The translations under genes were made by a program, and so were the position numbers. The notes under the pieces are model-generated. The model saw only the letters and a list, made by a program, of their open reading frames with translations. It had not been told where the DNA came from and did no database searches. A stretch of 64,000 nucleotides of DNA, from positions 33,675 through 97,674 of the forward strand of contig JBAZLV010000004.1 of the NCBI GenBank assembly GCA_041650055.1, given 5' to 3'. This document shows, piece by piece, positions 1 to 64,000 of the stretch. Origin of the DNA: Nitrospirota bacterium. Lineage in GTDB: Bacteria; Nitrospirota; UBA9217. Within the stretch, counting starts at the first letter, position 1; each line of letters starts with the position of its first letter.

Positions 1-8
1 AGGCCTGG

Positions 9-1202
9 ATGAAGCTGTTTGAAGACCGATATAAATCCACCCAGTGGCCTTATGGATCGGGTATATGGGGGAAAAAGGAATGGATTCTTCCGCAGATAGA
101 GAATGACAACATCGTTTCTTTATATGAAGGAGGAACGAATCTATTCTGGGCTGAACGGTTTGGGAAGATCATCGGGCTCGATAATCTCTGGATCAAGTTA
201 TGCGGCAATTCTCATAGCGGCTCTTTCAAAGACCTCGGCATGACTGTTCTGGTATCCCAGGTCAAGCAGATGATCAGTGAAGGCACGCCTATCCAGGCCG
301 TTGCTTGCGCATCAACCGGTGATACTTCAGCAGCCCTTGCAGTATACTGTGCAGCTGCGGGAATTCCCTCCATTGTCCTCTTGCCAAAAGGGAAAATATC
401 AATTGCTCAGCTCGTCCAGCCGATTGCAAATGGTTCTCTTGTTCTGTCCCTTGATACGGACTTCGACGGTTGTATGAAGGTCGTTCAGGAGATCACGAAG
501 GATGAGACCCTTTATCTTGCCAATTCCATGAATTCGCTCAGGATCGAAGGCCAGAAGACCGTCGGCATAGAGATCGTCCAACAGTTTGACTGGGAGACTC
601 CTGATGTAATCATCATTCCCGGAGGAAACCTCGGGAATGTTTCTGCACTCGGAAGTGGTTTACTCATGATGCGTGATCTTGGACTTATCACCAAGCTGCC
701 ACGCATCGTGGTAGCCCAGGCAGAGCGCGCAAACCCGCTTTACCGTTCGTATCTCAAAAAGTTTGAATCATTTGAACCCATGCAGGCTGAGAAAACTCTC
801 GCGAGCGCCATCCAGATCGGAAATCCGGTGAGCATCGAGAAAGCAATCAGAACGCTGAAGCAGTTTAACGGTATCGTGATGGATGCAACAGAAGAAGAAC
901 TGGCAGATGCGGCCGCACTCGGAGACACAACCGGAATGTTTAACTGTCCGCATACCGGTGTCGCACTTGCCGCTTTGATCAAGCTTATCAAGAAAGGTTC
1001 GATCGATAAATCCGAACATGTTGTGGTCATATCCACAGCACACGGCTTGAAATTCACGGATTTCAAAGTTCGCTATCATGAAGAAAAACTCGAGTTTCCG
1101 AGCAAATATGCCAATAAGCCGATCGAAGTTCCCGCCCGCGTTGATGCTGTGAAAAAAGCACTTGACGAGGCATTGAAAAAGAGGAGAACCGCTGATGTCT
1201 AA
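9..1202 (+). CDS. thrC: Threonine synthase (PLP fold type II). The 5' end lies 8 nt from the window edge and may be truncated.
   Basis: 397-aa ORF with the PLP-lysine motif 'HSGSFKDLG' and a '[19 protein letters not shown]' glycine-rich loop, typical of ThrC. Confidence 0.8.
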
Positions 1203-2406
1203 GAAAACAACATCATCTTCAAAAAACTGGAAACCGGCCACCCTGGGAATTCATGGTTTGGGCCATGTTCCGCATGCACATCATGCTGTTTCCACGCCGA
1301 TTGTCCAGACATCAAATTACTATTTCGAGAATACCGACGAAGTCTACGCGTTTATGAAGGCAAAAAGCGAAGGCCGGATCATTCGTGAACATGAGTACGG
1401 GCGGTATGGCAATCCAACCCAGCAGGAATGCGAACGGAAGCTTGCAGCCATTGAAGGTGCAGAGCGGGCAATCTTGTTCTCAACAGGGATGAGCGCTGTG
1501 ATCCTGACCCTGCTCACCTATATGCGTCCGGACGGGCATATCATTTTTACGAGCGATTGCTACCGCCAGACACGAGATTTTGCAAAGAACACGCTGGCGA
1601 AATTCGGTATCAAAGTCACGATGGTTGATCCGACCGCAGAAGCAATCGAAAAAGCAATACAGCCAAACACCAATATCATTTTTACTGAATCACCTACGAA
1701 CCCCTATCTTCGCGTACTTGATCTTCCGGCAATCGTGAAAGTCGCAAAAAAACGGGGCATCATGACGATGATTGATGCCACCTTTGCAACACCGTATAAT
1801 CAAAAGCCGCTCGATCTTGGTATTGATATCGTGATTCATTCAGCTACAAAATACTTCGGCGGTCATAACGATCTGCTTGCAGGCGTTGTTCTGGGAAAAC
1901 ACGACCTCTTAAACGATCTCTACAAAATGCAGCGGATGATCGGCGCAACCCTTGGGCCATTCTCCTGTTTTCTGCTTGAACGGGGTCTCAAGACCTTCGG
2001 CTTGCGTATGGAACAGCACAATCGCGCCGGGCTCGAAATTGCCCGCATGCTTGAATCCCATCCAAAAATTGAAAAGGTGTGGTATCCGGGGCTTGCTTCT
2101 CATCCTGACCATGTCATAGCAACCCAGCAGATGAAAGGCTTTGGGAGCGTCATCACGTTCCTAGTGAAAGGAAATGACGCAGATACTAGAAAATTCATCG
2201 ACAGCCTCGAGCTTTTTCTGATCACGCCGAGCCTTGGCGGAAGCGAAAGTTTGGTAACCCAGATGTCTATGATGTCTTTCTTTGATTATCCGGAAGACTA
2301 TCGCCAGAATATCGGGATTGTGGACAATCTGGTCAGGATCGCACTGGGACTCGAGGATGTGGATGATCTTATTGCGGATCTGAAACAGGCGTTGGAAAAA
2401 ATCTGA
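1195..2406 (+). CDS. Cys/Met-metabolism PLP enzyme (cystathionine gamma-synthase / O-acylhomoserine sulfhydrylase family).
   Basis: 403 aa with '[11 protein letters not shown]' (the PLP-Lys motif of the trans-sulfuration family). ATG at 1195 follows a GAGGAGAA RBS. Overlaps the thrC stop, which suggests an operon. Confidence 0.8.
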
Positions 2407-2413
2407 AGAAGAC

Positions 2414-3127
2414 CTACGCCTTTCCTATTTTCTTCACAAATATTTCCCTGGTAATGCTCTTATCAACCGCGACCATGGTTTCTCCGAACTGGATCACGTA
2501 CGAGGGCCTTTTCTGATGCAGTTTCAGCACGCTGCCCGGAAGAATTCCCATTGCTGAAAGGCGGTCAAGCCGAGAATGGGACTCTGGAGTGATAAATACG
2601 ATTTTTGCCTGCTCCCCGGGCATAAGATCAGCCAGAGGAATGACCAATGGCCTTATTTCCTGCTTAAATAATGAACAGCATTTGCCACGAGGGATCGGCT
2701 TGCCATCCGGCGAGGTCGGCGGATGGCCCAGCAGTGTGCATACGCTGTCCGTCACCTCAGGGGAAAGAATATGTTCGAACTTGCAGGCTTCGGCTTCAGC
2801 CCGGTCAAGCGCAAAAAGATCGTGAAACAGCCGAAGCGAAAGCCGATGTCGCCGCACAAGCTCGCGGGCACGATCATCTCCTTTCGGAAGCAGCTCCAGC
2901 ATCTGGCCTTTGCTTTTTATCCATCCGTTTTTAGCCAGCTGCTTCAGAATGGATTCGCACCCCTTTATCGCGCAGTGTTCCAGTACTTGATCGAGCGTCA
3001 GAATTCCTTCTTCTCGAAGCGTCCAGATGATCTCAAGAAGTTCATCCTCTTTTTCGATCTCAGGCAAAACACATAAGGAAGGATGACCAGCTTTTCCTTC
3101 AGGAATATCAGTTTTTTGATCTTTCAT
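2414..3127 (-). CDS. DtxR/MntR-family metal-dependent repressor fused to a C-terminal FeoA domain.
   Basis: N-terminal HTH and 'ELVRRHRLSLRLF' dimerisation helix typical of DtxR. C-terminal SH3-like FeoA signature 'GEQAKIVFI...LSAMGILPGSVLKL'. GAGGTG RBS. Confidence 0.7.
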   Translation of the reverse strand: MKDQKTDIPEGKAGHPSLCVLPEIEKEDELLEIIWTLREEGILTLDQVLEHCAIKGCESILKQLAKNGWIKSKGQMLELLPKGDDRARELVRRHRLSLRLFHDLFALDRAEAEACKFEHILSPEVTDSVCTLLGHPPTSPDGKPIPRGKCCSLFKQEIRPLVIPLADLMPGEQAKIVFITPESHSRLDRLSAMGILPGSVLKLHQKRPSYVIQFGETMVAVDKSITREIFVKKIGKA

Positions 3128-3161
3128 GGGTCACCTCATTTCATTCTTTACGACTCCATGC

Positions 3162-5141
3162 CTACAAAACAATATTGAATGTCTTAAATACTAAGTGTAC
3201 CAAAGCCCCAATACCGAATGCAAACGGGAAAATAAATGCTACCATGTACAGCGCAATCTTGAGCCCACGCTCTTTCACCATCATGAAAAAATTCGCAATA
3301 CAGGGAACAAACAAAGTCATAACGATAAGCCCGATCACAATCTGATTTGGATTCAGCATTCCCTCCTTTGCAAGCACGAAGAGGCCCGCTGCGCCATAGT
3401 CTCTCCGTAAAAAGCCGATCACAAATGCTTCCGCTGCTTTGCTGGGAAGTCCGAGAAGCCCCACAACCAGTGGATCAGTTATTTTTTGAAGATAGTCAAG
3501 TGCTCCCAGTGTATGTCCCAGAAAAAGAATAAGCGTCCCTAGGATAAAGAGCGGAACCGCTTCCTTTAAATACCATTCAACCCTGGCAAGCGTCTTGACA
3601 AGGATATTGGATATATGCGGAATTCGCAAAGGCGGAAGCTCGAGAATAAAATCAGAGGGTTCTCCGGAGATAACCTTCGATGCAAGATAACCCGTCAGAA
3701 GCATCACCATAACAATTGTCAAAAGCCATATACCGGTGGCGACAGCTGATATACCGGATACAAGGCCAAGAATGACACCCAATTGCGCAGAGCACGGAAC
3801 TCCCAACGCAAGGAGGAGGGTCACCAAAATCCGTTCTTTTCTGGTTTCAAGAATCCGGGTTGTCAAGGTTGCCATGGTATCGCATCCAAGCCCGAGCACC
3901 ATCGGAAGAACCGCCTTTCCGTTCAGTCCCATGATCCCGAATATTCGGTTGACCATAACAGCGAGTCTCGGAAGATACCCTGAATCTTCAAGTAAACCGA
4001 ACGCGATAAAAAAGAACCCTACGATGGGAAGCACGATCGCAATTGAATAGGTCAAGGCCATCGTAACTAAACCGTATTCACCAACAAACAACTCACGTAA
4101 AAAAGGCCATGGAAATAAAAAATCCACGACCGTAGTACTCAACGGGTTCAAATAAGTTCCGAATACGGTTTTTTCCAGAAACGTTACCATGACCCCAGCG
4201 CCCAGTACTCCGACAAATTGATAGACAAGATACAACACCAGGAGAAGAATGGGAAAACCCAGGACCGGATGCATGCTCAGGGAATCGAGAAAGGAACCAA
4301 TGCTCGACTGACGGTCATCCCGTTCACGAATCATGACCTGGGCAAGAATCTGATCTGCCTTCTGAAGGCGCTTGCTCGTGATGATGTATCCAAGAGAATT
4401 ATGAAAGCGGGATTGCACCGACTGTCGTATGTGTTCGATCGTTTGAATGGAATGATGATCAACGCGAGCATGCAGCCATTCGTTCAAGCTCTGATCTCCT
4501 GAGAGAATCATCAGAGCAAGAGATCGGCGGGAAATCGGCGATTTTGGAAGAAGCGTGGCAATCTCCTCAATTCCTCGTTCAATGGGTTCTTCGTATGTTA
4601 CGCTGAGAGATGTAATGCGTGGTTTTTGGATTGCTGCGAGAAGCGAATCAATACCGTTTTTTCTAATGGCAACCGTCTTGACAACCGGAACGCCGAGCAG
4701 ATGCTCCAGTAATGCCTGATCAACGATGATACCCCTGCTTTTTGCCTCGTCATCCATGTTCAGATCAAGCAGAAAAGGAAGCCCCATTTCGGCCAGTTGC
4801 AGGGTGATGAGCAGCCCGCGCCGGAGATTCTTCGTATCGGCAACCTGGATAACCACATCGGGCCGCTCAGCGAGCAGTATATCCCGGGTGACCTCTTCAT
4901 CTTCAGACATCGGCACGAGCGTGTTCACTCCGGGCGTATCAACAACAACGCTCTTCACTTTATGTAACGTTGCATTCCCATACGTCACTTCAACCGTAGT
5001 TCCTGGATAATTGGAAACCGTGACATAGGTGCCGGTCAAAAGGCCGAACAGGGCGCTTTTGCCGACATTCGGATTTCCGATCAACAATACTTTACGGTAA
5101 CTGGATGAGGAATCAACGGTGCTAGAAGCGTTATGATGCAT
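3162..5141 (-). CDS. feoB: Ferrous iron transporter FeoB.
   Basis: 659 aa. N-terminal G-domain 'LLIGNPNVGKSALFGLLTG' (G1) and 'DTPG' (G3), followed by a polytopic membrane domain. Strong GAGGAGAAG RBS. Confidence 0.9.
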   Translation of the reverse strand: MHHNASSTVDSSSSYRKVLLIGNPNVGKSALFGLLTGTYVTVSNYPGTTVEVTYGNATLHKVKSVVVDTPGVNTLVPMSEDEEVTRDILLAERPDVVIQVADTKNLRRGLLITLQLAEMGLPFLLDLNMDDEAKSRGIIVDQALLEHLLGVPVVKTVAIRKNGIDSLLAAIQKPRITSLSVTYEEPIERGIEEIATLLPKSPISRRSLALMILSGDQSLNEWLHARVDHHSIQTIEHIRQSVQSRFHNSLGYIITSKRLQKADQILAQVMIRERDDRQSSIGSFLDSLSMHPVLGFPILLLVLYLVYQFVGVLGAGVMVTFLEKTVFGTYLNPLSTTVVDFLFPWPFLRELFVGEYGLVTMALTYSIAIVLPIVGFFFIAFGLLEDSGYLPRLAVMVNRIFGIMGLNGKAVLPMVLGLGCDTMATLTTRILETRKERILVTLLLALGVPCSAQLGVILGLVSGISAVATGIWLLTIVMVMLLTGYLASKVISGEPSDFILELPPLRIPHISNILVKTLARVEWYLKEAVPLFILGTLILFLGHTLGALDYLQKITDPLVVGLLGLPSKAAEAFVIGFLRRDYGAAGLFVLAKEGMLNPNQIVIGLIVMTLFVPCIANFFMMVKERGLKIALYMVAFIFPFAFGIGALVHLVFKTFNIVL

Positions 5142-5175
5142 TACTTCTCCTCATATCGAATGATCAATATAACTT

Positions 5176-5676
5176 TCATTTTTTTGGTAGATACATACCG
5201 TGCGTGTCTCTGGTTCTGAGTCTGTTTCTATTTTTTAGTCTATCTTTCTTCAGACAATCATTGCAGAGTCCATATAATTCCAGTTTATGACTAGCAACCT
5301 GGAAACCTCGTTTTTTAGCTACATCATGCTGGAGAGCTTCGATACGCTCGTTCTCAAATTCCATAATGGAGCCGCACCGCGTGCAGATAAGATGGTCGTG
5401 GTGTATATCCGATTCTTTATACTCGAATCGGGTAAAACCATCATGAAATCGCCGCTCTTCGGCAAGACCTGCTTCGGCAAGCAGCTTCAGGGTTCGATAT
5501 ATGGTCGCATAGCCGATACCGGGATCGGTTTTCCTGAGTTGCGCATACAGGTCCTCAGCACTCACATGTTTTTTTGCCTTGAGGAAAACCTCTAGGATTC
5601 GTTCCCGTTGGACCGTCAACCGGAGCCCTTGTCCTGCAAGAAATTGAGATAATTGTTTTTGCGGCTTGTTCTGCAT
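5176..5676 (-). CDS. fur: Fur-family transcriptional regulator.
   Basis: 'LRLTVQRERILEVF' winged helix and the 'HHDHLICTRCG...CNDC' metal-site motifs. The internal ATG (MQNKPQ) preceded by GGAAGGAG is a better start than the alternative-start ORF beginning at 5736. Confidence 0.8.
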   Translation of the reverse strand: MQNKPQKQLSQFLAGQGLRLTVQRERILEVFLKAKKHVSAEDLYAQLRKTDPGIGYATIYRTLKLLAEAGLAEERRFHDGFTRFEYKESDIHHDHLICTRCGSIMEFENERIEALQHDVAKKRGFQVASHKLELYGLCNDCLKKDRLKNRNRLRTRDTHGMYLPKK

Positions 5677-5743
5677 AGCTCCTTCTTGAGAATGATTTTC
5701 AATAAGATTTGTACCATCATCCCGCCTTTCTGTCAACAGAAAA

Positions 5744-5778
5744 CAAAAAGGCCCTCTTTAAATACAAGAGGGCCTTTT
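5744..5778. terminator. Rho-independent terminator (bidirectional hairpin).
   Basis: Perfect inverted repeat AAAAGGCCCTCTT-taaatac-AAGAGGGCCTTTT with A/T runs on both sides. Lies between the end of the lipoprotein operon and the fur start. Confidence 0.6.
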
Positions 5779-5804
5779 CAAGGATATACCAGAATAAGTT
5801 TCTT

Positions 5805-6575
5805 TTACAATTTCATCAGTGCATCCTGCTTCTGATTCCAGAGAAGCCACTCATCCGTTTCACTACTCGGATCAAATTTTTGCGGTTTTGAAGCAGTGCC
5901 GTCCGGTGTCACCGTGACCTGCTGCATGGCCATGACAATAACCGTCCATTCCTGCATGGCTACCTCATGATACGGCGGCGGAACCGCATGAGGCCCGGGT
6001 ACTTGTTTCGGTCTCGATAGTCCGGCCTGCGGTTGCGTTGCTTCCGGCTTCGGCGTCCCGGAAACAGATACCGAACCTTCATACACTCGGAACAGAGAAC
6101 TTGCATCCGGTTCAATAGTCACTCCGTACACCGTGCCCCGGACTCCGGCGACTGCATTCGAAGTCTCCACCGCGACTGCTGACTTCGGGGTCGTCAGTTT
6201 TTTTACCTGTGCCCAGAGTTTTCCCATGAAAAGGCTGATTTTGAAATGCTTGTCCTTTGTTCCTTTATCATAGGACAACTCCTGGATTCTGAATGAAGAA
6301 GCCTCGGCAAATCGCATGACTGTCCGGTCAGGGAAACGAATTGCAAGCCGTGCGCCTTTTTCCACGGTCACCGAATCGTGCCTGGCTAGTTTGTCGCCGA
6401 TCTTCAGTATCCGGCCTTCAGGATTGGCTGCGGAAACCGTCCGGACGGTGCCGGTAACCATGCTCACAACCGCATTTTTCGGCCCTTGCTCCGCGATGGA
6501 AACCAGTGGATAACCTGAAAGCAATCCAACCATGCAGAGGCTCAACACAATCTGTTTCATCATGTTTTTCTCCAC
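5805..6575 (-). CDS. Secreted FecR-domain-like protein.
   Basis: Signal peptide 'MMKQIVLSLCMVGLLSGYPLVSIA', then a beta-rich region resembling the FecR/anti-sigma periplasmic domain. Last gene of the minus-strand lipoprotein cluster. Confidence 0.35.
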   Translation of the reverse strand: MEKNMMKQIVLSLCMVGLLSGYPLVSIAEQGPKNAVVSMVTGTVRTVSAANPEGRILKIGDKLARHDSVTVEKGARLAIRFPDRTVMRFAEASSFRIQELSYDKGTKDKHFKISLFMGKLWAQVKKLTTPKSAVAVETSNAVAGVRGTVYGVTIEPDASSLFRVYEGSVSVSGTPKPEATQPQAGLSRPKQVPGPHAVPPPYHEVAMQEWTVIVMAMQQVTVTPDGTASKPQKFDPSSETDEWLLWNQKQDALMKL

Positions 6576-6576
6576 G

Positions 6577-7548
6577 TTACTGAATGCTTACTTTTACGAT
6601 GTCGCCAGTCTTAAAGCCCTGGCCTGATCGAGATTGAGCCACAGAGAGATCCATGTCCGCGCCAAGATCATTTTTAATCACCAGGGCCGTGCCGATCAAA
6701 TCTTCCATGGTTCCCAGTCTTTGCTTGGTCTCCGGATCGATGATCTCTTCACCTGCGCGGTACACATCGAGCTTGTCACCTACGTTCAACCCTGATTTCT
6801 GACCAGCATTAATGTACAAACTGGTGCCGGAAACTTTGGCGACCCGTCCGCTCCATTTCCGGGTCCCAAGTTGTTTCATCATGTTGACCATGCCTTTGGT
6901 AAGGGCATCCCGCAGCGCGCCGTCACGCAATGACGTGTCATAGCCTGCCTTGCTGCCGGCTCCCAGGAAGGTCGAGGTTTTTTTATCGTAGATCCCGGTT
7001 CCGGAATCAGCCAGTATCTGAACACCGGTTGATGTGTCGACAATGCGATAGTCGACAGTCACGGATGCAATCTGTTTTTTGCTCTTGCCGAGAATATAGT
7101 CGCTGCCCTCTTCTGTTTCGGCGTATGCTGTAACCGCTCCGGTGACAATCGCGTTCAACCCCATGACCTGTCCCATTCTGGCTGCGGTTTCAGGATTGAT
7201 CGCACCGGTCGCTCCCATCCGCTGCTGGGCAAGGATTGACTGCATATCCTGCTGCGGAACAACGATAAACCGGCCTGTTTTTTGAAGAATCGTACCCAGA
7301 ATATCGGCTGCTGCTTCACCAATACCCAGAACCCGGGAAGGCGTTCTATTTTGGAAATTCACAACTCCAACCCTGAGTTTCGGGCCTCTATATTCGGATA
7401 TGCTGCTGCTCGTAGGAAGCTGCTTCGTGGTATCCGTTAATGTAGGATCATCCTTGACTGCTCCTGACGTGGTCGGACTGCATCCGGTTGCAATCATGCC
7501 AAGGACTACAAAAATGCTTATGCCAAAAAAAACCATACTTTTTTTCAT
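6577..7548 (-). CDS. CsgG-family outer-membrane lipoprotein (curli-type secretion channel homologue).
   Basis: Lipobox 'LGMIATGCS'. Shows the CsgG core pattern 'LRVGVVNFQNRT...GRFIVVPQQDMQSILAQQ...NAIVTGAVTAY...VTVDYRIVDTSTGVQIL'. Start set at MKKSMVFF after a GGGAGGAA RBS. Confidence 0.65.
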   Translation of the reverse strand: MKKSMVFFGISIFVVLGMIATGCSPTTSGAVKDDPTLTDTTKQLPTSSSISEYRGPKLRVGVVNFQNRTPSRVLGIGEAAADILGTILQKTGRFIVVPQQDMQSILAQQRMGATGAINPETAARMGQVMGLNAIVTGAVTAYAETEEGSDYILGKSKKQIASVTVDYRIVDTSTGVQILADSGTGIYDKKTSTFLGAGSKAGYDTSLRDGALRDALTKGMVNMMKQLGTRKWSGRVAKVSGTSLYINAGQKSGLNVGDKLDVYRAGEEIIDPETKQRLGTMEDLIGTALVIKNDLGADMDLSVAQSRSGQGFKTGDIVKVSIQ

Positions 7549-7597
7549 TCGTTCCTCCCCTGTATAAAAAATCAAATCATGAATATGAAGAATAGAG

Positions 7598-8371
7598 CTA
7601 AAACGTCTTCAGCGGTGCATTGGGATTCACCGGTTTGCTGCTGCTTATGCCGAAAGACCCTGGTCCCCACGGTACGTTGCTCGATATCCGTTCGACCAGT
7701 TGTGTTGATTCGTAATCAAGATGAATCCCAATCGCTTTTGTGATCAGCTTCACACCTAAACTTATGGCAAATGATTTCGTGATATCTTCCGTACCTGTGG
7801 TGCCTTGATAAAGAGTTATCCACGGCACTTCGTTGTCTCGTGAATCAAATATTTTTGCCACCACCGCTGTAGCACCTCCTGCTTTTCCCTTCATATATAC
7901 TTCACTTTTGACGCCAAGTCCCTGTTGGAACAGAGTTACACCCGTTTGCGTATTCACCAGTTTGAATTTTGCACGAACCTTCCTTACATTATAGGCTCCA
8001 GTCGTTACTTCATCAAAATCCATTAACGTGCCGTACAATATCCCTTCAACATCGAGTGTCTTGCCCAGTTCCTGCGGTGTTGTCATATCCAGCTGGCCGC
8101 CTAATGTTATGCCCATCTGATCCCGAAGGATCTGATCCGTTGCTTTGATATCCATGACAACATACGATCGGCGCTCCAATGCTTTTACCATTTTCTTGCG
8201 GACGACATCCGGGCCTTCAACATCAGCGGTATCGTTCCGCATCGGAAGAACAGCAACCCGTTTAAGCGGGTTATTTACATCACAATAAAGAGGAACTTGA
8301 CGGGATACTGAACATGCCGTCAGCATAATCATCACGGATATCAATGCGTACGGGATTGTTCTTTTTCGCAT
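7598..8371 (-). CDS. DUF799-like lipoprotein (a CsgG-associated partner).
   Basis: Lipobox 'MLTACS' and a 'VAVLPMRNDTADVEG' pattern. Sits immediately upstream of the CsgG-like gene, as in the conserved CsgG-like/DUF799 neighbourhood. Confidence 0.45.
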   Translation of the reverse strand: MRKRTIPYALISVMIMLTACSVSRQVPLYCDVNNPLKRVAVLPMRNDTADVEGPDVVRKKMVKALERRSYVVMDIKATDQILRDQMGITLGGQLDMTTPQELGKTLDVEGILYGTLMDFDEVTTGAYNVRKVRAKFKLVNTQTGVTLFQQGLGVKSEVYMKGKAGGATAVVAKIFDSRDNEVPWITLYQGTTGTEDITKSFAISLGVKLITKAIGIHLDYESTQLVERISSNVPWGPGSFGISSSKPVNPNAPLKTF

Positions 8372-8390
8372 GGAGACTCGTACCTCAAAA

Positions 8391-9473
8391 TTAGTACACA
8401 ATAATCACTCTGCAATATTGAAGAAAATTATTCTGACTGTTCAAACGGCGAAGCATCTCAGCATCAGCGGCGCCTACCACAATGTCCGTTTTTCCTTTGC
8501 CGGATGCTCCCGTAGCCTTGATCACCGCCGGATTGTCCGTCACCCGGAAATTATGAGCAGCAGCCTGCACTTCTTTCGCATAACCGGCAGCTCCCTGTTC
8601 AACAACATTCGTCCTGGTCACGATCTTGCCCACGTAAATTTCCTGTCCCTGAGGATCCAGGATTCGTGGCAAAAGAGCCGGTCGAAGTCCGGTGCCGCGC
8701 CCATCAATAACCACACCGGTAGCAACGCCACCTTTAAAATCAATGGTTGGTTCAGAAGCAGGCAGTGATGGTTGTACTGGTTCAACCTTCTTTTCAGGCT
8801 CAACGGATGGTATGGATGGCAATTCTTTCTTTTGAGAATCACTCACGGGTGGAGAAGGCTCTTCTTTTTTGCCGGGGCCAGCAGGAACCGGAGTTGCGGA
8901 TCCGGAATCAGGGCGTTTTTCAGGAACTGATGGTGTAATCCCTGGTTTTGAAGGTGGTACGGGTTCGGGCTGAGGTTGTATAATTGTGGGTTTCCGGGAC
9001 GGAATTGAAATACCGCCGAATGTCTGGGGCACAAGCGTATCCAGAAACGCTCCCTGAATGGGTATTGCAACCTGTACTTCAACCGATCCATCGGAAAAAT
9101 AATCGGTCTTCACCACTCGTGCTCCCTGTACAATGCCTTCCACTCTTGTCCGAATAACATCATTTTTAACCAGAACATTTTCGACCACGGTCTCTGAATC
9201 TATCCTGACGCCCTGGATAACCTCGAGAAGATTCCTGATCGCAACAAGAAATCCTGCCCGTTCGGTCATGGCCCGGGCTTGTGCCGGATTAACCGCGAGC
9301 CGTGAAGGAACACCGATGCCGGTTGCCATAATTTCGCCGGTCGTCCAGTTGATCCGGCCGGAATTCGTTGTTTCAATCGCATCTCCGGGAGTGGTTTGTT
9401 GTGCAAATGCAGAAAAACAGAATAAGAACGCCAGTACCACTGCATAAAAAGCGATTAACAATGATTTGTACAT
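8391..9473 (-). CDS. Secreted LPP20/FlgP-like protein, paralogue A, with a Pro/Ser/Glu-rich linker.
   Basis: Signal peptide 'MYKSLLIAFYAVVLAFLFCFSAFA' with GGAG 7 nt upstream. An N-terminal domain ('INWTTGEIMATGIGVP...AQARAMTERAGFLVAIRNLLE...SDGSVEVQVAI') and a C-terminal domain both align to the ORF at 12246-13097. The central linker of about 100 aa is PEPVPPSKP-rich. Confidence 0.4.
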   Translation of the reverse strand: MYKSLLIAFYAVVLAFLFCFSAFAQQTTPGDAIETTNSGRINWTTGEIMATGIGVPSRLAVNPAQARAMTERAGFLVAIRNLLEVIQGVRIDSETVVENVLVKNDVIRTRVEGIVQGARVVKTDYFSDGSVEVQVAIPIQGAFLDTLVPQTFGGISIPSRKPTIIQPQPEPVPPSKPGITPSVPEKRPDSGSATPVPAGPGKKEEPSPPVSDSQKKELPSIPSVEPEKKVEPVQPSLPASEPTIDFKGGVATGVVIDGRGTGLRPALLPRILDPQGQEIYVGKIVTRTNVVEQGAAGYAKEVQAAAHNFRVTDNPAVIKATGASGKGKTDIVVGAADAEMLRRLNSQNNFLQYCRVIIVY

Positions 9474-9547
9474 TGTCATCTCCTCATGAATGACCATCTG
9501 AGATTCGTCATGCTCATGAAAATGGGCATCCCGTAACAAGCAAAACT

Positions 9548-9570
9548 GGATTCCCGCTTTCGCGGGAAAG
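9548..9570. repeat. REP-like palindromic element (GGATTCCCGC-tttc-GCGGGAA).
   Basis: Perfect stem-loop in the spacer between convergent/adjacent genes. Same family as the palindromes at 62751-62825. Confidence 0.5.
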
Positions 9571-9600
9571 ACGACTTAGTGGGCTTCATTTAGCCCCTCA

Positions 9601-10983
9601 TCACTTCACAACAAAATCAAGACGCATTTCTTTTCCGGAATGTACATCTACCGTGCCAGAAGAAACTTCTCTGTCATTCCGAAGAACTGATACTTTGTAG
9701 GACCCCGGCGCAAGACCTTCGATCCTGTAGGAACCCTTGTCAATCGAGATACCGTAGCTTACCGTGCCTTCCCGGTAGAATACATCTCCATCATCAACCG
9801 GTTTGCCCGATGCATCGCGAACGTTTCCGAAAATGACCCCGCCCGGATTGAGCGCTGTATCAAATCGGTAAGTCCGGCCTTTTTCGATCTGAATTTCTCG
9901 TGATGATTTTGAGAACCCTTTGCCTTTCAGTTCAATACGGTGTTTCCCTGAATCGGAGACGGCAACCGAATACGTTCCATTTGCAAAAGAGTTGGGAGTT
10001 CCTTTGCCGTCTTTCCATACGACAACGGTTCCCTCGGGTACAAAATTCCCCGAAGTGTCTGTTACCTTTCCAGTAACAATAGCCGCGTATTGCCGGTCAT
10101 CCATTCTCCGGCCAAGCCGTTTTATCTTTGGGACCGGGAGAATGTCTGCCATTCGCGTTTTATCTTTATTCTCTACAATGGTATAAAACGTCGCCTTGTC
10201 GACATCAAGATAACCGCCGGAATAATATCCAGGCATGGTTTCTCCGTCCACTCGCAGAATGATATGAAAAGGATCGACAAAATTATGTGAATGCTCGGCA
10301 TCGGAAAACGTCCAGCCCAAATCAGGATAATATACTTCAAGATACGCATGAAATCCGCCATCATTTACCTTCACTCCCCAATACTCTTTCGAAAAACCCC
10401 ACTCATATCCCGGAGGCAGATATCCGTGTGCAACGCGCGCGGGAATTCCTGCTGCACGGATGAGCGCCACCGCAAGATTTGAATATCCCACACAATATGC
10501 TTTTTTATACTTGAGAGCTGAAACAGCATCTGCAGGAACCGTCAGGCTTGCATCAAAGGTCAGGGTATCGGCAATCCAGGAGAGGATGGAATTCACTGCT
10601 TCATGTGCATATCCGCTGCCTCGTGTAATCTCGGATGCCAGCCGGACAATTGACGGATGCTGTGACTGTCGGTCTTTTTCCGGAGCAAGGTACTGTGCAA
10701 GAGAAGAAGAAATCGATGCAGATTGAATCGGAAATTGAACCCGTGTTTTCAAAGGTGACATGCGGGAAGTTACGGTTACCCGCTTGCTGAATTCATCGAG
10801 GATAACGACTTTCTGTTCAAACGATTCATTCGAGTAATTCGGAATAAATGCGACCCCGCGAGGATTTACAATGTCATAGACAACCGTGTGCTCTCCTTCA
10901 AGCACAATCAACCCGGCCTCTGTAGCAGGGACAAGGAGAAGGATCAATAAAACGGTGAGCAATGATATGCGTAGAGGGTTCAT
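9601..10983 (-). CDS. Secreted transglutaminase-like cysteine protease-fold protein with C-terminal beta-sandwich (CarboxypepD_reg-like) repeats.
   Basis: Signal peptide 'LLTVLLILLLVPATEA'. Transglutaminase core 'KKAYCVGYSNLAVALIRAAGIPARVAHGY' (Cys nucleophile) with downstream His/Asp. C-terminal 'GTVVVWKDGKGT...SGKHRIELKG' repeats. Confidence 0.7.
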   Translation of the reverse strand: MNPLRISLLTVLLILLLVPATEAGLIVLEGEHTVVYDIVNPRGVAFIPNYSNESFEQKVVILDEFSKRVTVTSRMSPLKTRVQFPIQSASISSSLAQYLAPEKDRQSQHPSIVRLASEITRGSGYAHEAVNSILSWIADTLTFDASLTVPADAVSALKYKKAYCVGYSNLAVALIRAAGIPARVAHGYLPPGYEWGFSKEYWGVKVNDGGFHAYLEVYYPDLGWTFSDAEHSHNFVDPFHIILRVDGETMPGYYSGGYLDVDKATFYTIVENKDKTRMADILPVPKIKRLGRRMDDRQYAAIVTGKVTDTSGNFVPEGTVVVWKDGKGTPNSFANGTYSVAVSDSGKHRIELKGKGFSKSSREIQIEKGRTYRFDTALNPGGVIFGNVRDASGKPVDDGDVFYREGTVSYGISIDKGSYRIEGLAPGSYKVSVLRNDREVSSGTVDVHSGKEMRLDFVVK

Positions 10984-11032
10984 AAGAAGAAACCGCCGCT
11001 CCCCGAAAACAGGAGCGGCAATATCCAGATCA

Positions 11033-12187
11033 TTAGAATTTCAGTTGATCTTTGAATGCACGGATCGCGAGCAGCGCATCAGCGCCTGAGACGAAATCCA
11101 TTCCATGAAATTCACCGGTCGCTTTGTCAGCCTCCAGGAATCCGCGGGATGTGGTGACCATGATCGCATTGAATGCATAATGATCATTCCGGACTTCAGG
11201 GAACGGAGAAGTGGCTCCGAGAAACTTGGTGGCAAGCTTTTCATCACCCGTTACTTTGATCAGAAGGTCCTCAAGCATAAGCGCAAACTCAGTCTTGGTG
11301 ATGAGTTTATCCGGTTCAAATAAATGGTTGGGACCTGCTTCAAGTCCGCGAATCCTGAGATGCAGGACCGATTCGATGCTCGGCCTGAGCCAGTTGTCTG
11401 AAATGTCTGTTGCAGCCGGCATAGAAACGGTTTTATCCGGTGAAAACCGGTTGGTTGATTCCGTCGGCGGTTTAAATGCTGTATCGTAGACTTTGATCCC
11501 CCGCTTGGTAAACAGTTTTTCCAGATTCATTTCCTGATCAAACAAGGCTGCAACATCAGCGCGATCTATCTTCTGGATCAAGGCAATCTTTTTCCCGATC
11601 TCTGTGCCTGGCGCGGCTCGCTGAATTTTTTGAATCGTTGCCCATTCCGCATTTGCCTGTCCGGTAAATTCCTTGTTTATTTCCAGCACCTTCTTAAACA
11701 TACCCGCTGCCTTGTCAAAATCAAGAGCGGTCATATCAGCCATACCCATATAATAATGGAGCGGAGCGCTGTTCGGCTCTTTTTCGATTGCATTGGAAAA
11801 TTCGTTCTCAGCTTTTTTGAGCAGCGTGGCTGCTTTGGCTTGTTCCTTGCTCATCTGCATGGTAAACAGTCTGATCATTCCTATGCGGGATTCAATTCCC
11901 TGATCATACTGTTTCGCTTTGGACATTACTGCAAACGCCTGAGTAAAATCCGCTTCTTTGCCAAGAACCAGTCCTTTTCCGATATAACCAAGCGGCCCTG
12001 CAGGCGCAAGATCGATTGCACGGTTAAATTCACGATGCGCTTCAGCGAGCTGGTCTTTTTCCAGATATTTCAAACCCTGAGCATAATGGTATTCAGGAGT
12101 ATCCATAACTGAGGTAGAAGGAGCGGCCTTCTGACTGCATCCATAAGCTGCAAGCACAACCACTGCCAAAACTGCTATCAATCGTTT
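11033..12187 (-). CDS. TPR-repeat lipoprotein with a C-terminal SLH-like module.
   Basis: Lipobox 'LAAYGCS'. Multiple TPR-like helices ('YHYAQGLKYLEKDQLAEAHREFNRAIDL', 'HYYMGMADMTALDFDKAAGMFKKVLE'). The C-terminus ('DISDNWLRPSIESVLHLRIRGLE', '...VSGADALLAIRAFKD') resembles S-layer-homology repeats. Confidence 0.5.
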   Translation of the reverse strand, partial: KRLIAVLAVVVLAAYGCSQKAAPSTSVMDTPEYHYAQGLKYLEKDQLAEAHREFNRAIDLAPAGPLGYIGKGLVLGKEADFTQAFAVMSKAKQYDQGIESRIGMIRLFTMQMSKEQAKAATLLKKAENEFSNAIEKEPNSAPLHYYMGMADMTALDFDKAAGMFKKVLEINKEFTGQANAEWATIQKIQRAAPGTEIGKKIALIQKIDRADVAALFDQEMNLEKLFTKRGIKVYDTAFKPPTESTNRFSPDKTVSMPAATDISDNWLRPSIESVLHLRIRGLEAGPNHLFEPDKLITKTEFALMLEDLLIKVTGDEKLATKFLGATSPFPEVRNDHYAFNAIMVTTSRGFLEADKATGEFHGMDFVSGADALLAIRAFKDQLKF

Positions 12188-12245
12188 CATGGGTATCATC
12201 ATAAACCTCCGGGACCGTATAAGAATCTTCCTAAGAGTCTAAAAA

Positions 12246-13097
12246 CTAATCAACCAGAACAATCACTCTGCACTTTTCAAGCATGCTCATATTTTCAGAC
12301 GCACTTTGCAGCAAAGCAGCATCCGCATTGCTGATCACCATATCCACCCGTGAGTTGCCGGACACTTTCAATGCCTTAACCATGAGCGGCCTGTCCGCTA
12401 CGCGGGAATTCGTTTTTGCAGCAGCCGGATCCTTCAAATAACCGACCATCCCTTCTCGAATGGCAAAATCGCGATTGATCCATGCAGATCCGTACACTTC
12501 CTTTCCATCCTCATTCAAAATTTTCGGAGACATGGCAGGCCGTATGCCAAGCCCGCGTGCATCGACGATGAGACCCGTATAGAGCTGCCCGGGAATGCTC
12601 GACGTCGGGCTGCTCATAATTCCCTGACCGGTGGTTTTCGGCATAAGTGTTTCAGCCAAGGCTCCGGTCAGTTTCATTCCGACCGTTACTTCAACTGAAC
12701 CATCAGACATGTACTTCTTGTCCATGACTGTGGCTCCCTGGATAATGCCATTCACCTCGGTTTTGATCACGTCGCTCGAAACCATAAAATTCTCAATCGT
12801 GGTCGTTGCATCAACTCGTACTCCTTTGATCGCTTCAAGCAGATTCCGGTACGCAACAACCTGGGCCGCCCGTTCAGCCATGCCTCGTGCCTGAGCAGAA
12901 CTTGTCGGCTGGGAAGGCGGAGCACCGATCCCGACCGCGGTTACCACATTCGTCGTCCAATCAATCTTGCCTGAGGAACCGCTTGATTCAACAACATCCT
13001 TGATAGTGCCTGCAAGCTGTGCTGAAGCATCTGATCCCGTAAAGCAGATACAAGCACATACAATAAAAGCAATAACCACAGTTTTCCATACATTCAT
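12246..13097 (-). CDS. Secreted LPP20/FlgP-like protein, paralogue B. First gene of the cluster.
   Basis: Signal peptide 'VVIAFIVCACICFTGSDASA'. Aligns to the 8391-9473 product over both domains ('IDWTTNVVTAVGIGAPP...AQARGMAERAAQVVAYRNLLEAIKGVRVD...SDGSVEVTVGM', 'GLIVDARGLGIRPAMSPKIL'). Shares the C-terminal motif 'EKCRVIVLV'. Confidence 0.4.
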   Translation of the reverse strand: MNVWKTVVIAFIVCACICFTGSDASAQLAGTIKDVVESSGSSGKIDWTTNVVTAVGIGAPPSQPTSSAQARGMAERAAQVVAYRNLLEAIKGVRVDATTTIENFMVSSDVIKTEVNGIIQGATVMDKKYMSDGSVEVTVGMKLTGALAETLMPKTTGQGIMSSPTSSIPGQLYTGLIVDARGLGIRPAMSPKILNEDGKEVYGSAWINRDFAIREGMVGYLKDPAAAKTNSRVADRPLMVKALKVSGNSRVDMVISNADAALLQSASENMSMLEKCRVIVLVD

Positions 13098-13294
13098 TGC
13101 AATACCTCCTGATAGAGAAACTCGATCCGATTTGTTGATGTCATATGTTTTATTTAAAAAACTTTAATTTTCAAAGATATATGGCACAGATAATAGTAAG
13201 ATCGGAATAGAAGAATGGATTAACATGTGCAATAAACTATACCGAAGTCGATAAAAAATGTCAATGTAAGTAATGACAAAAATGAAGCAAAAAC

Positions 13295-14032
13295 TTAGAA
13301 TGCCCGTGCCAGGGTGCATGCAATCACCTGAGATGCTCCGGCTTTTTTCAACACGCGGCTGCATTCATTCATGGTAGCTCCGCTCGTAAACACATCATCG
13401 ATCAGGACCACGTTCTTTTCTGCTATGCGTCCAGGATAACGAAGATCAAACGCTCCTGCAACATTTTTGACCCGTTCTTCACCGCTCAGTTCAATCTGTG
13501 CTCGCGTCGGTCGTATCCTGAGAAGATTGTCATAGGAAAACGGGATCTCAAATGCCTTGTGTATTTCATAGACAAGAAGCAGTGATTGATTAAATCCTCT
13601 CTTCTTCAAGCGCATGACATACAGCGGAACAGGAATCAGAACATCGACGTTTGCGAGGAGGCGAATATGTTGTGCCATCCATTTGCCAAGCGGTTTTCCA
13701 AGCGCCCTGCATGGCCTGTATTTATATTGGTGAATTGCTTCACGAAGCGAACCCTCGAAATAACCAACTGCAAATGCCTGATCAAAATGAGGCGGGTGCA
13801 ATCTGCATACTCCGCAAATATGCTCTGGACTGTGACGTAACGTCTCTTCCGATTCAAACAGCCTTCCGCATCGCGCGCATGCCGGCCCTTCGATAAATGA
13901 AAAATCATTCCAACAGGAAGAACACAGGTAGGGAGTAGAAAAATCGTCAACGAGTGAATTACAGTGCGAACAGCGCGTGGGAAAAATGCTATTCAAGATA
14001 GAGTTGGAAAAAAGGATTATTCTGCTCATCAT
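13295..14032 (-). CDS. comF: ComF-family protein (phosphoribosyltransferase-like competence protein).
   Basis: N-terminal double zinc-finger 'CSHCNSL...CSSCW...CARCG...CGVC' plus a C-terminal PRTase motif 'VVLIDDVFTSGATM'. Confidence 0.7.
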   Translation of the reverse strand: MMSRIILFSNSILNSIFPTRCSHCNSLVDDFSTPYLCSSCWNDFSFIEGPACARCGRLFESEETLRHSPEHICGVCRLHPPHFDQAFAVGYFEGSLREAIHQYKYRPCRALGKPLGKWMAQHIRLLANVDVLIPVPLYVMRLKKRGFNQSLLLVYEIHKAFEIPFSYDNLLRIRPTRAQIELSGEERVKNVAGAFDLRYPGRIAEKNVVLIDDVFTSGATMNECSRVLKKAGASQVIACTLARAF

Positions 14033-14117
14033 AACAGGCTATTTCTCAATATGAAATAGACCGGCGAGCCGTATGCAAGCTCACCGGTCTCTGTAGTTGT
14101 TCACGTTTGCTTATTGC

Positions 14118-15185
14118 TTACTTTTTTCTCGGTCCGGCCAAAGGAGCTGCAAGGTCACGTTTTTGCTCTTTATTCAAAAGCTTCAACGTTTGCGGCCACT
14201 TTTCATCCAGGATCACTTCTTCTCCTGCTGGAATAAAATCTATATGAGAGGATAGTAAATGCCCGGAATTGCGATCTCGTTCATGTGCTTTTTGATTAAC
14301 CATCTTCTTTTCCGAATAGCTGACAAGACAAGCTGACTGCACGACCGACTGTCGGTTATGCTTGCGAGCGCCTGCATCAAAGAGTCCGCATTCAAATCGC
14401 TTTACGATAACGTTCGGGGAATCAAGCGGCACCGTAGTCAGTTTTTTTGCCCTGCTCTTAATCCCTTCGAGTGGCAATACCTTCTGAATCTTGCTGACTT
14501 GTTTATACTTCGGCCAGTCAAAATCAAATCCGAATGGTGTTCCCTCGTTATCAAACATGATGGCAATTTTGGAACCTGGACCAACAATGGATACATTATT
14601 TATCGTACGGGTAAACACAACGGTGTTTGCATACACTTTTTCTTCAGGCTTTGAAATTCCTTCTTTCGCTTCTGCAACGCCACCAATGGCATACTCAGTA
14701 AACGAAGGGACCAAATCCTCACCTTTATCTAACTGAATATATCGTGACAAATTCGCTTTGACAAATTGTCTTCCCAAAGTTTCAAGCCTCTCCTGGGAAA
14801 GACGTGATGATACCGGAAGACCGTTCTCCTTCTTGTTTTCCAAATACCCGTAATTACGGTAGCGAACACCACTCCCATCATTGCTTACATCGAGGAACCA
14901 GCCAGCGCCGACAATGGACACATGATTTCTTCTGGTTTTTCTCTCGATTTTTCCTGCTGTAGTAATCGGCGTCTTCGCCTTCTTGAATTGATCCAGGAGC
15001 GCCTTTGATACGGCTTCTTTCCCGGGACCAGGAACCCGTTCCAAAAGAGTCACTTCTTTTTGTCCGATCCCTTCTTTGTTCGATCGTTTTTCCAAATCAA
15101 TCCGCTGTTGAAAATCCGCAGCATTGGCAAATGAACAAAACAGAAGCGTCACCAGAAGCGCCGCTAATTTTTTTAACCTATTCAT
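14118..15185 (-). CDS. Secreted hypothetical protein.
   Basis: Signal peptide 'LAALLVTLLFCSFANA'. No recognisable motif. Strong ORF with GGAGGAAG RBS. Confidence 0.4.
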   Translation of the reverse strand: MNRLKKLAALLVTLLFCSFANAADFQQRIDLEKRSNKEGIGQKEVTLLERVPGPGKEAVSKALLDQFKKAKTPITTAGKIERKTRRNHVSIVGAGWFLDVSNDGSGVRYRNYGYLENKKENGLPVSSRLSQERLETLGRQFVKANLSRYIQLDKGEDLVPSFTEYAIGGVAEAKEGISKPEEKVYANTVVFTRTINNVSIVGPGSKIAIMFDNEGTPFGFDFDWPKYKQVSKIQKVLPLEGIKSRAKKLTTVPLDSPNVIVKRFECGLFDAGARKHNRQSVVQSACLVSYSEKKMVNQKAHERDRNSGHLLSSHIDFIPAGEEVILDEKWPQTLKLLNKEQKRDLAAPLAGPRKK

Positions 15186-15237
15186 ACTTCCTCCTATCCA
15201 AATATCAAGATCAATACCATGAAACGCATATCATGAC

Positions 15238-16041
15238 TTACAGATTATTCCAATACCAATAGCAGTAATAGCTAATACTTCCATCTCTAAGACGAGGATA
15301 GGACGGATAATTCTGCCACTTCATGGTATCCCGTCTGTTCCCACAATCAGCTGCACTTGATCCGGTGGCCATCACGGTAGCATCCTGTGACGTGGCCCAG
15401 TCAGAAACTCCATCTTTCCATGACCACTTGATACTATTCTTTTTCTGAAGATTGTCCGCGAAATCTTCACCAACTTCGTCAGTGGTAATGCCATCATACA
15501 GTTTGTCATGACTTCCTACCGCAATACGCAATCCGCCACGAAAAATCGATCCCATCCGTGTCCACATTTTTCCATCATTGAATTTCAGGGTCTCGCAGGA
15601 ATAAGTCGCCAAAATACTTAATCCATACGAATCATCTCCAAGACGCATTTGTGAAGAATTCGCGAGCATGTTTTGATCCCACATTGCCCAGACCGAAATA
15701 TCGCCCCATGCACCACCATGGGTACTTGCATAAAAGAGGTTCACATTATCAAGCGTTCCCGAGTCTCCTCCCTCTTCCCACCACCACTCGGCGCCATGCA
15801 GATTATAATAAAAAACCTTGGTATCCGTATCATCAAGTTCATTATTAAACCAACCGCATCGATTCCACGTATAATCAAGCGTTGTCTGCCAGCCGTTCTG
15901 ATACTCTTTCTGACAACCGGTTCCGAAACGTGCCTTTGCCCAGGCAGTATTAAAATCGGCAGCAACCATATAAAATGCAGCAATAATGATTAGTGTTAAT
16001 AGCTTTACAAACTTTTTACTTTTCATAGAAATCCTCCTCAA
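15238..16041 (-). CDS. Secreted Trp-rich hypothetical protein (speculative His/Cys dyad).
   Basis: Signal peptide 'LLTLIIIAAFYMVAADFNTAWA'. 'FYASTHGG' and 'ATYSCETL' about 40 aa apart, reminiscent of clan-CD His/Cys peptidase spacing; this is unverified. GGAGGA RBS. Confidence 0.4.
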   Translation of the reverse strand: MRRISMKSKKFVKLLTLIIIAAFYMVAADFNTAWAKARFGTGCQKEYQNGWQTTLDYTWNRCGWFNNELDDTDTKVFYYNLHGAEWWWEEGGDSGTLDNVNLFYASTHGGAWGDISVWAMWDQNMLANSSQMRLGDDSYGLSILATYSCETLKFNDGKMWTRMGSIFRGGLRIAVGSHDKLYDGITTDEVGEDFADNLQKKNSIKWSWKDGVSDWATSQDATVMATGSSAADCGNRRDTMKWQNYPSYPRLRDGSISYYCYWYWNNL

Positions 16042-16591
16042 TAAGATAAAATCACTGCTTAATATTGTTTCGGTAAATTGCCTCCTTTCTGGGAAATAGC
16101 AGATATCTGCATTAACCCTCCCTTCTCTCTTTGCCTATGCTAAAGCTCTATTTCGTATTTGGGGTGGTTTACAATGAGAAGTGAATAGTAGTTGCGTTTA
16201 GCAAGAATTAGCCTAAGCCGATCGATCAAGACGTAAAATACTCTCCAGTCATTCATTAATGTCACAAGTTGATAAATTTGTTTACTGAAGGATTAAAGCA
16301 ATAATTTATAACTATTACCGAAAAGAGCTGCACTGTCAATCACCATACATGGGTATTTTATGGGTATATAGAAAGTTGCATTGATTGTTTTTTCAAATAC
16401 TTGGTTGTTGTAGATATGAAAAAATGCGCACTTATAAATATAGGGGACTATAGGATGTCACGTCTTTTTCAGGATACAAACAGATGTCTGATAAGGATGC
16501 CTGATGGGAACTAACAATGCGTTAGAGTATTTTAGAGTATTCAAGTGTCAGAGGGATAGATGCAGAATATCCATTCTGAGTTCACAGTTCA

Positions 16592-16647
16592 GCGTCACCG
16601 AAATTTCTTTCTTTTGCAATATTTCTGTAACAGTCATACGATATAAA
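16592..16647 (+). promoter_or_regulatory. Tandem Pho boxes plus -10 region (psiE promoter).
   Basis: Four 7-mers at exact 11-bp spacing: GCGTCAC-cgaa-ATTTCTT-tctt-TTGCAAT-attt-CTGTAAC. TATAAA about 10 bp downstream. Near-identical copy upstream of pstS. Confidence 0.5.
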
Positions 16648-16694
16648 GATTCTGACAACAATAATAAGAAACGTTCCTGATAGAAAGGAATTCA

Positions 16695-17129
16695 GTGTAT
16701 TACTTTAATAAAATCGCAGACAGCTTAATCAAGCTCATGATTCCCCTGGTTGTCCTCGCCCTTATGATGGGAATTGCGCGGCTCGTTCTCGACTTGCGCA
16801 CGGTGTTCGGAAGCCAGACCATCGCGATAGCCTTTGATATGATGGTGACGAACATCCTTTCGATGTTTATTGTGATTGAACTGCTGCGGAGTGTCATGGA
16901 ATACTTTGCCGTGCATCGTCTGAAGATAACATTTATCATTGATGCCGCGCTGGTCTTTGTGCTCCGTGAAGTGATGGTAGAGCTCTATCGGCATTCGTTG
17001 CAAACAACCTCGATTTTAGCTCTTTCGGCTTTAATCCTCGTAATGGGCTGCCTCCGAACGCTTGCAGTCGTATTTTCACCTGAAAATTATCTGGAAAAGG
17101 AAGAAAAACAATATGGCGGACAGCGTTGA
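16695..17129 (+). CDS. psiE: Phosphate-starvation-inducible membrane protein, PsiE family.
   Basis: 144 aa, four hydrophobic segments, PsiE-like 'VIELLRSVMEYF...ITFIIDAALVFVLREVM'. Preceded by Pho boxes. Confidence 0.55.
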   Translation: MYYFNKIADSLIKLMIPLVVLALMMGIARLVLDLRTVFGSQTIAIAFDMMVTNILSMFIVIELLRSVMEYFAVHRLKITFIIDAALVFVLREVMVELYRHSLQTTSILALSALILVMGCLRTLAVVFSPENYLEKEEKQYGGQR

Positions 17130-17243
17130 CAAAAATCGGGCATCATTTGTAGCAGAAATTTTTTTACTGCTCGCTTTGATAGCTGGCATCCTCTTCCTGA
17201 TAGTATATTGGAAATAATGAAGAAATAATTTATACAGGAGTTT

Positions 17244-17876
17244 TCAACGCCGAACAATCAGCAACGTGCGCCGCTCGCCATTCTCTACCGCTCGTTGAAC
17301 CTGATCCCCGCACCCTTCACCATACACCTGCTCGATCGTTTCAATGAATCCGGGGCTCATCGTGCGAGAACCTGGCTCTTGCCGGACATTGCAGCTGAAC
17401 AGAAATGCATCATCGATCATTCCTAAAACCTCGTCACCGTCCGAGAAGTGCATGGGCCAGAGCATGCAAACCTTCGGCTTTACCTGTTCCAAAGGCAAAC
17501 CAAGAGTAAGAGCAACGGTGTGCAAGGAGCAATGGGTCCGGTGATCAGACCAATAGGCAAAGACACAGAGCCCATTCTCGTTTGTGTCAATTGAAAAAAG
17601 ACCCGGTTCCTCCTCTTCGAATACATTATCGTATCCTCCGATGGTCAGAAGATGAGGACAGAATTTGACAACCTCGGGCAGAACCTTAATGATTTTCTTT
17701 ATCTCTGCCGTGGTAACGCATACCTCATACGACGCGCAGCAGCATTTCTCTCCCTTGACGCAGCCGTTGCAGTGGTTCTCGAGCTGCAGGAGCGACTCAA
17801 TGTCAACATCTACGCTATTTCGTTGATGTTGGGGCAATTGCTTTTGACGATGCTTTTCAGGTCGGCTTGATTTCAT
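17244..17876 (-). CDS. Cys-cluster protein (YkgJ/UPF0153-like CxxC...CCC putative Fe-S/Zn-binding).
   Basis: 'CNGCVKGEKCCCASYEVC' motif. 210 aa. Divergent from pstS. Confidence 0.4.
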   Translation of the reverse strand: MKSSRPEKHRQKQLPQHQRNSVDVDIESLLQLENHCNGCVKGEKCCCASYEVCVTTAEIKKIIKVLPEVVKFCPHLLTIGGYDNVFEEEEPGLFSIDTNENGLCVFAYWSDHRTHCSLHTVALTLGLPLEQVKPKVCMLWPMHFSDGDEVLGMIDDAFLFSCNVRQEPGSRTMSPGFIETIEQVYGEGCGDQVQRAVENGERRTLLIVRR

Positions 17877-18077
17877 AGGACAGTAAGAAAGAGATCAAGA
17901 TAGAGTGAACATCAGCCATTCGTCGAGAAACGGTGTTTTTTTCAACTTCAGTTTCTCAATCGAGCGAGTTCAAGAGTATCATAAGTAAATTGGAAATTAA
18001 AGGGGGAAGTCATAAAGATGCCTGATGCAGGATGCCGGATACCGGATGGTAAAAAAAATCTGAGTTCATAGATTCAC

Positions 18078-18132
18078 TGTCACCGGAATTTCTTCCTCTT
18101 GTAATATTCCTGTAACATTTCCCTTGTATAAA
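18078..18132 (+). promoter_or_regulatory. Tandem Pho boxes plus -10 region (pstS promoter).
   Basis: CTGTCAC-cgga-ATTTCTT-cctc-TTGTAAT-attc-CTGTAAC with 11-bp periodicity, followed by TATAAA. Lies 37 bp upstream of the GGAGG RBS and ATG of pstS. Confidence 0.55.
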
Positions 18133-18168
18133 CAAACCATGATACTCTTATCTCAAGGAGGAACCAGA

Positions 18169-19176
18169 ATGAAAAGAACATTATTTCTATCATTGATTGC
18201 AGTTTTAGCATTCGCAACACCAGTATTCGCCCAGGAAACCGTGAACGGAGCCGGTGCAACATTCCCTGCCCCACTCTATATCGCATGGGCGTATGAGTAT
18301 AATAAAGTGAGCGGAGTAAAACTTAATTATCAATCAGTAGGTTCTGGTGCCGGCCAGCGCCAGATCGTCGAACGGACAATTGATTTCGGCGCTTCCGACG
18401 ATCCTCTTCCTTCAGAGAAACTTGCAAAAGACAACCTGATTCAATTTCCTACTGTTATTGGGGGCATAACCCTTGTCGTGAATATACCCGGTGTTAAATC
18501 AGGCGAGATGAAGCTTGATCCCACGGTGTTAAGCAAAACTTTTCTCGGGGAAATAAAAACATGGGACGATGCACAGATTAAAAAACTAAACCCTGGCCTG
18601 AATCTTCCTTCAACGCCGATCACCGTTGTTCATCGTTCGGATGGATCAGGGACTACGGCTATTTTCACTCACTATCTCGCAGAAGTCTCGCCTGCCTGGA
18701 AAACCAAGGTTGGTGAAGGTAAGTCAGTATCCTGGCCTATTGGAATAGGTGGCAAGGGGAATGAAGGCGTTGCCAATTATGTAAAAATGACCCCCAATTC
18801 AATCGGGTATGTCGAATTTGCTTATGCAAAACAGAACAAACTCGTATATACGAAGCTCAGGAACAAAGCGGGAAATTTTGTAGAACCGAATTTCGAATCA
18901 TTCGAGAATGCGGCAGAAACCGGGAATTTTTACCCCAAAAAAGATTTCCACGTCTGGCTTACGAATTCGCCGGGCAAAACTTCCTGGCCTATTGCAGGTG
19001 CCACTTTTATCCTGCTTGCAAAAGACAAAAAAGATGTCAATCGTAAAGCAGTAAAATTCTTTAACTGGGCATATACAAACGGAGATACTACTGCAAAAAA
19101 TCTCGTGTATATTCCCTTGCCGAAAACATTGAAAGACAAAGTACGAGCATATTGGAAATCAAAAGGCATTCAGTAA
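18169..19176 (+). CDS. pstS: Phosphate ABC transporter substrate-binding protein.
   Basis: Signal peptide, then 'NGAGATFPAPLY...SVGSGAGQRQI...FGASDDPL'. GGAGGAACCAGA-ATG. Confidence 0.9.
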   Translation: MKRTLFLSLIAVLAFATPVFAQETVNGAGATFPAPLYIAWAYEYNKVSGVKLNYQSVGSGAGQRQIVERTIDFGASDDPLPSEKLAKDNLIQFPTVIGGITLVVNIPGVKSGEMKLDPTVLSKTFLGEIKTWDDAQIKKLNPGLNLPSTPITVVHRSDGSGTTAIFTHYLAEVSPAWKTKVGEGKSVSWPIGIGGKGNEGVANYVKMTPNSIGYVEFAYAKQNKLVYTKLRNKAGNFVEPNFESFENAAETGNFYPKKDFHVWLTNSPGKTSWPIAGATFILLAKDKKDVNRKAVKFFNWAYTNGDTTAKNLVYIPLPKTLKDKVRAYWKSKGIQ

Positions 19177-19255
19177 CTCTCAACTCAGCGCCGACTCAAA
19201 CAATGTTGGTTTAAGCCTGTCGTTTAAACAATTTTCGTCATAAGGAGCACTGGTA

Positions 19256-20197
19256 GTGGCGATCATACCGAAAAAAAATCCTCTGGATATGACCTTTTCC
19301 CTGATTACTGCGATCGCATCGCTTTCTGTCATTTTTATTATCATCGGCATCTTCTGGATCCTGATCAAAGAATCGTCGCTTGCCATGAGCAAATTCGGAA
19401 TCATTCAATTCTTGACTTCAACCGCATGGAATCCCGTTCTTGAGATGTTCGGTGCCGCAACGAACATCTACGGAACGTTTGTTACCACGGCGCTGGCTCT
19501 TGTTTTTGCAGTGCCTACGGCTGTAGGAATTGCGATCTTTGTTACGGAAGTTGCGCCGAACTTCTTGAAAGGGCCTATCGGGATTGCCATTGAGCTTCTT
19601 GCAGCCATTCCGAGTATCATTTACGGAATGTGGGGTCTCTTTACCCTTGCTCCGATCATGAGCAAATACATTGAGCCCGCGCTCCAGAACTCGCTCGGGA
19701 AGTTGCCAGTCTTTGAAATTCTATTCCGAGGTACTCCTCTGGGAATCGACATTCTTACCGCAAGTGTTATCTTGAGTATTATGATCATTCCTTTCACGGC
19801 AAGTATCGCACGAGATTCCTTTAACCTCACACCATCCATCGTAAAAGAATCAGCGTATGCCATAGGAGCGACGAAATGGGAGGTGATCAAAAATGTAGTC
19901 CTTCCTTATTCAAAACTCGGGGTATTCGGTGGGGTCGTGTTGTCGCTGGGACGGGCGCTGGGCGAAACCATGGCAGTCGCCTTTGTCTTAGGTAATAGCC
20001 ATAAAATAGCAACCTCGTTCTTCGATGCTGCTGCGACGATTACGGTCACGCTGGCAAATGAATTTACAGAAGCTGATAGTGACATATATCTTTCAGCATT
20101 GTTTTATCTTGCATTGGTTCTGTTTGTGCTGAGTTTTGTTATTTTGGCAATCGCCAAGCTTTTTCTGCTGCGGGCAGAGGAAAAATACTCGAGATGA
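19256..20197 (+). CDS. pstC: Phosphate ABC transporter permease PstC.
   Basis: Six TM segments. EAA-like loop 'ESAYAIGATKWEVIKNVVLP'. Confidence 0.85.
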   Translation: MAIIPKKNPLDMTFSLITAIASLSVIFIIIGIFWILIKESSLAMSKFGIIQFLTSTAWNPVLEMFGAATNIYGTFVTTALALVFAVPTAVGIAIFVTEVAPNFLKGPIGIAIELLAAIPSIIYGMWGLFTLAPIMSKYIEPALQNSLGKLPVFEILFRGTPLGIDILTASVILSIMIIPFTASIARDSFNLTPSIVKESAYAIGATKWEVIKNVVLPYSKLGVFGGVVLSLGRALGETMAVAFVLGNSHKIATSFFDAAATITVTLANEFTEADSDIYLSALFYLALVLFVLSFVILAIAKLFLLRAEEKYSR

Positions 20198-20328
20198 AAC
20201 TATCGTAATGCCAAAATGACAAATCCAAAGTTCAAATCAATGTCAAAAATCAAAGATCAAACGTTTGGCATTTGTTTCATTTGAACTTTATTTGAATTTT
20301 GGATTTTGTAATTTGAAATTGAAGAATT
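20198..20328. repeat. AT-rich imperfect long inverted repeat between pstC and pstA.
   Basis: 'caaaatgacaaatccaaagttcaaat' versus downstream 'atttgaactttatttgaattttggattttg' (about 18 of 20 positions complementary), plus 'aatgccaaa/tttggcatt'. Shares the AAAGTTCAAAT motif with other spacers. Confidence 0.4.
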
Positions 20329-21171
20329 ATGACTATTCAACAAAAACGAAAACTTGAAGGCATTGTCGCCCTCACTCTCAGCTCTTTGGCTGCTACAGCA
20401 GGCTTGTTCTGGCTCGTATTCATACTGGGAGACGTGATCATTCACGGGATCGGAGCACTCAATATAACCCTTTTTCTGAACGATCCTGTCCCTCCCGGCA
20501 TTGAAGGCGGCGGCCTGCGACATGCGTTTCTCGGTCAGCTCATGATAACGTTTTTTGCAACCTTAATCGGTGTCCCGGTCGGCGTACTGGGCGGCACCTT
20601 TCTCGCGGAATACGCTCGTAGAACGAAATTTTCAAGGGTCATAAGCGTCTTATCCGATATCATTGTGAGCGTACCCTCCATTGTCATTGGAACGTTTATT
20701 TATGCGCTGCTCGTTAAACCGTTGGGTCATTTCAGCGGATGGGCAGGCGCCATCGCGCTTTCAATCATTATGATACCGGTTGTGCTCAGGACAACCGAGG
20801 ACATGCTTTCCATGGTGCCATGGACTCTGCGAGAGGCAGCGTTCGCTCTCGGAGCTCCTTACTACAAGGTCATCATGCAAGTCGTATATCGGGGAGCAGC
20901 TACCGGCATATTGACCGGCATTCTCCTCTCGATTGCCCGTGTCGCAGGAGAAACAGCCCCTTTGCTGTTCACCTCATTCAATAATAATTTCTTTTCTCTC
21001 GATATGAATAGACCGATCGCCTCGCTTACGGTCACCATATTCCAATATGCCATGGGCCCGTATGAATCCTGGCATCAACAGGCATGGGCTGCTGCATTCG
21101 TAATCATGCTGTTTATTCTCATCCTTACATTACTGGAAAGGCTTATTTTAAAATGGAGATACAAAAGTTGA
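20329..21171 (+). CDS. pstA: Phosphate ABC transporter permease PstA.
   Basis: TM topology and EAA motif '[28 protein letters not shown]'. Confidence 0.85.
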
Positions 21172-21935
21172 CCTCACATCAGATTGAAATCGAGGTGAAA
21201 AATCTTGATTTTTATTACGGGGGAGATTCCAGAGCACTGCACGACATCTCGCTCCCAATCTACAAGCATAATGTCACTGCCTTGATCGGGCCTTCAGGCT
21301 GCGGGAAAACAACGCTTCTCCGATGTTTCAACCGCATGCATGATCTTTATCCGCATCACCGATATGAGGGTGAAATATTTTTTCAGGGCACCGACATTCT
21401 GGGCAACGGCATTGATCTGATACATCTGAGAAGCCGTATCGGAATGGTTTTTCAGAAGCCCACTCCCTTTCCGATGTCGATAGCGGATAATATTGCCTAT
21501 GGGCTTCGGCTAAAAGGAATCAAGAACAAAAGCGAATTGACCGGCCGTATTGAACAAGCATTGCGAGACTCCGCTCTCTGGAATGAGGTGAGAGATAAAT
21601 TGAATGCAAGCGCGTATGAACTTTCCGGAGGTCAGCAACAGCGGCTCGTGATCGCCCGGGAAATGGCGGTAGAACAGGAGGTTCTTTTGTTCGATGAACC
21701 AACATCGGCTCTTGATCCCCTTTCAACGGCCAAGATCGAGGAGCTTGTCGTAACGCTGAAAAAGAACATCTCAATCATTATCGTGACCCACAATATGCAG
21801 CAGGCTGCACGCGTATCGGATATGACCGGATTCATGTATATGGGCGAACTGATCGAATACGGGACCACTGAAAAAATATTCACGAATCCGGATAAGAAAC
21901 AAACAGACGACTATATCACGGGAAAATTCGGCTAA
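21153..21935 (+). CDS. pstB: Phosphate ABC transporter ATP-binding protein PstB.
   Basis: Walker A 'GPSGCGKTT', signature 'LSGGQQQRL', Walker B '[11 protein letters not shown]'. Start at MEIQKL overlapping the pstA end. Confidence 0.9.
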
Positions 21936-21993
21936 TGACATCCAGCTCTGCAAAGCATATTTGTATTCGGTTTTATCACATAAGGAGGATACT

Positions 21994-22668
21994 ATGACCG
22001 CACAAAAAGAAACAGACCTTGCAAAACTCAAGAAGGCTATTTTGAAAATGGGAAGCGCGGTCGAAGATGCGATCGGCAAATCAAACAAGGCTCTCGTGAA
22101 TCGGGACTGCGACCTTGCACGCGCCGTTATCGACGGTGATGTGGTCATCAACACGTTTGATGTGGAGATCGAGGAAGAATGCATCCGGTTCCTTGCTCTC
22201 TGGCAACCGACCGGGAGTGATCTCCGCTTTGTTACAACGGCGATAAAAATTATCACGGATCTCGAACGGATGGGTGATCTTGCGGTTGATATTTGCGAAC
22301 GGGTGGTTGAGCTATGCGAGGAGCCACCGCTCAAACCCTATATTGATCTGCCTCGCATGGCAGAAGCATCTCAAAAGATGCTCAAAGAGAGTCTCGATGC
22401 ATTTCTTGCCAGGGACGCAGACCTTGCCATTCAGGTATGTACGGCTGACGATTTTGTCGACGATCTTACCAGGCAAATTTTTAACGACCTGCTCGTCTAT
22501 ATGCTGGAAGATCCCAAGAATATTTCTCGTGCCGTGAGGCTGAGCTACATCACCAAATATCTTGAACGGGTGGCAGATCATGCCACCAATATCGCTGAAA
22601 TGGTTGTATATATGGTGAAAGGAAAAGTTATCCGGCATATGGCGTGCGAAAATAATCGAAAATCTTGA
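21994..22668 (+). CDS. phoU: Phosphate signalling modulator PhoU.
   Basis: Two PhoU repeats ('DLERMGDLAVDI', 'YLERVADHATNIAE'). AAGGAGG RBS before MTAQKE. Confidence 0.85.
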   Translation: MTAQKETDLAKLKKAILKMGSAVEDAIGKSNKALVNRDCDLARAVIDGDVVINTFDVEIEEECIRFLALWQPTGSDLRFVTTAIKIITDLERMGDLAVDICERVVELCEEPPLKPYIDLPRMAEASQKMLKESLDAFLARDADLAIQVCTADDFVDDLTRQIFNDLLVYMLEDPKNISRAVRLSYITKYLERVADHATNIAEMVVYMVKGKVIRHMACENNRKS

Positions 22669-22804
22669 AAAAACAGAGAAACATTCTGGCCATACAATAC
22701 CATTTTAAAATGAAATCTTCTCAAAATCGCTCATAATTCAGTTGTTTTTTTCATGACTTGCCTTTATAATTAAATCGACTTTAAAAAACGAATTATGGAC
22801 ACGG

Positions 22805-22882
22805 ATGTAACCTGAAAATTCGGGTTTTGTGATGCTGTGGATTATCCGCTCCATCACATAAATATCCGTGTCCATTTTTTTT
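22805..22882 (+). promoter_or_regulatory. Nested stem-loop followed by a T8 run (attenuator/terminator-like leader) directly upstream of the TonB-family gene.
   Basis: Perfect 12-bp arms ATGGACACGGAT ... ATCCGTGTCCAT enclose an inner hairpin TGTGATG...CATCACA, then TTTTTTTT ends 8 nt before the ATG at 22890. No SD sequence is visible. Confidence 0.45.
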
Positions 22883-22889
22883 ATTGCCT

Positions 22890-23675
22890 ATGTTTTCTCG
22901 TTTCGATTCAAGAAAAGTTCTCATCATATCGCTTGTCATTTCCCTCGCGCTTCATATCGTGATGATTGGTGTCATGCTGTTTATTTTGAAAAAAGAGCAG
23001 CCTTCAGACGTACCGCTCTTTACTCCGGTCGATATTGTGAATCTGCCTCGTCAATCACTCCAAAAACTTCCCCCTGTTGCTCCACCGCCACCAGTGATTG
23101 ACCGCATGCCGGACCGATTACCTCCTGATAAAGTTCCTAGCCCGAAAAAATTCGGGACCAGCGATGATGTTCGGCTTCCCAAAGTACTGCCTCGCATGGG
23201 AAAACCAGAGGGATCAGACCAGGGCAAGGATGATGGCCGCAAAGTACCGCAAAAACCTTCAGACGGGCCGCTTCCCTTCCTCACGCAACGGGACATTGAT
23301 GAACTTGCTCGTAAGGGAATGCCGGAAAGAAAACCGGGCGACGATTCCATTACCCTGGACACTGATGAATATAAGTTTATTTCGTATAATCGCTGGCTTA
23401 AAATCAAGGTCGAGAGCGTTCTCAAATATCCCGAACTTGCCGCGGTATCGGGATACCAGGGAACACTGTACATTAAGTTCGATATCTTGAAAAATGGATC
23501 ACTTGGCAATCTGGAATTATTAAAATCATCCGGATATAAAATTCTTGACGATGAAGCATTGCGCGCAATTCGCGATTCAGCACCTTTCCAGCCGCTTCCC
23601 AGTGAATGGAATATGGATCGCTATCCAATACGTGCGGCGGTCATTTTCTATCTTGGCGTGGGGTACGTACGATGA
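22890..23675 (+). CDS. TonB-family energy transducer.
   Basis: N-terminal TM 'VLIISLVISLALHIVMIGVMLFIL', a Pro-rich spacer 'LPPVAPPPPVIDRMPDRLPPDKVPSP', and a C-terminal TonB domain 'YPELAAVSGYQGTLYIKFDILKNG...ALRAI'. Confidence 0.65.
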   Translation: MFSRFDSRKVLIISLVISLALHIVMIGVMLFILKKEQPSDVPLFTPVDIVNLPRQSLQKLPPVAPPPPVIDRMPDRLPPDKVPSPKKFGTSDDVRLPKVLPRMGKPEGSDQGKDDGRKVPQKPSDGPLPFLTQRDIDELARKGMPERKPGDDSITLDTDEYKFISYNRWLKIKVESVLKYPELAAVSGYQGTLYIKFDILKNGSLGNLELLKSSGYKILDDEALRAIRDSAPFQPLPSEWNMDRYPIRAAVIFYLGVGYVR

Positions 23676-24868
23676 TCGATCTTGTTAAAATAGGCTCCGT
23701 CTTTCTGATTATTGTGCTGCTTCTCAGGTTTCGCTGGAACCTGGGGCTCGTGATGTTCATCGGCTCCATTCTCCTGGGTACGCTCTATCTACTTGATCCC
23801 CTCCGTCAGGCAACTGTTATTCTTAAGGCCAGTGTTGATTTAGAAACCTTGAATCTCATAGCAGGGCTGCTGTTCATTATGGTTCTTGAAAATATCATCC
23901 GTAAGCGCGGCGTCCTGAAACGAATGATGGAAGCAGTGGTGAACGTTGCACAAGACCGGCGCATCGCCATGGCAGTGCTTCCTGCGGTGATCGGTCTTCT
24001 GCCGTCTGCCGGCGGTGCAGTCTTCTCCGCTCCCATGGTTCAGGAAGCCGCAGCTACCGTGGCGGTGACTCCTGAACGCAAGGCGTTCATCAACTACTGG
24101 TTCCGGCATATCTGGGAATACGTGTCTCCGCTCTATCCGGGTGCCATTCTTGCTGCTGCAATCATGCAGATATCGCTCTCACAGTTTTTGCTCTTTCAAG
24201 TTCCTTTTTCAATTGCCGTAGTTGCAGTTGGAGCGCTGCTCGGCTTTCGCGGAATTCCAGAGAGTAGCATAGAAGGAAAACGGGATGCACAGGAATTTAA
24301 GGCACTCGCAGCTACCATGATTCCGATTCTTGCATCCGTTATTCTGGTTGTTGTGTTCAAGATACCGCTCGCATTCTCCATGGCAGCAGTCGTTATTGCA
24401 TTGTTGTTCTTTTATCGCTACTCATTCAGAGATATGAAAACAACACTACAGGAAAGCATTTCATGGAATATGACGCTCATGGTAGTTGGTATCATGATTT
24501 TTAAAGGCATGCTCGATGCCACAGGTTCGATAGAAGCGTTACCTCCCTTTTTTAAGGCAAGCGGATTACCTTCTGAAGTTGTCCTCTTTGCGCTCCCCTT
24601 TTTTGCTGGACTTTTGACCGGCCATACGGTTGGTTATGTAGGATCAACATTTCCGATTCTTGTTGCCATGCTTGGAGGACAGGCGGATGTCCCATCCATG
24701 GCATTTGCATTTGCAAGCGGATTTGCCGGGGTCATGCTTTCGCCAACACATCTTTGTTTCGTCCTGACAGTAAAATATTTTAAGGCTGACATGGCAGTCA
24801 TGTACCGTCTTCTCTGGCTCCCGGTATCCCTGGTTTTTCTCGTAGCTCTGATACGGTTATGGGTTTAG
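23672..24868 (+). CDS. Polytopic membrane protein (DUF401-like permease; family call tentative).
   Basis: About 10 predicted TM helices. Start at MIDLVK overlaps the end of the TonB-family gene, indicating translational coupling. Confidence 0.5.
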   Translation: MIDLVKIGSVFLIIVLLLRFRWNLGLVMFIGSILLGTLYLLDPLRQATVILKASVDLETLNLIAGLLFIMVLENIIRKRGVLKRMMEAVVNVAQDRRIAMAVLPAVIGLLPSAGGAVFSAPMVQEAAATVAVTPERKAFINYWFRHIWEYVSPLYPGAILAAAIMQISLSQFLLFQVPFSIAVVAVGALLGFRGIPESSIEGKRDAQEFKALAATMIPILASVILVVVFKIPLAFSMAAVVIALLFFYRYSFRDMKTTLQESISWNMTLMVVGIMIFKGMLDATGSIEALPPFFKASGLPSEVVLFALPFFAGLLTGHTVGYVGSTFPILVAMLGGQADVPSMAFAFASGFAGVMLSPTHLCFVLTVKYFKADMAVMYRLLWLPVSLVFLVALIRLWV

Positions 24869-24903
24869 ATGGCAAACGGTAACCACCGATTAACACTGAT
24901 TAG

Positions 24904-24935
24904 CACAGATAAAAATCTTTATCTGTGAGTATTTT
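24904..24935 (+). terminator. Rho-independent terminator.
   Basis: CACAGATAAA-aatc-TTTATCTGTG followed by agTATTTT. Flanked by a second partial IR (ggtaaccaccg / cgtggttatc). Confidence 0.45.
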
Positions 24936-24981
24936 ACCGTGTTGATCCGTGGTTATCTACTAGGTGTTAGGAGAGCAAATC

Positions 24982-25437
24982 ATGCACATCGAGTTTAAAA
25001 CAGGCGTTCAGAACATGCATTTTGATGCCGTGACGTGGTGGTTAGCAGAAACGTACTGGTCTCCAGGAATTACCAAAGAGGAAGTCATGTATGGTGCTCA
25101 AAATTCGAGCCTCGTTGTTGGCGGATTTGATGAAGCAGGAGAACAGCGGAGCTATATGCGGGTCGTTTCCGACAAAGTGCGATTCGCGTATGTCCTCGAT
25201 GTCATTGTACATCCAGAATATAGAAAGCGCGGTATCGGGAAAGCCATGGTAGCCTTTGCCATGCAGCATCCGGATCTGCAACTGGTGTATCAATGGCTTT
25301 TGCGAACACGGGATGCGCAGAATGTATACACGCGTTTAGGATTTAAAACCATGGAAAATACGTGTAATTGGATGATGATCCGGAATGAACGGCCAGACAG
25401 GCGCATCTTCTCTTTAAGGGAGAATAAAAATGGATAA
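24982..25437 (+). CDS. GNAT-family N-acetyltransferase.
   Basis: 'VIVHPEYRKRGIGKAMVAFAM' acetyl-CoA-binding motif. GGAGAG RBS. Confidence 0.7.
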   Translation: MHIEFKTGVQNMHFDAVTWWLAETYWSPGITKEEVMYGAQNSSLVVGGFDEAGEQRSYMRVVSDKVRFAYVLDVIVHPEYRKRGIGKAMVAFAMQHPDLQLVYQWLLRTRDAQNVYTRLGFKTMENTCNWMMIRNERPDRRIFSLRENKNG

Positions 25438-26065
25438 TCAGCAAAGCATCAACAGAGTTTTTTGCATCGGTCTTAATTATCGTGAACATATCAGCGAATT
25501 GTCATTTACCATGCCTACGACCCCTGTTATTTTTATGAAACCTGCATCGTGTGTCATTGGTCCCGGGGAAGACATTCATTTCCCTGCTCATGGCAAAGAT
25601 TTTCAGCATGAAGTGGAACTCGTCGTTAAAGTTGGCAAAAAAGGAAAACCGCAGACACCACACGAAGCCCACGCAATGATCGATTCCCTTACAATCGGGC
25701 TTGATCTCACCCTGCGCGATCTTCAAAATGATCTCCGGAAACAAGGCATGCCATGGGAAATTTCAAAAGCATTTGAACAGAGCGCACCAATCGGGACATT
25801 CATTCCTTACACATCTTCCCTGAATCTTCAGAATATTCCATTCAGGTGTACGGTCAATGGAAAAGAACGACAAAAAGGAAATACACAAAGCATGTTGTTT
25901 GGCATAGATGACCTGCTTGTGCAGATTAGCACCATCTGGACGCTTCTGCCGGGTGATATCGTTTTCACGGGAACTCCCCCGGGGGTTGGGCCGCTTGCGA
26001 TTGGAGATGTGGTCGAGATCGAAAGTGATCTGATTGGAAAATTTTCCTGGAAGATTGTGGAGTAG
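25430..26065 (+). CDS. Fumarylacetoacetate-hydrolase (FAH) family protein.
   Basis: 'VFCIGLNYREHISE...HEVELVVKVGKKG...PGDIVFTGTPPGVG' FAH-fold signature. Confidence 0.75.
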   Translation: MDNQQSINRVFCIGLNYREHISELSFTMPTTPVIFMKPASCVIGPGEDIHFPAHGKDFQHEVELVVKVGKKGKPQTPHEAHAMIDSLTIGLDLTLRDLQNDLRKQGMPWEISKAFEQSAPIGTFIPYTSSLNLQNIPFRCTVNGKERQKGNTQSMLFGIDDLLVQISTIWTLLPGDIVFTGTPPGVGPLAIGDVVEIESDLIGKFSWKIVE

Positions 26066-26068
26066 AGT

Positions 26069-26314
26069 TCAGAGTTCAGAGTTTAATTGGGTTTGCTCTA
26101 ACGCAGTGAGGACGTGCTTTATTTTTTCTCGAGCCAAGCGTTTTTGCTCGGGAAGATGCTTGTATTCTTCAAGCATCTTTCGTGATTCAAGAAGCTCCTG
26201 CTCTAGATCATGAACACGTATTGAGAGTTCCTTGTTTTGAGTCACCAGTGATCTGACTCTTTTTTCAATTTCTCCAAATCGTGCTTCTAGATCGTGTACA
26301 TGGATTTTTTTCAT
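26069..26314 (-). CDS. 81-aa coiled-coil protein (possibly ZapB-like).
   Basis: Heptad-rich sequence 'LEARFGEIEKRVRSLVTQNKELSIRVHDLEQELLESRKMLEE'. The size matches ZapB, but sequence identity could not be verified. Confidence 0.35.
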   Translation of the reverse strand: MKKIHVHDLEARFGEIEKRVRSLVTQNKELSIRVHDLEQELLESRKMLEEYKHLPEQKRLAREKIKHVLTALEQTQLNSEL

Positions 26315-26342
26315 GGTATATTCCTATTAATGAAGCGATCAT

Positions 26343-28724
26343 TTAATCCATAGTAAGAGCGGTTTTTGCATGTTGCAAAGGCATAAACATCGCCTCCTGA
26401 TTTCCCGACTTGCCGTATATCCTCCGGTATTCACCGTAATTCCTGAGTATTTTTTTCACATAGCCGCGTGTTTCAGAAAAAGGAATAGATTCCACAAACA
26501 CATCCCAATCCGTAATCGGTTCGTTTTTCTTGATCCATCCGGCAACTGCCTCAGGTCCCGCATTGTATGCAGCAGCTGCAAAAAAAACATTACCATTGAA
26601 CCGTTTCAAAAGCGAGCTCATATACCACGATCCGATATTAATTCCTACATCAGGGTCGAACAGCTTGCCTCTATCAAAACTCTTGAGGTTGATGGTTTTC
26701 GCAACCTGAACACCGGTCGATGGCATGACCTGCATGATCCCCCGTGCTCCTGCAGGAGAAAGCGCAGCTGCATTAAACTGGCTTTCCTCCCGAATAATGG
26801 CTGCAATGAAATAGGGGTCCAGGTGGTACTGTCTGGAATAGGAGGCAATGGAATCCCAATATGCCTGGGGATAGGCAAGATACCAGAGATCATCGGGCAC
26901 ATTTTTTCTTGGAGCCTCAAGATACCGGTCATAATGTCGGAGAACTAACACATGGGAACGGTAATAATCCCCCAGCTCAAAAAAGGCTTTGCTCAATCCG
27001 ATGAGCATTCCTCGTTTTCCCTGAAGTTTTCCCTGAAGCAGGGCAAGCTCGGACGCAGCTTCTTTTTTCATGTTAAGATGCATAAGCTCAAGAATTTTTT
27101 TAAACAACGGCTCTTCGGTCAATAATTTTCTGGTTTCTTCGGTCCAGGCAGGGGGGATATCGTCCGTTTGATAAGAATACAAAGGATCATCAGGACAGCT
27201 GCTGTCAACACACAATGCCGGCTCCAGAACCTCTTTTACTGAAACCGTTTTACTTTGTACTGTCTGAAGAGCAGCAATACGCTCCTGTGCCCGATATCCG
27301 TAATAGGTATAAGTCCCTCGTTTCAATACATGCTGATAGTATGCTCGTGCACCAGAAACATTTCCCTGCTTTTCAGCTATTTTCCCCTGCCAGTAACGTG
27401 CCTGATTAACCAGAAAGGAATGAGGATAGGAGGCAACCAGTTCTTGCAGTATCCGCTCGGCTTTTTTATAATCTTCTATTGCATAATATCTCCAAGCTTG
27501 CCACCATAACGCGCTGTCGGCAAACCTGCTTTCCGGATACTCTTGTGCGAGCCGGTTATAGGCAGCCAGCGATTCGTTCCATTCTCCCGTTTCCCGGTAA
27601 ATATTCCCAGTCAAAAAAAGCGCGTCATCAGCCCATTCACTGTCAGGATAGTTTTCAAGAAGTTCGGAAAAGCGTTCGATTCCCGCTGTCCATTCTCCTC
27701 GTTTACTATATGATCTCCCGATCCAATATAATGCTTCTGGAACTCGTGGATCGGAAGGGTTTCTTCGAATCATCGACTCGAGAAGTGAGGCGGCTTCTTT
27801 CCTTTTTCCGATATGAAACGAAGCAATACCCGTACGGAAAAGAACCTCATTTCGGAAAGAAAATCCGGGATCACGATCAAGAAGCTGGTTTAATGTTTCA
27901 ATGGCTTTCCCATATTGCTGTAAGCGATAAAGAGTCTTCCCCCGTTCAAACAGCTCTTCAGAACTGGCTTCCGGAATTTTCCACCCCTCGGCTTGAAATC
28001 GGGCGAGTTCCTGGTCAACCTCCTGATCAACGCCATTTCCCGGATATGCGGTCCACACGTGTCGATATACTTCTACTGCCTCGGGAATTCTCTCTTGCTG
28101 TATCAGGCATCGTGCGAAGCGTAAGCCGGCCTCGGGAGCTAAATCGGAACGAGGGTGATCATGCAGAAACTTTTTGAAAATCGTTCCCGATTCTTCATAC
28201 TTACTCATTTCAAAAAGCGCCTTCCCTCTCTGAAATGCCGCAGGGGTTACCAGAGAACTTTTGGGATAATCATGAATGAGCTGGCGGTACCCTGCTTCTG
28301 CATCCGCATACCGCTGATTTGAAAACTGATAGTCAGCGAACAGAAACATCGCATAGTCTGCAAGCAGCCGATATTCACTCGTGACCTGAAGCATGGCAGC
28401 CTTTGCTTCTTCTTGCATGTCCATCTTGATCCGGACTTTTTCAGTCAGAAACAATGCCCGCCGGGCCCAAGGCGTATCCGGATATTCATGCATGATCTGC
28501 GACAGGAAAGGAAGAGCCTCTGCCGGATGATTTGATTCATAGGCGTCGATCGCACTCTTGAGCAAATAGGAGGGAGAGGACGAAGAACTGTTTTTTTCAG
28601 TAAATGATGATAAAAATGGCGTCAAAGAATCTGAAGATTTTTTAAGAGCGGTAGTATGCTCTTCTCCGCAGGACCATGCGAGAAAAAGAGCACAGAAGAA
28701 TATCAACAGTTGCATGATTCGCAT
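26343..28724 (-). CDS. Soluble lytic murein transglycosylase (N-terminal TPR/superhelical domain plus C-terminal SLT domain).
   Basis: C-terminal 'AAIIREESQFNAAALSPAGARGIMQVMPSTG' (SLT catalytic-Glu motif). Signal peptide from MRIMQLLIFF. Confidence 0.8.
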   Translation of the reverse strand: MRIMQLLIFFCALFLAWSCGEEHTTALKKSSDSLTPFLSSFTEKNSSSSSPSYLLKSAIDAYESNHPAEALPFLSQIMHEYPDTPWARRALFLTEKVRIKMDMQEEAKAAMLQVTSEYRLLADYAMFLFADYQFSNQRYADAEAGYRQLIHDYPKSSLVTPAAFQRGKALFEMSKYEESGTIFKKFLHDHPRSDLAPEAGLRFARCLIQQERIPEAVEVYRHVWTAYPGNGVDQEVDQELARFQAEGWKIPEASSEELFERGKTLYRLQQYGKAIETLNQLLDRDPGFSFRNEVLFRTGIASFHIGKRKEAASLLESMIRRNPSDPRVPEALYWIGRSYSKRGEWTAGIERFSELLENYPDSEWADDALFLTGNIYRETGEWNESLAAYNRLAQEYPESRFADSALWWQAWRYYAIEDYKKAERILQELVASYPHSFLVNQARYWQGKIAEKQGNVSGARAYYQHVLKRGTYTYYGYRAQERIAALQTVQSKTVSVKEVLEPALCVDSSCPDDPLYSYQTDDIPPAWTEETRKLLTEEPLFKKILELMHLNMKKEAASELALLQGKLQGKRGMLIGLSKAFFELGDYYRSHVLVLRHYDRYLEAPRKNVPDDLWYLAYPQAYWDSIASYSRQYHLDPYFIAAIIREESQFNAAALSPAGARGIMQVMPSTGVQVAKTINLKSFDRGKLFDPDVGINIGSWYMSSLLKRFNGNVFFAAAAYNAGPEAVAGWIKKNEPITDWDVFVESIPFSETRGYVKKILRNYGEYRRIYGKSGNQEAMFMPLQHAKTALTMD

Positions 28725-28823
28725 AGATGGGGAATTCTCTCCTCGGTTACTATCATATAGCCGCTTCGCGTTTGTGTCAATAGAAGTGTAGAATGAAAAG
28801 AATAAGATCGGAAAGTAAAGACT

Positions 28824-28863
28824 CAATAAAAATGCCGTCACATTTTAATAACGTGACGGCATT
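28824..28863 (-). terminator. Rho-independent terminator downstream of secF.
   Basis: ATGCCGTCAC-loop-GTGACGGCAT. On the minus strand it is followed by TTTTTATTG. Confidence 0.5.
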
Positions 28864-28883
28864 ATCAGAAAACACGAGATGCT

Positions 28884-29792
28884 TTATTTGGTAATCAATC
28901 TTCCTCCGGTTTTGCTATGCCATACTACGAGGAGCGGACTTGCAACAAAAACGGAAGAATACGTTCCGATGATCACACCCATAAGAAGTGCCAGCGAGAA
29001 GTAATGAAGCACTTCCCCGCCAAATAAAACGAGCGCGACAAGCACCAGCGCAACGGTAAGGGTAGTGATAACCGTCCGAGACAGCACCTCATTGATGCTT
29101 TGATTTACCAGTTTGGGAAGTGGTTCCCGCCTGTTTTGTTTCAGATTCTCCCGAATACGGTCGAAAATCACGACCGTGTCTGTAAGCGAATACCCTGCCA
29201 AGGTAAGCAGCGCAGTGATAATGAGCAAATTGATTTCATAATTCAGAATATAAAAAATTCCGAGCACCGCAAGCACGTCATGCATGGTAGCCATGGCAGC
29301 AGCAACACCGAACTTGAATTCGAAACGGAAGGCAATATAGAGAATAATTGCCAGGATCGAGACGGTAATGGCAACCAGCGCATCGCGCTGAAGCGATTTC
29401 CCGATAACCGGTCCGATTTCTTCAATGCTGACCACTTCAAAGGGATTATTCGGAAACTCCTTGGTAAACATTGACTGGATTTTTTCGGATGTTCCCTCGG
29501 ATTCACGCACTTTAATCAGTATCCTTTTCCCGTCTTCTCCTACCTGCTGGACACTCGCACCAGGAAAACCATTTTTTTCCAGAAGAGTGCGTGCAGTATC
29601 AAGAGGAACATTTTGCTGAAAGCCGAGTTGTACGGTTGTTCCTCCGACAAAATCGATCCCCAGGTTCGCTTTCCCCCTTCCGATCTGGATCAGACAAAGA
29701 ATCCCCAGGAGAATAAAGAAGCCTGAAATAGCAAACGAGATATTTTTCTGTCCCATAAAGTCTATTTTTGTTTTATGCAAAATTTGCAGCAT
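28884..29792 (-). CDS. secF: Protein translocase subunit SecF.
   Basis: SecF topology and conserved 'LGIDFVGGT'. Confidence 0.9.
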   Translation of the reverse strand: MLQILHKTKIDFMGQKNISFAISGFFILLGILCLIQIGRGKANLGIDFVGGTTVQLGFQQNVPLDTARTLLEKNGFPGASVQQVGEDGKRILIKVRESEGTSEKIQSMFTKEFPNNPFEVVSIEEIGPVIGKSLQRDALVAITVSILAIILYIAFRFEFKFGVAAAMATMHDVLAVLGIFYILNYEINLLIITALLTLAGYSLTDTVVIFDRIRENLKQNRREPLPKLVNQSINEVLSRTVITTLTVALVLVALVLFGGEVLHYFSLALLMGVIIGTYSSVFVASPLLVVWHSKTGGRLITK

Positions 29793-29835
29793 GTGACCCT
29801 CCAAAATCTTGGTCTTCTTTTAATTTCAGAATTGT

Positions 29836-31404
29836 CTAAATGCTCAGTTTATCCAGCTTCCACCGGGTATTGATAATATCGAAAAGCACTTTCGTTCCAA
29901 CGAGTGCGGAATACAGATTGATCAGAATACCGAGGCTGAGAGTAACCGCAAAACCTTTAATTGGCCCGGTACCGAACATAAACAAGACAACAGCGGTAAT
30001 GAGCGTTGTAACGTGTGAATCGAGAATCGTCAGGAATGCCTTGTCATATCCGGCATCCACTGCAGGCCTTGGCTGCTTCCCAGCACGGACTTCTTCGCGA
30101 ATGCGCTCGAACATCAGCACATTCGAATCCACGCCCATACCGATGGTAAGAATGATTCCGGCAATACCCGGCAGGGTCAACGTCGCACTCATAAGCGCCA
30201 TCGCACCGAGCAGCAGCACGAGATTCAGGACAACCGCATAATCGGCAATCAGACCGGACATGCGATAATAGAAAACCATGAACACCAGGACAAACAGACC
30301 GCCGATCAATGCTGCCCGAGTACCCATGGTGATAGAATCCTGGCCGAGCGATGGGCCGACGGTTACATTCTGGATGATCTTGACCGGCGCAGGAAGCGAT
30401 TCACGAAGCACGATGGCAAGTTTTGCAGCTTCGTCATGCGTAAAATGTCCCGTAATCTGGGCGCTTCCGCCGCTGATCCGGTCTTGAATTCGTGGAGCGG
30501 AATGCACCGCGCCATCAAGCACGATGGCGAGAAGCTTCCCGATATTGTCGGCAGTAATCCGGTCGAATATCTTAGCTCCTTCAGTGTCGAAATTGATCGA
30601 TATTGCCGGCTTGTTGAACTGATCGATACCGACCTTCGCTTCTTTAAGACGATCACCGGTCAGGAGTGTTTTTGAAAAAACAAGGATTGGTTGTTTCGAT
30701 ATTTTTCCGGATTCGTTTTCCCGCTCTTCATACAGGAGTTCGGTTCCTTCCGGCGCCTTGCCTTGCAATGCCTGTTGGAGATGCGCGGGATCCGTATCAA
30801 CCAGCTTGAATTCAAGCCTGCCGGCAGTCCGGATAAAACTGATTGCTTCCTGCGGATTCTTGACGCCGGGAAGCTGAAGCGCGATCTGATCCTGCTCTTG
30901 CTTGTAAATCGCGGGTTCGGCCACCCCGTATTTATCGATGCGCCTTCGGGTTCGTTCAAGCGCTTGGGTAACCGCGGATTCCTTGATTCTTCTCACTTCC
31001 ACAGGCTTCAGGCTATACACTAATTCCCTGCGGTTCCTGGTTTTGAGATCAAGGATTCCATAATTGTCTTTTACAAATTTTTCTGCTCGTTCTTCGAGTT
31101 GGTCTCCGAATTTAGCGGAAATAGTCTGACCTGCCCGATTAAACACAACTGCAAGCTGCTGTGATACGGCAGTTGCCTGGAGATCGGCAACAATGTTATC
31201 AACCGATGATTCCACTGCCTTGTCCGTCTCCACCTGCATCACGATATGACTTCCTCCCCGCAGATCCAGTCCCAGGGAAATCTTCGGAACGCTTTGTTGC
31301 CACCACTCGGGGAGCGTGTTTACGAGCGAGGGCAGAAAGAGAAATACGGCGATCGCTATGGAAAGAACGATAAGCGCCAGTCTCCATCGAATGCTCTTTT
31401 TCAT
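29836..31404 (-). CDS. secD: Protein translocase subunit SecD.
   Basis: 'LGLDLRGGSHIVMQV' and the C-terminal six-TM SecD core. Confidence 0.9.
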   Translation of the reverse strand: MKKSIRWRLALIVLSIAIAVFLFLPSLVNTLPEWWQQSVPKISLGLDLRGGSHIVMQVETDKAVESSVDNIVADLQATAVSQQLAVVFNRAGQTISAKFGDQLEERAEKFVKDNYGILDLKTRNRRELVYSLKPVEVRRIKESAVTQALERTRRRIDKYGVAEPAIYKQEQDQIALQLPGVKNPQEAISFIRTAGRLEFKLVDTDPAHLQQALQGKAPEGTELLYEERENESGKISKQPILVFSKTLLTGDRLKEAKVGIDQFNKPAISINFDTEGAKIFDRITADNIGKLLAIVLDGAVHSAPRIQDRISGGSAQITGHFTHDEAAKLAIVLRESLPAPVKIIQNVTVGPSLGQDSITMGTRAALIGGLFVLVFMVFYYRMSGLIADYAVVLNLVLLLGAMALMSATLTLPGIAGIILTIGMGVDSNVLMFERIREEVRAGKQPRPAVDAGYDKAFLTILDSHVTTLITAVVLFMFGTGPIKGFAVTLSLGILINLYSALVGTKVLFDIINTRWKLDKLSI

Positions 31405-31503
31405 ATACTAGCCTCCTGCTATAATGCTGTTACTCTTCCTAGAGAGTAGCTTCAGAAAAAAATTCCTTACAACACGTCTGATTTCTTTCCTGCTGAAATA
31501 TGC

Positions 31504-31836
31504 TTACTCTTTTTCTTCTTCGCCGGTCACCACCGTGCTGACCGAACTGCGGGTAACCTTTACCTTGACCCCTTCAGCAATTTTAATTGTAAGGGTTGAG
31601 GGAGTGGTGTTCTCAACGGTGCCGTACATTCCGCCTGCGGTAACAACCCGGTCACCCTTTTTAAGATCTTCCACCATCTTGCGGTGCTCTTTCATTTTTT
31701 TCTGCTGCGGTCTGATCATCAGGAAATAGAAAATGGCAAAAATGACGGCCATAAAAATGAGGCTGGACATGCCGCTTCCGCCCTGCGCCGCCTCTCCGCC
31801 TTGTGCACCCATTGCATATGCTGTTTCAATAAACAT
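31504..31836 (-). CDS. yajC: Preprotein translocase subunit YajC.
   Basis: 110 aa, single TM, 'KKGDRVVTAGGMYGTV' YajC motif. Confidence 0.85.
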   Translation of the reverse strand: MFIETAYAMGAQGGEAAQGGSGMSSLIFMAVIFAIFYFLMIRPQQKKMKEHRKMVEDLKKGDRVVTAGGMYGTVENTTPSTLTIKIAEGVKVKVTRSSVSTVVTGEEEKE

Positions 31837-31884
31837 TGCTTCCCTCCCTTGTCATTATCTATAAAATTTTTTAATCAAGTCGCA

Positions 31885-34702
<2,818 letters not shown>

Positions 34703-34830
34703 GAAAAATAAGCACTTTCTGTCCGATTTGTGAGTGTGAAAGTATATCGCATCTTCGAAAAAAGTCAATAAAATAATCCCTTTACTTGATTCTTTTGGTG
34801 TGGTATTCTTCGAATAATGAGGGAAAGAGC

Positions 34831-35286
34831 ATGTGGATTCAGATGAATGTCAATACGATTCTTTTTGACAGCAAAAACAACAGTTACATTGTCGTTCTCA
34901 AAGATGATTCCGGAAAAAAAATTCTTCCCATCTGGGTGGGGGCAGCTGAAGGAAATTCGATCGCCATGGCAATGAGCAACGTCAAGGCCTCCCGTCCTTT
35001 CACGCATGATCTTATGGTCACCATATTCGACCGGCTGGATATCGAGATTGCCCGAGTGGTGATCAGCGACCTCATTGACAATACCTTCTACGCTTCACTG
35101 TACCTGCTGCACAACAGTAGCGAATTCCACATCGATGCACGCCCGAGTGATGCGATTGCGCTTGCCATCCGTATTGGCGCTCCCGTCTTTGTTGAAGAAG
35201 ACGTTATCACCAAGCAGGATTCTTCAATTATCGATACGTGGATGAAAAATATGGGTGAAAGCGGCGGAACAGAATATAATGCGTAA
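34831..35286 (+). CDS. Bifunctional nuclease family protein (DUF151/BFN).
   Basis: 'ILPIWVGAAEGNSIAMAM...THDLMVTIFDRLD...DARPSDAIALAIRIGAPVFVEE' matches the BFN-domain pattern. Confidence 0.7.
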   Translation: MWIQMNVNTILFDSKNNSYIVVLKDDSGKKILPIWVGAAEGNSIAMAMSNVKASRPFTHDLMVTIFDRLDIEIARVVISDLIDNTFYASLYLLHNSSEFHIDARPSDAIALAIRIGAPVFVEEDVITKQDSSIIDTWMKNMGESGGTEYNA

Positions 35287-35382
35287 TTAAAAAAATTCCA
35301 AAGTTCAAATCCCAAATTTCAAACCTGCTTGGTTCCTGATTATTTATTTGTCATTTGTTTTTTGAAATTTGACATTGCATAT
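35287..35382. repeat. AT-rich spacer element with an 11-bp perfect inverted repeat (CAAATTTCAAA / TTTGAAATTTG).
   Basis: Shares the 'CAAAGTTCAAAT' motif with spacers at 20198, 59953 and 62702. Confidence 0.35.
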
Positions 35383-35982
35383 TCAAATTCCCCACCTCGG
35401 TGCTAGATCATTCTCAATTCCCATGGCGTTCAAGACTCTTCCCACCACAAAATCAACGAGCTGCGACACTTCCTGCGGATGATGATAAAACGCAGGCATG
35501 GCAGGAATAATCTGGCAGCCCAACTCTGCAAGCTTCAACATATTCCTGAGATGAATTGCGGAAACCGGTGTTTCTCGCGGAACAAGAAAGAGGTTTCGTT
35601 TCTCTTTGATCGTCACATCCGCAGCGCGTTCAATGAGGTTGGATGCAAAACCATGTGCGATAGAGGCCAAGGTTTTCATGGTGCACGGAATAACAACCAT
35701 AGCATCCACTTTGATCGATCCGCTACCGATAGGCGAATACATATTATCCTCACTAAAAAAAAGAACCTGGCCTTCTTTTGATCCAAAGTATTTTTGCAAT
35801 CCATATTGAATATCGGTTTCCGATCCTTTCAGATGCAAATTTGTCTCATCGTTCAGAATGGAAATTCCTTCCTGCGAAATACAGACATAGAGCGAATGGC
35901 CCGCTTCAATTAACACGCGGAGAAGCCGTTCTCCATAGACAGCTCCGGAAGCACCGGTTATTGCTATGGTATATGTTGCCAT
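35383..35982 (-). CDS. ubiX: Flavin prenyltransferase UbiX.
   Basis: 'IAITGASGAVYGERLL' flavoprotein motif. 199 aa. Confidence 0.85.
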   Translation of the reverse strand: MATYTIAITGASGAVYGERLLRVLIEAGHSLYVCISQEGISILNDETNLHLKGSETDIQYGLQKYFGSKEGQVLFFSEDNMYSPIGSGSIKVDAMVVIPCTMKTLASIAHGFASNLIERAADVTIKEKRNLFLVPRETPVSAIHLRNMLKLAELGCQIIPAMPAFYHHPQEVSQLVDFVVGRVLNAMGIENDLAPRWGI

Positions 35983-36020
35983 ACGTTTTCCTCCCTTGAC
36001 GGTAGCAAGAATCCTTTCAT

Positions 36021-37292
36021 TTATGATGAATGATTCGTGGTTGGACGGCTGATTCTAAGCATAAGAATCAGGACGGTTGCTAAAAAAGCAACTCCTGATC
36101 CCATAATAAATGCTGTAGCAGTTCCATACATTTGCCAGACCAGACCGAATAAAAGTGATGCAGGAAGCGCTCCGACACCAATAACCAGGTGATACAAACC
36201 GAATGCCGATCCCCGCACATGAGCGGGAATAAAGTCTGCTACCAGCGCCTTTTCCACTCCCTCAGTCAATCCGAAATATATGCCATAGACAGCGAAAAGC
36301 GCCCATGCCTGCCATTGAGCATCAGCAAAGGCAAAACCCATATACACAAACGCATACACGATCCACCCGGAAACAATCACTTTTTTTCTTCCAATGCGAT
36401 CCGATACAATACCACCAGGAATGGAGACTCCCATCTTCACAATATGCAGAACAACCCAGATGGTGGGAAGCAGCGCAACCGGCACTCCCAGATGCTGAGC
36501 GCGCAGCAAAAGAAATGCGTCTGTAGAATTTCCGAGCGTAAACAGGAACAGGATGGCAAGATACTTTTTGAAGTTCGCAGGCATGCCTGTCCAGGCAGCG
36601 CGAATGTTAAGTGAATCCCTCGAGTGCGTATCCGGGTTTTTTAAGGACGTTTCCTTGAGACCAAACAGAAGGACAGCTACGGCAAGCCCTCCGGGAATAA
36701 AGGAAAGAAGAAAAACCGTGGTAAGATTTTCCTGTGTCGTGCCGCCGAGGAGCAGCAGAAGCCCGGTTGCAAGAAGCGGTCCCATGATTGCTCCGCCGTG
36801 ATCCATGGCACGATGAAAACCGTATGCCATGCCGCGTGATTCCGGAGCAGTTGAATCCGCAATCACGGCATCGCGTGGCGACGTGCGAATCCCTTTTCCC
36901 ACACGGTCGAAAAAACGAAGGACGAGTACCCCGAACCACGATGTTGCAAGCGCAATAAACGGCCTCACGATATTCGACGTAGAATATCCGGCAACGATCC
37001 ATGCCTTGCGCTGCCTGGCCCGGTCGGAAAGATAGCCTGAATAGAGTTTCATAAGGGAAGCGGTTGTTTCGGCTATTCCTTCGATAAGTCCGAGCGCAGC
37101 AGGTCCAGCCCCCAGAACAACTGCCAGAAACACAGGAAGCAGCGGATAGATCATCTCGGATGCCCCGTCGTTCAACAGGCTCACAAACCCGAGAATAACC
37201 ACATTACGCGACAATCCCCTGATTCCTATTTTGGGAACCGTTCCTTTTGTTTCTAGAGAATCAACAATTCCATTCCGGTCATGCATGGTCAT
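36021..37292 (-). CDS. MFS transporter.
   Basis: 12 TM segments. 'GYLSDRARQRK' MFS loop motif. Confidence 0.7.
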   Translation of the reverse strand: MTMHDRNGIVDSLETKGTVPKIGIRGLSRNVVILGFVSLLNDGASEMIYPLLPVFLAVVLGAGPAALGLIEGIAETTASLMKLYSGYLSDRARQRKAWIVAGYSTSNIVRPFIALATSWFGVLVLRFFDRVGKGIRTSPRDAVIADSTAPESRGMAYGFHRAMDHGGAIMGPLLATGLLLLLGGTTQENLTTVFLLSFIPGGLAVAVLLFGLKETSLKNPDTHSRDSLNIRAAWTGMPANFKKYLAILFLFTLGNSTDAFLLLRAQHLGVPVALLPTIWVVLHIVKMGVSIPGGIVSDRIGRKKVIVSGWIVYAFVYMGFAFADAQWQAWALFAVYGIYFGLTEGVEKALVADFIPAHVRGSAFGLYHLVIGVGALPASLLFGLVWQMYGTATAFIMGSGVAFLATVLILMLRISRPTTNHSS

Positions 37293-38314
37293 GGCAACGG
37301 AATCCTTTTCATCACCTCTTCAGGAGTTATAGCTTTCATGCACTGCATAGCATCACAGCTCCGTTGAAAACAGGGGGAACATTTGATCCCCATCCGAATA
37401 ACAATATGCCTTTCTCCGTATGGCCCTGTTCTCCAGGGCGCCGTCGGTCCGAAGAGCGCAACGACCGTCGCACCTGCAGCCGCCGCAAGGTGCATGGGCC
37501 CGGTATCGGTTGTGATAAACAAATCAGAACAGGATGCGAGAGCGGCCAATTCCTTCAAGGTGGTCTCACCTGCCCAGTCATGCGAATCCTGGGTCATGAG
37601 AGAACGAATATGGTTGATCTCCTGCTTGTCCTCATTGCTCCCGGTAAAAATAACGAGTGCACGTTTTTCAAGCACAAGCCTGTCTGCAAGTTGTGCGAAA
37701 TGTTCAGCCGGCCACAGCTTAGTCTTCCATCGGGCCATCGGGTTCAGAATAACGAGCGGACGATTATCCGGATTGATGGTCGCAATTCTCCGCCTGATGA
37801 CCGCCTGTTCCCGCTGTATAGGGAGCGTGCACAAAAAGGAAGGTTTCGGAGACCCAAGATATCGAGCAATATCCAGATACCGCTGCAGTGCATGTTTCTC
37901 AATGTCGTAGGCTGGCAGACGTTCATTCAGGAAAAGAGCAGAACCTTCCCGCGTTCCATTAAATCCGATTTTCCGTTCAGCACGGGCAAAACCAATTAAA
38001 ATCCCGCTTTTGAAAAGGCCCTGAAAATCAATGGCAATGTCATACCGTGTACTTCGGAGAATGCGAAAAAAACGGGTTATATGAGCAATACCCTGGGAAA
38101 AAGTGAATGGATTCTTAAGCATCCGAAGCCAGGTCTTCCGGCGAGAGATCAAAATCGTGTCGATACTTTGATGGCCTTCCAGAATCCCGGCTGCTGCTTC
38201 TTCGACAATCCAGGTAATACGGCTGGAAGGATAGATGATTTTTATCGCTTCAAGCGCAGGAAGGGTTTGTACCACATCGCCGATGGCGGAAAGCTTGACA
38301 ATGAGAATATTCAT
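37289..38314 (-). CDS. LPS heptosyltransferase (glycosyltransferase family 9).
   Basis: 'ILIVKLSAIGDVVQTLPALEAIK' N-terminus and C-terminal 'ITTDTGPMHLAAAAGATVVALFGPT'. Confidence 0.75.
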   Translation of the reverse strand: MNILIVKLSAIGDVVQTLPALEAIKIIYPSSRITWIVEEAAAGILEGHQSIDTILISRRKTWLRMLKNPFTFSQGIAHITRFFRILRSTRYDIAIDFQGLFKSGILIGFARAERKIGFNGTREGSALFLNERLPAYDIEKHALQRYLDIARYLGSPKPSFLCTLPIQREQAVIRRRIATINPDNRPLVILNPMARWKTKLWPAEHFAQLADRLVLEKRALVIFTGSNEDKQEINHIRSLMTQDSHDWAGETTLKELAALASCSDLFITTDTGPMHLAAAAGATVVALFGPTAPWRTGPYGERHIVIRMGIKCSPCFQRSCDAMQCMKAITPEEVMKRIPLP

Positions 38315-38362
38315 ATTACCGAATGATTTTATCTTAATCTATCTGACCAGACGAGTCAATCA

Positions 38363-38389
38363 GATTGTCAGGGTATGATTGTCAGGGTA
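38363..38389. repeat. Perfect 13-bp tandem direct repeat GATTGTCAGGGTA x2 (1-nt spacer) in a divergent promoter region.
   Basis: Read directly from the sequence. Overlaps the palindrome caatcAgattg. Candidate operator. Confidence 0.5.
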
Positions 38390-38530
38390 ATGTGGACTTT
38401 TTAGCTTGCATTTTCTCTTTATTTTGTTAAAATTTTTACAGATTTATTTTCTGCGCATCTATTCTTATACTCATGAACAAAATCATCCGGATTTTCGACA
38501 CATGTCTAATCGAGAGAGAGGAGACAAGTC

Positions 38531-39046
38531 ATGACCAGAAAGGTCAAAGCGAAAAAGAAACAAACCAAAAAAACAGCAGTCCGCACGGGAGCGAAGAAAC
38601 CTCCTAGAAAACCCGTAAAAAAGAAAGCCCTCAAAAAAACAACAAAAAAGAAACCTGCTAAAAAAGCGGCTAAAAAAGTCACTCGTAAAAAAACCGTAAC
38701 CCGGCCAGCCGAAAAAAAAACAGCTGCACCAAAATCTATCGCCGTTAAATCCGCTCTAGCCGCAGCCACCCACCAACCGGCTGAACCAGGGAGCCAGGAA
38801 GAGGCTGTTGGTACGGTAACGCATTATTACAGCCATTTGCAGGTCGCAGTAATCCAGCTGAACAAGGGCATGATCAGGGTTGGAGATACGATTCATATCA
38901 AAGGAACAACCTCGGATAGCACACAAATTGTGGAATCCATGGAATATGAGCATCAACCCCTCACGGAAGCGGTCGCCGGTCAAAGCGTCGGTCTTCGCGT
39001 GAAAGATATCGTGCGTGAACATGATATCGTCTATATTGTAAAGTAA
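38531..39046 (+). CDS. Histone H1-like lysine-rich DNA-binding protein with a C-terminal EF-Tu-domain-2-like beta-barrel.
   Basis: The N-terminal 85 aa are more than 40% K/A/P/T ('KKKPAKKAAKKVTRKK'). C-terminal 'GTVTHYYSHLQVAVIQLNKGMIRVGDTIHIKG...QSVGLRVKD' resembles the translation-factor beta-barrel. GAGAGGAGA RBS. Confidence 0.5.
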   Translation: MTRKVKAKKKQTKKTAVRTGAKKPPRKPVKKKALKKTTKKKPAKKAAKKVTRKKTVTRPAEKKTAAPKSIAVKSALAAATHQPAEPGSQEEAVGTVTHYYSHLQVAVIQLNKGMIRVGDTIHIKGTTSDSTQIVESMEYEHQPLTEAVAGQSVGLRVKDIVREHDIVYIVK

Positions 39047-39071
39047 GCGTCCCACTGTAGGAGAAAACAGT

Positions 39072-39103
39072 AACAGGCGCGGGCATACACTGCGCCTGTT
39101 TTC
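39072..39103 (+). terminator. Rho-independent terminator.
   Basis: ACAGGCGC-gggcatacact-GCGCCTGT followed by TTTT. Confidence 0.6.
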
Positions 39104-39158
39104 ATGTGAGCGCTTAAGCGATTTTCCTATCAGGTCAGGACCCTCATTCCAATTCATT

Positions 39159-40859
39159 TTGTGGTACATTTGGAATCAATACACGTCGTCAAGGAGCACT
39201 CGTATACCTCTCATTCACGGAAATACAACCGGTTTAAAACCTGCACAGATTAAAACGATTGAACGATTGTATCGCAGAAAAATGCCGCCTGAAATGCTCA
39301 TATCTCCTGAGGCTGCCCGGCTGCTGGCCGAAGCATCGGCTGCAATCGGGAGACAGATTGGGCTTCTGATTGACCGTTCCGGTTCAGTAAGAAATGTGCT
39401 GATAGGAACAAACAAGGACATTCTTATTCCCGAGCTTTCAGAATATCGGCTCGGCACACGCCGGCTTCGGGGTATCAGGTTCATTCATACGCATCTGAAA
39501 GATCAGCCGCTCAACCAGGAGGATATTACGGATCTTGCGCTCCTCCGGCTGGATATGATCGCCGCGCTGACCATTACAAAAGACGGCCTGCCCAAAACAA
39601 TTTCCGTTGCGTATCTTCTTCCTCCAAACCCTAAAAACGAGTTGTATGAAGTGCTTGCTCCACAGCCGGTTTCACGGCTCAATCTCAAGGTAGATGAATT
39701 CATAGCAGATATTGAGCGCCAGATGGAACGAGCCCGGGCTGCCAGGGAGGTTGCAGGAAAAGACCGGGCAATTCTGGTAAGAGTTTCTAAAAAAAGCAGG
39801 CAGGAACAGGAAGAATCGATTGAAGAGTTAAAGGAACTCGCACGTTCAGATGCCGTCACCGTGCTGGATACGGTTGTTCAGCGTCTTCATGATCTCAATC
39901 CAAAATATCTCATGGGAGAAGGCAAACTCAAGGAATTGATTATCCGTTCGCAACAAGTGGGCGCGGATTTGATCGTTTTTAACCAGGATCTGACCCCTGC
40001 CCAGGTAAAGGCCATCGGTGATATCACTGAAATGCGCGTCATCGACCGCACCCAGCTTATCCTTGATATTTTCGCGCGCCGGGCGCACAGCGCAGACGGA
40101 AAGGTACAGGTCGAGCTTGCGCAACTCCGATATCGGCTCCCCAGGCTCTCAGAACGTTCAACAGCCCTTTCCCGCCTCACGGGCGGAATTGGCGGAAGAG
40201 GTCCCGGAGAAACGCGGCTCGAGATAGACATGCGGCGGGCACGTGATCGGATCAGGAGACTTGAAAAACAGCTTGATGCGCTCGGAAAAGCGCGGGAACA
40301 GCGGCGCGAAAAACGCGTACACAGCGCCATTCCAATTGTCTCGATTGCCGGATATACCAACGCTGGCAAATCCACTCTGTTTAATGCACTCACGAAATCC
40401 GAAGTCACGGCAGAAAATCTTCTTTTTGCCACGCTCGATACCGCAACCCGAAGACTTCGATTCCCCCGCGACCGTGAAGTGGTTATTACGGACACCGTTG
40501 GATTTATTCAGGAACTTCCGAAAGAGCTCCTGGGAGCGTTTCGTGCAACGCTCGATGAAATGCAGGATGCAACCATTATTTTGCATGTGGTTGATATGAG
40601 CACTCCGCGATTCGAGCAACAAATGACGTCAGTTGACCAACTATTGACCGAAATCGGTCTTGATCATATTCCCCGTATTCTCGTATTCAACAAAATTGAC
40701 CTGGTAAATCCGTCGTGGGCGAAAGTAATTGCAGCCCGGTACAGGGGCGTCCTGTGCAGCGCTGTTCATCCGCATACATTCAGACCGCTCCTGCAGGAAA
40801 TTGAAAAAAGTATATGGCCGGAAAACAGGCAACCCAGGCCGGAGCATGCGAAAAAATGA
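39159..40859 (+). CDS. hflX: GTPase HflX (long form with an N-terminal extension; start uncertain, the ORF begins with TTG).
   Basis: G1 'IAGYTNAGKSTLFNALT', G3 'DTVGF', G4 'NKID'. The upstream HflX N-domain begins near 'KDRAILV'. Confidence 0.8.
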   Translation: MWYIWNQYTSSRSTRIPLIHGNTTGLKPAQIKTIERLYRRKMPPEMLISPEAARLLAEASAAIGRQIGLLIDRSGSVRNVLIGTNKDILIPELSEYRLGTRRLRGIRFIHTHLKDQPLNQEDITDLALLRLDMIAALTITKDGLPKTISVAYLLPPNPKNELYEVLAPQPVSRLNLKVDEFIADIERQMERARAAREVAGKDRAILVRVSKKSRQEQEESIEELKELARSDAVTVLDTVVQRLHDLNPKYLMGEGKLKELIIRSQQVGADLIVFNQDLTPAQVKAIGDITEMRVIDRTQLILDIFARRAHSADGKVQVELAQLRYRLPRLSERSTALSRLTGGIGGRGPGETRLEIDMRRARDRIRRLEKQLDALGKAREQRREKRVHSAIPIVSIAGYTNAGKSTLFNALTKSEVTAENLLFATLDTATRRLRFPRDREVVITDTVGFIQELPKELLGAFRATLDEMQDATIILHVVDMSTPRFEQQMTSVDQLLTEIGLDHIPRILVFNKIDLVNPSWAKVIAARYRGVLCSAVHPHTFRPLLQEIEKSIWPENRQPRPEHAKK

Positions 40860-41012
40860 GTTTCCAACAAAATAACGTTTTGACAAATATTGATTTTATA
40901 CCTATAATACGATTGGTTTCATATATAAGCTTCAAACGCCTTTCATTGTCGTGGGAAAAAGAGTGAAGATTAAGATGCACATGGGAAGCTATCCATTGGG
41001 AGGACATTAATT

Positions 41013-42263
41013 ATGGAAACGAGTGAACCGGGGAAAAGCAAGTTCCCGTTGTGGATGCAAATTCTCGTGGGTCTTCTTTTCGGCGTGGTTGTCGGAATGG
41101 TATGGCCCGGGGTTGGAGTAATGTTGCAGCCGATCGGCACTGCCTTTGTCAAGGCGACAAAAATGCTCGTTATGCCTCTTGTATTCACCGCCGTTACGCT
41201 CGGTGTGTATCGCATGGGTTTGGATTTGCGACAGTTGGGAAGGCTTGGAGGAATCGCGTTTCTCTGGTTTTATGTTGCAACCGGAATTTCAATTGCTTTG
41301 GGAATCGGACTGAACCAGGTTTTCCATCCCGCTGCCGGTGTCCCGCTCCTGATAGCCGGAAATATTCCGCAGAATCTTGCCACGTCGGTCGATTGGACCA
41401 AGTTCTTTCTCGATATGATTCCTGATAATATTGTGACCTCTGTTGCACAGCAGAAAATCATCCCGACCCTGTTTTTTTCAGTCTGCTTCGGGCTTGGACT
41501 GGCTGCACTACGGGATACGGCAAAGCCATTCATCAATATTTTGGACATTATTATGCAGGCCATGTTTAAACTTACGTCCGGCGTTATGGCAACAGCGCCC
41601 TTCGCGGTTTCTGCAATCATGGCATGGGTGGTGGCAACCCAGGGAAGCAAACTGATTCTTGCAACCAGCAAACTGATCGGCACACTGTATATTGGTCTTT
41701 TTATTCTTATTCTGTTTTTCTGGCTTATTCTCTGGATCCTGAAGGAAAAACCATTCCAGACAACGAAACTGGTCATGGAACCGCTTTTGATTGCCTTTGC
41801 TACAGCGTCCTCTGAGGTTACCCTGCCAACCCATATGAAAATCCTGCAACAGGCAGGGATACCCAACAAGGTGGTTTCATTCGTTCTTCCGGTCGGATAC
41901 AGCTTTAACCTCGACGGATCAACGCTCTATCAGTCACTTGCCGTCTGCTTTTTGGTGGAAGCGTATGGATTTCATATCGATCTTCCCTCCATTTTGACCA
42001 TTTTGTTTACGACCTTCATTGCGAGTAAGGGAACGGTTGGTATGCCTGGCGCTTCACTCGTCGTGCTCGCGGTGATCCTGACAGCTGTCGGTCTTCCTCT
42101 TGAAGGAATCGCCATGCTGGCGGCATTTGACCGGTTTATGGATATGGGCCGTACCACGCTGAATGTGTTCGGCAATACCATTGCAGCGATCATCATGTAT
42201 CGATTTGGCGGAGACCGGCTTGCTGAAACGGAAACTACTGAAGCAGAGGTAGTAAGCGCATAA
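41013..42263 (+). CDS. Dicarboxylate/amino-acid:cation symporter (DAACS family), paralogue 1.
   Basis: 'KFPLWMQILVGLLFGVVVGM' start. Conserved 'GKGTVGMPGASLVVLAVILTAVGLP' and 'AFDRFMDMGRTTLNVFGN' motifs. Confidence 0.8.
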   Translation: METSEPGKSKFPLWMQILVGLLFGVVVGMVWPGVGVMLQPIGTAFVKATKMLVMPLVFTAVTLGVYRMGLDLRQLGRLGGIAFLWFYVATGISIALGIGLNQVFHPAAGVPLLIAGNIPQNLATSVDWTKFFLDMIPDNIVTSVAQQKIIPTLFFSVCFGLGLAALRDTAKPFINILDIIMQAMFKLTSGVMATAPFAVSAIMAWVVATQGSKLILATSKLIGTLYIGLFILILFFWLILWILKEKPFQTTKLVMEPLLIAFATASSEVTLPTHMKILQQAGIPNKVVSFVLPVGYSFNLDGSTLYQSLAVCFLVEAYGFHIDLPSILTILFTTFIASKGTVGMPGASLVVLAVILTAVGLPLEGIAMLAAFDRFMDMGRTTLNVFGNTIAAIIMYRFGGDRLAETETTEAEVVSA

Positions 42264-42302
42264 TATTCTTGTTTTTAATTAGGAATATCCGATACTAGTA
42301 CA

Positions 42303-42338
42303 AACCGGCTTTTCGTCAGAGAAGCCGGTTTTTTTTAT
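42303..42338 (+). terminator. Rho-independent terminator.
   Basis: AACCGGCTT-ttcgtcagag-AAGCCGGTT followed by TTTTTTT. Confidence 0.7.
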
Positions 42339-42431
42339 TCTGGATAAAGAGCTCTCGCACATGCTACAATTTGATACAGAACCGGATGAAACGGTCTGTC
42401 CAGGCATGTGTCCTAGAGGAGGAATGAGAGA

Positions 42432-43421
42432 ATGGATTTTATCTGTTCCCAATGCAAAAAAACATATCCGATTGACAGCATTCATTATCAGTGCGAATGT
42501 GGAGGACTTTTTCAACTTGGGAAAGAAAAAAACGAAACGGTCAGTACGGCAATCTCTCTGGGAGAAGTTACAACCCCGCTCCTCAAAAGAACCGTGCTGC
42601 AGAGAGATGTTTTTTTGAAAATAGATTATATGAACCCTACCGGATCTTTTAAAGACCGTGGCGCACAGGTGCTCATTAATGCAGTACACGAACGAGGGAT
42701 ACGGGAAGTTGTTGAAGATTCCTCCGGAAATGCAGGTGCCGCCATTGCCGGGTACTGTGCTGCAGCAGGAATACGATGCAATATCTATCTGCCGGAAGAC
42801 ACATCCGCAGGAAAGATCAAGCAGATCAGCGCCTATAAAGCAACCATCGTGAAAGTTCCCGGGACGCGGGCAGATACGTCAAAAGCCGTTTTAAAAGCTG
42901 CTGAATCAACGTATTATGCTTCACATGTGTATAATCCACTTTTCTTTGAAGGTACGAAGTCTCTTGCCTATGAAATCTATGATCAGATCGGAGTTCCCGA
43001 CTACCTTGTCGTTCCGGCCGGGAACGGAACCATGCTGCTTGGCGCGTATATCGGCTTTCAGGAGATTGGAAAGCTTCCGCGAATAATCGCCGTTCAAAGC
43101 AACCGGTGTGCTCCGGTTTTTGCCAAATGGAAGAATCAGCCGCCGGGCGAATGCACACCGACTATTGCAGAAGGCATCGCTATCAAGGAGCCAAAAAGAA
43201 TAGATGAAATGATTAATGCGATACGACAAAGCAACGGAGATGTGATAACGGTTGACGACGATGAGACAAAGAAGGCTCAAGACATTCTTGCGGGAATGGG
43301 TTTTTATATGGAACCGACTTCAGGAGCAGCGGTTGCAGGGATGCTGCGGTACTTTCCGGAAGGATATGATAAAAATCTGACCATTGTCGTTCCGTTAACA
43401 GGCAGTGGATTAAAAAAGTAA
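42432..43421 (+). CDS. Threonine-synthase-like PLP enzyme with an N-terminal zinc ribbon (archaeal-type ThrC homologue).
   Basis: 'CSQCKK...CECGG' ribbon. 'NPTGSFKDRGA' PLP-lysine motif. 'SSGNAGAAIAGYCAAAGI' glycine loop. Confidence 0.65.
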   Translation: MDFICSQCKKTYPIDSIHYQCECGGLFQLGKEKNETVSTAISLGEVTTPLLKRTVLQRDVFLKIDYMNPTGSFKDRGAQVLINAVHERGIREVVEDSSGNAGAAIAGYCAAAGIRCNIYLPEDTSAGKIKQISAYKATIVKVPGTRADTSKAVLKAAESTYYASHVYNPLFFEGTKSLAYEIYDQIGVPDYLVVPAGNGTMLLGAYIGFQEIGKLPRIIAVQSNRCAPVFAKWKNQPPGECTPTIAEGIAIKEPKRIDEMINAIRQSNGDVITVDDDETKKAQDILAGMGFYMEPTSGAAVAGMLRYFPEGYDKNLTIVVPLTGSGLKK

Positions 43422-43468
43422 TATAACCCCTTTCAGGGTGTATGGCATGAACATACAAAAAGGAGCGA

Positions 43469-44452
43469 ATGACGACTGAAATCGTTGTCTTGAACGATGC
43501 GGAAGTGGAAAAACTGATTTCATTTGATGAAACCATGCGCATGATTGAGCATGCGTTCAGTGACTACGCCATGGGGAAAAGCCGCGTGTTCCCTGTTATC
43601 AGGGAAGAGATACCGGCCTACCAGGGTTTATTCGGCATCAAATCCGGGTACCTGGAAACGAGCGATGTCCTGGGTTTCAAAGCCGGCGGCTTTTGGTCGA
43701 ATAATAAAAACAAGGGACTGGCGAATCATCAGTCGGTTATCGTGTTATTCAATCCAGCAACCGGCCAACCCTGCGCGTTTGTTGCAGCCAATTTTGTAAC
43801 ACAAATCCGCACTGCAGCCATCGGCGCTCTTGCGTGCAAATACCTGGCTCGGCCGGATTGCCGCTCCCTCGCAGTCATCGGCACCGGGCAACAAGGAAGA
43901 AATCAGCTTCGTGCAACACTCAAGGTTCTCCCCTCTATCAAGAAAATATATCTCTACGACATCAATATTTCCTCTGCAACAACACTGGCCCGGGATATGG
44001 CTTCCTCGTCCCAGGAAATCCGTGTTGCTGAATCGCCGCAGCAAGCCTGCACAGATGCTGATGTCATTATAACTACCACTTCGAGTTACCAGGCAATTGT
44101 CCTGGATGCATGGATCAAACCGGGAACGCACATCAATGCCATTGGCACGGATACGCGCGGAAAGCAGGAGCTCGATCCAGCCATTTTTTCCCGGGCAATG
44201 GTTATCGTTGATAACAAAAAACAATGCCTCTATCTCGGCGAATGTCAGCATGCCTATACCGCAGGTATTATTACACCGGAATCGATTGATGAGCTTGGTG
44301 AAATCATTACCAAAAGGAAATCCAGGCCAGCGGATCAGAATCAAATTACTATTTTCGATACGACCGGAGTGGCGATCCAGGATCTAGCCACGGCCGGCTA
44401 TGCTTTTGAACAAACGCGCAAAAAAGGCGTTGGCAGCAGAATACATCTCTAA
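43469..44452 (+). CDS. Ornithine cyclodeaminase / mu-crystallin family NAD(P)-dependent enzyme.
   Basis: Rossmann motif 'LAVIGTGQQGRNQL' and OCD-family N-terminus 'FPVIREEIPAYQGLFGIKSGY'. Confidence 0.75.
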   Translation: MTTEIVVLNDAEVEKLISFDETMRMIEHAFSDYAMGKSRVFPVIREEIPAYQGLFGIKSGYLETSDVLGFKAGGFWSNNKNKGLANHQSVIVLFNPATGQPCAFVAANFVTQIRTAAIGALACKYLARPDCRSLAVIGTGQQGRNQLRATLKVLPSIKKIYLYDINISSATTLARDMASSSQEIRVAESPQQACTDADVIITTTSSYQAIVLDAWIKPGTHINAIGTDTRGKQELDPAIFSRAMVIVDNKKQCLYLGECQHAYTAGIITPESIDELGEIITKRKSRPADQNQITIFDTTGVAIQDLATAGYAFEQTRKKGVGSRIHL

Positions 44453-44574
44453 ATGAAAGTGGAGCCCTTCCGGCAGGAGCCGGGGGGATTCCCTGTCGCA
44501 GGGATTGAGCATGAATATCCTTTTACCTGCAATAAAAATAAGCTAGAGCGGGTAGTCCTTTTGAGGAGAAAAAA

Positions 44575-45711
44575 ATGAATCTTTCCGAATTAGAAACCCC
44601 CTGCCTTCTTCTCGACAAGCAAAAACTGGAAAAGAATATCAGCACGATGCATCAAAAATTGGCTCGTCTCAATGTTCCGCTCAGACCGCATGGAAAAACG
44701 GCAAAATGTTTTGAGGTCATCCGTCTTGCCCTCAAAGGACAACCCGGAGGAATCACCGTCTCCACCCTGAAAGAAGCGGAATATTATTTTGATCACGGCA
44801 TAACCGATATCCTGTATGCGGTGGGAATAGCTCCAGTCAAACTGGAACGAATTGCACGTTTACAAAAAAGAGGAGCCGCGATAACAATCATTCTTGATAC
44901 GCTTGAACAGATCCACATGGTGGCAGCAGCCGGCCGAAGGCTGGAAACAACCTTTCCTGCATTGATAGAATTGGACAGTGACGGCCATCGATCAGGCATA
45001 ACGCTCGGTGACCCCCTGCTCCTTGAGCTTGGTCATACGTTGAACAGGCAAGCAGGGGTTGCATTGAAAGGTGTCCTGACACATGCCGGCGGATCCTATG
45101 ATGCCAGATCAACGGATGAAATTCGTTCCATCGCTGTACAAGAGCGGAACGTAGCCGTAGGCTGCGCTCAGCAGCTGCGAAATGCAGGATTACCGTGTCC
45201 GATCGTGAGTGTGGGTTCGACTCCGACTGCTGTTTTTGATGAAGACCTGACCGGCGTAACCGAGGTTCGTGCCGGTGTTTTTATGTTTTACGACTTGTTC
45301 ATGGCAGGTCTGGGGGTTTGTTCCATCGATGATATTGCCCTTTCCGTCCTTGGGTCAGTGATTGGATATCAAAAAAAGAAAGGATGGATCATTACGGATA
45401 CGGGTTGGATGTCGTTATCGCGTGATCGGGGCACTGCCCGTCAGAAACTGGATCAGGGATATGGCCTGGTCTGCCAGCCAAATGGAAGTTTGCTGTCCGA
45501 TTTAATTGTGGGCTCTACGAATCAAGAACACGGAATAATTCAGAATCGTCAGGGAAATGCAATTACGTATGCAAACTATCCCATTGGCAGCATGCTGAGG
45601 ATTCTTCCGAATCATGCATGTGCAACTGCAGCAATGCATGATAGATATTATGTTGTAAACGGTGATGGTCCTGAAGTGATGGATATCTGGTATCGGATAA
45701 ACGGCTGGTAA
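44575..45711 (+). CDS. Alanine-racemase-fold PLP enzyme of the DSD1 / D-threonine aldolase / D-serine dehydratase-like family.
   Basis: 'LRPHGKTAKC' (the PLP-Lys motif of the family). About 380 aa. GAGGAGAAAAAA-ATG. Confidence 0.7.
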   Translation: MNLSELETPCLLLDKQKLEKNISTMHQKLARLNVPLRPHGKTAKCFEVIRLALKGQPGGITVSTLKEAEYYFDHGITDILYAVGIAPVKLERIARLQKRGAAITIILDTLEQIHMVAAAGRRLETTFPALIELDSDGHRSGITLGDPLLLELGHTLNRQAGVALKGVLTHAGGSYDARSTDEIRSIAVQERNVAVGCAQQLRNAGLPCPIVSVGSTPTAVFDEDLTGVTEVRAGVFMFYDLFMAGLGVCSIDDIALSVLGSVIGYQKKKGWIITDTGWMSLSRDRGTARQKLDQGYGLVCQPNGSLLSDLIVGSTNQEHGIIQNRQGNAITYANYPIGSMLRILPNHACATAAMHDRYYVVNGDGPEVMDIWYRINGW

Positions 45712-45725
45712 AGGCTTCTGCCTGG

Positions 45726-45766
45726 AAAAAAAGGCTATGTCCCATATGGGGCATAGCCTTTTTTAT
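45726..45766. terminator. Bidirectional rho-independent terminator between convergent genes.
   Basis: AAAAAAAGGCTATGTCCC-atat-GGGGCATAGCCTTTTTT. Confidence 0.7.
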
Positions 45767-45780
45767 TGCAAGAAAACGTA

Positions 45781-47019
45781 TTACGCAACTACTGCATCGT
45801 CGGTCTGCACGCCCTTACCGCCGAACTTATAGAGCAAGAGTGCGGCACAGGTGTTACCGAACACATTGATCATGGTGCGGCCCATATCCATGAAGCGGTC
45901 AACACCGGCGAGAATGGCTATGGATTCAACCGGAAGACCGATTGAGGTCAGGATCACGGCCAGCACAACCAAGGAAGCTGCAGGAACGTTTGCAGTACCC
46001 TTGTTGGCAACAAGCGTCGTGATCAGGATGGTGATAATTGCGGATGTGTCGAGGTGCAGTCCATAGGCTTCGGCCAGGAAGGTGACAGCCAGTGACTGAT
46101 ACATGGCGGAACCATCAAGGTTGAAGCTGTATCCCAACGGAATAACGAACGATACGACCTTGTTCGGGATTCCCAGCTTGTGCTCGAGGATGTCCATGAG
46201 CACGGGAAGCGTAACTTCAGATGATGCCGTGGTGAAGGCCAGCAACAGCGGCTCTGCCACTATTCTGGTGGTCTGGATTGGCTTCATTTTGATGAGCAAT
46301 AAGAGTATCCAGAAAAGAACCATAACCACGAGGATACCGACATACAGAACACCGATAAGTTTTGCCATACCAAGCAACAGTTTCGCACCCTGGGTTGCGA
46401 TAACCCATGCCATGATACCGGCAACGGCATACGGAGCGGTTGCGATGATACCTGCGGTCAGTTTGAACATTGCCTGCAGAATGCCTTCCATGATTGCAAC
46501 TACCGGCTTGCCGGCTTCTTTTACGAAGGCAAGGCAGAGACCGAAGCAGATCGCGAAGAACAATACAGGAATGATCTTCTGTTGTGCAGCAGCCATGATG
46601 ACATTGTCCGGGATCAGGTTAAGGAAGAACGCTACCCAGTCAACTGAGGTCGCGAGGTTGGCCGGAATGCTGCCACCGGTCGCCTCAAGCGTAATACCCA
46701 TGCCCGGATGAAATACAGCATTCAAAGTAATACCGATAACAACGGCTACGCCTGTGGCAAAATAGAACCAGATAAATGCCAGTGCGCCAAGGCGACCCAA
46801 TGACTTGAGGTCGGCTCCCATTTTGTAAATGCCGAGCGTAACAGCACAGAACACCAGCGGAATCACGATCATTTTAATTGCTTTGATGAACGCGAGTCCG
46901 AGCGGCCGGAGCGCTGCTCCGAATGTCGGCCACAACAACCCGATGATGGTACCGATAACCAAACCAAGTACAATTTGTATCCACAGCGGAAACTTACTTT
47001 TTTTCTTTGATTCTTCCAT
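45781..47019 (-). CDS. DAACS-family symporter, paralogue 2 (inverted relative to paralogue 1).
   Basis: Start at MEESKKKSKFPLWIQI. High similarity to the 41013-42263 product throughout (e.g. 'AFDRFMDMGRT(T/M)(L/I)NVFGN'). Confidence 0.8.
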   Translation of the reverse strand: MEESKKKSKFPLWIQIVLGLVIGTIIGLLWPTFGAALRPLGLAFIKAIKMIVIPLVFCAVTLGIYKMGADLKSLGRLGALAFIWFYFATGVAVVIGITLNAVFHPGMGITLEATGGSIPANLATSVDWVAFFLNLIPDNVIMAAAQQKIIPVLFFAICFGLCLAFVKEAGKPVVAIMEGILQAMFKLTAGIIATAPYAVAGIMAWVIATQGAKLLLGMAKLIGVLYVGILVVMVLFWILLLLIKMKPIQTTRIVAEPLLLAFTTASSEVTLPVLMDILEHKLGIPNKVVSFVIPLGYSFNLDGSAMYQSLAVTFLAEAYGLHLDTSAIITILITTLVANKGTANVPAASLVVLAVILTSIGLPVESIAILAGVDRFMDMGRTMINVFGNTCAALLLYKFGGKGVQTDDAVVA

Positions 47020-47552
47020 TATTATTCCCCCTCCTTTTATTTGAATACACTTCTTAACTTTATCGTTTTTGGATTCGGGCGCTCCAATCGCCGTCCTCGG
47101 CATGGTACGCGCCTAAAAAAACAAATCTACTGCGAAAAACACGAAGCTTGTCTTTTTTACCTCCTTTTCTTTGGATTTATTTAGCACAAAGCTGCATGCG
47201 CAGCTCCGCCGCATAATCGTGGAATACAACCAGTGTTTCTTTCGGTGCGTTTTATTATTATATGAAGACAGAATGAATATATGTATAGATGATTGGTTAC
47301 AGGACGAGGAGTGCCGGAAGGGAAAACAAAATCAGTGATTTTACCGGAAGAATACCAAACCCGGAAAATCTCATGCATAACTCTTTGCAGCATCTTTGAT
47401 ATAGTCTTTTTTGTGCTCATAGCCGCTTTGCGTGCTGCTTATGACATTTTTGGAGCATTGGTAAAAAAGTACTAAATCAGCTCGGTCAGTATAATGATAA
47501 AAGGTGCATTTGTCAAATTTTATTTTTTACCAAAAATGGCAGAAAAAAGAGC

Positions 47553-48941
47553 TTATATGCCGCCGACAGACAACTCCTCCACCCGTAGCGAAGGCGAACC
47601 GATCCTTCCCAGAAACCGGATATCATTCCCAACACCATTTATCTGTTTCATAAGATGAAGCAGATTTCCGGCAATGGTTATTTCACGGACAGGATAGACT
47701 CTGCTGCCTCGTTCGATCCAGAATCCGGTTGCTCCAACGGAAAAATCTCCTGAAATAGAGTTGGCAGTATGCATGCCCATGACTTCGGTCACGAATAAGC
47801 CCTGGTCCAGAGACCCGATCAATTCTTCCAGGGACGGTTTTCCAGGTTCGATATACAAGTTCGTTATGCTGACGCCCGGAATGCCGGCAAATCCCCCCCG
47901 GATCCCGTTTCCTGTGGAGAGAGTGTTATCCCTGTTTGCGGTATACGTATTATAAAGATAGGAAATCAATTTCCCCTTGTCCAGAATGGTCTTCTTTTGC
48001 ATGGGAACCAGCTCGTCGTCTGAAGGTGCGCTACCCAGGCCATGTTCCAGAAGGCCGTTGTCAAGAAGCGTAATTTTGGAAGATGCGACCTGTTGACCGA
48101 GACAGTTTAAAAAAAGCGATTTCTTTTTTTGGACAGTGTCTGCAGCTAAACCGGCTGCAAACAATCCGAGAAATTCCTGCGCTACCGGCGCTTCAAGAAT
48201 TACCGGCACTTTTACGGAGCCGATACGTTTCGCGCCCAACAGGTCGAGCGCCCGCTGCGCGGCCTTGCGCCCTGTTTTTTCAAACGACACGTTCTGATAA
48301 AACCGGTTTATATCGAATTCATAACCTGCCTGCGATTCTCCGCTCTCTTCCGCGACAGTTTCAATGCCGGCAGAACAGAGGGTGCTTTGATAAAAAACCT
48401 GAGCACCTTTCGAATTCAGAATATAGGTCTCAGCATGCACAAAACCAGCCGAGGCCTTGCGAACACGTTTGATCCTGGCATCAACACCAAACGCTTCCCG
48501 CTCGATGGCCATAACACGGTCAATTTTTTCCTGTTCCGCAAGCGACACGATTTCCGGATCATACAAGGAAACGTCCGGATATGGCGTAGAAGGTTTTTCC
48601 GGCAGGGAATGAAATTGATCGGGCTCGGTATTGCGGGCATTCGTTGCTGCGGTTTTCACAAGCGTGGCAATGGCATCATTCGAAAAATCAGTTGTGAAGG
48701 CAAAGCCCATGTGGGATCCGATCAGAACACGAAGACCTGCGCCTCTGTCTTCTGCGCGGTCGAATGCTTCGACCTTTTGGTCTTTTACTTCAATGGATGT
48801 GGAGCGAGAATGCCGCAGAAAAACTTCCGCAGCATCCACGTTGAGATCCTGCGAGCGGGAAAGGATTGTTTCAGCCTGCTGTTTGATAGCGGCATGTTGC
48901 CTGACACGTCCCATGGAAAATGCTCCCGGATTGGCTGACAT
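47553..48941 (-). CDS. TldD/PmbA-family metallopeptidase.
   Basis: About 450 aa with the family pattern 'GAGLRVLIGSHMGFAFT' and 'GFWIERG'. Confidence 0.8.
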   Translation of the reverse strand: MSANPGAFSMGRVRQHAAIKQQAETILSRSQDLNVDAAEVFLRHSRSTSIEVKDQKVEAFDRAEDRGAGLRVLIGSHMGFAFTTDFSNDAIATLVKTAATNARNTEPDQFHSLPEKPSTPYPDVSLYDPEIVSLAEQEKIDRVMAIEREAFGVDARIKRVRKASAGFVHAETYILNSKGAQVFYQSTLCSAGIETVAEESGESQAGYEFDINRFYQNVSFEKTGRKAAQRALDLLGAKRIGSVKVPVILEAPVAQEFLGLFAAGLAADTVQKKKSLFLNCLGQQVASSKITLLDNGLLEHGLGSAPSDDELVPMQKKTILDKGKLISYLYNTYTANRDNTLSTGNGIRGGFAGIPGVSITNLYIEPGKPSLEELIGSLDQGLFVTEVMGMHTANSISGDFSVGATGFWIERGSRVYPVREITIAGNLLHLMKQINGVGNDIRFLGRIGSPSLRVEELSVGGI

Positions 48942-48993
48942 GATTATGTGAAAAGGTATTGGTTTTCACTCTCTGCAATAATGCGTGACTGAA

Positions 48994-49362
48994 TTATTCA
49001 AAATAACTTGCCGACGCGGTATCCGATTCCCATACGGTAACGCTCGCGACTTCGACGTTATTGTCATTGATTTTCTTGGTCATCATATCATAAATCCATT
49101 TGGCAACATTTTCAGATGTCGGATTGATCTGGGTGAATGGAAAAATTTCATTCAGGCAGGTATGTTCGAGCTGATCCAGCACTTCGCGAAGCGCTTTTTT
49201 AAGCGTGTGAAAATCAATGGCCAATCCTTGCTCATCCACTCGTTCTGCGGTCACTGCCATGGTAACACGCCAGTTATGACCATGGAGTTTCTCACACCTA
49301 CCTTGATATCCGCGGAGCTGATGCGCAGCAGCAAATTTTGATTCAACCATGAGTTCGTACAT
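48994..49362 (-). CDS. queD: 6-carboxy-5,6,7,8-tetrahydropterin synthase (6-pyruvoyl-tetrahydropterin-synthase fold).
   Basis: 'CEKLHGHNW' zinc/catalytic motif. About 120 aa. Confidence 0.8.
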   Translation of the reverse strand: MYELMVESKFAAAHQLRGYQGRCEKLHGHNWRVTMAVTAERVDEQGLAIDFHTLKKALREVLDQLEHTCLNEIFPFTQINPTSENVAKWIYDMMTKKINDNNVEVASVTVWESDTASASYFE

Positions 49363-49531
49363 GAGGTCAGATAATATGGCATACGATTTCAAATGTCAAT
49401 ATGGAAAAGTTCGTAGAACAGCAGAAATGCCCTTGGAAAAAACACCCTGTTCAAAATTCAACGGCTTTCTCATCGCTGAAGCCTTTTTGTTTTTTTGTTT
49501 TGTTTAAAACAATCATGGTTCGAAAATATTC

Positions 49532-49560
49532 TTGCAAAAATTTGCAAATTCAGCTATGAT
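49532..49560 (+). promoter_or_regulatory. Sigma-70-like promoter (TTGCAA-17-TATGAT) for the hfq genes.
   Basis: Read directly: TTGCAA, a 17-nt spacer, then TATGAT. Placement implies a short or leaderless 5' end for the downstream ORF. Confidence 0.4.
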
Positions 49561-49567
49561 TTTTTTA

Positions 49568-50041
49568 ATGGAAGTTCGCAAGGAAGCATCTCAACAGACA
49601 GTGGAATTGCAGTTCTTACAACAAGCCCAATCAAGCAAGGTCAAGCTTCATATCGGCCACATGAACAAGAACGAGCAGGAAGGTATCGTCAAGGATATCG
49701 GCAGATATGAGCTCACCATCAATGACAACGGCAGAATCATCACCCTTCTGAAACAGGAAATTTCATGCATCACTGCCCCCTATCCGCTGATTCCCATATC
49801 AAAAGCAACAGCGCCCGCAGGATATGAGCCTGCTGAAGCACCAGCGGGATCAAAACCGAATATCCAGCAGGAATTTCTCGATAAAGCCATCAAGGAAAAC
49901 CAGGTGCTTACGCTCTATCTGATGAACGGCCAACGGTTTAAGGCGGTGATTACCGGATATGATAATTTCACCATTCTTTTACGGGACAACGCCAAACAGC
50001 ATCTGTACTACAAGCATGCAATAACAACGATCAATCGATAA
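49568..50041 (+). CDS. hfq: Tandem-Sm (double Hfq-like) RNA chaperone. Start uncertain.
   Basis: Domain 2 'QQEFLDKAIKENQVLTLYLMNGQRFKAVITGYDNFTILLRDNAKQHLYYKHAITTI' is a canonical Hfq Sm1/Sm2. Domain 1 'LQFLQQAQSSKVKLHIGHMNKNEQEGIVKDIGRYELTINDNGRIITLLKQEISCI' is a divergent Sm fold. Confidence 0.55.
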   Translation: MEVRKEASQQTVELQFLQQAQSSKVKLHIGHMNKNEQEGIVKDIGRYELTINDNGRIITLLKQEISCITAPYPLIPISKATAPAGYEPAEAPAGSKPNIQQEFLDKAIKENQVLTLYLMNGQRFKAVITGYDNFTILLRDNAKQHLYYKHAITTINR

Positions 50042-50049
50042 AGGACCCT

Positions 50050-50433
50050 ATGGAAGGAAACCTCCTCGACACCATCCTGCATACACATCTCGAGAATAAG
50101 ACAACAGTGGCGATAACGCTCCACAATAAAATCCGCTTAACCGGGACGGTCAAGGCGTTCGACAGCTACATTCTTATTCTTGAAAGCCAAAAAATGGAGC
50201 TCGTGTATCGCCATGCAATTTCCAGCATCACTGCACTTGACCAGGTTCCCGTGATCACCGTTCGGGAACCGGCAATAAAAAAAGCTGTTCCTCCCCCGTC
50301 ACCAGTTACTCGTCGAAAATCCGAACCTTCGGCAGCAGTGCTGCTCTCTCCTTTTCGTGAAAACCGCAGCATCAATAGTTCCATGAAAGACGGATTATTA
50401 AAATGGATGCAGGAACAAAAGGCGGCAAAATAG
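50050..50433 (+). CDS. hfq: Hfq-like RNA chaperone, third Sm module, with a C-terminal tail.
   Basis: 'LLDTILHTHLENKTTVAITLHNKIRLTGTVKAFDSYILILESQKMELVYRHAISSI'. Confidence 0.65.
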   Translation: MEGNLLDTILHTHLENKTTVAITLHNKIRLTGTVKAFDSYILILESQKMELVYRHAISSITALDQVPVITVREPAIKKAVPPPSPVTRRKSEPSAAVLLSPFRENRSINSSMKDGLLKWMQEQKAAK

Positions 50434-50434
50434 C

Positions 50435-51982
50435 ATGAACAAGCTGCATATTGGTCTTGCCGTTCTTTCCGGTTTTCTGCTGGTTGTCGCGTTTCCTGAA
50501 TGGAATATCTGGCCGCTTGCCTGGTTCGGGCTGGTTCCCCTGTTTTATGCCATAAAGGAAAAAACCGTTTTCCAGGGCTTCTGGCTCGGGGCAATAACCG
50601 GCAGTATTTTTTTCATTGGAACCGTTTACTGGGTAACCAATTCAATCCATTTTTACGGCAATGTCCCATTCATTCCCGCATCAGGCGTTACGCTCCTCTT
50701 ATGCGCTTACCTTTGTTTATATTTCGGAGTTTTTGGCGCGGTATTCGTTCATCTCAGGAAATATCATCCACTCCTTGTTCTTATAGCAGCGCCTGCCTTA
50801 TGGACTGCGCTGGAATTGGCCAGAACATACGTATTCAGCGGCTTTCCCTGGGTCTTGCTGGGATATTCTCAATATCAGGTTCTTCCAATAATCCAGATTG
50901 CGGATATCACGGGTGTATATGGAATTTCTTTTTTGATCGTCATGGTGAATGTGGCTCTCGAGCAGATATTCAGAAACAAAAGGCAGTATGCAGGTATTCT
51001 CGTTGCCTGCTTCATACTTGTTCTGGTCTTGGGATATGGATGGAATAAACTCCAGGCTTCCGAAACGAACAATGATGAAATCACCATCGCTGTTATCCAG
51101 GGAAATATCGAACAGGACAAAAAATGGGATACAGCCTTCCAGGTAGAAACAATCGAAACGTATAAAAAGCTGACGGAAACTGCCCGACTACAGAATCCGG
51201 ATATTATTATCTGGCCGGAAACCGCCACACCATTTTATTTCACCGGCCAACGCGTACAAGACCAGGTCTTGACTCAGGATCTTATAAAATTTGCAAAAAG
51301 CATCCGGACTCCGATTTTGTTCGGAAGTCCCACATATACCGTAAAACCTGATAGAAGAATTACCGTCAGCAATTCCGCATTTCTGCTCTCTCGTGAAGGA
51401 ACCATTGAAGCGCAATATGACAAAATCCACCTTGTTCCTTTCGGCGAATATGTGCCGCTTCGAACGGTATTATTTTTTGTCGGGAAGATGGTGGAAGCTA
51501 TCGGAGACTTCGAATCCGGAGACACTTACACGGTTATGACTGTTCCCTCGAGAACCAGCGGAAAACAGGTGCCGATAAGCACCGTGATTTGTTACGAGAT
51601 CATTTTCCCTGATCTCGTCCGGCAATTCGTGCAGCAGGGTGCGGGTGTAATAACAACCATCACAAATGATGCCTGGTTTGGAAAAACAGCTGCCCCGTAT
51701 CAGCATTTTTCCATGGCAGTATTTCGCGCCATTGAAAATCGAGTGCCGATTGCCCGGGCAGCCAACACAGGGATTTCAGGATTTATTGATGCAAAAGGAA
51801 CGGTGTTAGATGCATCAGATATATTTGTTCCCACCTATCTTATTCACCGCATTATTCCTGGCTCGGCAAGAACATTCTATACCAGCTATGGCGATCTCTT
51901 CTCCTATCTGTGTCTTGTCCTGAGCTTCCTGATGCTCATCGACATCATGAAAAAACGCTCCTGGTTCCCGAAAAATCATTGA
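50435..51982 (+). CDS. lnt: Apolipoprotein N-acyltransferase.
   Basis: N-terminal multi-TM region plus a C-terminal CN-hydrolase domain ('VICYEIIFPDL' with the Cys nucleophile). Confidence 0.85.
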   Translation: MNKLHIGLAVLSGFLLVVAFPEWNIWPLAWFGLVPLFYAIKEKTVFQGFWLGAITGSIFFIGTVYWVTNSIHFYGNVPFIPASGVTLLLCAYLCLYFGVFGAVFVHLRKYHPLLVLIAAPALWTALELARTYVFSGFPWVLLGYSQYQVLPIIQIADITGVYGISFLIVMVNVALEQIFRNKRQYAGILVACFILVLVLGYGWNKLQASETNNDEITIAVIQGNIEQDKKWDTAFQVETIETYKKLTETARLQNPDIIIWPETATPFYFTGQRVQDQVLTQDLIKFAKSIRTPILFGSPTYTVKPDRRITVSNSAFLLSREGTIEAQYDKIHLVPFGEYVPLRTVLFFVGKMVEAIGDFESGDTYTVMTVPSRTSGKQVPISTVICYEIIFPDLVRQFVQQGAGVITTITNDAWFGKTAAPYQHFSMAVFRAIENRVPIARAANTGISGFIDAKGTVLDASDIFVPTYLIHRIIPGSARTFYTSYGDLFSYLCLVLSFLMLIDIMKKRSWFPKNH

Positions 51983-52012
51983 GAAATTACTGAGCACCCG
52001 TCTTTGTGAGCC

Positions 52013-52795
52013 TTATGCTCCGCGTTCGCCCGCTGATACAGGAATTTCCTTGTAAACAGCTCTCAAAAATTCCATGGATTTAAGCCGTTTATTCATGAGC
52101 TGGATAAGATACGAAGAGAATGCCTGTCCAAGTTCCTGCATGATTTCCGGTGAAGGCTTCAGACGCGATATTTTTTCCATGTCCATGCGCAGTGCCTGAT
52201 AATAAAATCCCGAACTTCCCCGAGATATTCTGAACTGTGCATCGCCGGATGAGACCATGCAGTCCGAGCAGACGACTCCGCCTTTCATGCTTAAAAAAAT
52301 CGCTGTGCCCTTCGGAATAGTGTTACAGGAAAGACAGTAATCCAGTTTCGGTTGATATCCCAGCAGGGACAATAATTTAATTTCAAATATCCTGAGTAAA
52401 AAAAGAGGGTCTTCCCCGTTCTCAAGAAGCGCAATGGCCTGAGAAAGCAGAGCATACGTATCACTATTGGGTTCATGAAGAGGAGCGAGCTCTTTGACCA
52501 GCTCCAGCATAACCGAGCCTGCCGCAGAATAATATAGATCAGTGCACAACATACGTGGTTGGAACAGAATATCCGCTGATTCAATCCGTATAAGATCCTG
52601 GAATTCCCGTTCGTGAAGATACAGCCTGCAGGTCGTGAACGCTTCAAAGGCCGCACCAAAACGCCGGAATGACTTGCGGGCGTTTTTTGCCACTCCTTTT
52701 TGCAAACCACGATCAATCGAGAAGAAGGTGACTAGCTTGTCTGCTTCTCCCAGATTCATACTGCTCAGAATGATGGATTCGGTTTTTGATTTCAT
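52013..52795 (-). CDS. recO: DNA repair protein RecO.
   Basis: OB-fold N-terminus and zinc motif 'CLSCNT...CSDC'. Confidence 0.8.
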   Translation of the reverse strand: MKSKTESIILSSMNLGEADKLVTFFSIDRGLQKGVAKNARKSFRRFGAAFEAFTTCRLYLHEREFQDLIRIESADILFQPRMLCTDLYYSAAGSVMLELVKELAPLHEPNSDTYALLSQAIALLENGEDPLFLLRIFEIKLLSLLGYQPKLDYCLSCNTIPKGTAIFLSMKGGVVCSDCMVSSGDAQFRISRGSSGFYYQALRMDMEKISRLKPSPEIMQELGQAFSSYLIQLMNKRLKSMEFLRAVYKEIPVSAGERGA

Positions 52796-52977
52796 AAGAT
52801 TGTATTTTTTAGCCACGGATCAACACGGATTTTAGTCTGGATAACCGTAAAGAACCACGGCATTATACACTGTCACGAGGACGGAGAAAACAAGGAATTT
52901 TTTGGGAACAAAACCTCCTTTCAGTATGTCTCATGGGTTGGATGCAAAAAATTAAACCGGAGAGAAAGGAGAAGAAA

Positions 52978-53790
52978 ATGCGAAACATATTCATGATAGT
53001 ACTCGGAATCTTCCTAGCAGCAACAGTAGCCCCCGCTCATGCCATGAGCAGGGTTATCCCATCAGGAGAAGTCTCGGTCGAGGTCGTGTCAGATTCGGGC
53101 AGCACATTCCAATCCATACCGCATAAAGATTTTTGGCAAAGCAATACCCATGTCATCAAGAAATTCCTCGAGGCACGGAAAGATGAAAATTATGGCATTG
53201 TCATCAAGAATCACTCATCCGAACGAGTTGGTGTCGTCATTGCTGTGGACGGCAGAAACATTATTACGGGCAAACGCTCTGAACTTAAGAACAATGAAGG
53301 CATGTACGTCGTACATGCGTATGATACGGTACGCTATACCGGATGGCGAACGGGACAGGACAAGGTACACCGCTTCTATTTCACGGATGTTGCGGATTCT
53401 TACAGCGTAAGAACCTTCTCCGATTCATCGGCAATGGGCGTTATTGCTGTGGCAGTCTATCGCGAAAAGCAAAAGCCACAGCCCGTATGGGAACAGAGGA
53501 AAGAAGAAAAAGCTGACTCCCCTGCCCCTTCAGCAAGAGCTTCAAAGAGCGCGGACAAGGCACTGGTCAGAGAAAACGCAGGAACCGGATTTGGCGATGC
53601 CCATTATTCTCCGGTCATTACAGTGCAGTTCGATCCTGAACGTAAGCCCATCCAGAAAAATTTAATTAAATATGAGTGGAGAGACGTGTTGTGCAAAAAA
53701 AGGATTTTATTATGCAGTCAAGAATATGGAAACCGGCTCTGGGACGAGGATAGATACGCGCCCAATCCGCCGGGATATCCGAAAAATTAA
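52978..53790 (+). CDS. Secreted hypothetical protein.
   Basis: Signal peptide 'MRNIFMIVLGIFLAATVAPAHA'. No motif recognised. Confidence 0.4.
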   Translation: MRNIFMIVLGIFLAATVAPAHAMSRVIPSGEVSVEVVSDSGSTFQSIPHKDFWQSNTHVIKKFLEARKDENYGIVIKNHSSERVGVVIAVDGRNIITGKRSELKNNEGMYVVHAYDTVRYTGWRTGQDKVHRFYFTDVADSYSVRTFSDSSAMGVIAVAVYREKQKPQPVWEQRKEEKADSPAPSARASKSADKALVRENAGTGFGDAHYSPVITVQFDPERKPIQKNLIKYEWRDVLCKKRILLCSQEYGNRLWDEDRYAPNPPGYPKN

Positions 53791-53903
53791 ATAAGGACAT
53801 GCTGAGCCTTCGGAATACCTTTGTTCTATTGACATTACTATAATGTCGCGCTCTTCTTACAGTGTAGAGATATTTCACCAAATTTTTTTAAAGGAGGTTT
53901 ACC

Positions 53904-54455
53904 ATGGCCAAACGAGAAGGCACGATGGACACGCAAGCGATGATGGAAATATACAAGAAGGCAGGAACTCCGGGCGAGCATCATAAAATGCTTTCAAAAC
54001 TTGAGGGCACCTGGACGACCAAAACCAGAGGATGGATGGAACCCGATCAGCCACCAATGGAATCAAGCGGCACATGCGAACAAAAGATGATCCTGGACGG
54101 ACATTACGTACGGCAGGAGTATAGTGGGGATATGATGGGCATGCCATTCTCCGGGGTTAATATCATGGGATACAACAACCATACGAAAAAGTATGAATCA
54201 ATCTGGATCGACTCGATGAGCACTGCCATCTTCTTTTTCGAGGGAACTGGAAGCGCAGACAACAGGACGATTACGCAGACATGCAGCTATGACGACCCTG
54301 CTAAGGGCCCCTCCGTCTGGCGCAGTGTATCCAGAATCAGGGATGACAATACTATGGAGTTCGAGATGTTCATTACTCCCCAGGGAGGCAGAGAAGAGAA
54401 GATGATGGAAATGACGATGACACGGAAGGAATCCGTGGCTCGCAAGGCAGCATAA
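53904..54455 (+). CDS. DUF1579-family protein.
   Basis: 'YKKAGTPGEHHKMLSKLEGTWTTKT' matches the DUF1579 N-terminal pattern. Confidence 0.5.
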   Translation: MAKREGTMDTQAMMEIYKKAGTPGEHHKMLSKLEGTWTTKTRGWMEPDQPPMESSGTCEQKMILDGHYVRQEYSGDMMGMPFSGVNIMGYNNHTKKYESIWIDSMSTAIFFFEGTGSADNRTITQTCSYDDPAKGPSVWRSVSRIRDDNTMEFEMFITPQGGREEKMMEMTMTRKESVARKAA

Positions 54456-54470
54456 CGCAGATACAAATCC

Positions 54471-54503
54471 AAAAAGGCCGGAGAAGGAGTATCTCCGGCC
54501 TTT
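54471..54503. terminator. Bidirectional rho-independent terminator.
   Basis: AAAAAGGCCGGAGA-aggagta-TCTCCGGCCTTT. Confidence 0.65.
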
Positions 54504-54531
54504 GATGCAATTATTCCAAAAAAGTTATCGA

Positions 54532-55077
54532 TTATATTCGAGCATCCTTCATTGCTTCTCGAGACCGTCTTCTGATATAAAGTGCCTCTTCTTCCGGTAT
54601 TCCAAGTGATAGAAGAAATTGCTGATGCATTTCCGGAGCCCGGCGCTCGAACTCCGCATGCCACTTGTTCATGGCAGCTTCATCCATTCCCGCAGCACGA
54701 AGCATTTCAATCCAAGTCCGCTTGTCTACTGCAACCGGAAGTTTTCCAAGCGTCTGGATGCGCAACATCTTACCGAGCAAATGCTGTTGGAACTGTAAAT
54801 GACGGATCTCTTCACCGAGCTCTCGCATGCGCCGCTGCAAGACTGGTTTATTCGAATTGTTCCTGGCGGATAAAATACGACGAATATCTTCAATAGTCAG
54901 TCCTGCCTGCCGGAAGCTGCAGATCGATGCCAGTCTGTCTTGATCTTTTTTCGAATATTGACGATAGCCAGTTTTACTTCGTTCCGAGGGTTTCAACAAG
55001 CTAATGCGGTCATAATACAATAATGTACTGCGCGAAAGGCCGAATTTCCTTGCCAACTCAGTAATCCGAAACATCAC
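54532..55077 (-). CDS. MerR-family transcriptional regulator with a C-terminal ~60-aa helical effector domain.
   Basis: 'ITELARKFGLSRSTLLYYDRISLLKPSERSKTGYRQY' HTH. C-terminal 'MNKWHAEFERRAPEMHQQFLLSLGIPEEE'. Confidence 0.7.
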   Translation of the reverse strand: MMFRITELARKFGLSRSTLLYYDRISLLKPSERSKTGYRQYSKKDQDRLASICSFRQAGLTIEDIRRILSARNNSNKPVLQRRMRELGEEIRHLQFQQHLLGKMLRIQTLGKLPVAVDKRTWIEMLRAAGMDEAAMNKWHAEFERRAPEMHQQFLLSLGIPEEEALYIRRRSREAMKDARI

Positions 55078-55134
55078 ATCCTCGATTCATTTCAAAAATG
55101 AACGCCCCGGGCATTATGCCTGAGGCGCTTCTGT

Positions 55135-55326
55135 TCACTTTGATTTCAGACGAATTTCCGCGATCTTCTCAGCAGGTAGCCCAAGCCATCCCAAAAAGCT
55201 CTGATGGCCTTCCGGATTCTCCTTCTCGAACAGGCTATGCCACTTCTGCATGGCAGAGTCATCCAAGCCCATCGCGCGGAACCGTTTTACCCATTCGTCT
55301 ACCGTAACCTTGGTTTTCATGATCAT
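55135..55326 (-). CDS. Small protein paralogous to the C-terminal domain of the adjacent MerR regulator.
   Basis: 'LDDSAMQKWHSLFEKENPEGHQSFLGWLGLPAEKIAEI' aligns to 'MDEAAMNKWHAEFERRAPEMHQQFLLSLGIPEEEALYI'. Confidence 0.45.
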   Translation of the reverse strand: MIMKTKVTVDEWVKRFRAMGLDDSAMQKWHSLFEKENPEGHQSFLGWLGLPAEKIAEIRLKSK

Positions 55327-55751
55327 TTCTCCTTTCTCATTTTTTTCATGGCCGTGACAAGAGAAAGAATAAACTATAAAGCGGTAGACGGGTCAAGTGA
55401 AAAAGTTACCTAAAAGGGACAATCAAATGATCCTATAAGAGCCATTATCTCATCTTAATATATTGATACTTCCTTTAATATGGTAATTAAGATATCTTCC
55501 TATCGATTGAGCACTCATTAATTTTATATTCTGCTTTTAGGAATATTTAAATATTGCTATAGGGAACCGTTGCTGAACATGACTTGCAACGTCTTTGATT
55601 TGTAACCGACCAATTTGATACTCGAGGAAGTTACCGGCACCATTTTCATAAATTAATTTTAGCAAGTTTATAGCAGTCATCATTGCTTATTGGACGCTTT
55701 CAACAATTCTCATTAGTTTTTAATGTTCCCGAAAATCTTTAAGGACGTTGG

Positions 55752-55943
55752 TTATTCCACCTCTGTGTCAGTCAAATGCGCCTCTAAGGCATGAATAGAA
55801 ACAACGTCCCAATGTTTTGTTGTGGCAAATTTCGAAAGATCATCTCTGGAAGTGTACTGAATCAGTAGCGTTGTATGAGTACTACCTAACAGCGACCTTT
55901 TCCCATTGCTGATGTCTTCTGTGTTTAGTACTAATACATCCAT
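55752..55943 (-). pseudogene. Short ORF, possibly a gene remnant, within the AT-rich island.
   Basis: 63-aa ORF with no RBS. The surrounding ~700 bp have no longer ORF. Confidence 0.2.
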
Positions 55944-56055
55944 GGCGACATTGTCAATTGTAAAGACCTGACCTACCGAATGTTAGGAAGTAATTAATCA
56001 CTCATACCCCATAAGCATCAACAGCCGATGACGTTTGAGTTAGGAGGGATTTTTG

Positions 56056-58443
56056 TCATATCCTCATGAACCAATTTTTTTGACGCCATTTATTTTTCAA
56101 AATAAACTCTTGGGGATTAAGAATCAAATAAACTTTGTTTTTGAATATCCAGTTCCGTTCGTTAAGTTTTTTATTTAGCGATTGGAGATTATCTATCACT
56201 ACATTTGCACCGCCGTCTGTCACTCCAATTAGATATTGGTTGTTGAATAGTGATTCTAAAAGACGCTCAACTTCGGCGCTTTTCATGCCAGCAGAAATAG
56301 CTATATTTTTAAATTTTGAATACTCACAAAGTGTTTCGTAATAGTAACTTTTTTGCAGTTCGTGAAGTATGTTTTCTATTTTGGGGAATTCTGCTTTAAC
56401 TTCTGCAATCATATTATTGTGCAGAAATATCGTATACGCCTCGATAGCATAAATAAAATCATCATCGAGCACTTTAGCATGATCATTGTTGACGGCTGAT
56501 TCAAATAATTTACTTAAAATGTAAATAATATCACGTGGCCGCGCTACTGCTAATTTTTTAATCAGATCAAATGGATGTTTATCTTTCGAAAAATCAAAGT
56601 ATTCTTTCCATACTTCTTCTATTTCATGGGATGTAGTTAAATTTAAAATGTATTTAAACCTCTCCTCCACAAGTTTTTTTAAGAGATTTCCATGATGTTC
56701 CCATTTGATTTCATATGATCTTATTGTCAATTTGTCTGGTTCCCTTGTGCGTTGAAGAATATAATCATATATATCTTTTCTTAACATTATGATCGTGTTA
56801 GTTTTGATTTGTTTATCTTGTTCTTTCGATAACAACTCTCTTGCAATTTTATCACTGTATTCTAATAAGCCAAGGATCATATCAGACTGAACAGTCAAGT
56901 TATTGCGGGAATCCCAGCTTTTGTCCAGATTATCGGCAAGGATATTAAGCGTATAATATTTCTCCTTCTTAAAATATAGACGTAACACCTGAATAAGCTC
57001 GGTCAAATAACTTTTATATAATTCATCTAGCATTGCGGGATTTTCGACGATACTTTTTCCGTTCAAAGCCTCATGAATTTTTTTGATTGCACCAAAAAAG
57101 TTTAATGACAAAAGATCTCGGTGGTTACCTCTAAATTCGAGTATTTTCTCTTCTTCTGGTAAAAGAGTAGTATGCTCTTTTTGAATAATTTTGTTTTCTA
57201 TGGCCAGAAGCAGTTTGGAAAGAATGACAAACTTCCAAACTGAATAAAATAAAGAGCGCTTTGAAATTTCATTTCTATATACTGATGATAATTCAACATT
57301 TTCCAGCAGCTCATCAGAGTCTGGTTTTAATATAACATTATAGTTGATTGCCTCCTTCTCAAGATCTTTCTCAAGCTTAATAAATAATGCTGACTTACCT
57401 GATCCTTTTCTTCCTACAAATACAGAAAGCGACCTCGACGCTGCTTTTTTGTACGCCTCAATCTCTACGAAATAATGAAGAAGTGATTCTTTTTCTTCTT
57501 CAGCAATTTCGCAGCCGATACCAAGTTTAAGAAGATTATATTTTTTATCAACTACTATAGCATCTGCTTCTGGCACTCTAACTACCTGATGCTTTGAAGA
57601 CACAGATCCAAGTTGAGTTCGGATCCAGTCTTCTGTTTTTATAACGCATTCCTCTGAACTCGTATATTCCACTAAAATATCGTCATAATCGATTGGTGCA
57701 TTAAAAGGAGCTGGGGCGACCAGCAATACATTTTTGTCTAGACCACAACCAATGCCGGCGTAGAAAGAATATTCTGCGTTGTGTCTTAGATTATCGGTGG
57801 TACTCTTTCCATGTAGGTGAATAACTATATTTTTAACTTTATATAATGAATGTATATACCAACTGAGAGTTTGATATTCGACTTCACTTGTATCATCATG
57901 AATTAAGCGATACTGTGAGGATGTCAGGAATTCTGTCAAGTCAAGAGAGGCTTGCGTGTCGATTTTACTAGAAATATAAAAAATATCATGAGTATCTATT
58001 TCAGCTTCGTCGAGTTTTATTAAAGAAGACAGAAGAACCGTTTGAACTCTATCCTTGGTTTGCAGTTCCGTTTGAATATGTTTATAGTTCGTGTATTGCT
58101 GATAGCCTATATTTTTTAAGAAGCGACATGCAGAATATCTTTCTTTAGCGCCTTCTATCGATGTATTTATAAAAACTAATAATTTCTTTTTCTTTCCTAT
58201 TGCATACCCAAGCTCAAAAAGCACATTATGATTGAGATATGTCAAGTCACATGCAAATAATTCACTGCTATCAATATTCTCGAGCACTGTACGATTTATT
58301 ATTTTCCCCCCTACTCGCAGGTCTTCCCATGACATCGCAGTGAATCCTCTTTGGTGCGTATTGTATTCAATAATCGCTTTTTTAATAGCATCTATTGTGT
58401 CATGATGCCCGCTTTCATACGCAAAGAATATTTTTTTCATCAT
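56056..58443 (-). CDS. Multidomain P-loop NTPase with two N-terminal nucleoside-2-deoxyribosyltransferase/TIR-like (SLOG-type) domains. Candidate defence protein.
   Basis: Domain 1 'KKIFFAYESGHH...NVLFELGYAIGKKKKLLVF', domain 2 'IFYISSKID...AEYSFYAGIGCGLDKNVLLVA', Walker A 'VFVGRKGSGKSALF', putative Walker B 'YTLNILADNLD', 'LAVARPRDIIYIL' sensor-like helix, long helical C-terminus. Start at MMKKIFF after GGAG. Confidence 0.6.
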   Translation of the reverse strand: MMKKIFFAYESGHHDTIDAIKKAIIEYNTHQRGFTAMSWEDLRVGGKIINRTVLENIDSSELFACDLTYLNHNVLFELGYAIGKKKKLLVFINTSIEGAKERYSACRFLKNIGYQQYTNYKHIQTELQTKDRVQTVLLSSLIKLDEAEIDTHDIFYISSKIDTQASLDLTEFLTSSQYRLIHDDTSEVEYQTLSWYIHSLYKVKNIVIHLHGKSTTDNLRHNAEYSFYAGIGCGLDKNVLLVAPAPFNAPIDYDDILVEYTSSEECVIKTEDWIRTQLGSVSSKHQVVRVPEADAIVVDKKYNLLKLGIGCEIAEEEKESLLHYFVEIEAYKKAASRSLSVFVGRKGSGKSALFIKLEKDLEKEAINYNVILKPDSDELLENVELSSVYRNEISKRSLFYSVWKFVILSKLLLAIENKIIQKEHTTLLPEEEKILEFRGNHRDLLSLNFFGAIKKIHEALNGKSIVENPAMLDELYKSYLTELIQVLRLYFKKEKYYTLNILADNLDKSWDSRNNLTVQSDMILGLLEYSDKIARELLSKEQDKQIKTNTIIMLRKDIYDYILQRTREPDKLTIRSYEIKWEHHGNLLKKLVEERFKYILNLTTSHEIEEVWKEYFDFSKDKHPFDLIKKLAVARPRDIIYILSKLFESAVNNDHAKVLDDDFIYAIEAYTIFLHNNMIAEVKAEFPKIENILHELQKSYYYETLCEYSKFKNIAISAGMKSAEVERLLESLFNNQYLIGVTDGGANVVIDNLQSLNKKLNERNWIFKNKVYLILNPQEFILKNKWRQKNWFMRI

Positions 58444-58796
58444 AACATGTTCTCCATTATTAAAACTAAAATCCAGGCGATGGCAAGGGGACATCCTATA
58501 GTCCCTCTGTCTCAACAACACACTCTCCAACAAAAACATATTACTCTCAGGGCTAACTGGCTCAGCTGCTTTAATTAAATTGTTTTATCGGATCTGGATA
58601 TATAGATAGATATTTGAAAATTATCGTAGGCAAAAGGAAGACTATCGTTTGTTGCGTTTTTATTATACGAATATGAGATGTGATGTCAAGGAGTTAAACA
58701 GGATACAGGATTCTAGAAACCGGATGCCAGATTCCGGATACCGGATGATGGATACAAAGCAAAACGTCTGATCATGAAACGTGATTCAAGAACACA

Positions 58797-59237
58797 TCAT
58801 TGTTTATTGTACAATTTCATCCAATTCTCATCAGCTTTTTTGATATTCCCGGGAATATCCTTGCTCCATTTTTCATACGCGGATTTGCTGCAATTCAAAT
58901 AGAGTTTCCCGTCAACGATCTTCCATATTTCGGGATCGGTTATGGCTTTCCGCCCTTCTGACATAGCCCAGGCACAATAACCATCATACTGGGGCGCATA
59001 TTTTTCTGGATTTGCCGCAAACAGATCCCGGTTTTCTTTCTTTGCAAAATACCACGTCATGCCGTGCCATTGGAATGCAAAAGAGTCGCTGCCTTTGAGC
59101 GCCTTACTGTATTTGAAATAAGCGACGGCATCGTATCCCTTTATAGCAACGGTATCTACCGAGGATTTTGCTGCAACAATGTTTGTTAATCCGAGCAAAA
59201 AAAACGATAGAATAAAAATTCCATTGATTGTTTTCAT
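58797..59237 (-). CDS. Secreted YHS-domain protein.
   Basis: Signal peptide plus 'VAIKGYDAVAYF...WHGMTWYFA' YHS-like pattern. Confidence 0.6.
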   Translation of the reverse strand: MKTINGIFILSFFLLGLTNIVAAKSSVDTVAIKGYDAVAYFKYSKALKGSDSFAFQWHGMTWYFAKKENRDLFAANPEKYAPQYDGYCAWAMSEGRKAITDPEIWKIVDGKLYLNCSKSAYEKWSKDIPGNIKKADENWMKLYNKQ

Positions 59238-59307
59238 GGGTCTCCTCCTTAAAAACTATCTTCTTGTTAAATTATATTCTATTTTCAGGAAGAATAAAAA
59301 ACAATCC

Positions 59308-59919
59308 TTAGGCGCTTGGCTTTTGCTTCTTGCGTTTATGGTTCCATATATAAGCGGCTGCAATACCTACACTAAGCAATACTGCCCCGATCAGCGCCTG
59401 ATGAGAATACTGCATGATCAAGTCTCTGTTTGCACCGATAAAATACCCGATATACGATAATACCGTAACCCAAAGTCCTGCTCCAAATAATGTATAGAGC
59501 GTAAATTTTACATGGTTCATTCCTGCTAGCCCCGCAGGAAGCGATATCAAATGCCGAACCACTGGCAAAAGCCTGCCGATAAAGGTGGATACTTCGCCGT
59601 GATTTTTAAAAAAGGTTTCTACTTTCTCAAACTTCTCTTCTGTAATCCAAACGTATTTTCCGTATTTGAGCAAGAGCGGTCTCCCCAAGTACCGTGCGAC
59701 AAAATAGTTTGCATACGCGCCTACAAGACTTCCCACCGTCCCGCACAGAATCACGATTGCCATGTTCATCTGGCCTTGTTGGGCAAGATAGCCTGCCGGC
59801 GGCATCACGATTTCGCTTGGAATGGGAATAATCGAGCTTTCCATTGCCATCAAGAGGAAAATACCGGGATATCCGAGTGCCCCGATTGTTGCTACCAACC
59901 ATTCAATGATTTCATGCAT
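59308..59919 (-). CDS. DedA-family membrane protein.
   Basis: 'GYPGIFLLMAMESSIIPIPSE...ARYLGRPLL' DedA/SNARE-associated motif. Confidence 0.75.
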   Translation of the reverse strand: MHEIIEWLVATIGALGYPGIFLLMAMESSIIPIPSEIVMPPAGYLAQQGQMNMAIVILCGTVGSLVGAYANYFVARYLGRPLLLKYGKYVWITEEKFEKVETFFKNHGEVSTFIGRLLPVVRHLISLPAGLAGMNHVKFTLYTLFGAGLWVTVLSYIGYFIGANRDLIMQYSHQALIGAVLLSVGIAAAYIWNHKRKKQKPSA

Positions 59920-59952
59920 TGATGCACTCCGTAAATAAATTTCAAATAACAA

Positions 59953-60060
59953 AGCTCAAATATCAAATAAAGTTCTCATCATCAAATCACAATATTGAAA
60001 CGCTTGATAATTTGAAATCGTTATTTATTTGTGATTTGCAATTTATTATTTGATACTTGC
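59953..60060. repeat. AT-rich spacer element with a 10-bp inverted repeat (CAAATCACAA / TTGTGATTTG) and ATTTGAAAT motifs.
   Basis: Same AT-rich TCAAAT-motif family as 20198, 35287 and 62702. Confidence 0.35.
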
Positions 60061-60957
60061 TTATTCTGTTATTATTCCAATATTCTTCAGCATCCGCTCG
60101 TCTTCGCGCCATCCCTTTTTCACCTTCACGAGCAGCTGAAGAAAAATTTTTGTGCCAAGCATTTTTTCAGCATCCTGTCGTGCAAGCGTACCGATTTGCT
60201 TCAGCATTCCGCCGCCTTTTCCGATAAGAATGCCTTTTTGGGAGTCCCGCTCCACATAAATAGTGGCCGTAATCCGGACGATCTTCGGCTCTTCCTTCAT
60301 TTCTTCGATAACCACTGCCGTGGAATACGGGATCTCTTCTTTCGTTAACCCGAATATTTTTTCCCGGATTATTTCTGATACGATAAATCGTTCCGGCTGA
60401 TCTGTCAGCTGGTCTTCCGGAAAATAATGCGGACCTTCAGGCATCTGCTGAAGAATCCTTTCCACAAGTCCTCCCAGATCGCCTTGCAATGCGGAAACAG
60501 GAATAATTTCGGCAAATGGATACAGGGTTGCATATTCCTGGATAAGAGGCAAGAGCATTTCTTTTTTGACAAGGTCTGTTTTATTAATAAGAAGAAATAC
60601 GGGTTTTTGTATCCGGGCAAGTGTTTCTATGATGAATTTATCTCCTGCTCCGGGCCGACTGGTAGCTTCAACGAGCATAAGAATAAGGTCAACATCCGGG
60701 TATGTTGCAAGCGCGGTCTTGACCATGAACTCGTTCATTTTATGGATTGGTTTATGGATGCCCGGAGTGTCGAGAAAAACCATTTGGGCATTCTGCCGGT
60801 TTACGATACCAAGAATCCGGTTTCGGGTCGTCTGGGGTTTATCCGAAATAATTGCGATTTTCTCTCCTAAAAGCGAATTTAAAAGGGTCGATTTTCCAAC
60901 ATTCGGTCTGCCGATGATGGAAATGAAGCCGGATTTGAACAATTTCTTGTTTGTCAT
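60061..60957 (-). CDS. era: GTPase Era.
   Basis: G1 'IIGRPNVGKSTLLN', G3 'DTPG', G4 'NKTD', and a C-terminal KH domain. Confidence 0.9.
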   Translation of the reverse strand: MTNKKLFKSGFISIIGRPNVGKSTLLNSLLGEKIAIISDKPQTTRNRILGIVNRQNAQMVFLDTPGIHKPIHKMNEFMVKTALATYPDVDLILMLVEATSRPGAGDKFIIETLARIQKPVFLLINKTDLVKKEMLLPLIQEYATLYPFAEIIPVSALQGDLGGLVERILQQMPEGPHYFPEDQLTDQPERFIVSEIIREKIFGLTKEEIPYSTAVVIEEMKEEPKIVRITATIYVERDSQKGILIGKGGGMLKQIGTLARQDAEKMLGTKIFLQLLVKVKKGWREDERMLKNIGIITE

Positions 60958-61115
60958 GCCGGTAGAATACCTGAATTCACTGCAGGGTGCAATAGATTTT
61001 GAATACGCATTCCAATAGGTACTCACTAATTCAGGAAAATCTCTTTAAAGTTTATAAAGAGCATGCCGATAAGAAAACCATACATCTTACTATAGGTAAC
61101 GGGAGGGAATGAGGG

Positions 61116-61538
61116 ATGGAAAAGGTCATAAGTGAAGGCATTCAGCATGAAATTGTTAAAACCTATTATTTGGAAGGCATTCAAAAAAACAGCGATATTC
61201 CTGTTTGCATCCTGATTATCAAGGAAACCGCAGAAGGACAGGCCTATATCGAAAACAAGGTCTGGAACAGGGACGAAGTGGTCGATATCACTCCCGAAGG
61301 ATCCCAGGAAGTAAAGATTATGTTCCCGTCGCTCCGGGTTGCCATAGCCAGGGGATCAAAAAGAATCCTTACAGCCTATCCTGATTCGACTATTTTAAGT
61401 GATGTTCGAGGCGGCAAAAAAGCGGTCATGGTTGAATCCACAGGCAGCAGCAGAACCGAAAACAATCTTTCTTTATGTGAAGTGAATGAAGGGATCAATT
61501 ACACAAATTACGGAGAATTTGCTCAATCCCAAATTTGA
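61116..61538 (+). CDS. Hypothetical protein.
   Basis: 140-aa ORF with a GGGAGGGAATGAGGG RBS. No motif recognised. Confidence 0.35.
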   Translation: MEKVISEGIQHEIVKTYYLEGIQKNSDIPVCILIIKETAEGQAYIENKVWNRDEVVDITPEGSQEVKIMFPSLRVAIARGSKRILTAYPDSTILSDVRGGKKAVMVESTGSSRTENNLSLCEVNEGINYTNYGEFAQSQI

Positions 61539-61705
61539 GGGGACCTGTAGAAAAGGATGCATGTAGCATCTTCTGACGAACTGATTTTTTTCAGTCATGC
61601 TCCCCTCGTTCTTCTCTTCAAACACATCCCAAAGCAATACCCAATCGGATAGCTGCAACAAATTACATTGACAATGCCATACCCTTATCGGTATTATCTT
61701 TAGCT

Positions 61706-62701
61706 ATGCAAACCAAATCCGGGCCTCGTGAACTCATTGAGAAAATAGTCTCTCTTAAAAAAGCACGCAATGCAGTAATCCTCGTGCATAATTATCAGCG
61801 GCCTGAAGTTCAGGACATCGCAGACATCACAGGTGACTCCCTTGAACTTTCAAGGGCAGCTGCAAAAACGGATAATCCGGTCATTGTCTTCTGCGGTGTC
61901 CATTTCATGGCGGAAAGTGCTTCCATCCTTTCTCCGGACAAAACAGTGCTGTTGCCTGAGGTAAGCGCAGGCTGTCCCATGGCTGACATGGTTACAGTAA
62001 CCGGCAGACGCGAAACCAACCGCAAACTTTTCTCTGAACTGTTCGGTATTTCATTTGAGTTCGCCGACGAATTCACCCTTCTTGACATGAAAAAGAAATA
62101 TCCCGGAGTGCCGGTGGTAGCCTACGTGAACACGTCAGCTGCGGTCAAAGCTGAAAGCGACATCTGCTGCACATCATCGAATGTCGTAAACGTTATTCAG
62201 TCCCTTCCGGAAGACACGGTGATCTGCATTCCGGACCGGAATCTTTCCACGTATGCAGCAAAACGAACCGGGAAAAAAATCATTTCCTGGGACGGATTCT
62301 GTAATGTGCATCATGCGCAGATCACTATTGAGGATGTAAAGCAAGCTCGCAAGGAACACCCGGATGCCGTGCTGGTCGTGCATCCTGAATGTTCTCCGGA
62401 AATACAGGACATTGCTGATTCTATTACCAGTACTTCAGGCATGCTGCGCTATTGCAAGGAAGCGAATCATCAGGAATTTCTTATCGGAACTGAAACAGGC
62501 ATCTTGCACAAACTCACCCAGGAAAATCCCACGAAGAAATTTTATCCGGTTTCCAGAAAAATGGTCTGCCCGAACATGAAAAAAACAACCTTGGAAAGCG
62601 TCGTCCGCTCGCTGGAAAAGATGGAACATGTAGTGAAGGTCCCTGAGGACATCCGAATTCGGGCCAAACGAGCACTTGATAGAATGTTGGAAGTAAAATA
62701 A
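61706..62701 (+). CDS. nadA: Quinolinate synthase.
   Basis: '[26 protein letters not shown]' and the three-Cys [4Fe-4S] ligand pattern. Confidence 0.85.
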
Positions 62702-62750
62702 AGCCAAATTACAAAATCCAAGTTCAAAGTAACATAGTTATCAGAATCTT

Positions 62751-62825
62751 CGTCATTCCCGTGACAACGGGAATCTAGTGGTTATTGTTACTTATCTCTG
62801 GATACCCGCATTCGCGGGTATGACG
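62751..62825. repeat. Two inverted copies of a ~25-bp palindromic REP-like element (CGTCATTCCCG-tgacaa-CGGGAATC and GATACCCGC-attc-GCGGGTATGACG).
   Basis: Read directly. The second copy is translated as '...IPAFAGMT' in the ORF-track N-terminus of rmuC. Third family member at 9548. Confidence 0.5.
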
Positions 62826-62837
62826 TCTTTTACTATT

Positions 62838-63938
62838 ATGGAACTAGCCATTCTCATACTCCTTGCAGCCATTGTGTTGATCCTCCTTTGGATACTTATT
62901 CAATCTCAGAAAAAAACTGCTGATCCCACCCTCTCCCTGATGCAACAGGAAGTACAGTCTCTTCGCGGGCAGCTGGCGGAAACCATGCTCAAGAACCAGG
63001 ACACCGTAAATCTCCAGCTTGCTCAAATCATGCAGCAGGTAAATGCACAGCTTGGCCAGGTTGCCCAACAACTCCAAAAATCCACAGGAGACCTGAATAC
63101 ACGTCTTGATAATGCCGCTCGAGTTGTTCAAGATGTAAGCAAAGGGCTCGGCTGCCTGAGCGAAGCTACCAAACAAATCTTTGAAGTAGGCAAGGATATC
63201 TCAAGTCTCCAGGAAATCCTCCGGTCGCCAAAGCTGCGCGGCGGCCTGGGAGAACTTTTTTTGGGCGATTTGCTTTCCCAGATATTTCCTCCGGCATATT
63301 TTAACCTCCAGCATAAGTTTAAGAGCGGGGAAACTGTGGACGCGGTTATCCGGCTGGGACAGGGGCTCGTTCCGGTTGATGCAAAATTTCCTTTGGAAAA
63401 TTTTAAACGAATCATGGAAACAACCGCAGAGGATGAGCGCACTGCAGCACGAAAAAAGTTTATTGCTGATGTCAAAAAGCATATCGATGCCATTTGCAGC
63501 AAGTATATTCTGCCTGATGAGGGGACGTTCGATTTCGCGCTGATGTATATTCCGGCTGAGAATGTCTATTATGAACTCATAATCCGCGATGAAGCAGTAG
63601 ACACGGATAAAGCGCTTTTAAATTATGCGTTCACCAAACGGGTGATTCCTGTTTCGCCAAACAGTTTTTATGCCTATCTCCAGACGATCCTTCTGGGTCT
63701 CAAGGGAATGCATGTAGAAGAAGAAGCGCAGGCCATTCTCAAAAATCTTACACGGCTTGCCGGGGACTTTGAACGATTTAAGACGGAATTTGAATTAGTG
63801 GGAAAACATCTGGCAAATACAAAAGCACGATATGAAGAAGCAGACAAACGGCTTGAAAAGTTCAATGATCGGCTTCAGTCAATCAGCAGTACAGACAAAT
63901 GCGAGTTGATTGAAGAGACAAGAAAGCTTCCGTTATAG
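62838..63938 (+). CDS. rmuC: DNA recombination protein RmuC.
   Basis: N-terminal TM helix plus a long coiled coil, and a C-terminal RmuC nuclease-like 'ALMYIPAENVYYEL' region. Start placed at MELAIL, downstream of the REP element. Confidence 0.75.
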   Translation: MELAILILLAAIVLILLWILIQSQKKTADPTLSLMQQEVQSLRGQLAETMLKNQDTVNLQLAQIMQQVNAQLGQVAQQLQKSTGDLNTRLDNAARVVQDVSKGLGCLSEATKQIFEVGKDISSLQEILRSPKLRGGLGELFLGDLLSQIFPPAYFNLQHKFKSGETVDAVIRLGQGLVPVDAKFPLENFKRIMETTAEDERTAARKKFIADVKKHIDAICSKYILPDEGTFDFALMYIPAENVYYELIIRDEAVDTDKALLNYAFTKRVIPVSPNSFYAYLQTILLGLKGMHVEEEAQAILKNLTRLAGDFERFKTEFELVGKHLANTKARYEEADKRLEKFNDRLQSISSTDKCELIEETRKLPL

Positions 63939-64000
63939 GATAAAAACTAAGGAACCACGGGTAAACACTGCCAAAACGCATAGACAAACAGAGAATGAAC

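Follow-up and report, generated by a model that had tools for sequence, protein, structure and literature searches.

A seven-gene Nitrospirota locus encoding exported FlgP-like, SLH-like and CsgG-like proteins, possibly a wall-tethered periplasmic scaffold

Gene content and transcription signals

The window analysed here is a 64-kb stretch of an uncultured Nitrospirota genome, and seven open reading frames lie between its positions 5805 and 13097. All are on the minus strand; they are numbered g1 to g7 in the direction of transcription, and are separated by gaps of 43, 49, 127, 19, 49, and 1 nt, respectively. As the initial annotation claimed, all seven products begin with a signal sequence. 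Three are lipoproteins (g2, g5, and g6), and four have ordinary signal peptides, with ends of the signal-peptidase-I type that can be read from the sequence (ASA/Q in g1, TEA/G in g3, AFA/Q in g4, and SIA/E in g7). The lipoboxes of g5 (LTAC, Cys20) and g6 (ATGC, Cys23) are canonical. That of g2 reads AYGC (Cys22), with canonical boxes in its orthologues; a lipobox is present in all 18 of these, and the cysteine is invariant. Position +2 is a serine in the three lipoproteins. Since the host genome encodes Lnt and a heptosyltransferase, the organism is a diderm with LPS.

Upstream of g1, the best-scoring site in the region is a sigma-70-like promoter candidate on the minus strand (13264-13236, TTGACA-17-TATAGT), which matches the consensus at 11 of 12 positions. 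An AGGAGG ribosome-binding site precedes the g1 ATG at 13097. After g7 there is an intrinsic terminator (5744-5780, minus strand), made of a 14-15 bp stem and a U-run. Its folding energy is -23.1 kcal/mol (z = -5.54 against shuffled sequences), confirming the strong terminator reported earlier at the cluster's end, and Rfam gives only sub-threshold matches to it. A second terminator-like hairpin, overlooked at first, occupies the g2-g3 spacer (10992-11022, minus strand). It is as strong as the one after g7 (-23.8 kcal/mol, z = -4.15) and is followed by a U-rich tail (UUUCUUCUU). In close Nitrospirota loci, a GC-rich hairpin with a U-run is also found 3' of g2, with different stem and loop sequences. 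Thus the cluster is not the simple seven-gene operon that had been proposed, and the g2-g3 hairpin is probably a terminator or attenuator splitting g1-g2 from g3-g7.

Domain architecture of the seven products

The secreted proteins g1 (12246-13097, 283 aa) and g4 (8391-9473, 360 aa) are paralogues whose N-terminal domains are 47% identical and whose C-terminal domains are 38% identical. The g4 frame reaches 9539, but its signal peptide starts at MYKSLL, hence the coordinates given. Each combines an N-terminal FlgP/LPP20-type SHS2 domain (D1) with a C-terminal domain homologous to D2 of Treponema Tp0624. In the window copies the Pfam LPP20 scores (21.8 bits for g1, 14.1 for g4) are under the 25.9-bit cut-off; LPP20 is clear in the orthologues, and those of g4 are matched by both domain HMMs. 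The g1 protein aligns to Campylobacter jejuni FlgP with E = 1.5e-12, ungapped through the region of the FlgP hairpin insert, and it also matches Vibrio FlgP entries. The earlier assignment of two FlgP/LPP20-like paralogues is therefore sound. Where FlgP carries its ring-forming hairpin, g1 has a 33-residue segment (residues 90-122) whose conservation score of 0.53 resembles that of the folded core (0.50-0.60) rather than the linker (0.32). According to PMC12222027, ring formation in this family accompanies the hairpin insert. However, g1 and g4 differ from FlgP in having no lipid anchor and in carrying the extra D2 domain, the matched FlgP structures (104-171 residues) being too short to include it. 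Tp0624 has an OmpA-like wall-binding domain fused to its D1-D2 pair, while here the pair adjoins the gene of an SLH lipoprotein. D1-D2 is thus paired twice with a domain of wall-binding type, by fusion in Tp0624 and by gene neighbourhood here. The two domains of g4 are joined by a Pro/Ser/Lys/Glu-rich linker of about 85 residues (23 Pro in 85), and the protein has a single cysteine, at position 354. Both AlphaFold models obtained for the cluster score poorly (pLDDT 64 and 55.5), and in the monomer the putative hairpin of g1 is unmodelled coil.

The outer-membrane lipoprotein g2 (11033-12202, 389 aa) has a TPR N-terminal half (TPR_2, 9e-10 with Pfam, above the cut-off) and a C-terminal half with three degenerate SLH-like repeats (IDRADVA at 212-218, ITKTEFA at 301-307, and VSGADAL at 371-377). 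In this copy TRAE is changed to TKTE; the match to SLH is E = 0.39 with Pfam and 0.004 against the Sap SLH structure (3pyw). SLH is nonetheless found in 16 of 18 orthologues, with a best Pfam E of 4e-25, and it is through these that the description of g2 as a TPR protein with SLH-like repeats is upheld. The 64-kb window contains no CsaB gene.

The secreted transglutaminase-like enzyme first described is g3 (9601-10983, 460 aa), a transglutaminase-fold cysteine enzyme (Transglut_core, 1.7e-21, above the cut-off) followed by two CarboxypepD_reg beta-sandwich domains. The catalytic triad is kept (Cys164, the His in FHAYLEVY, and the Asp in TFSDA), and an alignment to Pseudomonas aeruginosa TgpA (6g49) spans all three positions.

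The DUF799 and CsgG family calls for g5 and g6 are both above threshold. The outer-membrane lipoprotein g5 (7598-8371) is GNA1162-like (DUF799; 1.7e-8, 34.7 bits against a 25.9-bit cut-off), and its profile matches the GNA1162 structure 4hrv with E = 1.1e-7. At 257 aa it is a short form, most relatives having around 455-465 residues. Comparison with FlgO and FlgT_M gives E = 0.06-0.08 (0.06 for FlgO), and the profile search of the PDB does not reach FlgO. The lipoprotein g6 (6577-7548, 323 aa) joins a CsgG/PelC/FlgT_M-type domain (CsgG, 3.3e-22) to a C-terminal beta domain of FlgT_C/TsaP type. Finally, g7 (5805-6575, 256 aa) is a secreted, LipL45-like protein with a FecR domain at residues 68-169 (1.4e-13, above the cut-off); its matches to LipL45, Lsa33, and Lsa19 are all sub-threshold, and a sequence search of the PDB gives no match.

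A conserved but modular neighbourhood

The locus was compared with 87 related loci taken with 10 kb on either side (1.47 Mb in total), the counts below being based on 35 close and 20 distant loci. About 20 species-level Nitrospirota genomes share the order g1-g7, so the arrangement is more than chance, and the flanking genes are housekeeping ones. Among the 87 loci, the part common to different phyla is g1 plus g2: the two genes adjoin in 32 of the 35 close loci and in 19 of the 20 distant ones, the latter including Desulfobacterota, Calditrichota, Deferribacteres, WOR-3, and Fibrobacterales. The enzyme g3 is present in 28 of the close loci and in a single distant one. It is confined to one lineage, and both it and the DUF799 gene are lineage-specific extras. 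With g5 in 4/20 and g6 in 9/20 distant loci, the CsgG and DUF799 genes are not the founding module that they had been taken for.

After g2 there is usually a second protein of FlgP/FlgT_N type, often followed by a CsgG-like and/or a FecR-like gene. In distant phyla this protein reaches FlgT_N scores of 34.6, 33.1, and 30.3 bits (Pfam cut-off 28.8) and also bears a weak CsgG-like region, and the order g1, g2, FlgT_N protein, then CsgG-like and/or FecR is that of Calditrichota, WOR-3, and Deferribacteres. Other combinations occur: one locus (L084) has a TPR-CsgG fusion, a GNA1162-like gene, g1, g2, and FecR, and in another (L083) a GNA1162-beta-helix fusion adjoins g1.

A possible scaffold under the outer membrane and its alternatives

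Our preferred reading, a tentative one, is that the locus encodes parts of a periplasmic ring or scaffold that lies directly beneath the outer membrane, is anchored by lipoproteins and tethered to the cell wall, and is kin to the H-ring and basal disk of flagellar motors, rather than a curli-type export pore. We found no description of such a cluster in the literature searched. The FlgP-type domain builds the basal disk of Campylobacter and the H-ring of Vibrio by side-by-side polymerisation, and may polymerise likewise in g1 and g4. The anchor that these two proteins lack would come from g2: its lipid tail would sit in the outer membrane, the SLH half would bind the cell wall, and the TPR half would hold g1 and g4, a task that TPR lipoproteins perform in other ring assemblies. 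Both g5 and g6, added in this lineage, have folds of the ring-forming TolB-N class and might form concentric or adaptor layers. The enzyme g3 would trim or cross-link a scaffold component, g7 could be a structural part or an adaptor, and termination downstream of g2 would let g1 and g2 be made in larger amounts than the accessory proteins. Against this scaffold stand the degenerate SLH region of the window's g2, the weak AlphaFold models, and the marginal g5-FlgO match. Because the modules come apart in relatives, g1-g7 may also not form one complex.

This modularity is what speaks for independent envelope modules, two or three in number, that tend to be neighbours without forming a single machine: a g1-g2 wall tether, a Neisseria-type pair of DUF799 and CsgG-like proteins, and the transglutaminase with the g1 paralogue. 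Relatives have g1-g2 alone, g1-g4 with g7, or g1-g2-g5-g6 without g3 and g4; mutL and miaA separate g1 from g2 in Smithellaceae-type genomes; and a strong terminator follows g2, with similar hairpins and U-runs behind g2 in close relatives. However, CsgG-like, GNA1162-like, and FecR-like genes rejoin g1-g2 in several phyla, in varied orders and fusions. Such independently repeated co-localisation argues for a functional link, and we consider separate modules rather unlikely.

Accessory rings of a flagellar motor, counterparts of the H-ring or basal disk encoded away from the other flagellar genes, would account for the homology to FlgP, FlgT_N, and FlgT_C and for the fold similarity to FlgT. 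Campylobacter flgP is not adjacent to core flagellar genes, so such remoteness is compatible with a role in the flagellum. The authors of the Tp0624 study, too, weighed a motor-stabilising function. However, 23 E. coli flagellar proteins used as queries have no match in the 64-kb window or the 87 loci, where the annotated neighbours are housekeeping genes; the sole promoter-like site upstream of g1 is of sigma-70 type; and g1 and g4 are D2-bearing non-lipoproteins. Passages of three flagellar-motor papers name no TPR-SLH lipoprotein, FecR-domain protein, or transglutaminase as a motor component. A motor role is thus unlikely.

The initial annotation proposed that g6 is a CsgG-type outer-membrane channel which, with its DUF799 partner, exports or assembles a surface structure cross-linked by the transglutaminase; the FlgP-like proteins would be rings of this machine in the periplasm, and FecR would couple it to a signal. 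The CsgG match and lipobox of g6 fit this, as does the intact triad of g3; hhalign sets the N-terminal linker and core of g6 onto E. coli CsgG, and a DUF799-x-CsgG module of unassigned function does exist in Neisseria, so that the pairing itself was rightly called known. However, the constriction loop of E. coli CsgG (YPASNF, the Y51/N55/F56 region) is deleted in g6, and both hairpin segments are eight residues shorter and more charged (18 residues, seven charged, against 26 with five in the first; 28 against 36 residues in the second). The g6 sequence profile reaches no CsgG chain in the PDB, and in fold comparison nearly the same scores are reached by PelC and Vibrio FlgT, neither of which is a pore. 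The cluster holds no gene for a curli-type or repeat-rich substrate nor any CsgE/F/A/B-like gene, g5 and g6 are missing where some close relatives keep g1-g4 and g7, and nearly all distant loci lack g3. The secreted g7 has neither a cytoplasmic anti-sigma part nor a transmembrane helix, and no sigma-factor gene adjoins the cluster where neighbours are annotated, which speaks against FecR as a signal coupler. We therefore regard an export channel as improbable. Finally, LpoB-like or Tol-Pal-like lipoprotein regulation of peptidoglycan synthesis or remodelling, with g3 as a peptidoglycan peptidase, is very improbable: a SpoIID-domain protein lies directly upstream of g1 in one relative, and g2 looks like a lipoprotein uniting a wall-binding domain with TPR repeats, two parts contributed in the Tol-Pal system by Pal and CpoB, but the supporting matches, which stem from membership of one fold class, all fall below threshold, the cluster and its conserved flanks have no PBP, Tol, or Pal gene, and neither the FlgP-type domain nor the conserved insert is left with a role.

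Identity in relatives is 63-75% for g1 and 67-73% for g6, both conserved as much as FeoB (67-79%), while g7, at 39-52%, is the fastest-evolving member of the cluster.

Organization and conservation of the cluster

The envelope cluster is real and conserved. Its seven genes lie on the minus strand and are numbered here in the order of transcription: g1 (12246-13097) codes for a FlgP/LPP20-like protein, g2 (11033-12202) for a TPR-SLH lipoprotein, g3 (9601-10983) for a transglutaminase, g4 (8391-9473) for a paralogue of g1, g5 (7598-8371) for a GNA1162-like (DUF799) lipoprotein, g6 (6577-7548) for a CsgG-like lipoprotein, and g7 (5805-6575) for a FecR-domain protein. The spacers between successive open reading frames are 43, 49, 127, 19, 49, and 1 nt long. 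As the initial annotation had it, the open reading frames, the export signals, and the terminator closing the cluster are all present, and every product starts with a signal peptide or a lipobox. The signal peptides of g1, g3, g4, and g7 are closed by Ala-X-Ala-type cleavage sites. The lipoboxes of g5 (LTAC) and g6 (ATGC) are canonical; that of g2 reads AYGC, its Cys being invariant among orthologues whose own boxes are canonical. All three lipoproteins have Ser at position +2. The window also encodes Lnt and a heptosyltransferase, and the host is therefore a diderm with LPS.

Upstream of g1 there is a sigma-70-like site (TTGACA-17-TATAGT) and an AGGAGG ribosome-binding site. At the other end, the terminator after g7 (5744-5780, minus strand) is as strong as first described (-23.1 kcal/mol, z = -5.5). 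The plain seven-gene operon is nevertheless contradicted by a terminator-like hairpin of equal strength (10992-11022, minus strand; -23.8 kcal/mol, z = -4.2), which together with its U-rich tail occupies the 49-nt spacer between g2 and g3. Close Nitrospirota relatives also have a GC-rich hairpin and a U-run 3' of g2, with stem and loop sequences that vary from one to the other. Because of these hairpins, the cluster is best read as g1-g2 plus g3-g7, linked by read-through or attenuation. An Rfam scan of 5000-14500 detected no riboswitch or leader, only sub-threshold matches on the terminator hairpin.

Relatives of g1 form a large family, with 3147 members in a database clustered at 90% identity and 696 clusters at 50% identity below E = 1e-30. 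They occur in at least 402 species-level genomes, as counted with one peptide pattern; the locus search used a 10-sequence alignment. The seven window proteins were mapped on the best 80 genome loci, and the open reading frames of the distant loci were clustered. Gene counts were made on loci with at least 7 kb 3' of g1, comprising 35 from close Nitrospirota and 20 distant ones; the distant loci include Nitrospira-like genomes, Desulfonauticus, Desulfatibia, Deferribacteres, Calditrichota, WOR-3, and Fibrobacterales. The g2 gene accompanies g1 in 32/35 close and 19/20 distant loci. A second g1-type paralogue is found in 28 of the 35 close loci and 9 of the 20 distant ones, the latter figure, obtained by tblastn with the window proteins, being an undercount. 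The other partners are less constant: g5 in 21/35 and 4/20, g6 in 24/35 and 9/20, and g7 in 27/35 and 10/20. The transglutaminase g3, present in 28/35 close loci and 1/20 distant ones, is confined to this Nitrospirota lineage.

The cluster also exists in reduced forms. Two loci (L003 and L047) pass directly from g1-g2 to Fur-FeoB, several others (e.g. L024, L029, L033, L035, and L053) keep g1-g4 and g7 without g5 and g6, and two more (L045 and L046) have g1-g2-g5-g6 without g3 and g4. The arrangement usual in distant phyla places a protein of 380-430 residues after g1 and g2, followed by a CsgG-like gene, a FecR-like gene, or both. This protein in third position passes the Pfam cut-off for FlgT_N in three of the six cases examined, and behind that domain comes a weak CsgG-like/DUF6175 region. 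It is ruled out as a g4 orthologue, since domain HMMs find only an N-terminal SHS2-type domain in it and no D2, the second domain of g1. Desulfobacterota offer further combinations: one row consists of a TPR-CsgG fusion, a 707-residue GNA1162-like protein, g1, g2, and FecR; elsewhere a GNA1162-beta-helix fusion adjoins g1, or a SpoIID-TPR protein, g1, g2, and FecR stand together. From the counts across close and distant loci and from these Desulfobacterota contexts, the constant core is g1 plus g2, around which partners of the FlgP/FlgT_N, CsgG, GNA1162, and FecR types reappear in changing order. The gene neighbourhood is thus conserved in relatives, and its content is modular.

Domain architecture of the seven products

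The N-terminal domain of g1 has its closest sequence match in Campylobacter jejuni FlgP (9hmf_C), to which residues 48-143 align without a gap in a PDB search (E = 1.5e-12); Vibrio FlgP entries are reached more weakly (E = 3.8e-5 to 8e-4). Pfam LPP20 stays under its cut-off in the window copy of g1 (21.8 vs 25.9 bits) and also in g4, yet it is recorded for most g1 homologues. Despite this sub-threshold score, the gapless alignment settles the kinship of g1 with FlgP. The LPP20/FlgP-like identity first given to both proteins holds, as g4 is a paralogue of g1 in both domains (47% and 38% identity), which in g4 are set apart by an 85-residue proline-rich linker. The alignment stays gapless across the ring-forming hairpin insert that FlgP has between the SHS2 helix and the second strand. 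In the predicted g1 structure, this position corresponds to 33 residues between helix 67-89 and strand 123-129, a segment as conserved as the folded core, with no hairpin in the low-confidence monomer model (pLDDT about 40). Unlike the lipoprotein FlgP, g1 and g4 lack a lipobox, and the signal peptides of 30 diverse members of the g1 family end in sites of the signal-peptidase-I type. In conservation, g1 is on a par with FeoB, as is g6.

After its FlgP-type domain, g1 has a D2 domain of the type seen in Treponema pallidum Tp0624. In the paper on Tp0624, a D1-D2 tandem whose function is unknown is reported as joined to an OmpA-like domain (D3), and the fold of D2 is said to have no PDB relatives. 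No Pfam match to the OmpA-like domain was found in g1, whose chain stops at D2; g1 is thus a D1-D2-type tandem minus the OmpA part. Among the long g1-family proteins, Pfam records LPP20 repeats and only one Hint and one trypsin fusion, which are uninformative on function. Each mature paralogue has a single cysteine (Cys276 in g1, Cys354 in g4). It belongs to a KCRV motif that hardly varies and that lies within a few residues of a conserved Asp at the C-terminus. The D2 domain of Tp0624 likewise terminates at a Cys. This lone residue could form an intermolecular disulfide or serve as an attachment site.

In g2, the TPR repeats are recognized by Pfam at 9e-10. The SLH match of the window copy is weak (Pfam E = 0.39; Sap SLH domain E = 0.004) and its motif is degenerate, but Pfam SLH is found in 16 of 18 orthologues from six phyla, at best with 4e-25, so the SLH assignment is firm through the orthologues. 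Within the 64-kb window, neither a pyruvyl-transferase domain nor a csaB gene was found. The g2-type lipoprotein occurs in Nitrospirota, Desulfobacterota, Calditrichota, Fibrobacterota, Deferribacterota, and WOR-3, the last five of which we take to belong to the Gracilicutes. A preprint places Nitrospirae in the same clade, which it reports to be practically without SLH and CsaB. Thus g2 occurs in phyla where SLH tethers were reported practically absent, and it would be a new type of outer-membrane-to-wall tether, made of a lipoprotein, TPR repeats, and SLH.

The initial annotation saw in the cluster a CsgG-like machine for the secretion or assembly of a cross-linked surface structure. Like CsgG of type VIII secretion, g6 has a lipobox, a long N-terminal linker, and the Pfam CsgG domain (3.3e-22; 79.3 vs 20.8-bit cut-off; residues 66-245). 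Its lipidation site is Cys23 (ATGC, Ser at +2), invariant in 28 homologues. CsgG differs in having no counterpart of the FlgT_C/TsaP-type domain that is added in g6, where the last 85 residues give FlgT_C at 26.2 bits (cut-off 27), plus TsaP repeats. Neither the single sequence of g6 nor its profile reached CsgG chains in the PDB, and g6 was therefore compared with E. coli CsgG (MG1655) by hhalign, whose alignment (probability 66%, E = 5.6e-5) takes in the lipobox, the linker, and the core. In this alignment, whose probability is only 66%, the constriction loop of CsgG is missing from g6, with gaps of 6 and 2 residues (8 in total) opposite GQFKPYPASNFST. The loop residues Y51/N55/F56 of mature E. 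coli CsgG belong to YPASNF, precursor residues 66-71, as checked on the sequence. In CsgG, two amphipathic beta-hairpins build a 36-strand barrel. Taking the E. coli hairpin ranges to be those reportedly set out by Goyal et al. in 2014, the two segments of g6 that would correspond to these transmembrane hairpins are each 8 residues shorter and more charged: the first has 18 residues, 7 of them charged, vs 26 with 5, and the second, which hhalign leaves unaligned, has 28 vs 36; the structure model of g6 is of low confidence. A family search of the seven products and the flanks found no csgE or csgF, no amyloid subunit, and no curli-type substrate gene, whereas the curli system has CsgE/F/A/B. 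Given the missing PDB match, the loop gap, the short charged hairpin segments, and the lack of curli partners, the secretion pore is not supported, and we place g6, with its added FlgT_C-type domain, in the broad CsgG/PelC/FlgT_M fold class and do not regard it as a demonstrated channel.

The other Pfam calls of the initial annotation were right, as was that of CsgG itself: DUF799 for g5, transglutaminase for g3, TPR for g2, and FecR for g7. In g3, Transglut_core (1.7e-21, 77 bits) is accompanied by two CarboxypepD_reg domains. Its alignment with P. aeruginosa TgpA (6g49) spans C164, the His of FHAYLEVY, and the Asp of TFSDA, a predicted Cys-His-Asp triad of the transglutaminase type. The g5 protein matches GNA1162-like (DUF799) at 1.7e-8 (34.7 vs 25.9-bit cut-off), and the window copy has a lipobox, as do nearly all of the orthologues recovered. 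In the PDB search its profile reached the solved GNA1162 (4hrv; E = 1.1e-7) and not FlgO, and in the family search the resemblance to FlgO was not significant (E = 0.06), so that "FlgO-like" is kept as a weak lead only. There are two length classes of g5, a short form of about 257-270 residues (the window, L005, and L007) and a long one of about 455-465 residues that most relatives have (L001, L002, and L004 among others), the C-terminal part of the long form giving a faint DUF4412 match. In g7, the FecR domain (1.4e-13; 51.5 vs 24-bit cut-off) starts at residue 68, behind a cleavable signal peptide. A cytoplasmic anti-sigma part and a transmembrane helix were sought in g7 and not found, nor did the annotated neighbours of the cluster include ECF sigma-factor or TonB-dependent receptor genes. 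A secreted protein of this kind does not fit the role of envelope signal link once given to it. The nearest named relatives of g7 are Leptospira FecR-domain lipoproteins, all sub-threshold, and it is the least conserved cluster member (39-52% identity in relatives).

A possible scaffold and its known relatives

The widespread core formed by a FlgP/Tp0624-type protein and a TPR-SLH lipoprotein, with its flagellar-ring-type accessories, would be a new form of outer-membrane-associated ring and tether system. In the literature searched, whose coverage was incomplete, there was no description of the cluster or of non-flagellar FlgP/FlgT-like systems.

TPR domains are common in lipoproteins that pilot or hold ring assemblies. 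Work on flagellar motors describes FlgP as polymerizing laterally into large rings beneath the outer membrane in Campylobacter and Vibrio motors, and members of the FlgP family form rings when they have an insert after the SHS2 helix and before the second strand (PMC12222027). As g1 and g4 have a conserved segment at the position of this insert but no lipid anchor, and as g2 with its TPR and SLH parts is nearly always adjacent, we infer, as the likeliest of the readings, that g1 and g4 would oligomerize and that g2 would contact these polymers and anchor them to the outer membrane and the cell wall. That Tp0624 fuses the D1-D2 tandem to another domain of the wall-binding type also argues for such an anchor. 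The g5 and g6 products, ring-prone TolB-N-fold lipoproteins, and the FecR-domain protein g7 might add layers or adaptors, while g3 might process or cross-link a component, and the terminator after g2 would set the stoichiometry.

One of the systems nearest to this scaffold is the Vibrio H-ring (FlgT, FlgP, FlgO). Both are sets of outer-membrane-associated periplasmic ring-type proteins sharing the FlgP-type SHS2 domain; FlgT_N appears in the gene that follows g2 in distant phyla, g6 joins FlgT_M-type (TolB-N/CsgG-like) and FlgT_C-type domains, and lipoproteins serve as outer-membrane anchors. In contrast, the parts that Vibrio FlgT unites in one chain (FlgT_N with FlgT_M plus FlgT_C) are here spread over different genes, the FlgP-like proteins are non-lipidated and have an extra Tp0624-type D2, and the TPR-SLH lipoprotein, the FecR-domain protein, and the transglutaminase have no H-ring counterpart. 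The cluster also lies away from flagellar genes. Such a placement might still suit an accessory of the flagellar motor encoded apart from the rest, as we presume flgP to be in Campylobacter. We consider this improbable: in the window and 87 loci (1.47 Mb, gene neighbourhoods only), none of 23 E. coli flagellar proteins has a tblastn match at E <= 1e-3, which argues against a flagellar operon, and the remaining genes of the window are housekeeping (Pst, SecDF, Tgt, ArgRS, HflX, Hfq, Era, RecO, and NadA).

A bolder and less likely reading takes g1, g2, and their partners, which are widespread in Nitrospirota and Desulfobacterota as well as several more phyla, as a ring or disk that stands by itself beneath the outer membrane and is not flagellar. 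An SLH lipoprotein would tie it to the wall in lineages thought to lack such tethers. It would also be a living relative of the module that supplied flagellar motors with their outer rings (FlgP, FlgT, and perhaps FlgO). Taken as a whole, this is a tentative and somewhat doubtful proposal. According to one motor paper, it is still unclear where the proteins that make up these added motor structures came from (PMC12222027), and the cluster bears on the origin of the flagellar outer rings.

Other known systems resemble the cluster in part. FlgP of the Campylobacter/Helicobacter basal disk is the best match of the g1 N-terminus, gapless through the ring-building beta-hairpin segment, but it is a 171-residue one-domain lipoprotein, whereas g1 and g4 are soluble two-domain periplasmic proteins of 283 and 360 residues whose rings are putative. 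Tp0624 (5jir) has the same D1-D2 tandem, also tied to a domain of the wall-binding type; there it is a fused OmpA-like domain, and here the candidate is the SLH domain of a separate lipoprotein. The orphan D2 domain thereby gains a conserved genomic partner and a testable hypothesis. OmpM/Slp tethers combine, as g2 does, an outer-membrane anchor with an SLH wall-binding domain; in OmpM, however, the anchor is a beta-barrel instead of the lipid tail that g2 shares with the lipoprotein Pal, and g2 adds TPR repeats, its wall binding being predicted. PelC-PelB exopolysaccharide export likewise combines a TolB-N-fold lipoprotein of the ring type with a TPR protein at the outer membrane, but g2 has no porin domain as PelB does, and no glycosyltransferase is found among the seven genes or the annotated neighbours in relatives. 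In the Neisseria GNA1162(DUF799)-x-CsgG-like module, one gene separates the two that are adjacent here as g5 and g6, a pair that is dispensable, as relatives with the other cluster genes do without it.

Neighbouring genes and variant loci

Directly 3' of the cluster and on the same minus strand are Fur (5176-5676), FeoB (3162-5141), and a fusion of a DtxR-type repressor with FeoA (2414-3127). This block trails the cluster in nearly all close Nitrospirota, even where only g1 or g1-g2 remain. Four Nitrospira-like loci (L048, L049, L051, and L061) have three or four tandem g1-type genes, with the D2 match split or duplicated in some, and a further weakly LPP20-like gene upstream, a local expansion of the family. 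Three Smithellaceae/Syntrophaceae-type loci are in a core-genome setting, unlike those of Nitrospirota: in L083 and L086, mutL and miaA lie between g1 and the TPR-SLH gene, with IleRS, LspA, and ValRS around them, and in L088 the TPR-SLH gene was not called.

Upstream of ComF, 14118-16041 (minus strand) encodes a secreted 355-residue protein, which matched no Pfam, NCBIfam, or PADLOC family, and a DUF6345 protein. These were dropped as members of the system, as ComF and a terminator intervene before g1 and relatives hold other genes there. The GC content falls to 0.385-0.395 around 15.5-17 kb, and since relatives differ in gene content at this place, the region (14118-16041/15500-17000) may be a small variable island. 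PADLOC found nothing among the unannotated neighbours of the cluster. Farther away, 56056-58539 (minus strand) encodes an 827-residue protein with a Sll1717-family P-loop ATPase domain (NCBIfam 7.9e-59, residues 342-773); it is PADLOC-negative, its N-terminal extension of about 300 residues has no Pfam match, and it may be an uncharacterised defence-type NTPase. Adjoining SecDF, 26343-28841 (minus strand) encodes a large envelope protein of 832 residues, which has numerous TPR repeats followed at the C-terminus by an SLT lytic transglycosylase domain.

Follow-up and report, generated by a model that had tools for sequence, protein, structure and literature searches.

What kind of protein is made when a lysine-rich tract of histone H1-like appearance is joined to a small domain of the translation-factor type, and what would such a protein bind? 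The question is raised by a gene in the 64,000-nt stretch of Nitrospirota DNA analysed here (hereafter, the window), for which a first-pass annotation had proposed a fusion of a Lys-rich tract with an EF-Tu domain-2-like beta-barrel. The coding sequence (38531..39046, + strand) starts with an ATG and codes for a 171-aa protein of 18.7 kDa with a pI of 10.4, and the peptides quoted in that annotation were found in its translation. A Shine-Dalgarno sequence, GGAG (38520-38523, + strand), lies 7 nt 5' of the ATG. Further upstream, a candidate promoter composed of TTGCAT, a 16-nt spacer and an extended -10-like TGtTAAAAT (38406..38433, + strand) was read by eye, with low confidence; the scan with the sigma-70 consensus retrieved no promoter on the + strand, the TTGCAT -35 element agreeing at just three of six positions. 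Rfam and tRNA scans of the 64-kb window gave no match.

Two alternative readings of the coding region were discarded. An antisense ORF (38506..38769, - strand), encoding 87 aa rich in Phe, is an artefact of AAA/AAG-rich Lys codons read backwards. A mis-called start, preceded by a Lys tract that is not translated, is excluded by the conserved N-terminus MPKKxKxKKK together with the reading frame, since more than 200 relatives, with tails of varying length, begin with MPKK and keep the frame open. An identical protein is already present in NCBI, from a Nitrospirota metagenome-assembled genome (MAG), under the name "EF-Tu/IF-2/RF-3 family GTPase". Literature searches on the fusion, on proteins made of a single GTP_EFTU_D2 domain, on the C-terminal domain of U32 proteins and on an hflX link in Nitrospira (see below) retrieved no description of the family, and the names of the public clusters are uninformative; the protein sequence is public, yet mis-named.

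The N-terminal part of the protein (residues 1-72; 38531..38746, + strand) is a polycationic tail containing 27 Lys, 5 Arg and a single Glu (net charge +31, pI 12), with a composition of 38% Lys, 15% Ala, 14% Thr and 8% Pro. It is followed by an Ala/Pro/Glu linker (residues 73-92; 38747..38806, + strand) of net charge -2, ending in a conserved E-E-A-x-G just before the barrel. In the full-length AlphaFold2 model, residues 1-89 have a pLDDT of about 50-57 and no secondary structure, whereas residues 90-171 reach about 95; the protein is thus a small barrel bearing a disordered polycationic tail. Charge and composition of the tail are conserved while sequence and length vary, the net charge ranging from +17 to +49 among the 120 closest homologues. 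A weak 27-nt (9-aa) periodicity in the tail-coding DNA (38594-38699; 3.9 copies, 69% match) hints at tail growth by internal duplication.

As to the proposed likeness to H1, Hc1 and AlgP, the comparison stands for composition and falls for homology. The tail is a Lys/Ala/Pro-rich cationic disordered tract as in H1-like proteins, and tracts of similar Lys/Ala/Pro/Thr-rich composition, length and charge occur in Chlamydia Hc1/Hc2, Pseudomonas AlgP, the Burkholderia family NF038053 and the tail of mycobacterial HupB; none of these proteins, however, carries the barrel described below. The HC2 model scored 12.8 bits (E 0.13) against a cut-off of 40, and the Burkholderia H1-like model NF038053 scored 14.3 bits against a cut-off of 80. 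No match to the family models of Linker_histone, Hc1 or the H1 globular (winged-helix) domain was obtained. The term "H1-like" would therefore be appropriate here in a compositional sense only.

Lys-rich tails bind DNA, RNA and polyphosphate equally well, a point against the RNA-directed reading given below. A scaffold of polyphosphate granules or of another polyanion, on the model of AlgP, appears very improbable. The Lys-rich H1-like tail would be of the polyphosphate-binding type shared with AlgP, a protein which, according to PMC9239181, spaces polyphosphate granules; against this, the window protein is not homologous to AlgP, ppk/ppx or granule genes were not found nearby, and the barrel would be left without explanation.

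The C-terminal part (residues 93-171; 38807..39043, + strand) is an all-beta barrel of the type found as domain II of translation factors and as the C-terminal domain of U32 proteins, with a net charge of -2 and a pI of 6.2. The Pfam model GTP_EFTU_D2 matched with 30.9 bits in the whole protein and 33.9 bits in the C-terminal fragment, by a small margin over the gathering cut-off of 30.3, and EF-Tu domain 2 was also matched among PDB sequences. Modelled with AlphaFold2 from an input of 28 homologues, the C-terminal 88 residues are all-beta with good confidence (pLDDT 92.1, pTM 0.80). Structure searches revealed strong similarity to solved structures; the barrel is closed and can be superposed on its domain II counterparts in EF-Tu, IF2 or SelB. 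The proposed two-part architecture is thus borne out, as is the fold suggested for its C-terminal region. The viral structure library returned giant-virus translation factors alone, the phage collection gave no match, and PADLOC did not recognise the window protein.

Homology also extends to the C-terminal barrel of the U32 family (Peptidase_U32_C; PDB 4HE5/4HE6, Geobacillus thermoleovorans). The single match in 72,556 plasmid records falls, at 31% identity and E 7e-4, within the last 70 residues of a "peptidase U32 family protein" from Parabacteroides, and the barrel-family profile aligned with that region at an hhalign probability of 98.8%; the best NCBIfam match of the Parabacteroides protein is the tRNA hydroxylase TrhP, under the cut-off. 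The Peptidase_U32_C HMM did not match the window protein, nor was a Peptidase_U32 catalytic domain found in it, so that the barrel is free-standing and not appended to such a domain. This kinship is reflected in the "putative protease" labels of JGI.

In the Nitrospirota clade, identity across the barrel is about 81% per column, the invariant residues including T97, H98, Y100, H102, E138, E140, H141, R162, H164 and D165. The family as a whole has the signature H-Y, G-H-T-x-D-x-x-Q, S-x-(Q/E)-x-E-H and R-x-x-D-x-V-Y, from which the window protein departs at two His (GTT for GHT, QP for QH); several of the barrel His are conserved in the Nitrospirota clade only. Since the polar positions of the signature are missing from the U32 domain, they mark a family-specific site. 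The clade-invariant E138 aligns with a Glu of EF-Tu (E259 in Escherichia coli, E271 in Thermus thermophilus) which, as cited in PMC9540759, contacts the 3' end of the tRNA. This position is Gln in most barrels that lack a tail (bare barrels), and the EF-Tu Arg (E. coli R288) has no counterpart; judged from the alignment, the tRNA-end residues of EF-Tu would be only half conserved. Bare barrels have a pI of 4.6-6.9, and a barrel that is neutral to acidic does not offer an obvious RNA-binding surface by itself.

The same fold is present in domain II of EF-Tu, IF2/eIF5B and SelB (GTP_EFTU_D2), and it is this match, together with the NCBI name of the identical protein, that would speak for a GTPase of the EF-Tu/IF-2/RF-3 family or for a degenerate remnant of such a protein. 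We give this explanation next to no credence. Neither GTP_EFTU nor any other P-loop model matched, residues 1-89 are disordered and Lys-rich, domain III is missing as well, and residues of the aminoacyl-tRNA pocket such as R288 are not kept. Lacking a G domain, the protein bears the GTPase name as a misnomer. An EF-Tu pseudogene or fragment was likewise rejected, the 160-190-aa architecture being kept in more than 1,000 homologues with a signature of their own.

The search of 5.8 billion proteins retrieved 1,114 homologues, the best 120 of which are 147-232 aa long and all carry an N-terminal tract in which Lys makes up 24-52% and acidic residues are few. The tract is also present in most of 80 genomic relatives, Proteobacteria included, with Arg partly replacing Lys. 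The fusion is therefore not an artefact, and orthologues uphold it. Nor is it uncommon within this family, contrary to what had been supposed. A profile search of 1.84 billion cluster representatives (clusters at 50% identity) gave 2,782 matches at E<=1e-3, of which 1,485 reached E<=1e-10; when tail classes were scored by the best-matching stretch on the 150 most similar clusters, 66 were basic-tailed, 32 were bare barrels of 85-92 aa and 52 were others, including about 12 tandem-barrel proteins. In a rough neighbour-joining tree built from the barrels, tailed members cluster without being monophyletic, with 15 inferred changes compared with about 35 for shuffled labels. The close family comes mostly from Nitrospirota MAGs (species-representative genomes), with further members in Manganitrophaceae, Burkholderiales, Sulfuricaulis/Acidiferrobacterales and Xanthobacteraceae, where Arg again takes the place of part of the Lys. 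At a scale of about 1,500 clusters at 50% identity, the family thus comprises bare, Lys/Arg-tailed, tandem, TIR-fused and receiver-GAF-fused forms.

The two last forms were observed in longer members. Proteins P0129, P0159 and P0139 combine TIR_2 with two barrels, PADLOC recognising the TIR part alone, and P0236 and P0255/P0280 carry the barrel at the C-terminus of Response_reg and GAF domains (locus L093:5001-6356). These sequences show the barrel to be a portable module. The receiver-GAF-barrel gene adjoins rpsB-tsf-pyrH-frr, an anecdotal observation.

A portable recognition domain is typically found in such settings, at the C-terminus of receiver-GAF proteins and as tandem copies in TIR proteins, and the protein may accordingly be pictured as an adaptor or sensor, in which the barrel binds a protein or a small ligand or metal through its His/Glu/Asp/Tyr cluster and the tail localises it to the nucleoid, the ribosome surface or a condensate. 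We regard this as unlikely. The invariant H98, Y100, H102, E138, E140, H141, R162, H164 and D165, not common to the U32 C-terminal domain, would suit a binding site of this kind, bare barrels are acidic, and the barrel of the archaeal protein Pbp11 binds its partner PAN without the tail (PMC9540759). On the other side, no partner or ligand can be named, no neighbour is conserved family-wide, several of the His are restricted to Nitrospirota, and two are missing from the window protein itself.

Pbp11 (Pyrococcus abyssi Q9UZY3; PDB 7ANU, 1XE1 and 4PGO) is also the closest likeness to the whole arrangement, consisting of a disordered N-terminal tail and a barrel of the same type. The two parts together bind tRNA, while the barrel binds the PAN ATPase independently of the tail (PMC9540759). 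The differences are considerable: the Pbp11 tail has about 20 residues, compared with a disordered N-terminal region of about 90 residues and a net charge of +31 in the window protein; Pbp11 is found in Thermococcales only, and its partner PAN, a proteasome ATPase, is without counterpart in bacteria; and its model NF041207 scored 15.6 bits (E 0.012) against a cut-off of 100, so that the window protein is not an orthologue.

On the basis of this analogy, the reading we favour, tentatively and with a probability of about 0.4, is that of a two-part nucleic-acid binder resembling Pbp11 and probably linked to translation. The product is a small, probably abundant binding protein, neither an enzyme nor a GTPase. 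The tail would provide a strong, non-specific electrostatic hold of high avidity on a nucleic-acid polyanion, while the near-neutral barrel, through its conserved His, Tyr, Glu, Arg and Asp residues, would make the specific contact. The preferred target would be RNA of the translation apparatus, either tRNA or the ribosome, given that the characterised relatives of the barrel all handle tRNA or the ribosome, that Pbp11 binds tRNA, and that the gene adjoins hflX. By kind, the protein is best classed with the free-standing barrels of translation-factor type, such as Pbp11, and with the basic-tailed nucleic-acid binders.

In the window, the gene is flanked on one side by a divergent LPS heptosyltransferase gene (- strand) and on the other by hflX (39159..40859, + strand), identified by TIGR03156 (436.9 bits against a cut-off of 216.75) and by the Pfam domains GTP-bdg_N, GTP-bdg_M and MMR_HSR1 from residue 218. 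Among the approximately 50 closer Nitrospirota loci with downstream sequence, hflX lies on the same strand 20-310 bp downstream in nearly all, L012 being the one clear exception. By ORF clustering, the two genes were found together in 47 of 54 loci; for most of the others a spurious antisense ORF had hidden one of the two, and tblastn still detected hflX in the majority of these loci. No other neighbour is as well conserved, the next best being present in just 26-27 of the 54 loci. The hflX-linked clade is shallow, with HflX proteins 60-89% identical to the window copy, and some 30 tailed relatives at a greater distance, Manganitrophaceae and proteobacterial ones among them, lack the link; the only recurrent neighbour there is a citrate-synthase-like gene.

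Some further features of these neighbourhoods were recorded. The HflX of the window is 566 aa long; the TIGR03156/Pfam match begins at about residue 203-218, leaving an N-terminal extension of about 200 aa (39159-39770) without Pfam match, and the HflX proteins of related loci (516-584 aa) have this extension too. The citrate-synthase-like gene stands in place of hflX, upstream and on the same strand, in eight distant loci from proteobacterial and other Nitrospirota genomes (L054-L087; e.g., L071:2421-3761), in five of them immediately upstream. Two adjacent genes for unusually long Hfq-domain proteins are found a few genes downstream of hflX on related Nitrospirota contigs, in L002:10369-11301 (168 and 135 aa) and L006:9040-9978 (177 and 131 aa). 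Loci L001 and L004, both from GCA_040961345.1 and placed on different contigs, hold two diverged copies of the array ANTAR response regulator-barrel gene-hflX, an arrangement suggestive of mixed strains in the bin or of a segmental duplication.

The barrel gene is separated from hflX by a terminator-like hairpin (39072..39100, + strand), which has a GC-rich stem of 11 bp, a loop of 7 nt and a short T-run, TTTTC, overlapping the stem at its 3' end and extending to 39103. Folding of the RNA from 39044 to 39115 gave -28.3 kcal/mol, with a z-score of -3.5. An equivalent hairpin followed by a T-run is present in 42 of 52 related loci among L001-L069 (e.g., L001:6553-6599 and L008:3590-3636), and it is position-specific and not a dispersed repeat. 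The stem core GCGCAG...CTGCGC recurs in 32 of these 42 loci, while the loops vary and the pairs on either side of the core show compensatory changes. Having its own Shine-Dalgarno sequence and a conserved hairpin before hflX, the barrel gene looks like a separate transcription unit. Since the hairpin stands directly before hflX, read-through of the terminator could couple expression of the two genes, which is possible, and in the hflX clade would tie the barrel protein to the ribosome-rescue GTPase HflX. The conservation of the stem sequence is unusual for a plain terminator, and the hairpin might instead be an attenuator or a protein-binding element that controls hflX.

A more specific form of the translation-linked proposal, which we consider quite unlikely, makes of the protein a free-standing mimic of domain II, docking on the shoulder of the 30S subunit, as domain II of EF-Tu, IF2 and EF-G does, or on the acceptor end of tRNA, with the tail clamping rRNA. 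In the Nitrospirota clade it might act with the long-form HflX, for instance by occupying or protecting the factor site of the subunits split by HflX, and would then be a new hibernation or anti-association factor.

The evidence from gene context does not all point towards translation: the hflX link is limited to a shallow clade, the hairpin intervenes between the two genes, and bare barrels have no consistent translation neighbours. At 80 metagenomic bare-barrel loci, SDR, aconitase, methylmalonyl-CoA mutase (MCM) and fmt/def genes were found as neighbours in a lineage-specific manner, with no family-wide partner. A separate, anecdotal observation on the side of translation concerns an 87-aa bare-barrel gene (L088:4210-4473, and also L089-L091) on an archaeal-looking contig, which is divergent from a DRG-type GTPase gene (MMR_HSR1, Xtn and TGS) and adjoins genes for ThrRS, ProRS and ribosomal protein S26e, a second instance of the barrel beside a ribosome-associated GTPase.

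The main rival to the RNA-directed reading is a nucleoid-associated protein, whose tail would both coat and compact chromosomal DNA, as in Hc1/Hc2, the HupB tail or DdbA, and whose barrel would be an oligomerisation or partner-recruiting module; we hold it to be doubtful, though worth serious consideration. The composition of the tail, which resembles the C-terminal domains of H1 and the bacterial H1-like proteins, and the weak matches to HC2 and the Burkholderia H1-like family agree with it, as do the stand-alone, well-terminated gene with a good Shine-Dalgarno sequence, expected of an abundant protein, and the neutral-to-acidic barrel, suited to protein contact. A precedent exists in Streptomyces DdbA, in which an H1-like domain is fused to a DksA-like domain (PMC3643593). 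Its design is the same, a basic H1-like tract with a small globular domain that stems from the machinery of gene expression and is functional in its own right, but the globular part is a DksA-like zinc finger/coiled coil rather than a beta-barrel, the lineage is another, and the two proteins are not homologous. What weighs against a role in the nucleoid is that homology to H1, Hc1, Hc2 and AlgP is absent, with scores far under the cut-offs, that all characterised relatives of the barrel belong to RNA and translation biology, and that the hflX adjacency would be left unexplained. Furthermore, we know of no nucleoid protein that uses this barrel.

Should the translation-linked reading hold, the protein would represent the first counterpart in bacteria of the archaeal tRNA binder Pbp11, a large unannotated family would gain a function, and the role of the C-terminal domain in U32 RNA hydroxylases would be hinted at. 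Should the nucleoid be the correct site of action, it would extend the recurring "H1-like tail" design of chromatin proteins in bacteria by a new globular partner. To our knowledge, the Nitrospirota are a phylum with almost no experimental cell biology. In either case the names "EF-Tu/IF-2/RF-3 family GTPase" and "putative protease" are misleading and need correcting.

The region upstream of the gene contains a short repeat, which the first-pass annotation had reported as a perfect 13-bp tandem repeat in the promoter region. Two exact copies of GATTGTCAGGGTA are indeed present (38363-38375 and 38377-38389), the only ones in the window, within the divergent intergenic region between the heptosyltransferase gene (- strand) and the barrel gene (+ strand); they are not strictly head-to-tail, as one base separates the 13-bp units and the period is 14 bp (TRF: 1.9 copies, 100% match). 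Markov-2 simulations of the window gave an expectation of 0.05 direct repeats of at least 13 bp at such spacing, so that the repeat exceeds chance. No comparable repeat was found upstream of the 80 relatives, where shared 8-mers are at chance level, and a regulatory role is thus unsupported. The repeat is most simply explained as a recent, lineage-specific slippage duplication. Two more small duplications were observed elsewhere in the window, one at 27014-27038 (12-bp period, 13-bp match, GTTTTCCCTGAAG) and one at 10118-10167 (the 12-mer CGTTTTATCTTT, 38 bp apart), bringing the small direct duplications to three in 64 kb, compared with 0.17 expected.

Follow-up and report, generated by a model that had tools for sequence, protein, structure and literature searches.

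An island of putative aspartate-class symporters, PLP-dependent enzymes and a BhcD-like reductase in a Nitrospirota genome, with a possible role in 3-hydroxyaspartate use

Organization of the island

The window (the whole stretch of 64,000 nucleotides analysed here) carries an island of five genes, all of which are real open reading frames according to Pfam and the reading frame list, and which lie where a sequence-only reading had placed them. On the forward strand, a DAACS symporter gene (DAACS1, 41013-42263, 416 aa; Pfam SDF, 368 bits) is followed by genes for a ThrC-like PLP enzyme (42432-43421, 329 aa; Pfam PALP), an OCD/mu-crystallin-family NAD(P)-dependent enzyme that is BhcD-like (43469-44452, 327 aa; Pfam, NCBIfam and PDB matches) and a DSD1-type, fold-type-III PLP enzyme (44575-45711, 378 aa; Pfam Ala_racemase_N and D-ser_dehydrat). 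A second symporter gene (DAACS2, 45781-47019, 412 aa; Pfam SDF) faces them from the reverse strand. Its frame is open to 47103; the most likely start is the ATG at 47019, since an AAGGAGG motif lies upstream of it and the tblastn alignment with DAACS1 begins there, in agreement with the end coordinate of the earlier reading.

These genes form three transcription units and not five, namely DAACS1, a ThrC-like-OCD-DSD1 operon and DAACS2, since no terminator was found in the 47-nt gap between the ThrC-like and OCD genes or in the 122-nt gap between the OCD and DSD1-type genes; a Shine-Dalgarno site precedes each of the three. DAACS1 is preceded by a sigma-70-like promoter (40880-40908, forward strand, 12/12 match) and its unit ends in a strong intrinsic terminator (42302-42331, forward strand; a 13-bp stem, then a T run). 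Ahead of the operon lies a weak promoter-like site (42341-42370, forward strand; 9/12 with an extended -10 TG), which is a consensus match only, and a palindromic, bidirectional terminator (45727-45764) separates the operon from the convergent DAACS2, whose sigma-70-like promoter (47488-47516, reverse strand, 11/12) stands about 470 nt upstream. The proposal that every unit had its own terminator thus holds after DAACS1 and at the palindrome, but not among the three enzyme genes.

The two symporters are 61% identical, which bears out their description as mutual paralogues. Both carry a D..RT..N motif (DMGRTTLN in DAACS1, DMGRTMIN in DAACS2) that aligns with the same motif of an aspartate transporter; this protein (9bgz, 'Aspartate transporter', aligned motif DMARTTVN) is also the top PDB match of DAACS1 (E=5e-85). 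DAACS1 falls under the NCBIfam cut-offs for GltP and DctA, and both symporters score low against SstT (72-87 bits). We predict that DAACS1 is an acidic amino-acid:cation symporter of the GltP/GltPh type, and the aspartate-type motif in both proteins fits the earlier idea of Glu/Asp-type carriers that take up an unusual hydroxy- or D-amino acid.

Active-site signatures of the three enzymes

The ThrC-like protein has an N-terminal CxxC...CxC ribbon with four cysteines (C5, C8, C21 and C23) and a PLP lysine at position 74. It is 33-36% identical to solved threonine synthases, with which it has in common the fold, the PLP lysine and the archaeal-type N-terminal Zn ribbon, and its structural matches are ThrC and TdcB, followed by serine racemase. 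However, where ThrC has Thr, Asn, Ser and Arg (T88, N154, S155 and R160, which we take to be its phosphate ligands; Omi et al. 2003; Murakawa et al. 2011), the window's protein has A101, H165, V166 and F171. The surrounding motifs are SSGNA and H-V-x-x-x-x-F, against STGNT and NSxNPxR in four solved ThrCs. The canonical pattern was found at these positions in 23 archaeal ThrCs, and the A/H/V/F signature in all 150 of the nearest 50%-identity cluster representatives, so that the protein belongs to a broad bacterial and archaeal clade bearing this signature. Given our assumption about the ligand positions, the clade is most likely a large and so far unstudied branch of threonine synthase in which the phosphate pocket has been lost. 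The changed residues A101, V166 and F171, like F172, are mostly hydrophobic, not an evident fit for a second carboxylate.

That the gene encodes merely a second, archaeal-type threonine synthase is hardly credible to us. The ThrC fold is present and the nearest NCBIfam models are indeed short Zn-ribbon 'threonine synthases' (PRK06450, 277 bits against a cut-off of 301), but the protein misses every ThrC equivalog cut-off in NCBIfam and differs at all four signature positions. Moreover, the window already has a canonical thrC at 9-1202 (TIGR00260, 216 bits against a cut-off of 167) whose product retains Thr, Asn, Ser and Arg (STGDT, NSMNSLR). Both statements of the sequence-only reading on this point, that a bona fide ThrC exists at 9-1202 and that the second homologue is unlikely to be threonine synthase, are therefore upheld.

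For the OCD-family protein, BhcD is the best match in NCBIfam (303 bits, below the cut-off of 500) and in the PDB (6rqa, E=8e-66). The two have in common the motifs KAGGxWxNN..NHQS, GTDT[RK]GKQELDP and GECQHA, which are absent from archaeal alanine dehydrogenase; a neighbour-joining tree nests BhcD in the clade of the window's protein and leaves alanine dehydrogenase outside it, and the best plasmid matches of this protein carry a BhcD annotation. The resemblance to iminosuccinate reductase noted earlier is thus supported, and we propose that the enzyme is a BhcD-like imino-acid (iminosuccinate) reductase, presumably working in the reductive direction. The imine that it reduces could also be 2-iminopropanoate, since its identity is 39% to BhcD and 37% to alanine dehydrogenase and it scores under the BhcD cut-off.

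In SbnA/SbnB, as here, an OCD-family enzyme goes with a PLP enzyme of fold type II, and the earlier reading had suggested on this ground that O-phosphoserine and glutamate are converted to a diamino acid. We find this very improbable. The scores lie far under the cut-offs (75 bits against 350 for SbnA, 132 against 327 for SbnB), and the genes that recur alongside are those of RidA, of catabolic regulators and of uptake carriers, with no siderophore or NRPS genes. SbnA chemistry requires O-phosphoserine, yet all four presumed phosphate-ligand positions differ in the ThrC-like protein, and such chemistry is thus unsupported.

Along its entire length, the DSD1-type protein is about 48% identical to the D-threo-3-hydroxyaspartate dehydratase of Delftia (3wqc, E=1e-110); D-serine dehydratase (3anu, E=3e-63) matches less well, and the D-threonine aldolases (E between about 1e-25 and 1e-28) and BhcC (E=1.5e-25; 132 bits in NCBIfam, cut-off 690) are far more distant. 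It keeps the PLP lysine (PHGKTAK) and the His/Cys ligands (ILPNHACAT) of the metal site that activates the beta-hydroxyl. We therefore rejected an aldolase assignment: the earlier gene list holds for the five genes, their positions and the paralogous symporters, but its third enzyme, called D-threonine aldolase-like and compared to beta-hydroxyaspartate aldolase, is dehydratase-like instead. It resembles D-threo-3-hydroxyaspartate dehydratase, of which it is a homologue.

Neighbourhoods in other genomes

Among about 115 loci examined, the exact ThrC-like/OCD/DSD1 triad occurs in this window only. Conservation of the triad as a unit, which the earlier reading had raised, is therefore not seen, but each of the three pairs recurs in several phyla. 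The ThrC-like gene is directly followed by the OCD gene at L095/L096, L099/L100 and L107, it accompanies a DSD1-type gene in Falsiroseomonas, Roseomonas, Desulfoluna, Haloterrigena (where a DAACS gene is also present) and Natrinema, and a DSD1-type gene directly precedes a gene of this OCD subfamily, without a ThrC-like gene, at L109 and L108. RidA and a YheO-like regulator accompany the ThrC-like gene in Pelosinus, a Firmicutes MAG, Desulfoluna, Priestia and Selenomonas, and in Novosphingobium a DTHA-like gene is found with RidA. Within 5 kb, RidA, OCD, DSD1, CuyA, YheO or DAACS genes lie near 15 of the 71 clade members and near none of the 23 canonical ThrCs, a further point against a second threonine synthase. 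Since 56 of the 71 lack any such neighbour within this radius, and several close homologues (63-70% identical) are solitary, the clade may be functionally heterogeneous or have a housekeeping role.

An aspA gene lies immediately upstream of the ThrC-like-OCD pair at L095, a related Nitrospirota MAG, and asparaginase genes occur in the Sporomusa and Natrinema clusters; these neighbours suggest a link to the aspartate (C4) skeleton. Di-/tricarboxylate carriers are also seen among the neighbours in related loci.

The recurrence of clade members beside D-specific beta-eliminases, of the DSD1 or CuyA type, would suit a racemase or epimerase that feeds such a lyase, following the logic of CuyB and CuyA, with OCD or RidA processing the resulting imine. 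Among the structural matches, serine racemase ranks behind only ThrC and TdcB, and the Ser of the SSGN loop lies at what is presumably the second catalytic base of fold-type-II serine racemase. We nevertheless consider this role improbable. In Priestia, Selenomonas and L099, the ThrC-like gene stands with RidA or OCD without a D-lyase within 5 kb, so that the imine there would have to come from the ThrC-like enzyme itself. Furthermore, the Delftia enzyme reportedly accepts D-threo and L-erythro substrates, both 3R, and the other two stereoisomers, even if inverted at C-alpha, would not become substrates for it.

A more generic arrangement, with the ThrC-like enzyme as an L-Ser/L-Thr dehydratase, the DSD1-type enzyme as a D-serine dehydratase and OCD as an imine reductase akin to alanine (or 2-aminobutyrate) dehydrogenase, is in our view rather unlikely. 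The DSD1 family does include D-serine dehydratases, RidA is the classic partner of Ser/Thr dehydratases, and ThrC itself has been reported to deaminate threonine (PMC12172450). However, the symporters have the Arg motif for acidic side chains and score poorly as SstT, D-serine dehydratase is a far weaker match of the DSD1-type protein than the hydroxyaspartate enzyme is, and related loci hold aspA, asparaginase and di-/tricarboxylate carriers.

At L095, the ThrC-like and OCD genes share a block with cuyA (525 bits, cut-off 450), cuyB (239 bits, cut-off 190) and, between these two, a DAACS gene whose product has about 70% identity to each of the window's symporters; in Pelosinus-type loci cuyA lies 1-2 kb from ThrC-like-RidA, the distance in Pelosinus being 1 kb. 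This arrangement points to cysteate over hydroxyaspartate. The symporters would then import L-cysteate, the ThrC-like enzyme would be an L-cysteate sulfo-lyase, the DSD1-type enzyme would handle the D-form or a hydroxy analogue, OCD would convert 2-aminoacrylate/2-iminopropanoate to L-alanine, and the sulfite would be respired. Cysteate synthase is related to ThrC, OCD is nearly as close to alanine dehydrogenase as to BhcD, and the published CuyA/CuyB pathway of Bilophila wadsworthia also includes an SDF carrier and RidA (PMC11193023). We regard this as a real but minor possibility: no cuyA or cuyB was found in the window, the DSD1-type protein retains its hydroxyl-activating metal site and its similarity to hydroxyaspartate dehydratase, OCD has BhcD-specific motifs, and the aspA and asparaginase neighbours suggest a C4 skeleton. 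A Bilophila 'threonine synthase', which may or may not belong to the ThrC-like clade, showed no cysteate sulfo-lyase activity when assayed by others (PMC11193023).

A possible route to L-aspartate and its relatives

The explanation that we tentatively favour, at a little under an even chance, is that the island imports a beta-substituted, aspartate-type amino acid and converts it to the plain L-amino acid, with 3-hydroxyaspartate to L-aspartate as the likeliest case. The two aspartate-class symporters would bring in the substrate. Two PLP-dependent beta-eliminases of unrelated folds, the DSD1-type dehydratase homologue and the ThrC-derived enzyme with its altered, presumed phosphate-ligand positions, would each strip the beta-substituent from a different stereoisomer to give an enamine/imine (2-iminosuccinate), which the BhcD-like OCD would reduce with NAD(P)H to L-aspartate. 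For the ThrC-like protein, we thus propose a ThrC-derived, fold-type-II PLP enzyme acting as an imine-forming beta-eliminase, a chemistry that we infer. If true, nitrogen would be kept and reducing equivalents consumed, which could be useful to an anaerobe.

The proposed logic parallels that of BhcB and BhcD in Paracoccus denitrificans, where a PLP dehydratase yields iminosuccinate and an OCD-family reductase then forms L-aspartate. However, the window has no orthologues of BhcA, BhcB or BhcC (the ThrC-like protein scores 76 bits against BhcB, cut-off 550, and the DSD1-type protein, as given above, falls far short of the BhcC cut-off), its DSD1-type and ThrC-derived putative dehydratases being non-orthologous to those of the beta-hydroxyaspartate cycle. 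The setting differs too, with uptake and catabolism by an anaerobe here and glycolate assimilation in that cycle. The Delftia sp. HT23 dehydratase (EC 4.3.1.27) has the same two-domain DSD1 architecture, PLP lysine and His/Cys ligands as the window's enzyme; in the window, the gene stands in one operon with that of a putative imine reductase, and the product would thereby become aspartate and not be hydrolysed to oxaloacetate.

The CuyA/CuyB/RidA/SDF system of Bilophila wadsworthia (PMC11193023) has an SDF/DAACS carrier together with a D-specific PLP beta-eliminase and an imine handler, a combination that is also predicted for the island, and cuy genes are physically linked to ThrC-like-OCD in the related Nitrospirota MAG and near ThrC-like-RidA in Pelosinus; the window itself lacks CuyA and CuyB, and its eliminases come from different families. 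Threonine synthase and cysteate synthase have the ThrC-family fold, PLP lysine and Zn ribbon in common with the ThrC-like enzyme, but threonine synthase has T/N/S/R where the latter has A/H/V/F, and members of the ThrC-like clade are found beside RidA, a putative imine reductase and regulators, not beside thr genes. Finally, SbnA/SbnB and EutB/EutC each consist, like the window's pair, of a fold-type-II PLP enzyme and an OCD-family NAD(P) enzyme. EutB and EutC have been proposed to remove the hydroxyl of hydroxyectoine reductively; the window's proteins score 62 bits against EutB (cut-off 413) and 203 against EutC (cut-off 472), and the substrates and contexts of the Sbn and Eut pairs differ from those proposed here.

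Layout of the symporter-flanked island

The five-gene arrangement proposed by the sequence-only reading is present in full between two housekeeping genes, hflX (39159-40859, plus strand) and a pmbA/tldD-type gene (47553-48941). On the plus strand, a first acidic amino-acid symporter gene (DAACS1, 41013-42263, Pfam SDF) is followed by genes for a ThrC-derived fold-type-II PLP enzyme (ThrC-like, 42432-43421), an OCD/mu-crystallin-family NAD(P) enzyme (OCD, 43469-44452) and a DSD1-type fold-type-III PLP enzyme (44575-45711, Pfam Ala_racemase_N and D-ser_dehydrat). A second symporter gene, DAACS2 (45781-47019 or 47103), lies on the minus strand, and the two symporters are indeed inverted mutual paralogues (61% identity). 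The start of DAACS2 is most likely at 47019, since this site is preceded by an AAGGAGG motif and is also the point from which tblastn aligns the gene with DAACS1. The window belongs to a Nitrospirota MAG, and its ThrC-like and OCD proteins have 100% matches among the NCBI entries for 'Nitrospirota bacterium'.

A perfect sigma-70-like promoter (40880-40908) lies ahead of DAACS1, whose unit is closed by a strong terminator (42302-42331), while a palindromic bidirectional terminator (45727-45764) sits between the DSD1-type gene and the convergent DAACS2. The idea that each unit has its own terminator thus held at these two places but not among the three enzyme genes, where no terminator was found in the gaps of 47 and 122 nt and where each gene is preceded by a good Shine-Dalgarno site. 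Because no terminator splits the ThrC-like, OCD and DSD1-type genes, we count three transcription units and not five. The 122 nt spacer between the OCD and DSD1-type genes harbors a G+C-rich hairpin without a T tract (44465-44510, GGGATTCCCTG..CAGGGATT), which is not a canonical terminator and might act in the processing or stability of the mRNA. On the minus strand, a leader of about 470-530 nt (47020-47552) separates the pmbA/tldD-like gene from the start of DAACS2; a sigma-70-like promoter (11/12, 47516-47488) and possibly a small ORF (about 80 aa) lie within it, and Rfam gives no match for it. An Rfam scan of 40500-47700 found no riboswitch or leader families.

Several other genes of the window have a peculiar organization. 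HflX (566 aa) is extended N-terminally by about 215 aa ahead of its GTP-bdg_N domain, and a 171-aa protein encoded at 38531-39046 (plus strand) joins a basic N-terminus rich in Lys, Ala and Pro to a barrel resembling domain 2 of EF-Tu. Two Hfq-domain genes occur in tandem (49532-50041 and 50050-50433); in the first, a long N-terminal extension places the Hfq domain as far in as residues 111-167. The GC content of the window is lowest (34% vs about 46%) where an 827-aa ORF without a Pfam match is encoded (56056-58539, minus strand), and this DNA may be foreign.

A clade derived from threonine synthase

The window encodes its own bona fide threonine synthase at 9-1202 (TIGR00260, 216 bits vs a cut-off of 167), and the expectation that the second homologue is unlikely to be another one was borne out. 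The ThrC-like protein scores below every ThrC equivalog cut-off (TIGR00260, 147 vs 167; PRK06450, 277 vs 301; PRK08329, 260 vs 358). When it was aligned with four solved ThrCs, SSGNA was found in place of STGNT and H-V-Y-N-P-L-F in place of N-S-x-N-P-x-R, the signature positions being A101, H165, V166 and F171, and the changed residues are largely hydrophobic. The four solved ThrCs, 23 archaeal ThrCs and the window's own ThrC, whose motifs read STGDT and NSMNSLR, all keep T, N, S and R at the four sites. We take the equivalent residues of T. thermophilus ThrC (T88, N154, S155 and R160) to be the phosphate ligands of O-phosphohomoserine, an assignment that reportedly goes back to Omi 2003 and Murakawa 2011. 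With the cut-offs missed and four signature positions different, we rejected the reading of this gene as a second ThrC. Cysteate synthase, offered by the sequence-only reading as an example of other ThrC-fold chemistry, does not fit either: the 25 top-scoring models, each at 50.7 bits or more, do not include TIGR03844, which is thus far under its cut-off of 324.9, and all four signature positions, where a phosphate site for O-phosphoserine would be expected, differ.

The predicted structure places the protein within the ThrC fold. Its AF2 model (pLDDT 92) has top Foldseek matches that are all ThrC (TM 0.74-0.80), and Foldseek returned no closer solved relative, only ThrC and then TdcB and serine racemase; together with the PLP lysine, K74 within PTGSFKDRG, the model points to a fold-type-II enzyme of ThrC type.

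The altered signature is a property of a whole clade. The 102 ThrC-like ORFs from the fetched loci showed a clean two-way split, with 23 canonical archaeal Zn-ribbon proteins carrying STGNT/NSxNPxR and 71 carrying SSGN[A/G]/H...F, and this split stands independently of the phosphate-binding roles assigned to the residues. When 1.84 billion cluster representatives were searched exhaustively with the ThrC-like protein by phmmer, 839 clusters matched at E<=1e-30, the best 150 of which all have an SSGN[A/G]-type loop and the His, with none canonical. A scan of a genome collection with the family pattern PTGSFKDRG, which is too generic, returned at least 600 rows, mostly relatives of 30-50% identity that we used as a control set for signature and neighborhood. 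Closer homologues (60-76% identical) were found in Negativicutes, Synergistota and other Nitrospirota.

Gene neighborhoods and the proposed chemistry

The partners of the clade genes recur in varied combinations. A gene for a YheO-like regulator stands beside the ThrC-like and OCD genes at two loci (L099 and L100), and beside ThrC-like, the imine deaminase gene ridA and, further along, cuyA in Pelosinus and a Firmicutes MAG. More distant members of the clade keep similar company. YheO-like, RidA and ThrC-like genes also occur together on plasmids of Priestia megaterium and Selenomonas ruminantium and in Desulfoluna, where a DSD1-type gene 64% identical to that of the window joins them, and Streptomyces has ThrC-like and YheO-like genes. 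ThrC-like is paired with DSD1 in Falsiroseomonas and Roseomonas; the order is DAACS, DSD1, ThrC-like and RidA in Haloterrigena, and DSD1, asparaginase and ThrC-like in Natrinema. In Sporomusa rhizae (L107, CP156925, 2147-16865), DSD1 is followed at some distance by YheO-like, ThrC-like, OCD, an amidase, a ThrC-like orthologue, an amidohydrolase, a type II asparaginase and RidA; this cluster, interrupted by IS elements, includes two different ThrC-clade genes, an FmdA-like amidase and DUF5058. As S. rhizae is a cultivable carrier of a ThrC-like/OCD/DSD1-type cluster, the pathway could be tested there. On a Clostridiaceae contig and one other, the OCD subfamily gene directly follows DSD1-type, with ThrC-like absent, beside TctABC and CitMHS carriers, and in Novosphingobium a gene resembling D-threo-3-hydroxyaspartate dehydratase overlaps ridA.

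In an HMM census, a listed partner was found within 5 kb of 15 of the 71 clade members and of none of the 23 canonical ThrCs. Five close ThrC-like homologues are solitary, and a metagenome scan with the single ThrC-like protein gave nine loci, none of them informative. Among the loci examined, the exact ThrC-like/OCD/DSD1 triad occurs in the window only, so that the co-occurrence asked of the triad elsewhere is seen for its pairs (ThrC-like/OCD, ThrC-like/DSD1 and DSD1/OCD) but not for the whole. Since the longest ENA contig given for an OCD protein (P0163, 65% identical) and that given for a DSD1 protein (P0249, 68% identical) have precisely the same length, 26,406 bp, the two proteins probably share one contig and form a further OCD and DSD1 locus, possibly a second triad.

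Some related loci show signs of decay. In a second Nitrospirota MAG (L095) the order is GntR, cuyA, DAACS, cuyB, aspA, ThrC-like, OCD and a 5′-truncated remnant of the DAACS2 counterpart (10880-11610, minus strand), with the DSD1 gene absent, and in L099 (9035-10017) and L100 (7802-8784) OCD is broken into ORFs of 149 and 175 aa. In Thermosinus carboxydivorans (L003, 8001-9973; L004, 246-1591) the ThrC-like stop codon overlaps the start of a truncated 327-aa gene resembling class-Ic aminoacyl-tRNA synthetases (tRNA-synt_1c, GluQRS-like). A different setting is seen at two other loci (L087, 3735-6641; L086, 5774-7551), where relatives of 48-49% identity lie between pirin and Amidohydro_1 genes, followed by a NiaR-like regulator with a 3H domain.

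The OCD enzyme is BhcD-like by sequence. The model of BhcD, the iminosuccinate reductase of the beta-hydroxyaspartate cycle, is its top NCBIfam match, and its best PDB match is BhcD 6rqa (8e-66, vs 8e-55 for an archaeal alanine dehydrogenase), with global identities of 39% and 37%, respectively. The motifs KAGGxWxNN..NHQS, GTDT[RK]GKQELDP and GECQHA are common to OCD and 6rqa and missing from the alanine dehydrogenase 1omo; a neighbor-joining tree puts BhcD inside the OCD clade and alanine dehydrogenase outside, and the best matches among annotated plasmids are bhcD genes. The earlier likening of OCD to an iminosuccinate reductase is thus upheld by motifs, tree and top model but not by score (303 bits, under the cut-off of 500). 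It is predicted to reduce iminosuccinate to L-aspartate with NADH.

The symporters resemble aspartate carriers. Both have SDF domains (368 and 379 bits), and their TM8 motifs, DMGRTTLN and DMGRTMIN, resemble DMARTTVN of the aspartate transporter 9bgz, the best solved match (5e-85); presumably, as in GltPh, the Asp of D..RT..N holds the amino group and the Arg the side-chain carboxylate. Neither reaches the cut-offs for GltP (269 and 277 vs 638) or DctA (276 and 298 vs 513), and SstT-type scores are low. By their motifs we class both as aspartate-type, in agreement with the Glu/Asp assignment made from the sequence.

The third enzyme appears, from its closest relatives, to be dehydratase-like and not aldolase-like. 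Its nearest solved relative is the D-threo-3-hydroxyaspartate dehydratase of Delftia (3wqc, E=1e-110, full length), followed by chicken D-serine dehydratase (3e-63), in stark contrast to the PDB D-threonine aldolases and BhcC aldolase (1e-25 to 1e-28) and to the BhcC model (132 bits vs a cut-off of 690). The beta-hydroxyaspartate or D-threonine aldolase first suspected was therefore discarded. The architecture of EC 4.3.1.27 is present, with the DSD1 domains, the PLP Lys in PHGKTAK and the His/Cys metal ligands in ILPNHACAT, which align with the Delftia residues mutated in 4pb3 (H351A) and 3wqg (C353A). An identity of about 48% to the Delftia enzyme does not fix the specificity, which may cover D-threo- and L-erythro-3-hydroxyaspartate.

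Since a ThrC-like gene is followed interchangeably by RidA or a BhcD-like OCD, the enzyme would release an enamine or imine, and its neighbors make it most plausibly a beta-eliminase. OCD is paired with either ThrC-like or DSD1-type, so both lyases probably give the same imino acid. We suggest that 3-hydroxyaspartate would be converted through iminosuccinate to L-aspartate, because the DSD1-type protein resembles hydroxyaspartate dehydratase, OCD has BhcD-like motifs, the carriers are aspartate-class, and related loci have aspA and asparaginase as neighbors. Different stereoisomers might be served by the two lyases. However, the hydrophobic character of the changed ThrC-like residues and the confinement of the exact triad to the window speak against this pathway. 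A racemase function of the ThrC-like enzyme is also allowed by the recurrent pairing of clade genes with D-specific lyases. Cysteate likewise stays alive as the island's substrate: the published cysteate pathway combines an SDF carrier, CuyB, CuyA and RidA (PMC11193023), cuyA and cuyB are linked to ThrC-like and OCD in L095, and the window carriers are about 70% identical to the DAACS set between cuyA and cuyB. However, CuyA and CuyB, both present in L095, have no tblastn match in the window.

Annotation of the clade and relation to known systems

Hundreds of protein clusters in the clade are annotated as threonine synthase in databases. Signature and neighbors suggest that this label is wrong: the proteins would be PLP enzymes of catabolism that form imines and are controlled by YheO-like regulators. 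We found no description of an SSGN[A/G] ThrC-derived clade in the literature searched, and it appears uncharacterized in those libraries and publications; this large clade is a more interesting lead than the island itself. Tentatively, and with more doubt than confidence, we propose that the SSGN[A/G]/His...Phe proteins are an unrecognized class, descended from a threonine synthase whose phosphate pocket was lost, that acts as beta-eliminases (or racemases) on non-phosphorylated beta-substituted amino acids. With a BhcD-like reductase they would form a nitrogen-keeping reductive route from hydroxy- or sulfo-amino acids to plain L-amino acids in anaerobic bacteria, with a RidA-linked version across bacteria and haloarchaea. 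3-Hydroxyaspartate is found in siderophores, lipopeptides and EGF-domain proteins, and the ThrC-like and DSD1-type enzymes are a candidate stereocomplementary pair for making optically pure hydroxyaspartates.

By score, the island is no member of the SbnA/SbnB, EutB/EutC or CuyA/CuyB systems; the diamino-acid idea modeled on SbnA/SbnB was dropped, both partners being far below their equivalog cut-offs (75 vs 350 and 132 vs 327 bits). Nor is it a member of the beta-hydroxyaspartate cycle: orthologues of bhcA, bhcB and bhcC are absent as partners of OCD (BhcB, 76 vs 550; BhcC, as above), OCD stays under the BhcD cut-off, and the dehydratases present are non-orthologous. The logic is nevertheless alike, as the island would work like the BhcB/BhcD half of that cycle and, if the proposed chemistry is true, would let anaerobes turn 3-hydroxyaspartate into aspartate by a dehydratase and an imine reductase, with components non-orthologous to those of the cycle.

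Follow-up and report, generated by a model that had tools for sequence, protein, structure and literature searches.

A lone AT-rich gene in a Nitrospirota genome encodes an N-glycosidase-like domain fused to a Sll1717-family ATPase: a candidate single-protein conflict system

Introduction

The DrHyd domain and the clade that unites it with TIR and SLOG domains were reportedly defined by Burroughs et al. in 2015. Kaur et al. (2020, 2021; PMC7159879, PMC8195603) predicted that DrHyd (nucleoside 2-deoxyribosyltransferase (NDT)-like) and TIR heads located N-terminal to STAND-type NTPases are effector or signal-generating parts of NTP-dependent conflict systems; most of these systems have several components (vWA-MoxR, iSTAND, FGS and effector-associated domains), and multicellular bacteria are enriched in them. 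In addition, the NDT-like effector of retron Ec86 (Eco1) is anti-phage, has a catalytic Glu, needs dimerisation and is inactive until triggered (10.1101/2023.08.16.553469; review PMC13276650).

Here, we analysed 64,000 nucleotides of DNA from a Nitrospirota bacterium (hereafter, the window), in which an earlier note made from the sequence alone had pointed to a lone gene in an AT-rich island as a candidate uncharacterised defence gene. The protein has two N-terminal domains (D1 and D2) followed by an ATPase. It shares with the DrHyd/TIR-STAND systems the N-terminal effector-like domain on an NTPase; however, it is stand-alone, without adaptor domains, and has a Sll1717-family ATPase and a tandem active/inactive domain pair. 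Like the retron Ec86 effector it has an NDT-like domain that bears the catalytic Glu, whereas control would lie here with the fused ATPase and there with the RT-msDNA cage. No description of the exact D1-D2-Sll1717 architecture was found in the literature searched.

Results

The gene and its AT-rich surroundings

The longest ORF at the locus (56056..58539, minus strand) encodes 827 aa in the ORF list, the length originally given for the protein. The single long minus-strand ORF is there, but the real protein is almost certainly shorter, with 795 aa and a start at ATG 58443, because this ATG has a GGAG ribosome-binding site 8 nt upstream of it, all 43/43 aligned homologues begin at the Met that it encodes, and NCBI holds an identical 795-aa protein from a Nitrospirota MAG. 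The features of the locus are as follows.

56056..58443, minus strand: coding sequence (CDS) of the 795-aa protein (stop codon 56056-56058, start ATG 58443)
58662..58689, minus strand: sigma-70 consensus promoter-like site, TTGACA-16 nt-TATAAT (12/12 consensus matches)
55327..56055, no strand: AT-rich non-coding spacer downstream of the gene, holding a 63-aa ORF at 55752-55943

GC content plotted in 500-nt windows dips from ~0.46 to 0.31-0.38 between ~55250 and ~58750, confirming a sharp AT-rich island that is the most AT-rich stretch in the window; the 56-58 kb bin is the window minimum at 0.340, the remaining bins ranging from 0.396 to 0.507. The GC of the gene itself is 0.339 versus 0.468 for the rest of the window, i.e., ~6.7 sd under the mean (same-size windows elsewhere: sd 0.019, minimum 0.413). 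The low GC might partly stem from a conserved K/N/I/F/Y-rich composition rather than from recent transfer. The promoter-like site, ~220 nt 5' of the ATG, suggests that the gene may form its own transcription unit; note that promoter-like sites in the region overall were not more numerous than expected from shuffling, so that 58662..58689 is to be read as a consensus match only.

The gene is flanked by a MerR gene and its small paralogue on one side and by a YHS-domain gene on the other, with non-coding DNA on both flanks (55327-56055 and 58444-58796), as had been described. The 63-aa ORF, previously called a small ORF remnant, exists, but it matched zero Pfam families, no relatives of it were detected, and the surrounding ~730-bp spacer is unconserved: it showed no Rfam match even at E ≤ 1 and no plasmid similarity, and it is not retained in two 74%-identical relatives (L009 and L010). 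Both are probably junk or remnant DNA that came along with the gene and are treated as non-functional. We dropped an island boundary defined by tRNA, integrase or flanking repeats, none of which was detected in the window; no Rfam family was found there either, and repeats near the gene are only short and of low identity, typical of AT-rich DNA. When an empty site was sought via the MerR neighbour, MerR and its small paralogue were conserved in metagenome contigs where the other window genes are non-syntenic, and no empty site was found.

Two N-terminal domains, one with a catalytic-type Glu

58039..58443, minus strand: D1, aa 1-135, NDT/DrHyd-superfamily N-glycosidase-like domain with motif NHNVLFELGYAIG and catalytic-type Glu77
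57604..57996, minus strand: D2, aa 150-280, second TIR/NDT-like Rossmannoid domain, without the catalytic Glu

In D1, E77 is invariant (245/245 relatives), and FELG is aligned with YELG of DNPH1 and IEIG of MilB, which form the catalytic Glu helix of the (aromatic)-E-(L/I)-G type. A PF05014-type Pfam model scored the query at 13.6 bits, below its gathering cut-off of 28.8, and matched 27/43 homologues at E ≤ 0.01 (best 6.6e-7). All chains that the D1 profile retrieved from the PDB are of the NDT superfamily (best E 0.0015), and D1 has a three-layer Rossmannoid fold that can be superposed on those of NDTs. The TIR Pfam model CAP12-PCTIR_TIR gave the query 14.2 bits, under its cut-off of 24.7. 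Judging from its alignments, D1 belongs to the N-glycosidase domains of the NDT/DrHyd superfamily, and its predicted catalytic Glu is intact and strictly conserved.

The closest relatives of D1 in sequence and structure are DNPH1/Rcl, MilB and the NDTs, with which it has the catalytic Glu helix in common; however, these are ~150-aa homodimeric or hexameric metabolic enzymes without ATPase fusion, and their similarity to D1 is marginal (E 0.0015-0.05). That the closest sequence relatives (DNPH1, hmdUMP hydrolase, MilB and NDTs) are metabolic would suit a housekeeping or stress enzyme of nucleotide metabolism, e.g., an N-hydrolase regulated by ATP that rids the cell of damaged or modified (deoxy)nucleotides and has no role in conflict; the distribution of the gene, described below, bears on this reading.

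At the position of the TIR-type catalytic Glu (helix after the third strand), where D1 has E77, D2 has Y, V, F or I in 245/245 sequences and never Glu; the D2 stretch matching the D1 motif reads (F/Y)xAGhxxGhG. Compared structurally on its own, D2 scored 11.8 with RPS4, 11.6 with RRS1, 10.7 with MAL, 10.7 with TIR-STING and 10.0 with SARM1, nearly equal to its scores with generic flavodoxin-like folds (CheY, 9.9; a designed Rossmann fold, 11.2). The D2 profile matched no PDB sequence. A duplication of D1 is unsupported as the origin of D2, since the profile-profile comparison of the two aligned just 17 columns at a probability of 4.6%. Both N-terminal domains thus show the NDT/TIR-like folds that the earlier note had assigned to them, but its claim that each carries an ELGYA-type motif holds, as regards the Glu, for D1 only. 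Because D2 always lacks this residue, Glu-dependent glycosidase or NADase activity would be possible in D1 only. D2 is a TIR/NDT-like domain that is predicted to be incapable of Glu-dependent chemistry; its role is probably that of a regulator, a nucleotide binder or a partner in a pseudo-dimer.

The protein could be a signalling protein instead of a killing effector, in which D1 would make a nucleotide messenger (a cADPR-like or base-exchange product) that D2 or an unlinked protein would sense in a dispersed pathway. The TIR/DrHyd/SLOG clade includes signal generators (ThsB, ADP-ribosyl cyclases), and its inactive versions have been proposed as nucleotide sensors (PMC9503650). D2 has conserved polar residues of its own (E187, H209, N222 and D252), a pocket-like set retained without the catalytic Glu. 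Furthermore, transglycosylation comes naturally to NDT enzymes. On the other hand, known signalling systems have generator and effector in one operon, and no conserved neighbour fit to be a receiver was found, including a Thoeris-type, ThsA-like adjacent effector: no neighbour is conserved at all, the commonest neighbour cluster occurring in just 8/85 loci. The gene also moves alone between phyla, and this speaks against its relying on an unlinked partner. We consider signalling distinctly unlikely.

A putative initiator-type ATPase at the C-terminus

56764..57429, minus strand: P-loop ATPase core, aa 339-560, Sll1717 family, with Walker A, Walker B and invariant R555
57391-57414, minus strand: Walker A GRKGSGKS, aa 344-351, invariant
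56923-56946, minus strand: Walker B LADNLD, aa 500-507, invariant
56971..57270, minus strand: helical insert of ~100 aa, aa 392-491 (secondary structure of the AlphaFold model)
56059..56691, minus strand: AAA+ lid helices and winged-helix-like C-terminal domain, aa 585-795 (AlphaFold model)

The Walker-A/B NTPase inferred earlier is present, both motifs being invariant. It matches NCBIfam NF047389 ('P-loop ATPase, Sll1717 family') at 199.9 bits against a curated cut-off of 75 (E 7.9e-59), over model positions 2-417 of 454 and aa 342-773 of the 827-aa ORF, and several homologues already carry the Sll1717-family name at NCBI. The NCBIfam model covers the ATPase only, whereas the present protein adds the two TIR/NDT-like domains. 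No publication on the family name was found by a literature search on 'Sll1717'; the NTPase belongs to a literature-free family that is not a housekeeping one.

K350, D504, R555 and R637 are each invariant (245/245 sequences, 24-80% identity), as is P636 (245/245); the last two lie in an invariant RPRD motif (aa 635-638) inside the lid/winged-helix region. Judging from this alignment, both predicted catalytic centres (E77; K350/D504/R555/R637) are under strict selection. Although a search of PDB sequences with the full protein and full profile gave no match for the ATPase, the structures most similar to it all belong to the initiator clade of AAA+ proteins (TnsC, Cdc6/ORC and DnaA). As modelled, the C-terminal ~450 aa are a single module that looks like a functional AAA+ ATPase, apparently of the ORC/Cdc6/TnsC structural type, and that ends in a winged helix. 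The separate ~400-aa helical sensor once proposed has to be given up, as one ATPase model spans aa 342-773 and the helices in question are the ~100-aa insert in the core, the AAA+ lid and the winged-helix-like end. The insert follows strand 2 and comes before the Walker-B strand. Initiator-clade AAA+ proteins have a DNA-contacting insert at the same place, and by analogy a DNA-contacting function may be inferred for it.

The likeness to Avs/STAND proteins proceeds from an effector-like domain fused to a P-loop NTPase, and to that extent it stands. However, neither the query nor 43 homologues matched the Avs, bNACHT or other ATPase models of PADLOC (Avs at E ≤ 0.01). The only PADLOC matches were sub-significant, to a TIR effector (query E 0.005; 29/43 homologues weakly, best 5.8e-6) and to PDC-M28C (homologue best 8.6e-7), and Pfam nSTAND3 and nSTAND5 weakly matched 5/43 and 4/43 homologues, respectively. 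In addition, the AlphaFold model has no C-terminal repeat sensor of the TPR/LRR/WD40 type; the lid and winged-helix-like domain follow the core and end at aa 795. With no repeat sensor and no Avs/bNACHT match, 'Avs/STAND-like' is an analogy of logic and not membership. The ATPase is structurally nearer to initiator-clade AAA+ proteins (TnsC, Cdc6 and DnaA) than to Avs/Avs5 (SIR2-STAND), TIR-NLR or bNACHT; in contrast to Avs5, TIR-NLR and their kin, the effector is neither TIR, SIR2 nor nuclease but of the NDT/DrHyd type, and after it comes another domain that lacks the Glu.

Distribution, mobility and neighbourhood of the gene

In total, 693 clusters at 50% identity reached E ≤ 1e-30; of the top 150, almost every one has a length of ~790 aa and matches over the full length. 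Carriers include at least 369 GTDB species of ~15 phyla plus an archaeon, with lineages from soil, sediment, gut and marine environments. The family was found on 18 plasmids and in 10 IMG/VR (pro)viral contigs, and it is absent from 50,697 GenBank phage records. The GC of the gene is under that of its flanks in 69/69 loci (mean gap, 10.5 points), and decayed copies with frameshifts, stops or an insertion occur in at least 5/85 loci. The three-part protein is one stable evolutionary unit of ~790 aa, its gene travels horizontally by itself, and in this window it is horizontally acquired.

Homologues share no context, non-defence or otherwise, and restriction-modification (R-M), Abi and mobile-element genes recur alongside them. 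Specifically, a Leptospira locus adjoins Type I R-M plus SocA/Panacea and Mrr, another adjoins ThaI R-M plus AAA_15/DUF4276, and a 76%-identical relative adjoins a Type I S subunit; an Eco57I-type IIG R-M gene is at position +1 in 3 loci, and SNF2+PLD neighbours occur in 5. The 150 nearest neighbours matched 367 PADLOC families versus 115 for 150 far controls from the same loci, a crude enrichment in which redundant R-M models inflate the family counts, ORFs were self-called and defence-like neighbours are a minority. In many loci, this window, L007 and L008 among them, the gene lies amid housekeeping genes without another defence gene nearby. Retron parts were absent, with no RT among recurring neighbours, no Rfam ncRNA in the window and no other gene in the island.

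Several loci have housekeeping neighbours only, and ribonucleotide reductase is nearby in 2, as a role in nucleotide metabolism would have it. Such a role is nevertheless very unlikely, as the family is patchily spread over ~15 phyla at 25-45% identity without synteny, is AT-rich against its flanks in every locus compared, is carried by plasmids and found as decayed copies, and in many loci has R-M or Abi genes as neighbours; moreover, an effector with a ~450-aa AAA+ switch is unlike known salvage enzymes.

Resolvase and transposases also recur among the neighbours, and the gene could be a component or cargo of a mobile element, serving the element instead of the host. It would then encode either a TnsC/MuB/IstB-like target-selection or replication-type AAA+ ATPase, or a plasmid or island addiction or exclusion factor whose glycosidase hurts cells or competitors without the element. 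However, 81/85 loci have no rve transposase nearby, on which ground a transposon ATPase was rejected as the main explanation, and transposase, integrase and replication genes are never conserved neighbours. In blastn and tblastx comparisons with the two nearest relatives (74% nt identity), similarity ends at the CDS limits, indicating that no element ends travel with the gene; conserved cargo beyond the gene was rejected for the same reason. The window has none of the tRNA, integrase or flanking-repeat signs of an element, and the strictly conserved N-glycosidase site has no evident use in a transposition ATPase. Service to a mobile element is thus unlikely.

Free-standing, ATPase-only Sll1717 relatives of ~480-515 aa occur in (pro)viral contigs and two plasmids, one of them adjoining AbiTii, DUF87/NurA, DUF3696, HNH and DUF262. 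Swapping of effectors on the Sll1717 ATPase was rejected, as no conserved partner gene was found for these relatives and their adjacent genes have no Pfam matches.

Discussion

On the basis of context and composition, we favour, at a probability of roughly 0.6, that the protein is a self-contained anti-phage or anti-mobile-element system in which an effector is fused to an NTP-driven switch. The original proposal of a defence gene survives in its fusion of an effector-like NDT/TIR-type domain to a P-loop NTPase, although just D1 would be Glu-dependent, and it withstood each of the refuting observations that the earlier note had named. In the resting state, the ATPase module would hold D1 inactive. 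A trigger from infection, most plausibly foreign DNA or a replication or packaging intermediate to which the helical insert and the winged helix bind (cf. TnsC, Cdc6 and DnaA), would cause ATP-dependent oligomerisation and thereby an active arrangement of D1 domains, or of D1-D2 pseudo-dimers mimicking the obligate NDT dimer. Active D1 would then cleave the N-glycosidic bond of an abundant nucleotide; candidate substrates are NAD+, as reported for TIR domains and the retron-Ec86 NDT effector, and adenine or deoxy-nucleotides, as for DNPH1 and MilB. The nucleotide loss might starve phage replication or abort the infected cell. D2 would be a non-catalytic partner, either supplying what the active site of D1 lacks or serving as the sensor of a nucleotide ligand.

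A more specific combination, which we regard as rather unlikely, joins an initiator-type AAA+ DNA sensor to an NDT/DrHyd pseudo-dimer acting on (deoxy)nucleotide monophosphates, as a widespread single-gene immunity. The ORC/Cdc6/TnsC-like module would assemble on invading or replicating DNA and not on a phage protein, and the effector would be an intramolecular active/inactive pair, possibly targeting phage hydroxymethylated pyrimidine nucleotides and not NAD+. Both halves would be unlike Avs-type sensors.

If the favoured reading of a self-contained conflict system is true, a common single-gene system, present in hundreds of species from most phyla of bacteria and on plasmids, would be added to the defence catalogue, and a function would be assigned to the NCBI-named family Sll1717. 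The protein is a good experimental candidate, as a single 2.4-kb gene with clear residues (E77, K350 and D504) and a separable D1-D2 fragment, and its tandem active/inactive pair offers a simple model for pseudo-enzyme control of nucleotide-depleting effectors. It would be a natural case of an NDT/DrHyd-type glycosidase under a fused AAA+ switch, and it would link retron NDT effectors, TIR/SIR2-STAND proteins and the logic of eukaryotic TIR-NLRs.

Composition and genomic setting of the island gene

GC content fell from ~0.46 to 0.31-0.38 over ~55250-58750 when examined in 500-nt windows, and the 56-58 kb bin had the lowest GC (0.340) of the entire 64-kb window in 2-kb bins. The gene in this island had a GC content of 0.339, ~6.7 sd under the mean of equally long windows elsewhere (0.468; sd 0.019, minimum 0.413). 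The AT-rich island proposed in an earlier note was thereby borne out, and so was its single long ORF, which at its longest covers 56056..58539 (minus strand, 827 aa); the ORF listing held nothing else of note in the stretch from the MerR pair to the YHS gene. The protein length of 827 aa had to be corrected, because GGAG is located 8 nt upstream of ATG 58443, homologues all start at the equivalent position, and an identical 795-aa protein from a Nitrospirota MAG is deposited at NCBI, indicating that the real start is almost certainly ATG 58443 and the product 795 aa long. A perfect TTGACA-16-TATAAT, a consensus match only, was found on the same strand 220 nt upstream of this ATG. A second, milder GC trough was observed at 14001-18000 (0.42-0.44 vs ~0.47), and in its 14-16 kb part the GC skew was strongly negative. 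The genes around the island are as follows.

52013-52816, same strand as era: recO, followed on this flank by DUF7918 and DUF1579 genes
54532-55326, minus strand: MerR-family regulator (181 aa) and a 63-aa ORF that precedes it, a paralogue of the MerR C-terminal half
56056-58443, minus strand: island gene, flanked on its other side by genes for a YHS-domain protein and a DedA/VTT protein
60061-61026, same strand as recO: era

The recO and era genes are often adjacent in bacteria. Here (52013-61026) they are separated by ~7 kb containing the DUF7918, DUF1579, MerR pair, island, YHS and DedA/VTT genes, and this interval may be a variable hotspot. No tRNA, Rfam family or convincing flanking repeats were found around the island or in the window. 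The 63-aa ORF shows ~45% identity to the C-terminal half of the MerR regulator and may be an anti-regulator or an effector-binding decoy. At least 12 metagenome contigs carried this two-gene unit with 68-85% identity, and the island gene was absent from all of them, indicating that the MerR pair is independent of the island gene.

Domain architecture and conserved residues

An AlphaFold model of the protein, built on 43 diverse homologues, was confident (mean pLDDT 83.8) and divided it as follows.

aa 1-135: alpha/beta domain D1
aa 150-280: alpha/beta domain D2
aa 280-292: disordered linker
aa 292-336: short helical segment (arm)
aa 339-560: P-loop core with a ~100-aa helical insert (392-491) ahead of the Walker-B strand
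aa 585-700: helical lid
aa ~708-780: winged-helix-like C-terminal end

Single-sequence Pfam matches of D1 were sub-threshold (CAP12/Pycsar TIR 0.045, Nuc_deoxyrib_tr 0.077), and Nuc_deoxyrib_tr was matched by 27 of the 43 homologues at E<=0.01. When every PDB sequence was queried with a D1 profile, practically nothing but N-glycosidases of the NDT superfamily came up (DNPH1/Rcl, hmdUMP hydrolase, MilB CMP N-glycosidase and NDTs), whose catalytic YELG/IEIG aligned with the FELG motif of D1. Fold, profile neighbours and catalytic Glu thus all assign D1 to the NDT/DrHyd superfamily, with the query itself under the Pfam threshold, and it is a glycosidase-type domain whose catalytic Glu is intact and whose activity is predicted. 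By its modelled fold, D2 is a TIR/NDT-like domain of the TIR-DrHyd-SLOG clade; generic flavodoxin-like folds scored only slightly lower against it. Its profile found no relatives among PDB sequences, and in a comparison with the D1 profile only 17 columns were aligned (probability 4.6%). For NDT matches the full model scored higher than D2 alone, whereas for the RPS4 TIR match D2 alone scored higher than the full model, from which we infer a closer resemblance to NDTs for D1 and to TIR domains for D2.

In an alignment of 245 full-length family members (24-80% identity to the query), E77 and N73 of D1 were present in 245/245 and W39 in 244/245. In the ATPase, Walker A K350, Walker B D504, R555, P636 and R637 were invariant and D507 was found in 244/245 sequences. 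Selection therefore keeps both the glycosidase and the ATPase centre intact. The position of D2 matching E77 was Y/V/F/I, never Glu. Two NDT/TIR-like domains each with an ELGYA-type motif had been proposed; the two folds stand, but the Glu is missing from D2 in all 245 sequences. D2 is thus a Glu-less domain of the TIR/NDT-like type, and it carries a conserved polar set (E187 in 240, H209 in 226, N222 in 232 and D252 in 243 of the 245); it is therefore kept for a purpose other than Glu-dependent catalysis.

The C-terminal module matched NCBIfam 'P-loop ATPase, Sll1717 family' with 199.9 bits (cut-off 75) over aa 342-773 of the 827-aa ORF. The protein is a member of this family, whose name comes without a function; our literature search found no paper naming 'Sll1717'. 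What had been taken for a separate ~400-aa helical region is instead, from the model and the NCBIfam match, the insert, lid and winged helix of this single module, an intact AAA+ ATPase bearing a winged helix. For the ATPase, structure searches gave TnsC (12.4), the archaeal ATPases SSO1545 and PAB2304 (12.2), Cdc6/ORC (11.5), DnaA (11.2) and MuB (10.1), and further matches listed were TIR-NLR (11.5), SIR2-STAND Avs5 (10.0), ZAR1 (9.9) and BrxC (9.9); these searches place it, at the level of the model, with initiator-type and related AAA+ proteins. The model contained no repeat-type sensor domain.

Family distribution and mobility

When 1.84 billion representatives were searched exhaustively with a profile, 693 clusters passed E<=1e-30 and 2220 passed E<=1e-10; nearly all of the best 150 were ~790 aa, with matches spanning residue ~5 to 700 or further. 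A relative was encoded by at least 369 species in GTDB sampled at one genome per species. The ORF varied little in length. The carriers were Desulfobacterota, Planctomycetota, Spirochaetota, Cyanobacteria/Melainabacteria, Elusimicrobiota, Chloroflexota, Acidobacteriota, Bacteroidota, Bacillota, Actinomycetota, Gemmatimonadota, Poribacteria and Armatimonadota, plus one archaeon. The archaeal copy (L089, an 815-aa ORF on a 3.3-kb MAG contig of a Candidatus Methylarchaceae archaeon) is full-length with 27% identity, and may reflect either transfer between domains or contamination during binning.

The family gene was more AT-rich than its surroundings in 69/69 loci with enough flank, by a mean of -10.5 GC points (34 loci below -10), in hosts of 30 to 70% GC. 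Relatives were carried by 18 plasmids, full-length ones occurred on 10 IMG/VR contigs, and none was found in the 50,697 GenBank phage records. The similarity of the island gene to 74%-identical relatives stopped at the CDS boundaries. D1, D2 and the ATPase form one mobile lone-gene unit of patchy distribution. A signal generator or sensor acting with an unlinked partner is unlikely, given that the gene moves alone. At least five family copies were disrupted, by frameshifts (L023, L073), internal stops (L050, L078) or a ~1.9-kb insertion (L081), and may represent either pseudogenes or errors in MAG assembly. A housekeeping nucleotide hydrolase, which we consider less likely still, would fit poorly with the distribution and composition of the family, its presence on plasmids and its decay.

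The Sll1717-type ATPase was also found free-standing (~480-515 aa), both on plasmids of Nostoc and Polaromonas and on ~25 (pro)viral contigs, with no conserved partner gene detectable. The Nostoc copy is set among AbiTii, DUF87/NurA, DUF3696, HNH and DUF262 genes. The ATPase-only loci are as follows.

L092, 5998-7449
L093, 5896-7473
L104-L131, IMG/VR contigs

Gene neighbourhoods

No neighbour of the family gene was conserved, the biggest neighbour cluster occurring in 8/85 loci. This most frequent neighbour was an ABC/UvrA-like cluster at variable distance, which may exist only because ABC ATPases were joined by single-linkage clustering. A Leptospira locus had a complete Type I R-M, SocA/Panacea and Mrr near the family gene; a separate locus had a ThaI R-M and an AAA_15/DUF4276 pair; a Caldithrix locus had transposases, integrase fragments, ParE/Phd and DUF3800; and a 76%-identical relative was adjoined by a Type I S subunit. 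An Eco57I-type IIG R-M was immediately downstream in 3 loci, SNF2+PLD helicases were nearby in 5, and XRE regulators, resolvases and Mu-type transposases were also among the neighbours. A mobile-element function, either TnsC/MuB-like or in addiction/exclusion, is improbable, if slightly less so than the signalling and housekeeping explanations, since a transposase is not conserved and element ends are absent.

The 150 nearest neighbours matched 367 PADLOC families and 150 far-control genes of the same loci matched 115, a crude enrichment. By Pfam, near genes included N6_Mtase, UvrD, Eco57I, HTH_3, DDE and rve transposases, Resolvase and AAA_15, and far genes Mur ligases, glycosyltransferases and the like. 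This enrichment is real but modest, and many loci, the window itself included, are otherwise housekeeping. Two ribonucleotide reductase large subunits and three UvrD-type helicases were observed among the nearest neighbours (sets A4/A5, loci L001-L090).

Comparison with known systems

Neither the query nor the 43 homologues matched any PADLOC ATPase model. The only PADLOC matches were weak ones to TIR-effector and PDC-M28C models; the latter, a candidate model, was weakly matched by 27/43 homologues (best E 8.6e-7), and BrxF by 10. The island gene is not Avs, bNACHT, Thoeris or a retron: unlike Avs and bNACHT it has neither a PADLOC ATPase match nor a repeat sensor, unlike retrons neither RT nor ncRNA, and unlike Thoeris no partner gene. 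By analogy, it may work like single-protein effector-NTPase systems. Comparative genomics has predicted STAND-type NTPases headed by DrHyd or TIR domains as a theme (PMC7159879, PMC8195603), and inactive TIR/DrHyd/SLOG domains were proposed as nucleotide sensors (PMC9503650); the protein fits both themes. The DUF4062 TIR-like NADase system Swarozyc and NACHT-linked TEP1 offer a parallel from recent work (10.64898/2026.05.01.722283).

Discussion

The family is real, well-defined and uncharacterised, and has strong conflict-gene signatures. We favor, with a probability of roughly 60%, a single-protein conflict system in which an ATPase-restrained glycosidase cleaves a nucleotide after trigger-driven oligomerization. 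The ATPase would keep the effector off until a trigger drives ATP-dependent oligomerization. Nucleic acid would be the simplest assumption for this trigger, because of the structural kinship to TnsC, Cdc6/ORC and DnaA, the insert at their DNA-contacting position and the winged helix. Since enzymes of the NDT family work only as dimers whose active sites are shared, D1 and D2 may form an intramolecular pseudo-dimer, or D1s may pair between protomers upon assembly. The retron Ec86 effector likewise requires dimerization, and the same preprint reports that adenine derivatives are depleted (10.1101/2023.08.16.553469). The substrate would be an abundant nucleotide, either NAD+ or adenine or deoxy-nucleotides. 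The substrates of DNPH1 and MilB are dNMP and CMP, respectively. NAD+ was reported as the substrate of TIR domains and the Ec86 NDT effector (review PMC13276650). This would lead to abortive infection or to nucleotide starvation.

The island gene represents a variation on a known kind of system, not a new principle. It is distinguished by an effector of NDT type, not TIR type, a conserved tandem of active and inactive domains, an initiator-like AAA+ module without a repeat sensor, and AT-richness across the whole family. It would surprise specialists only if the DNA-sensing or modified-nucleotide reading were true.
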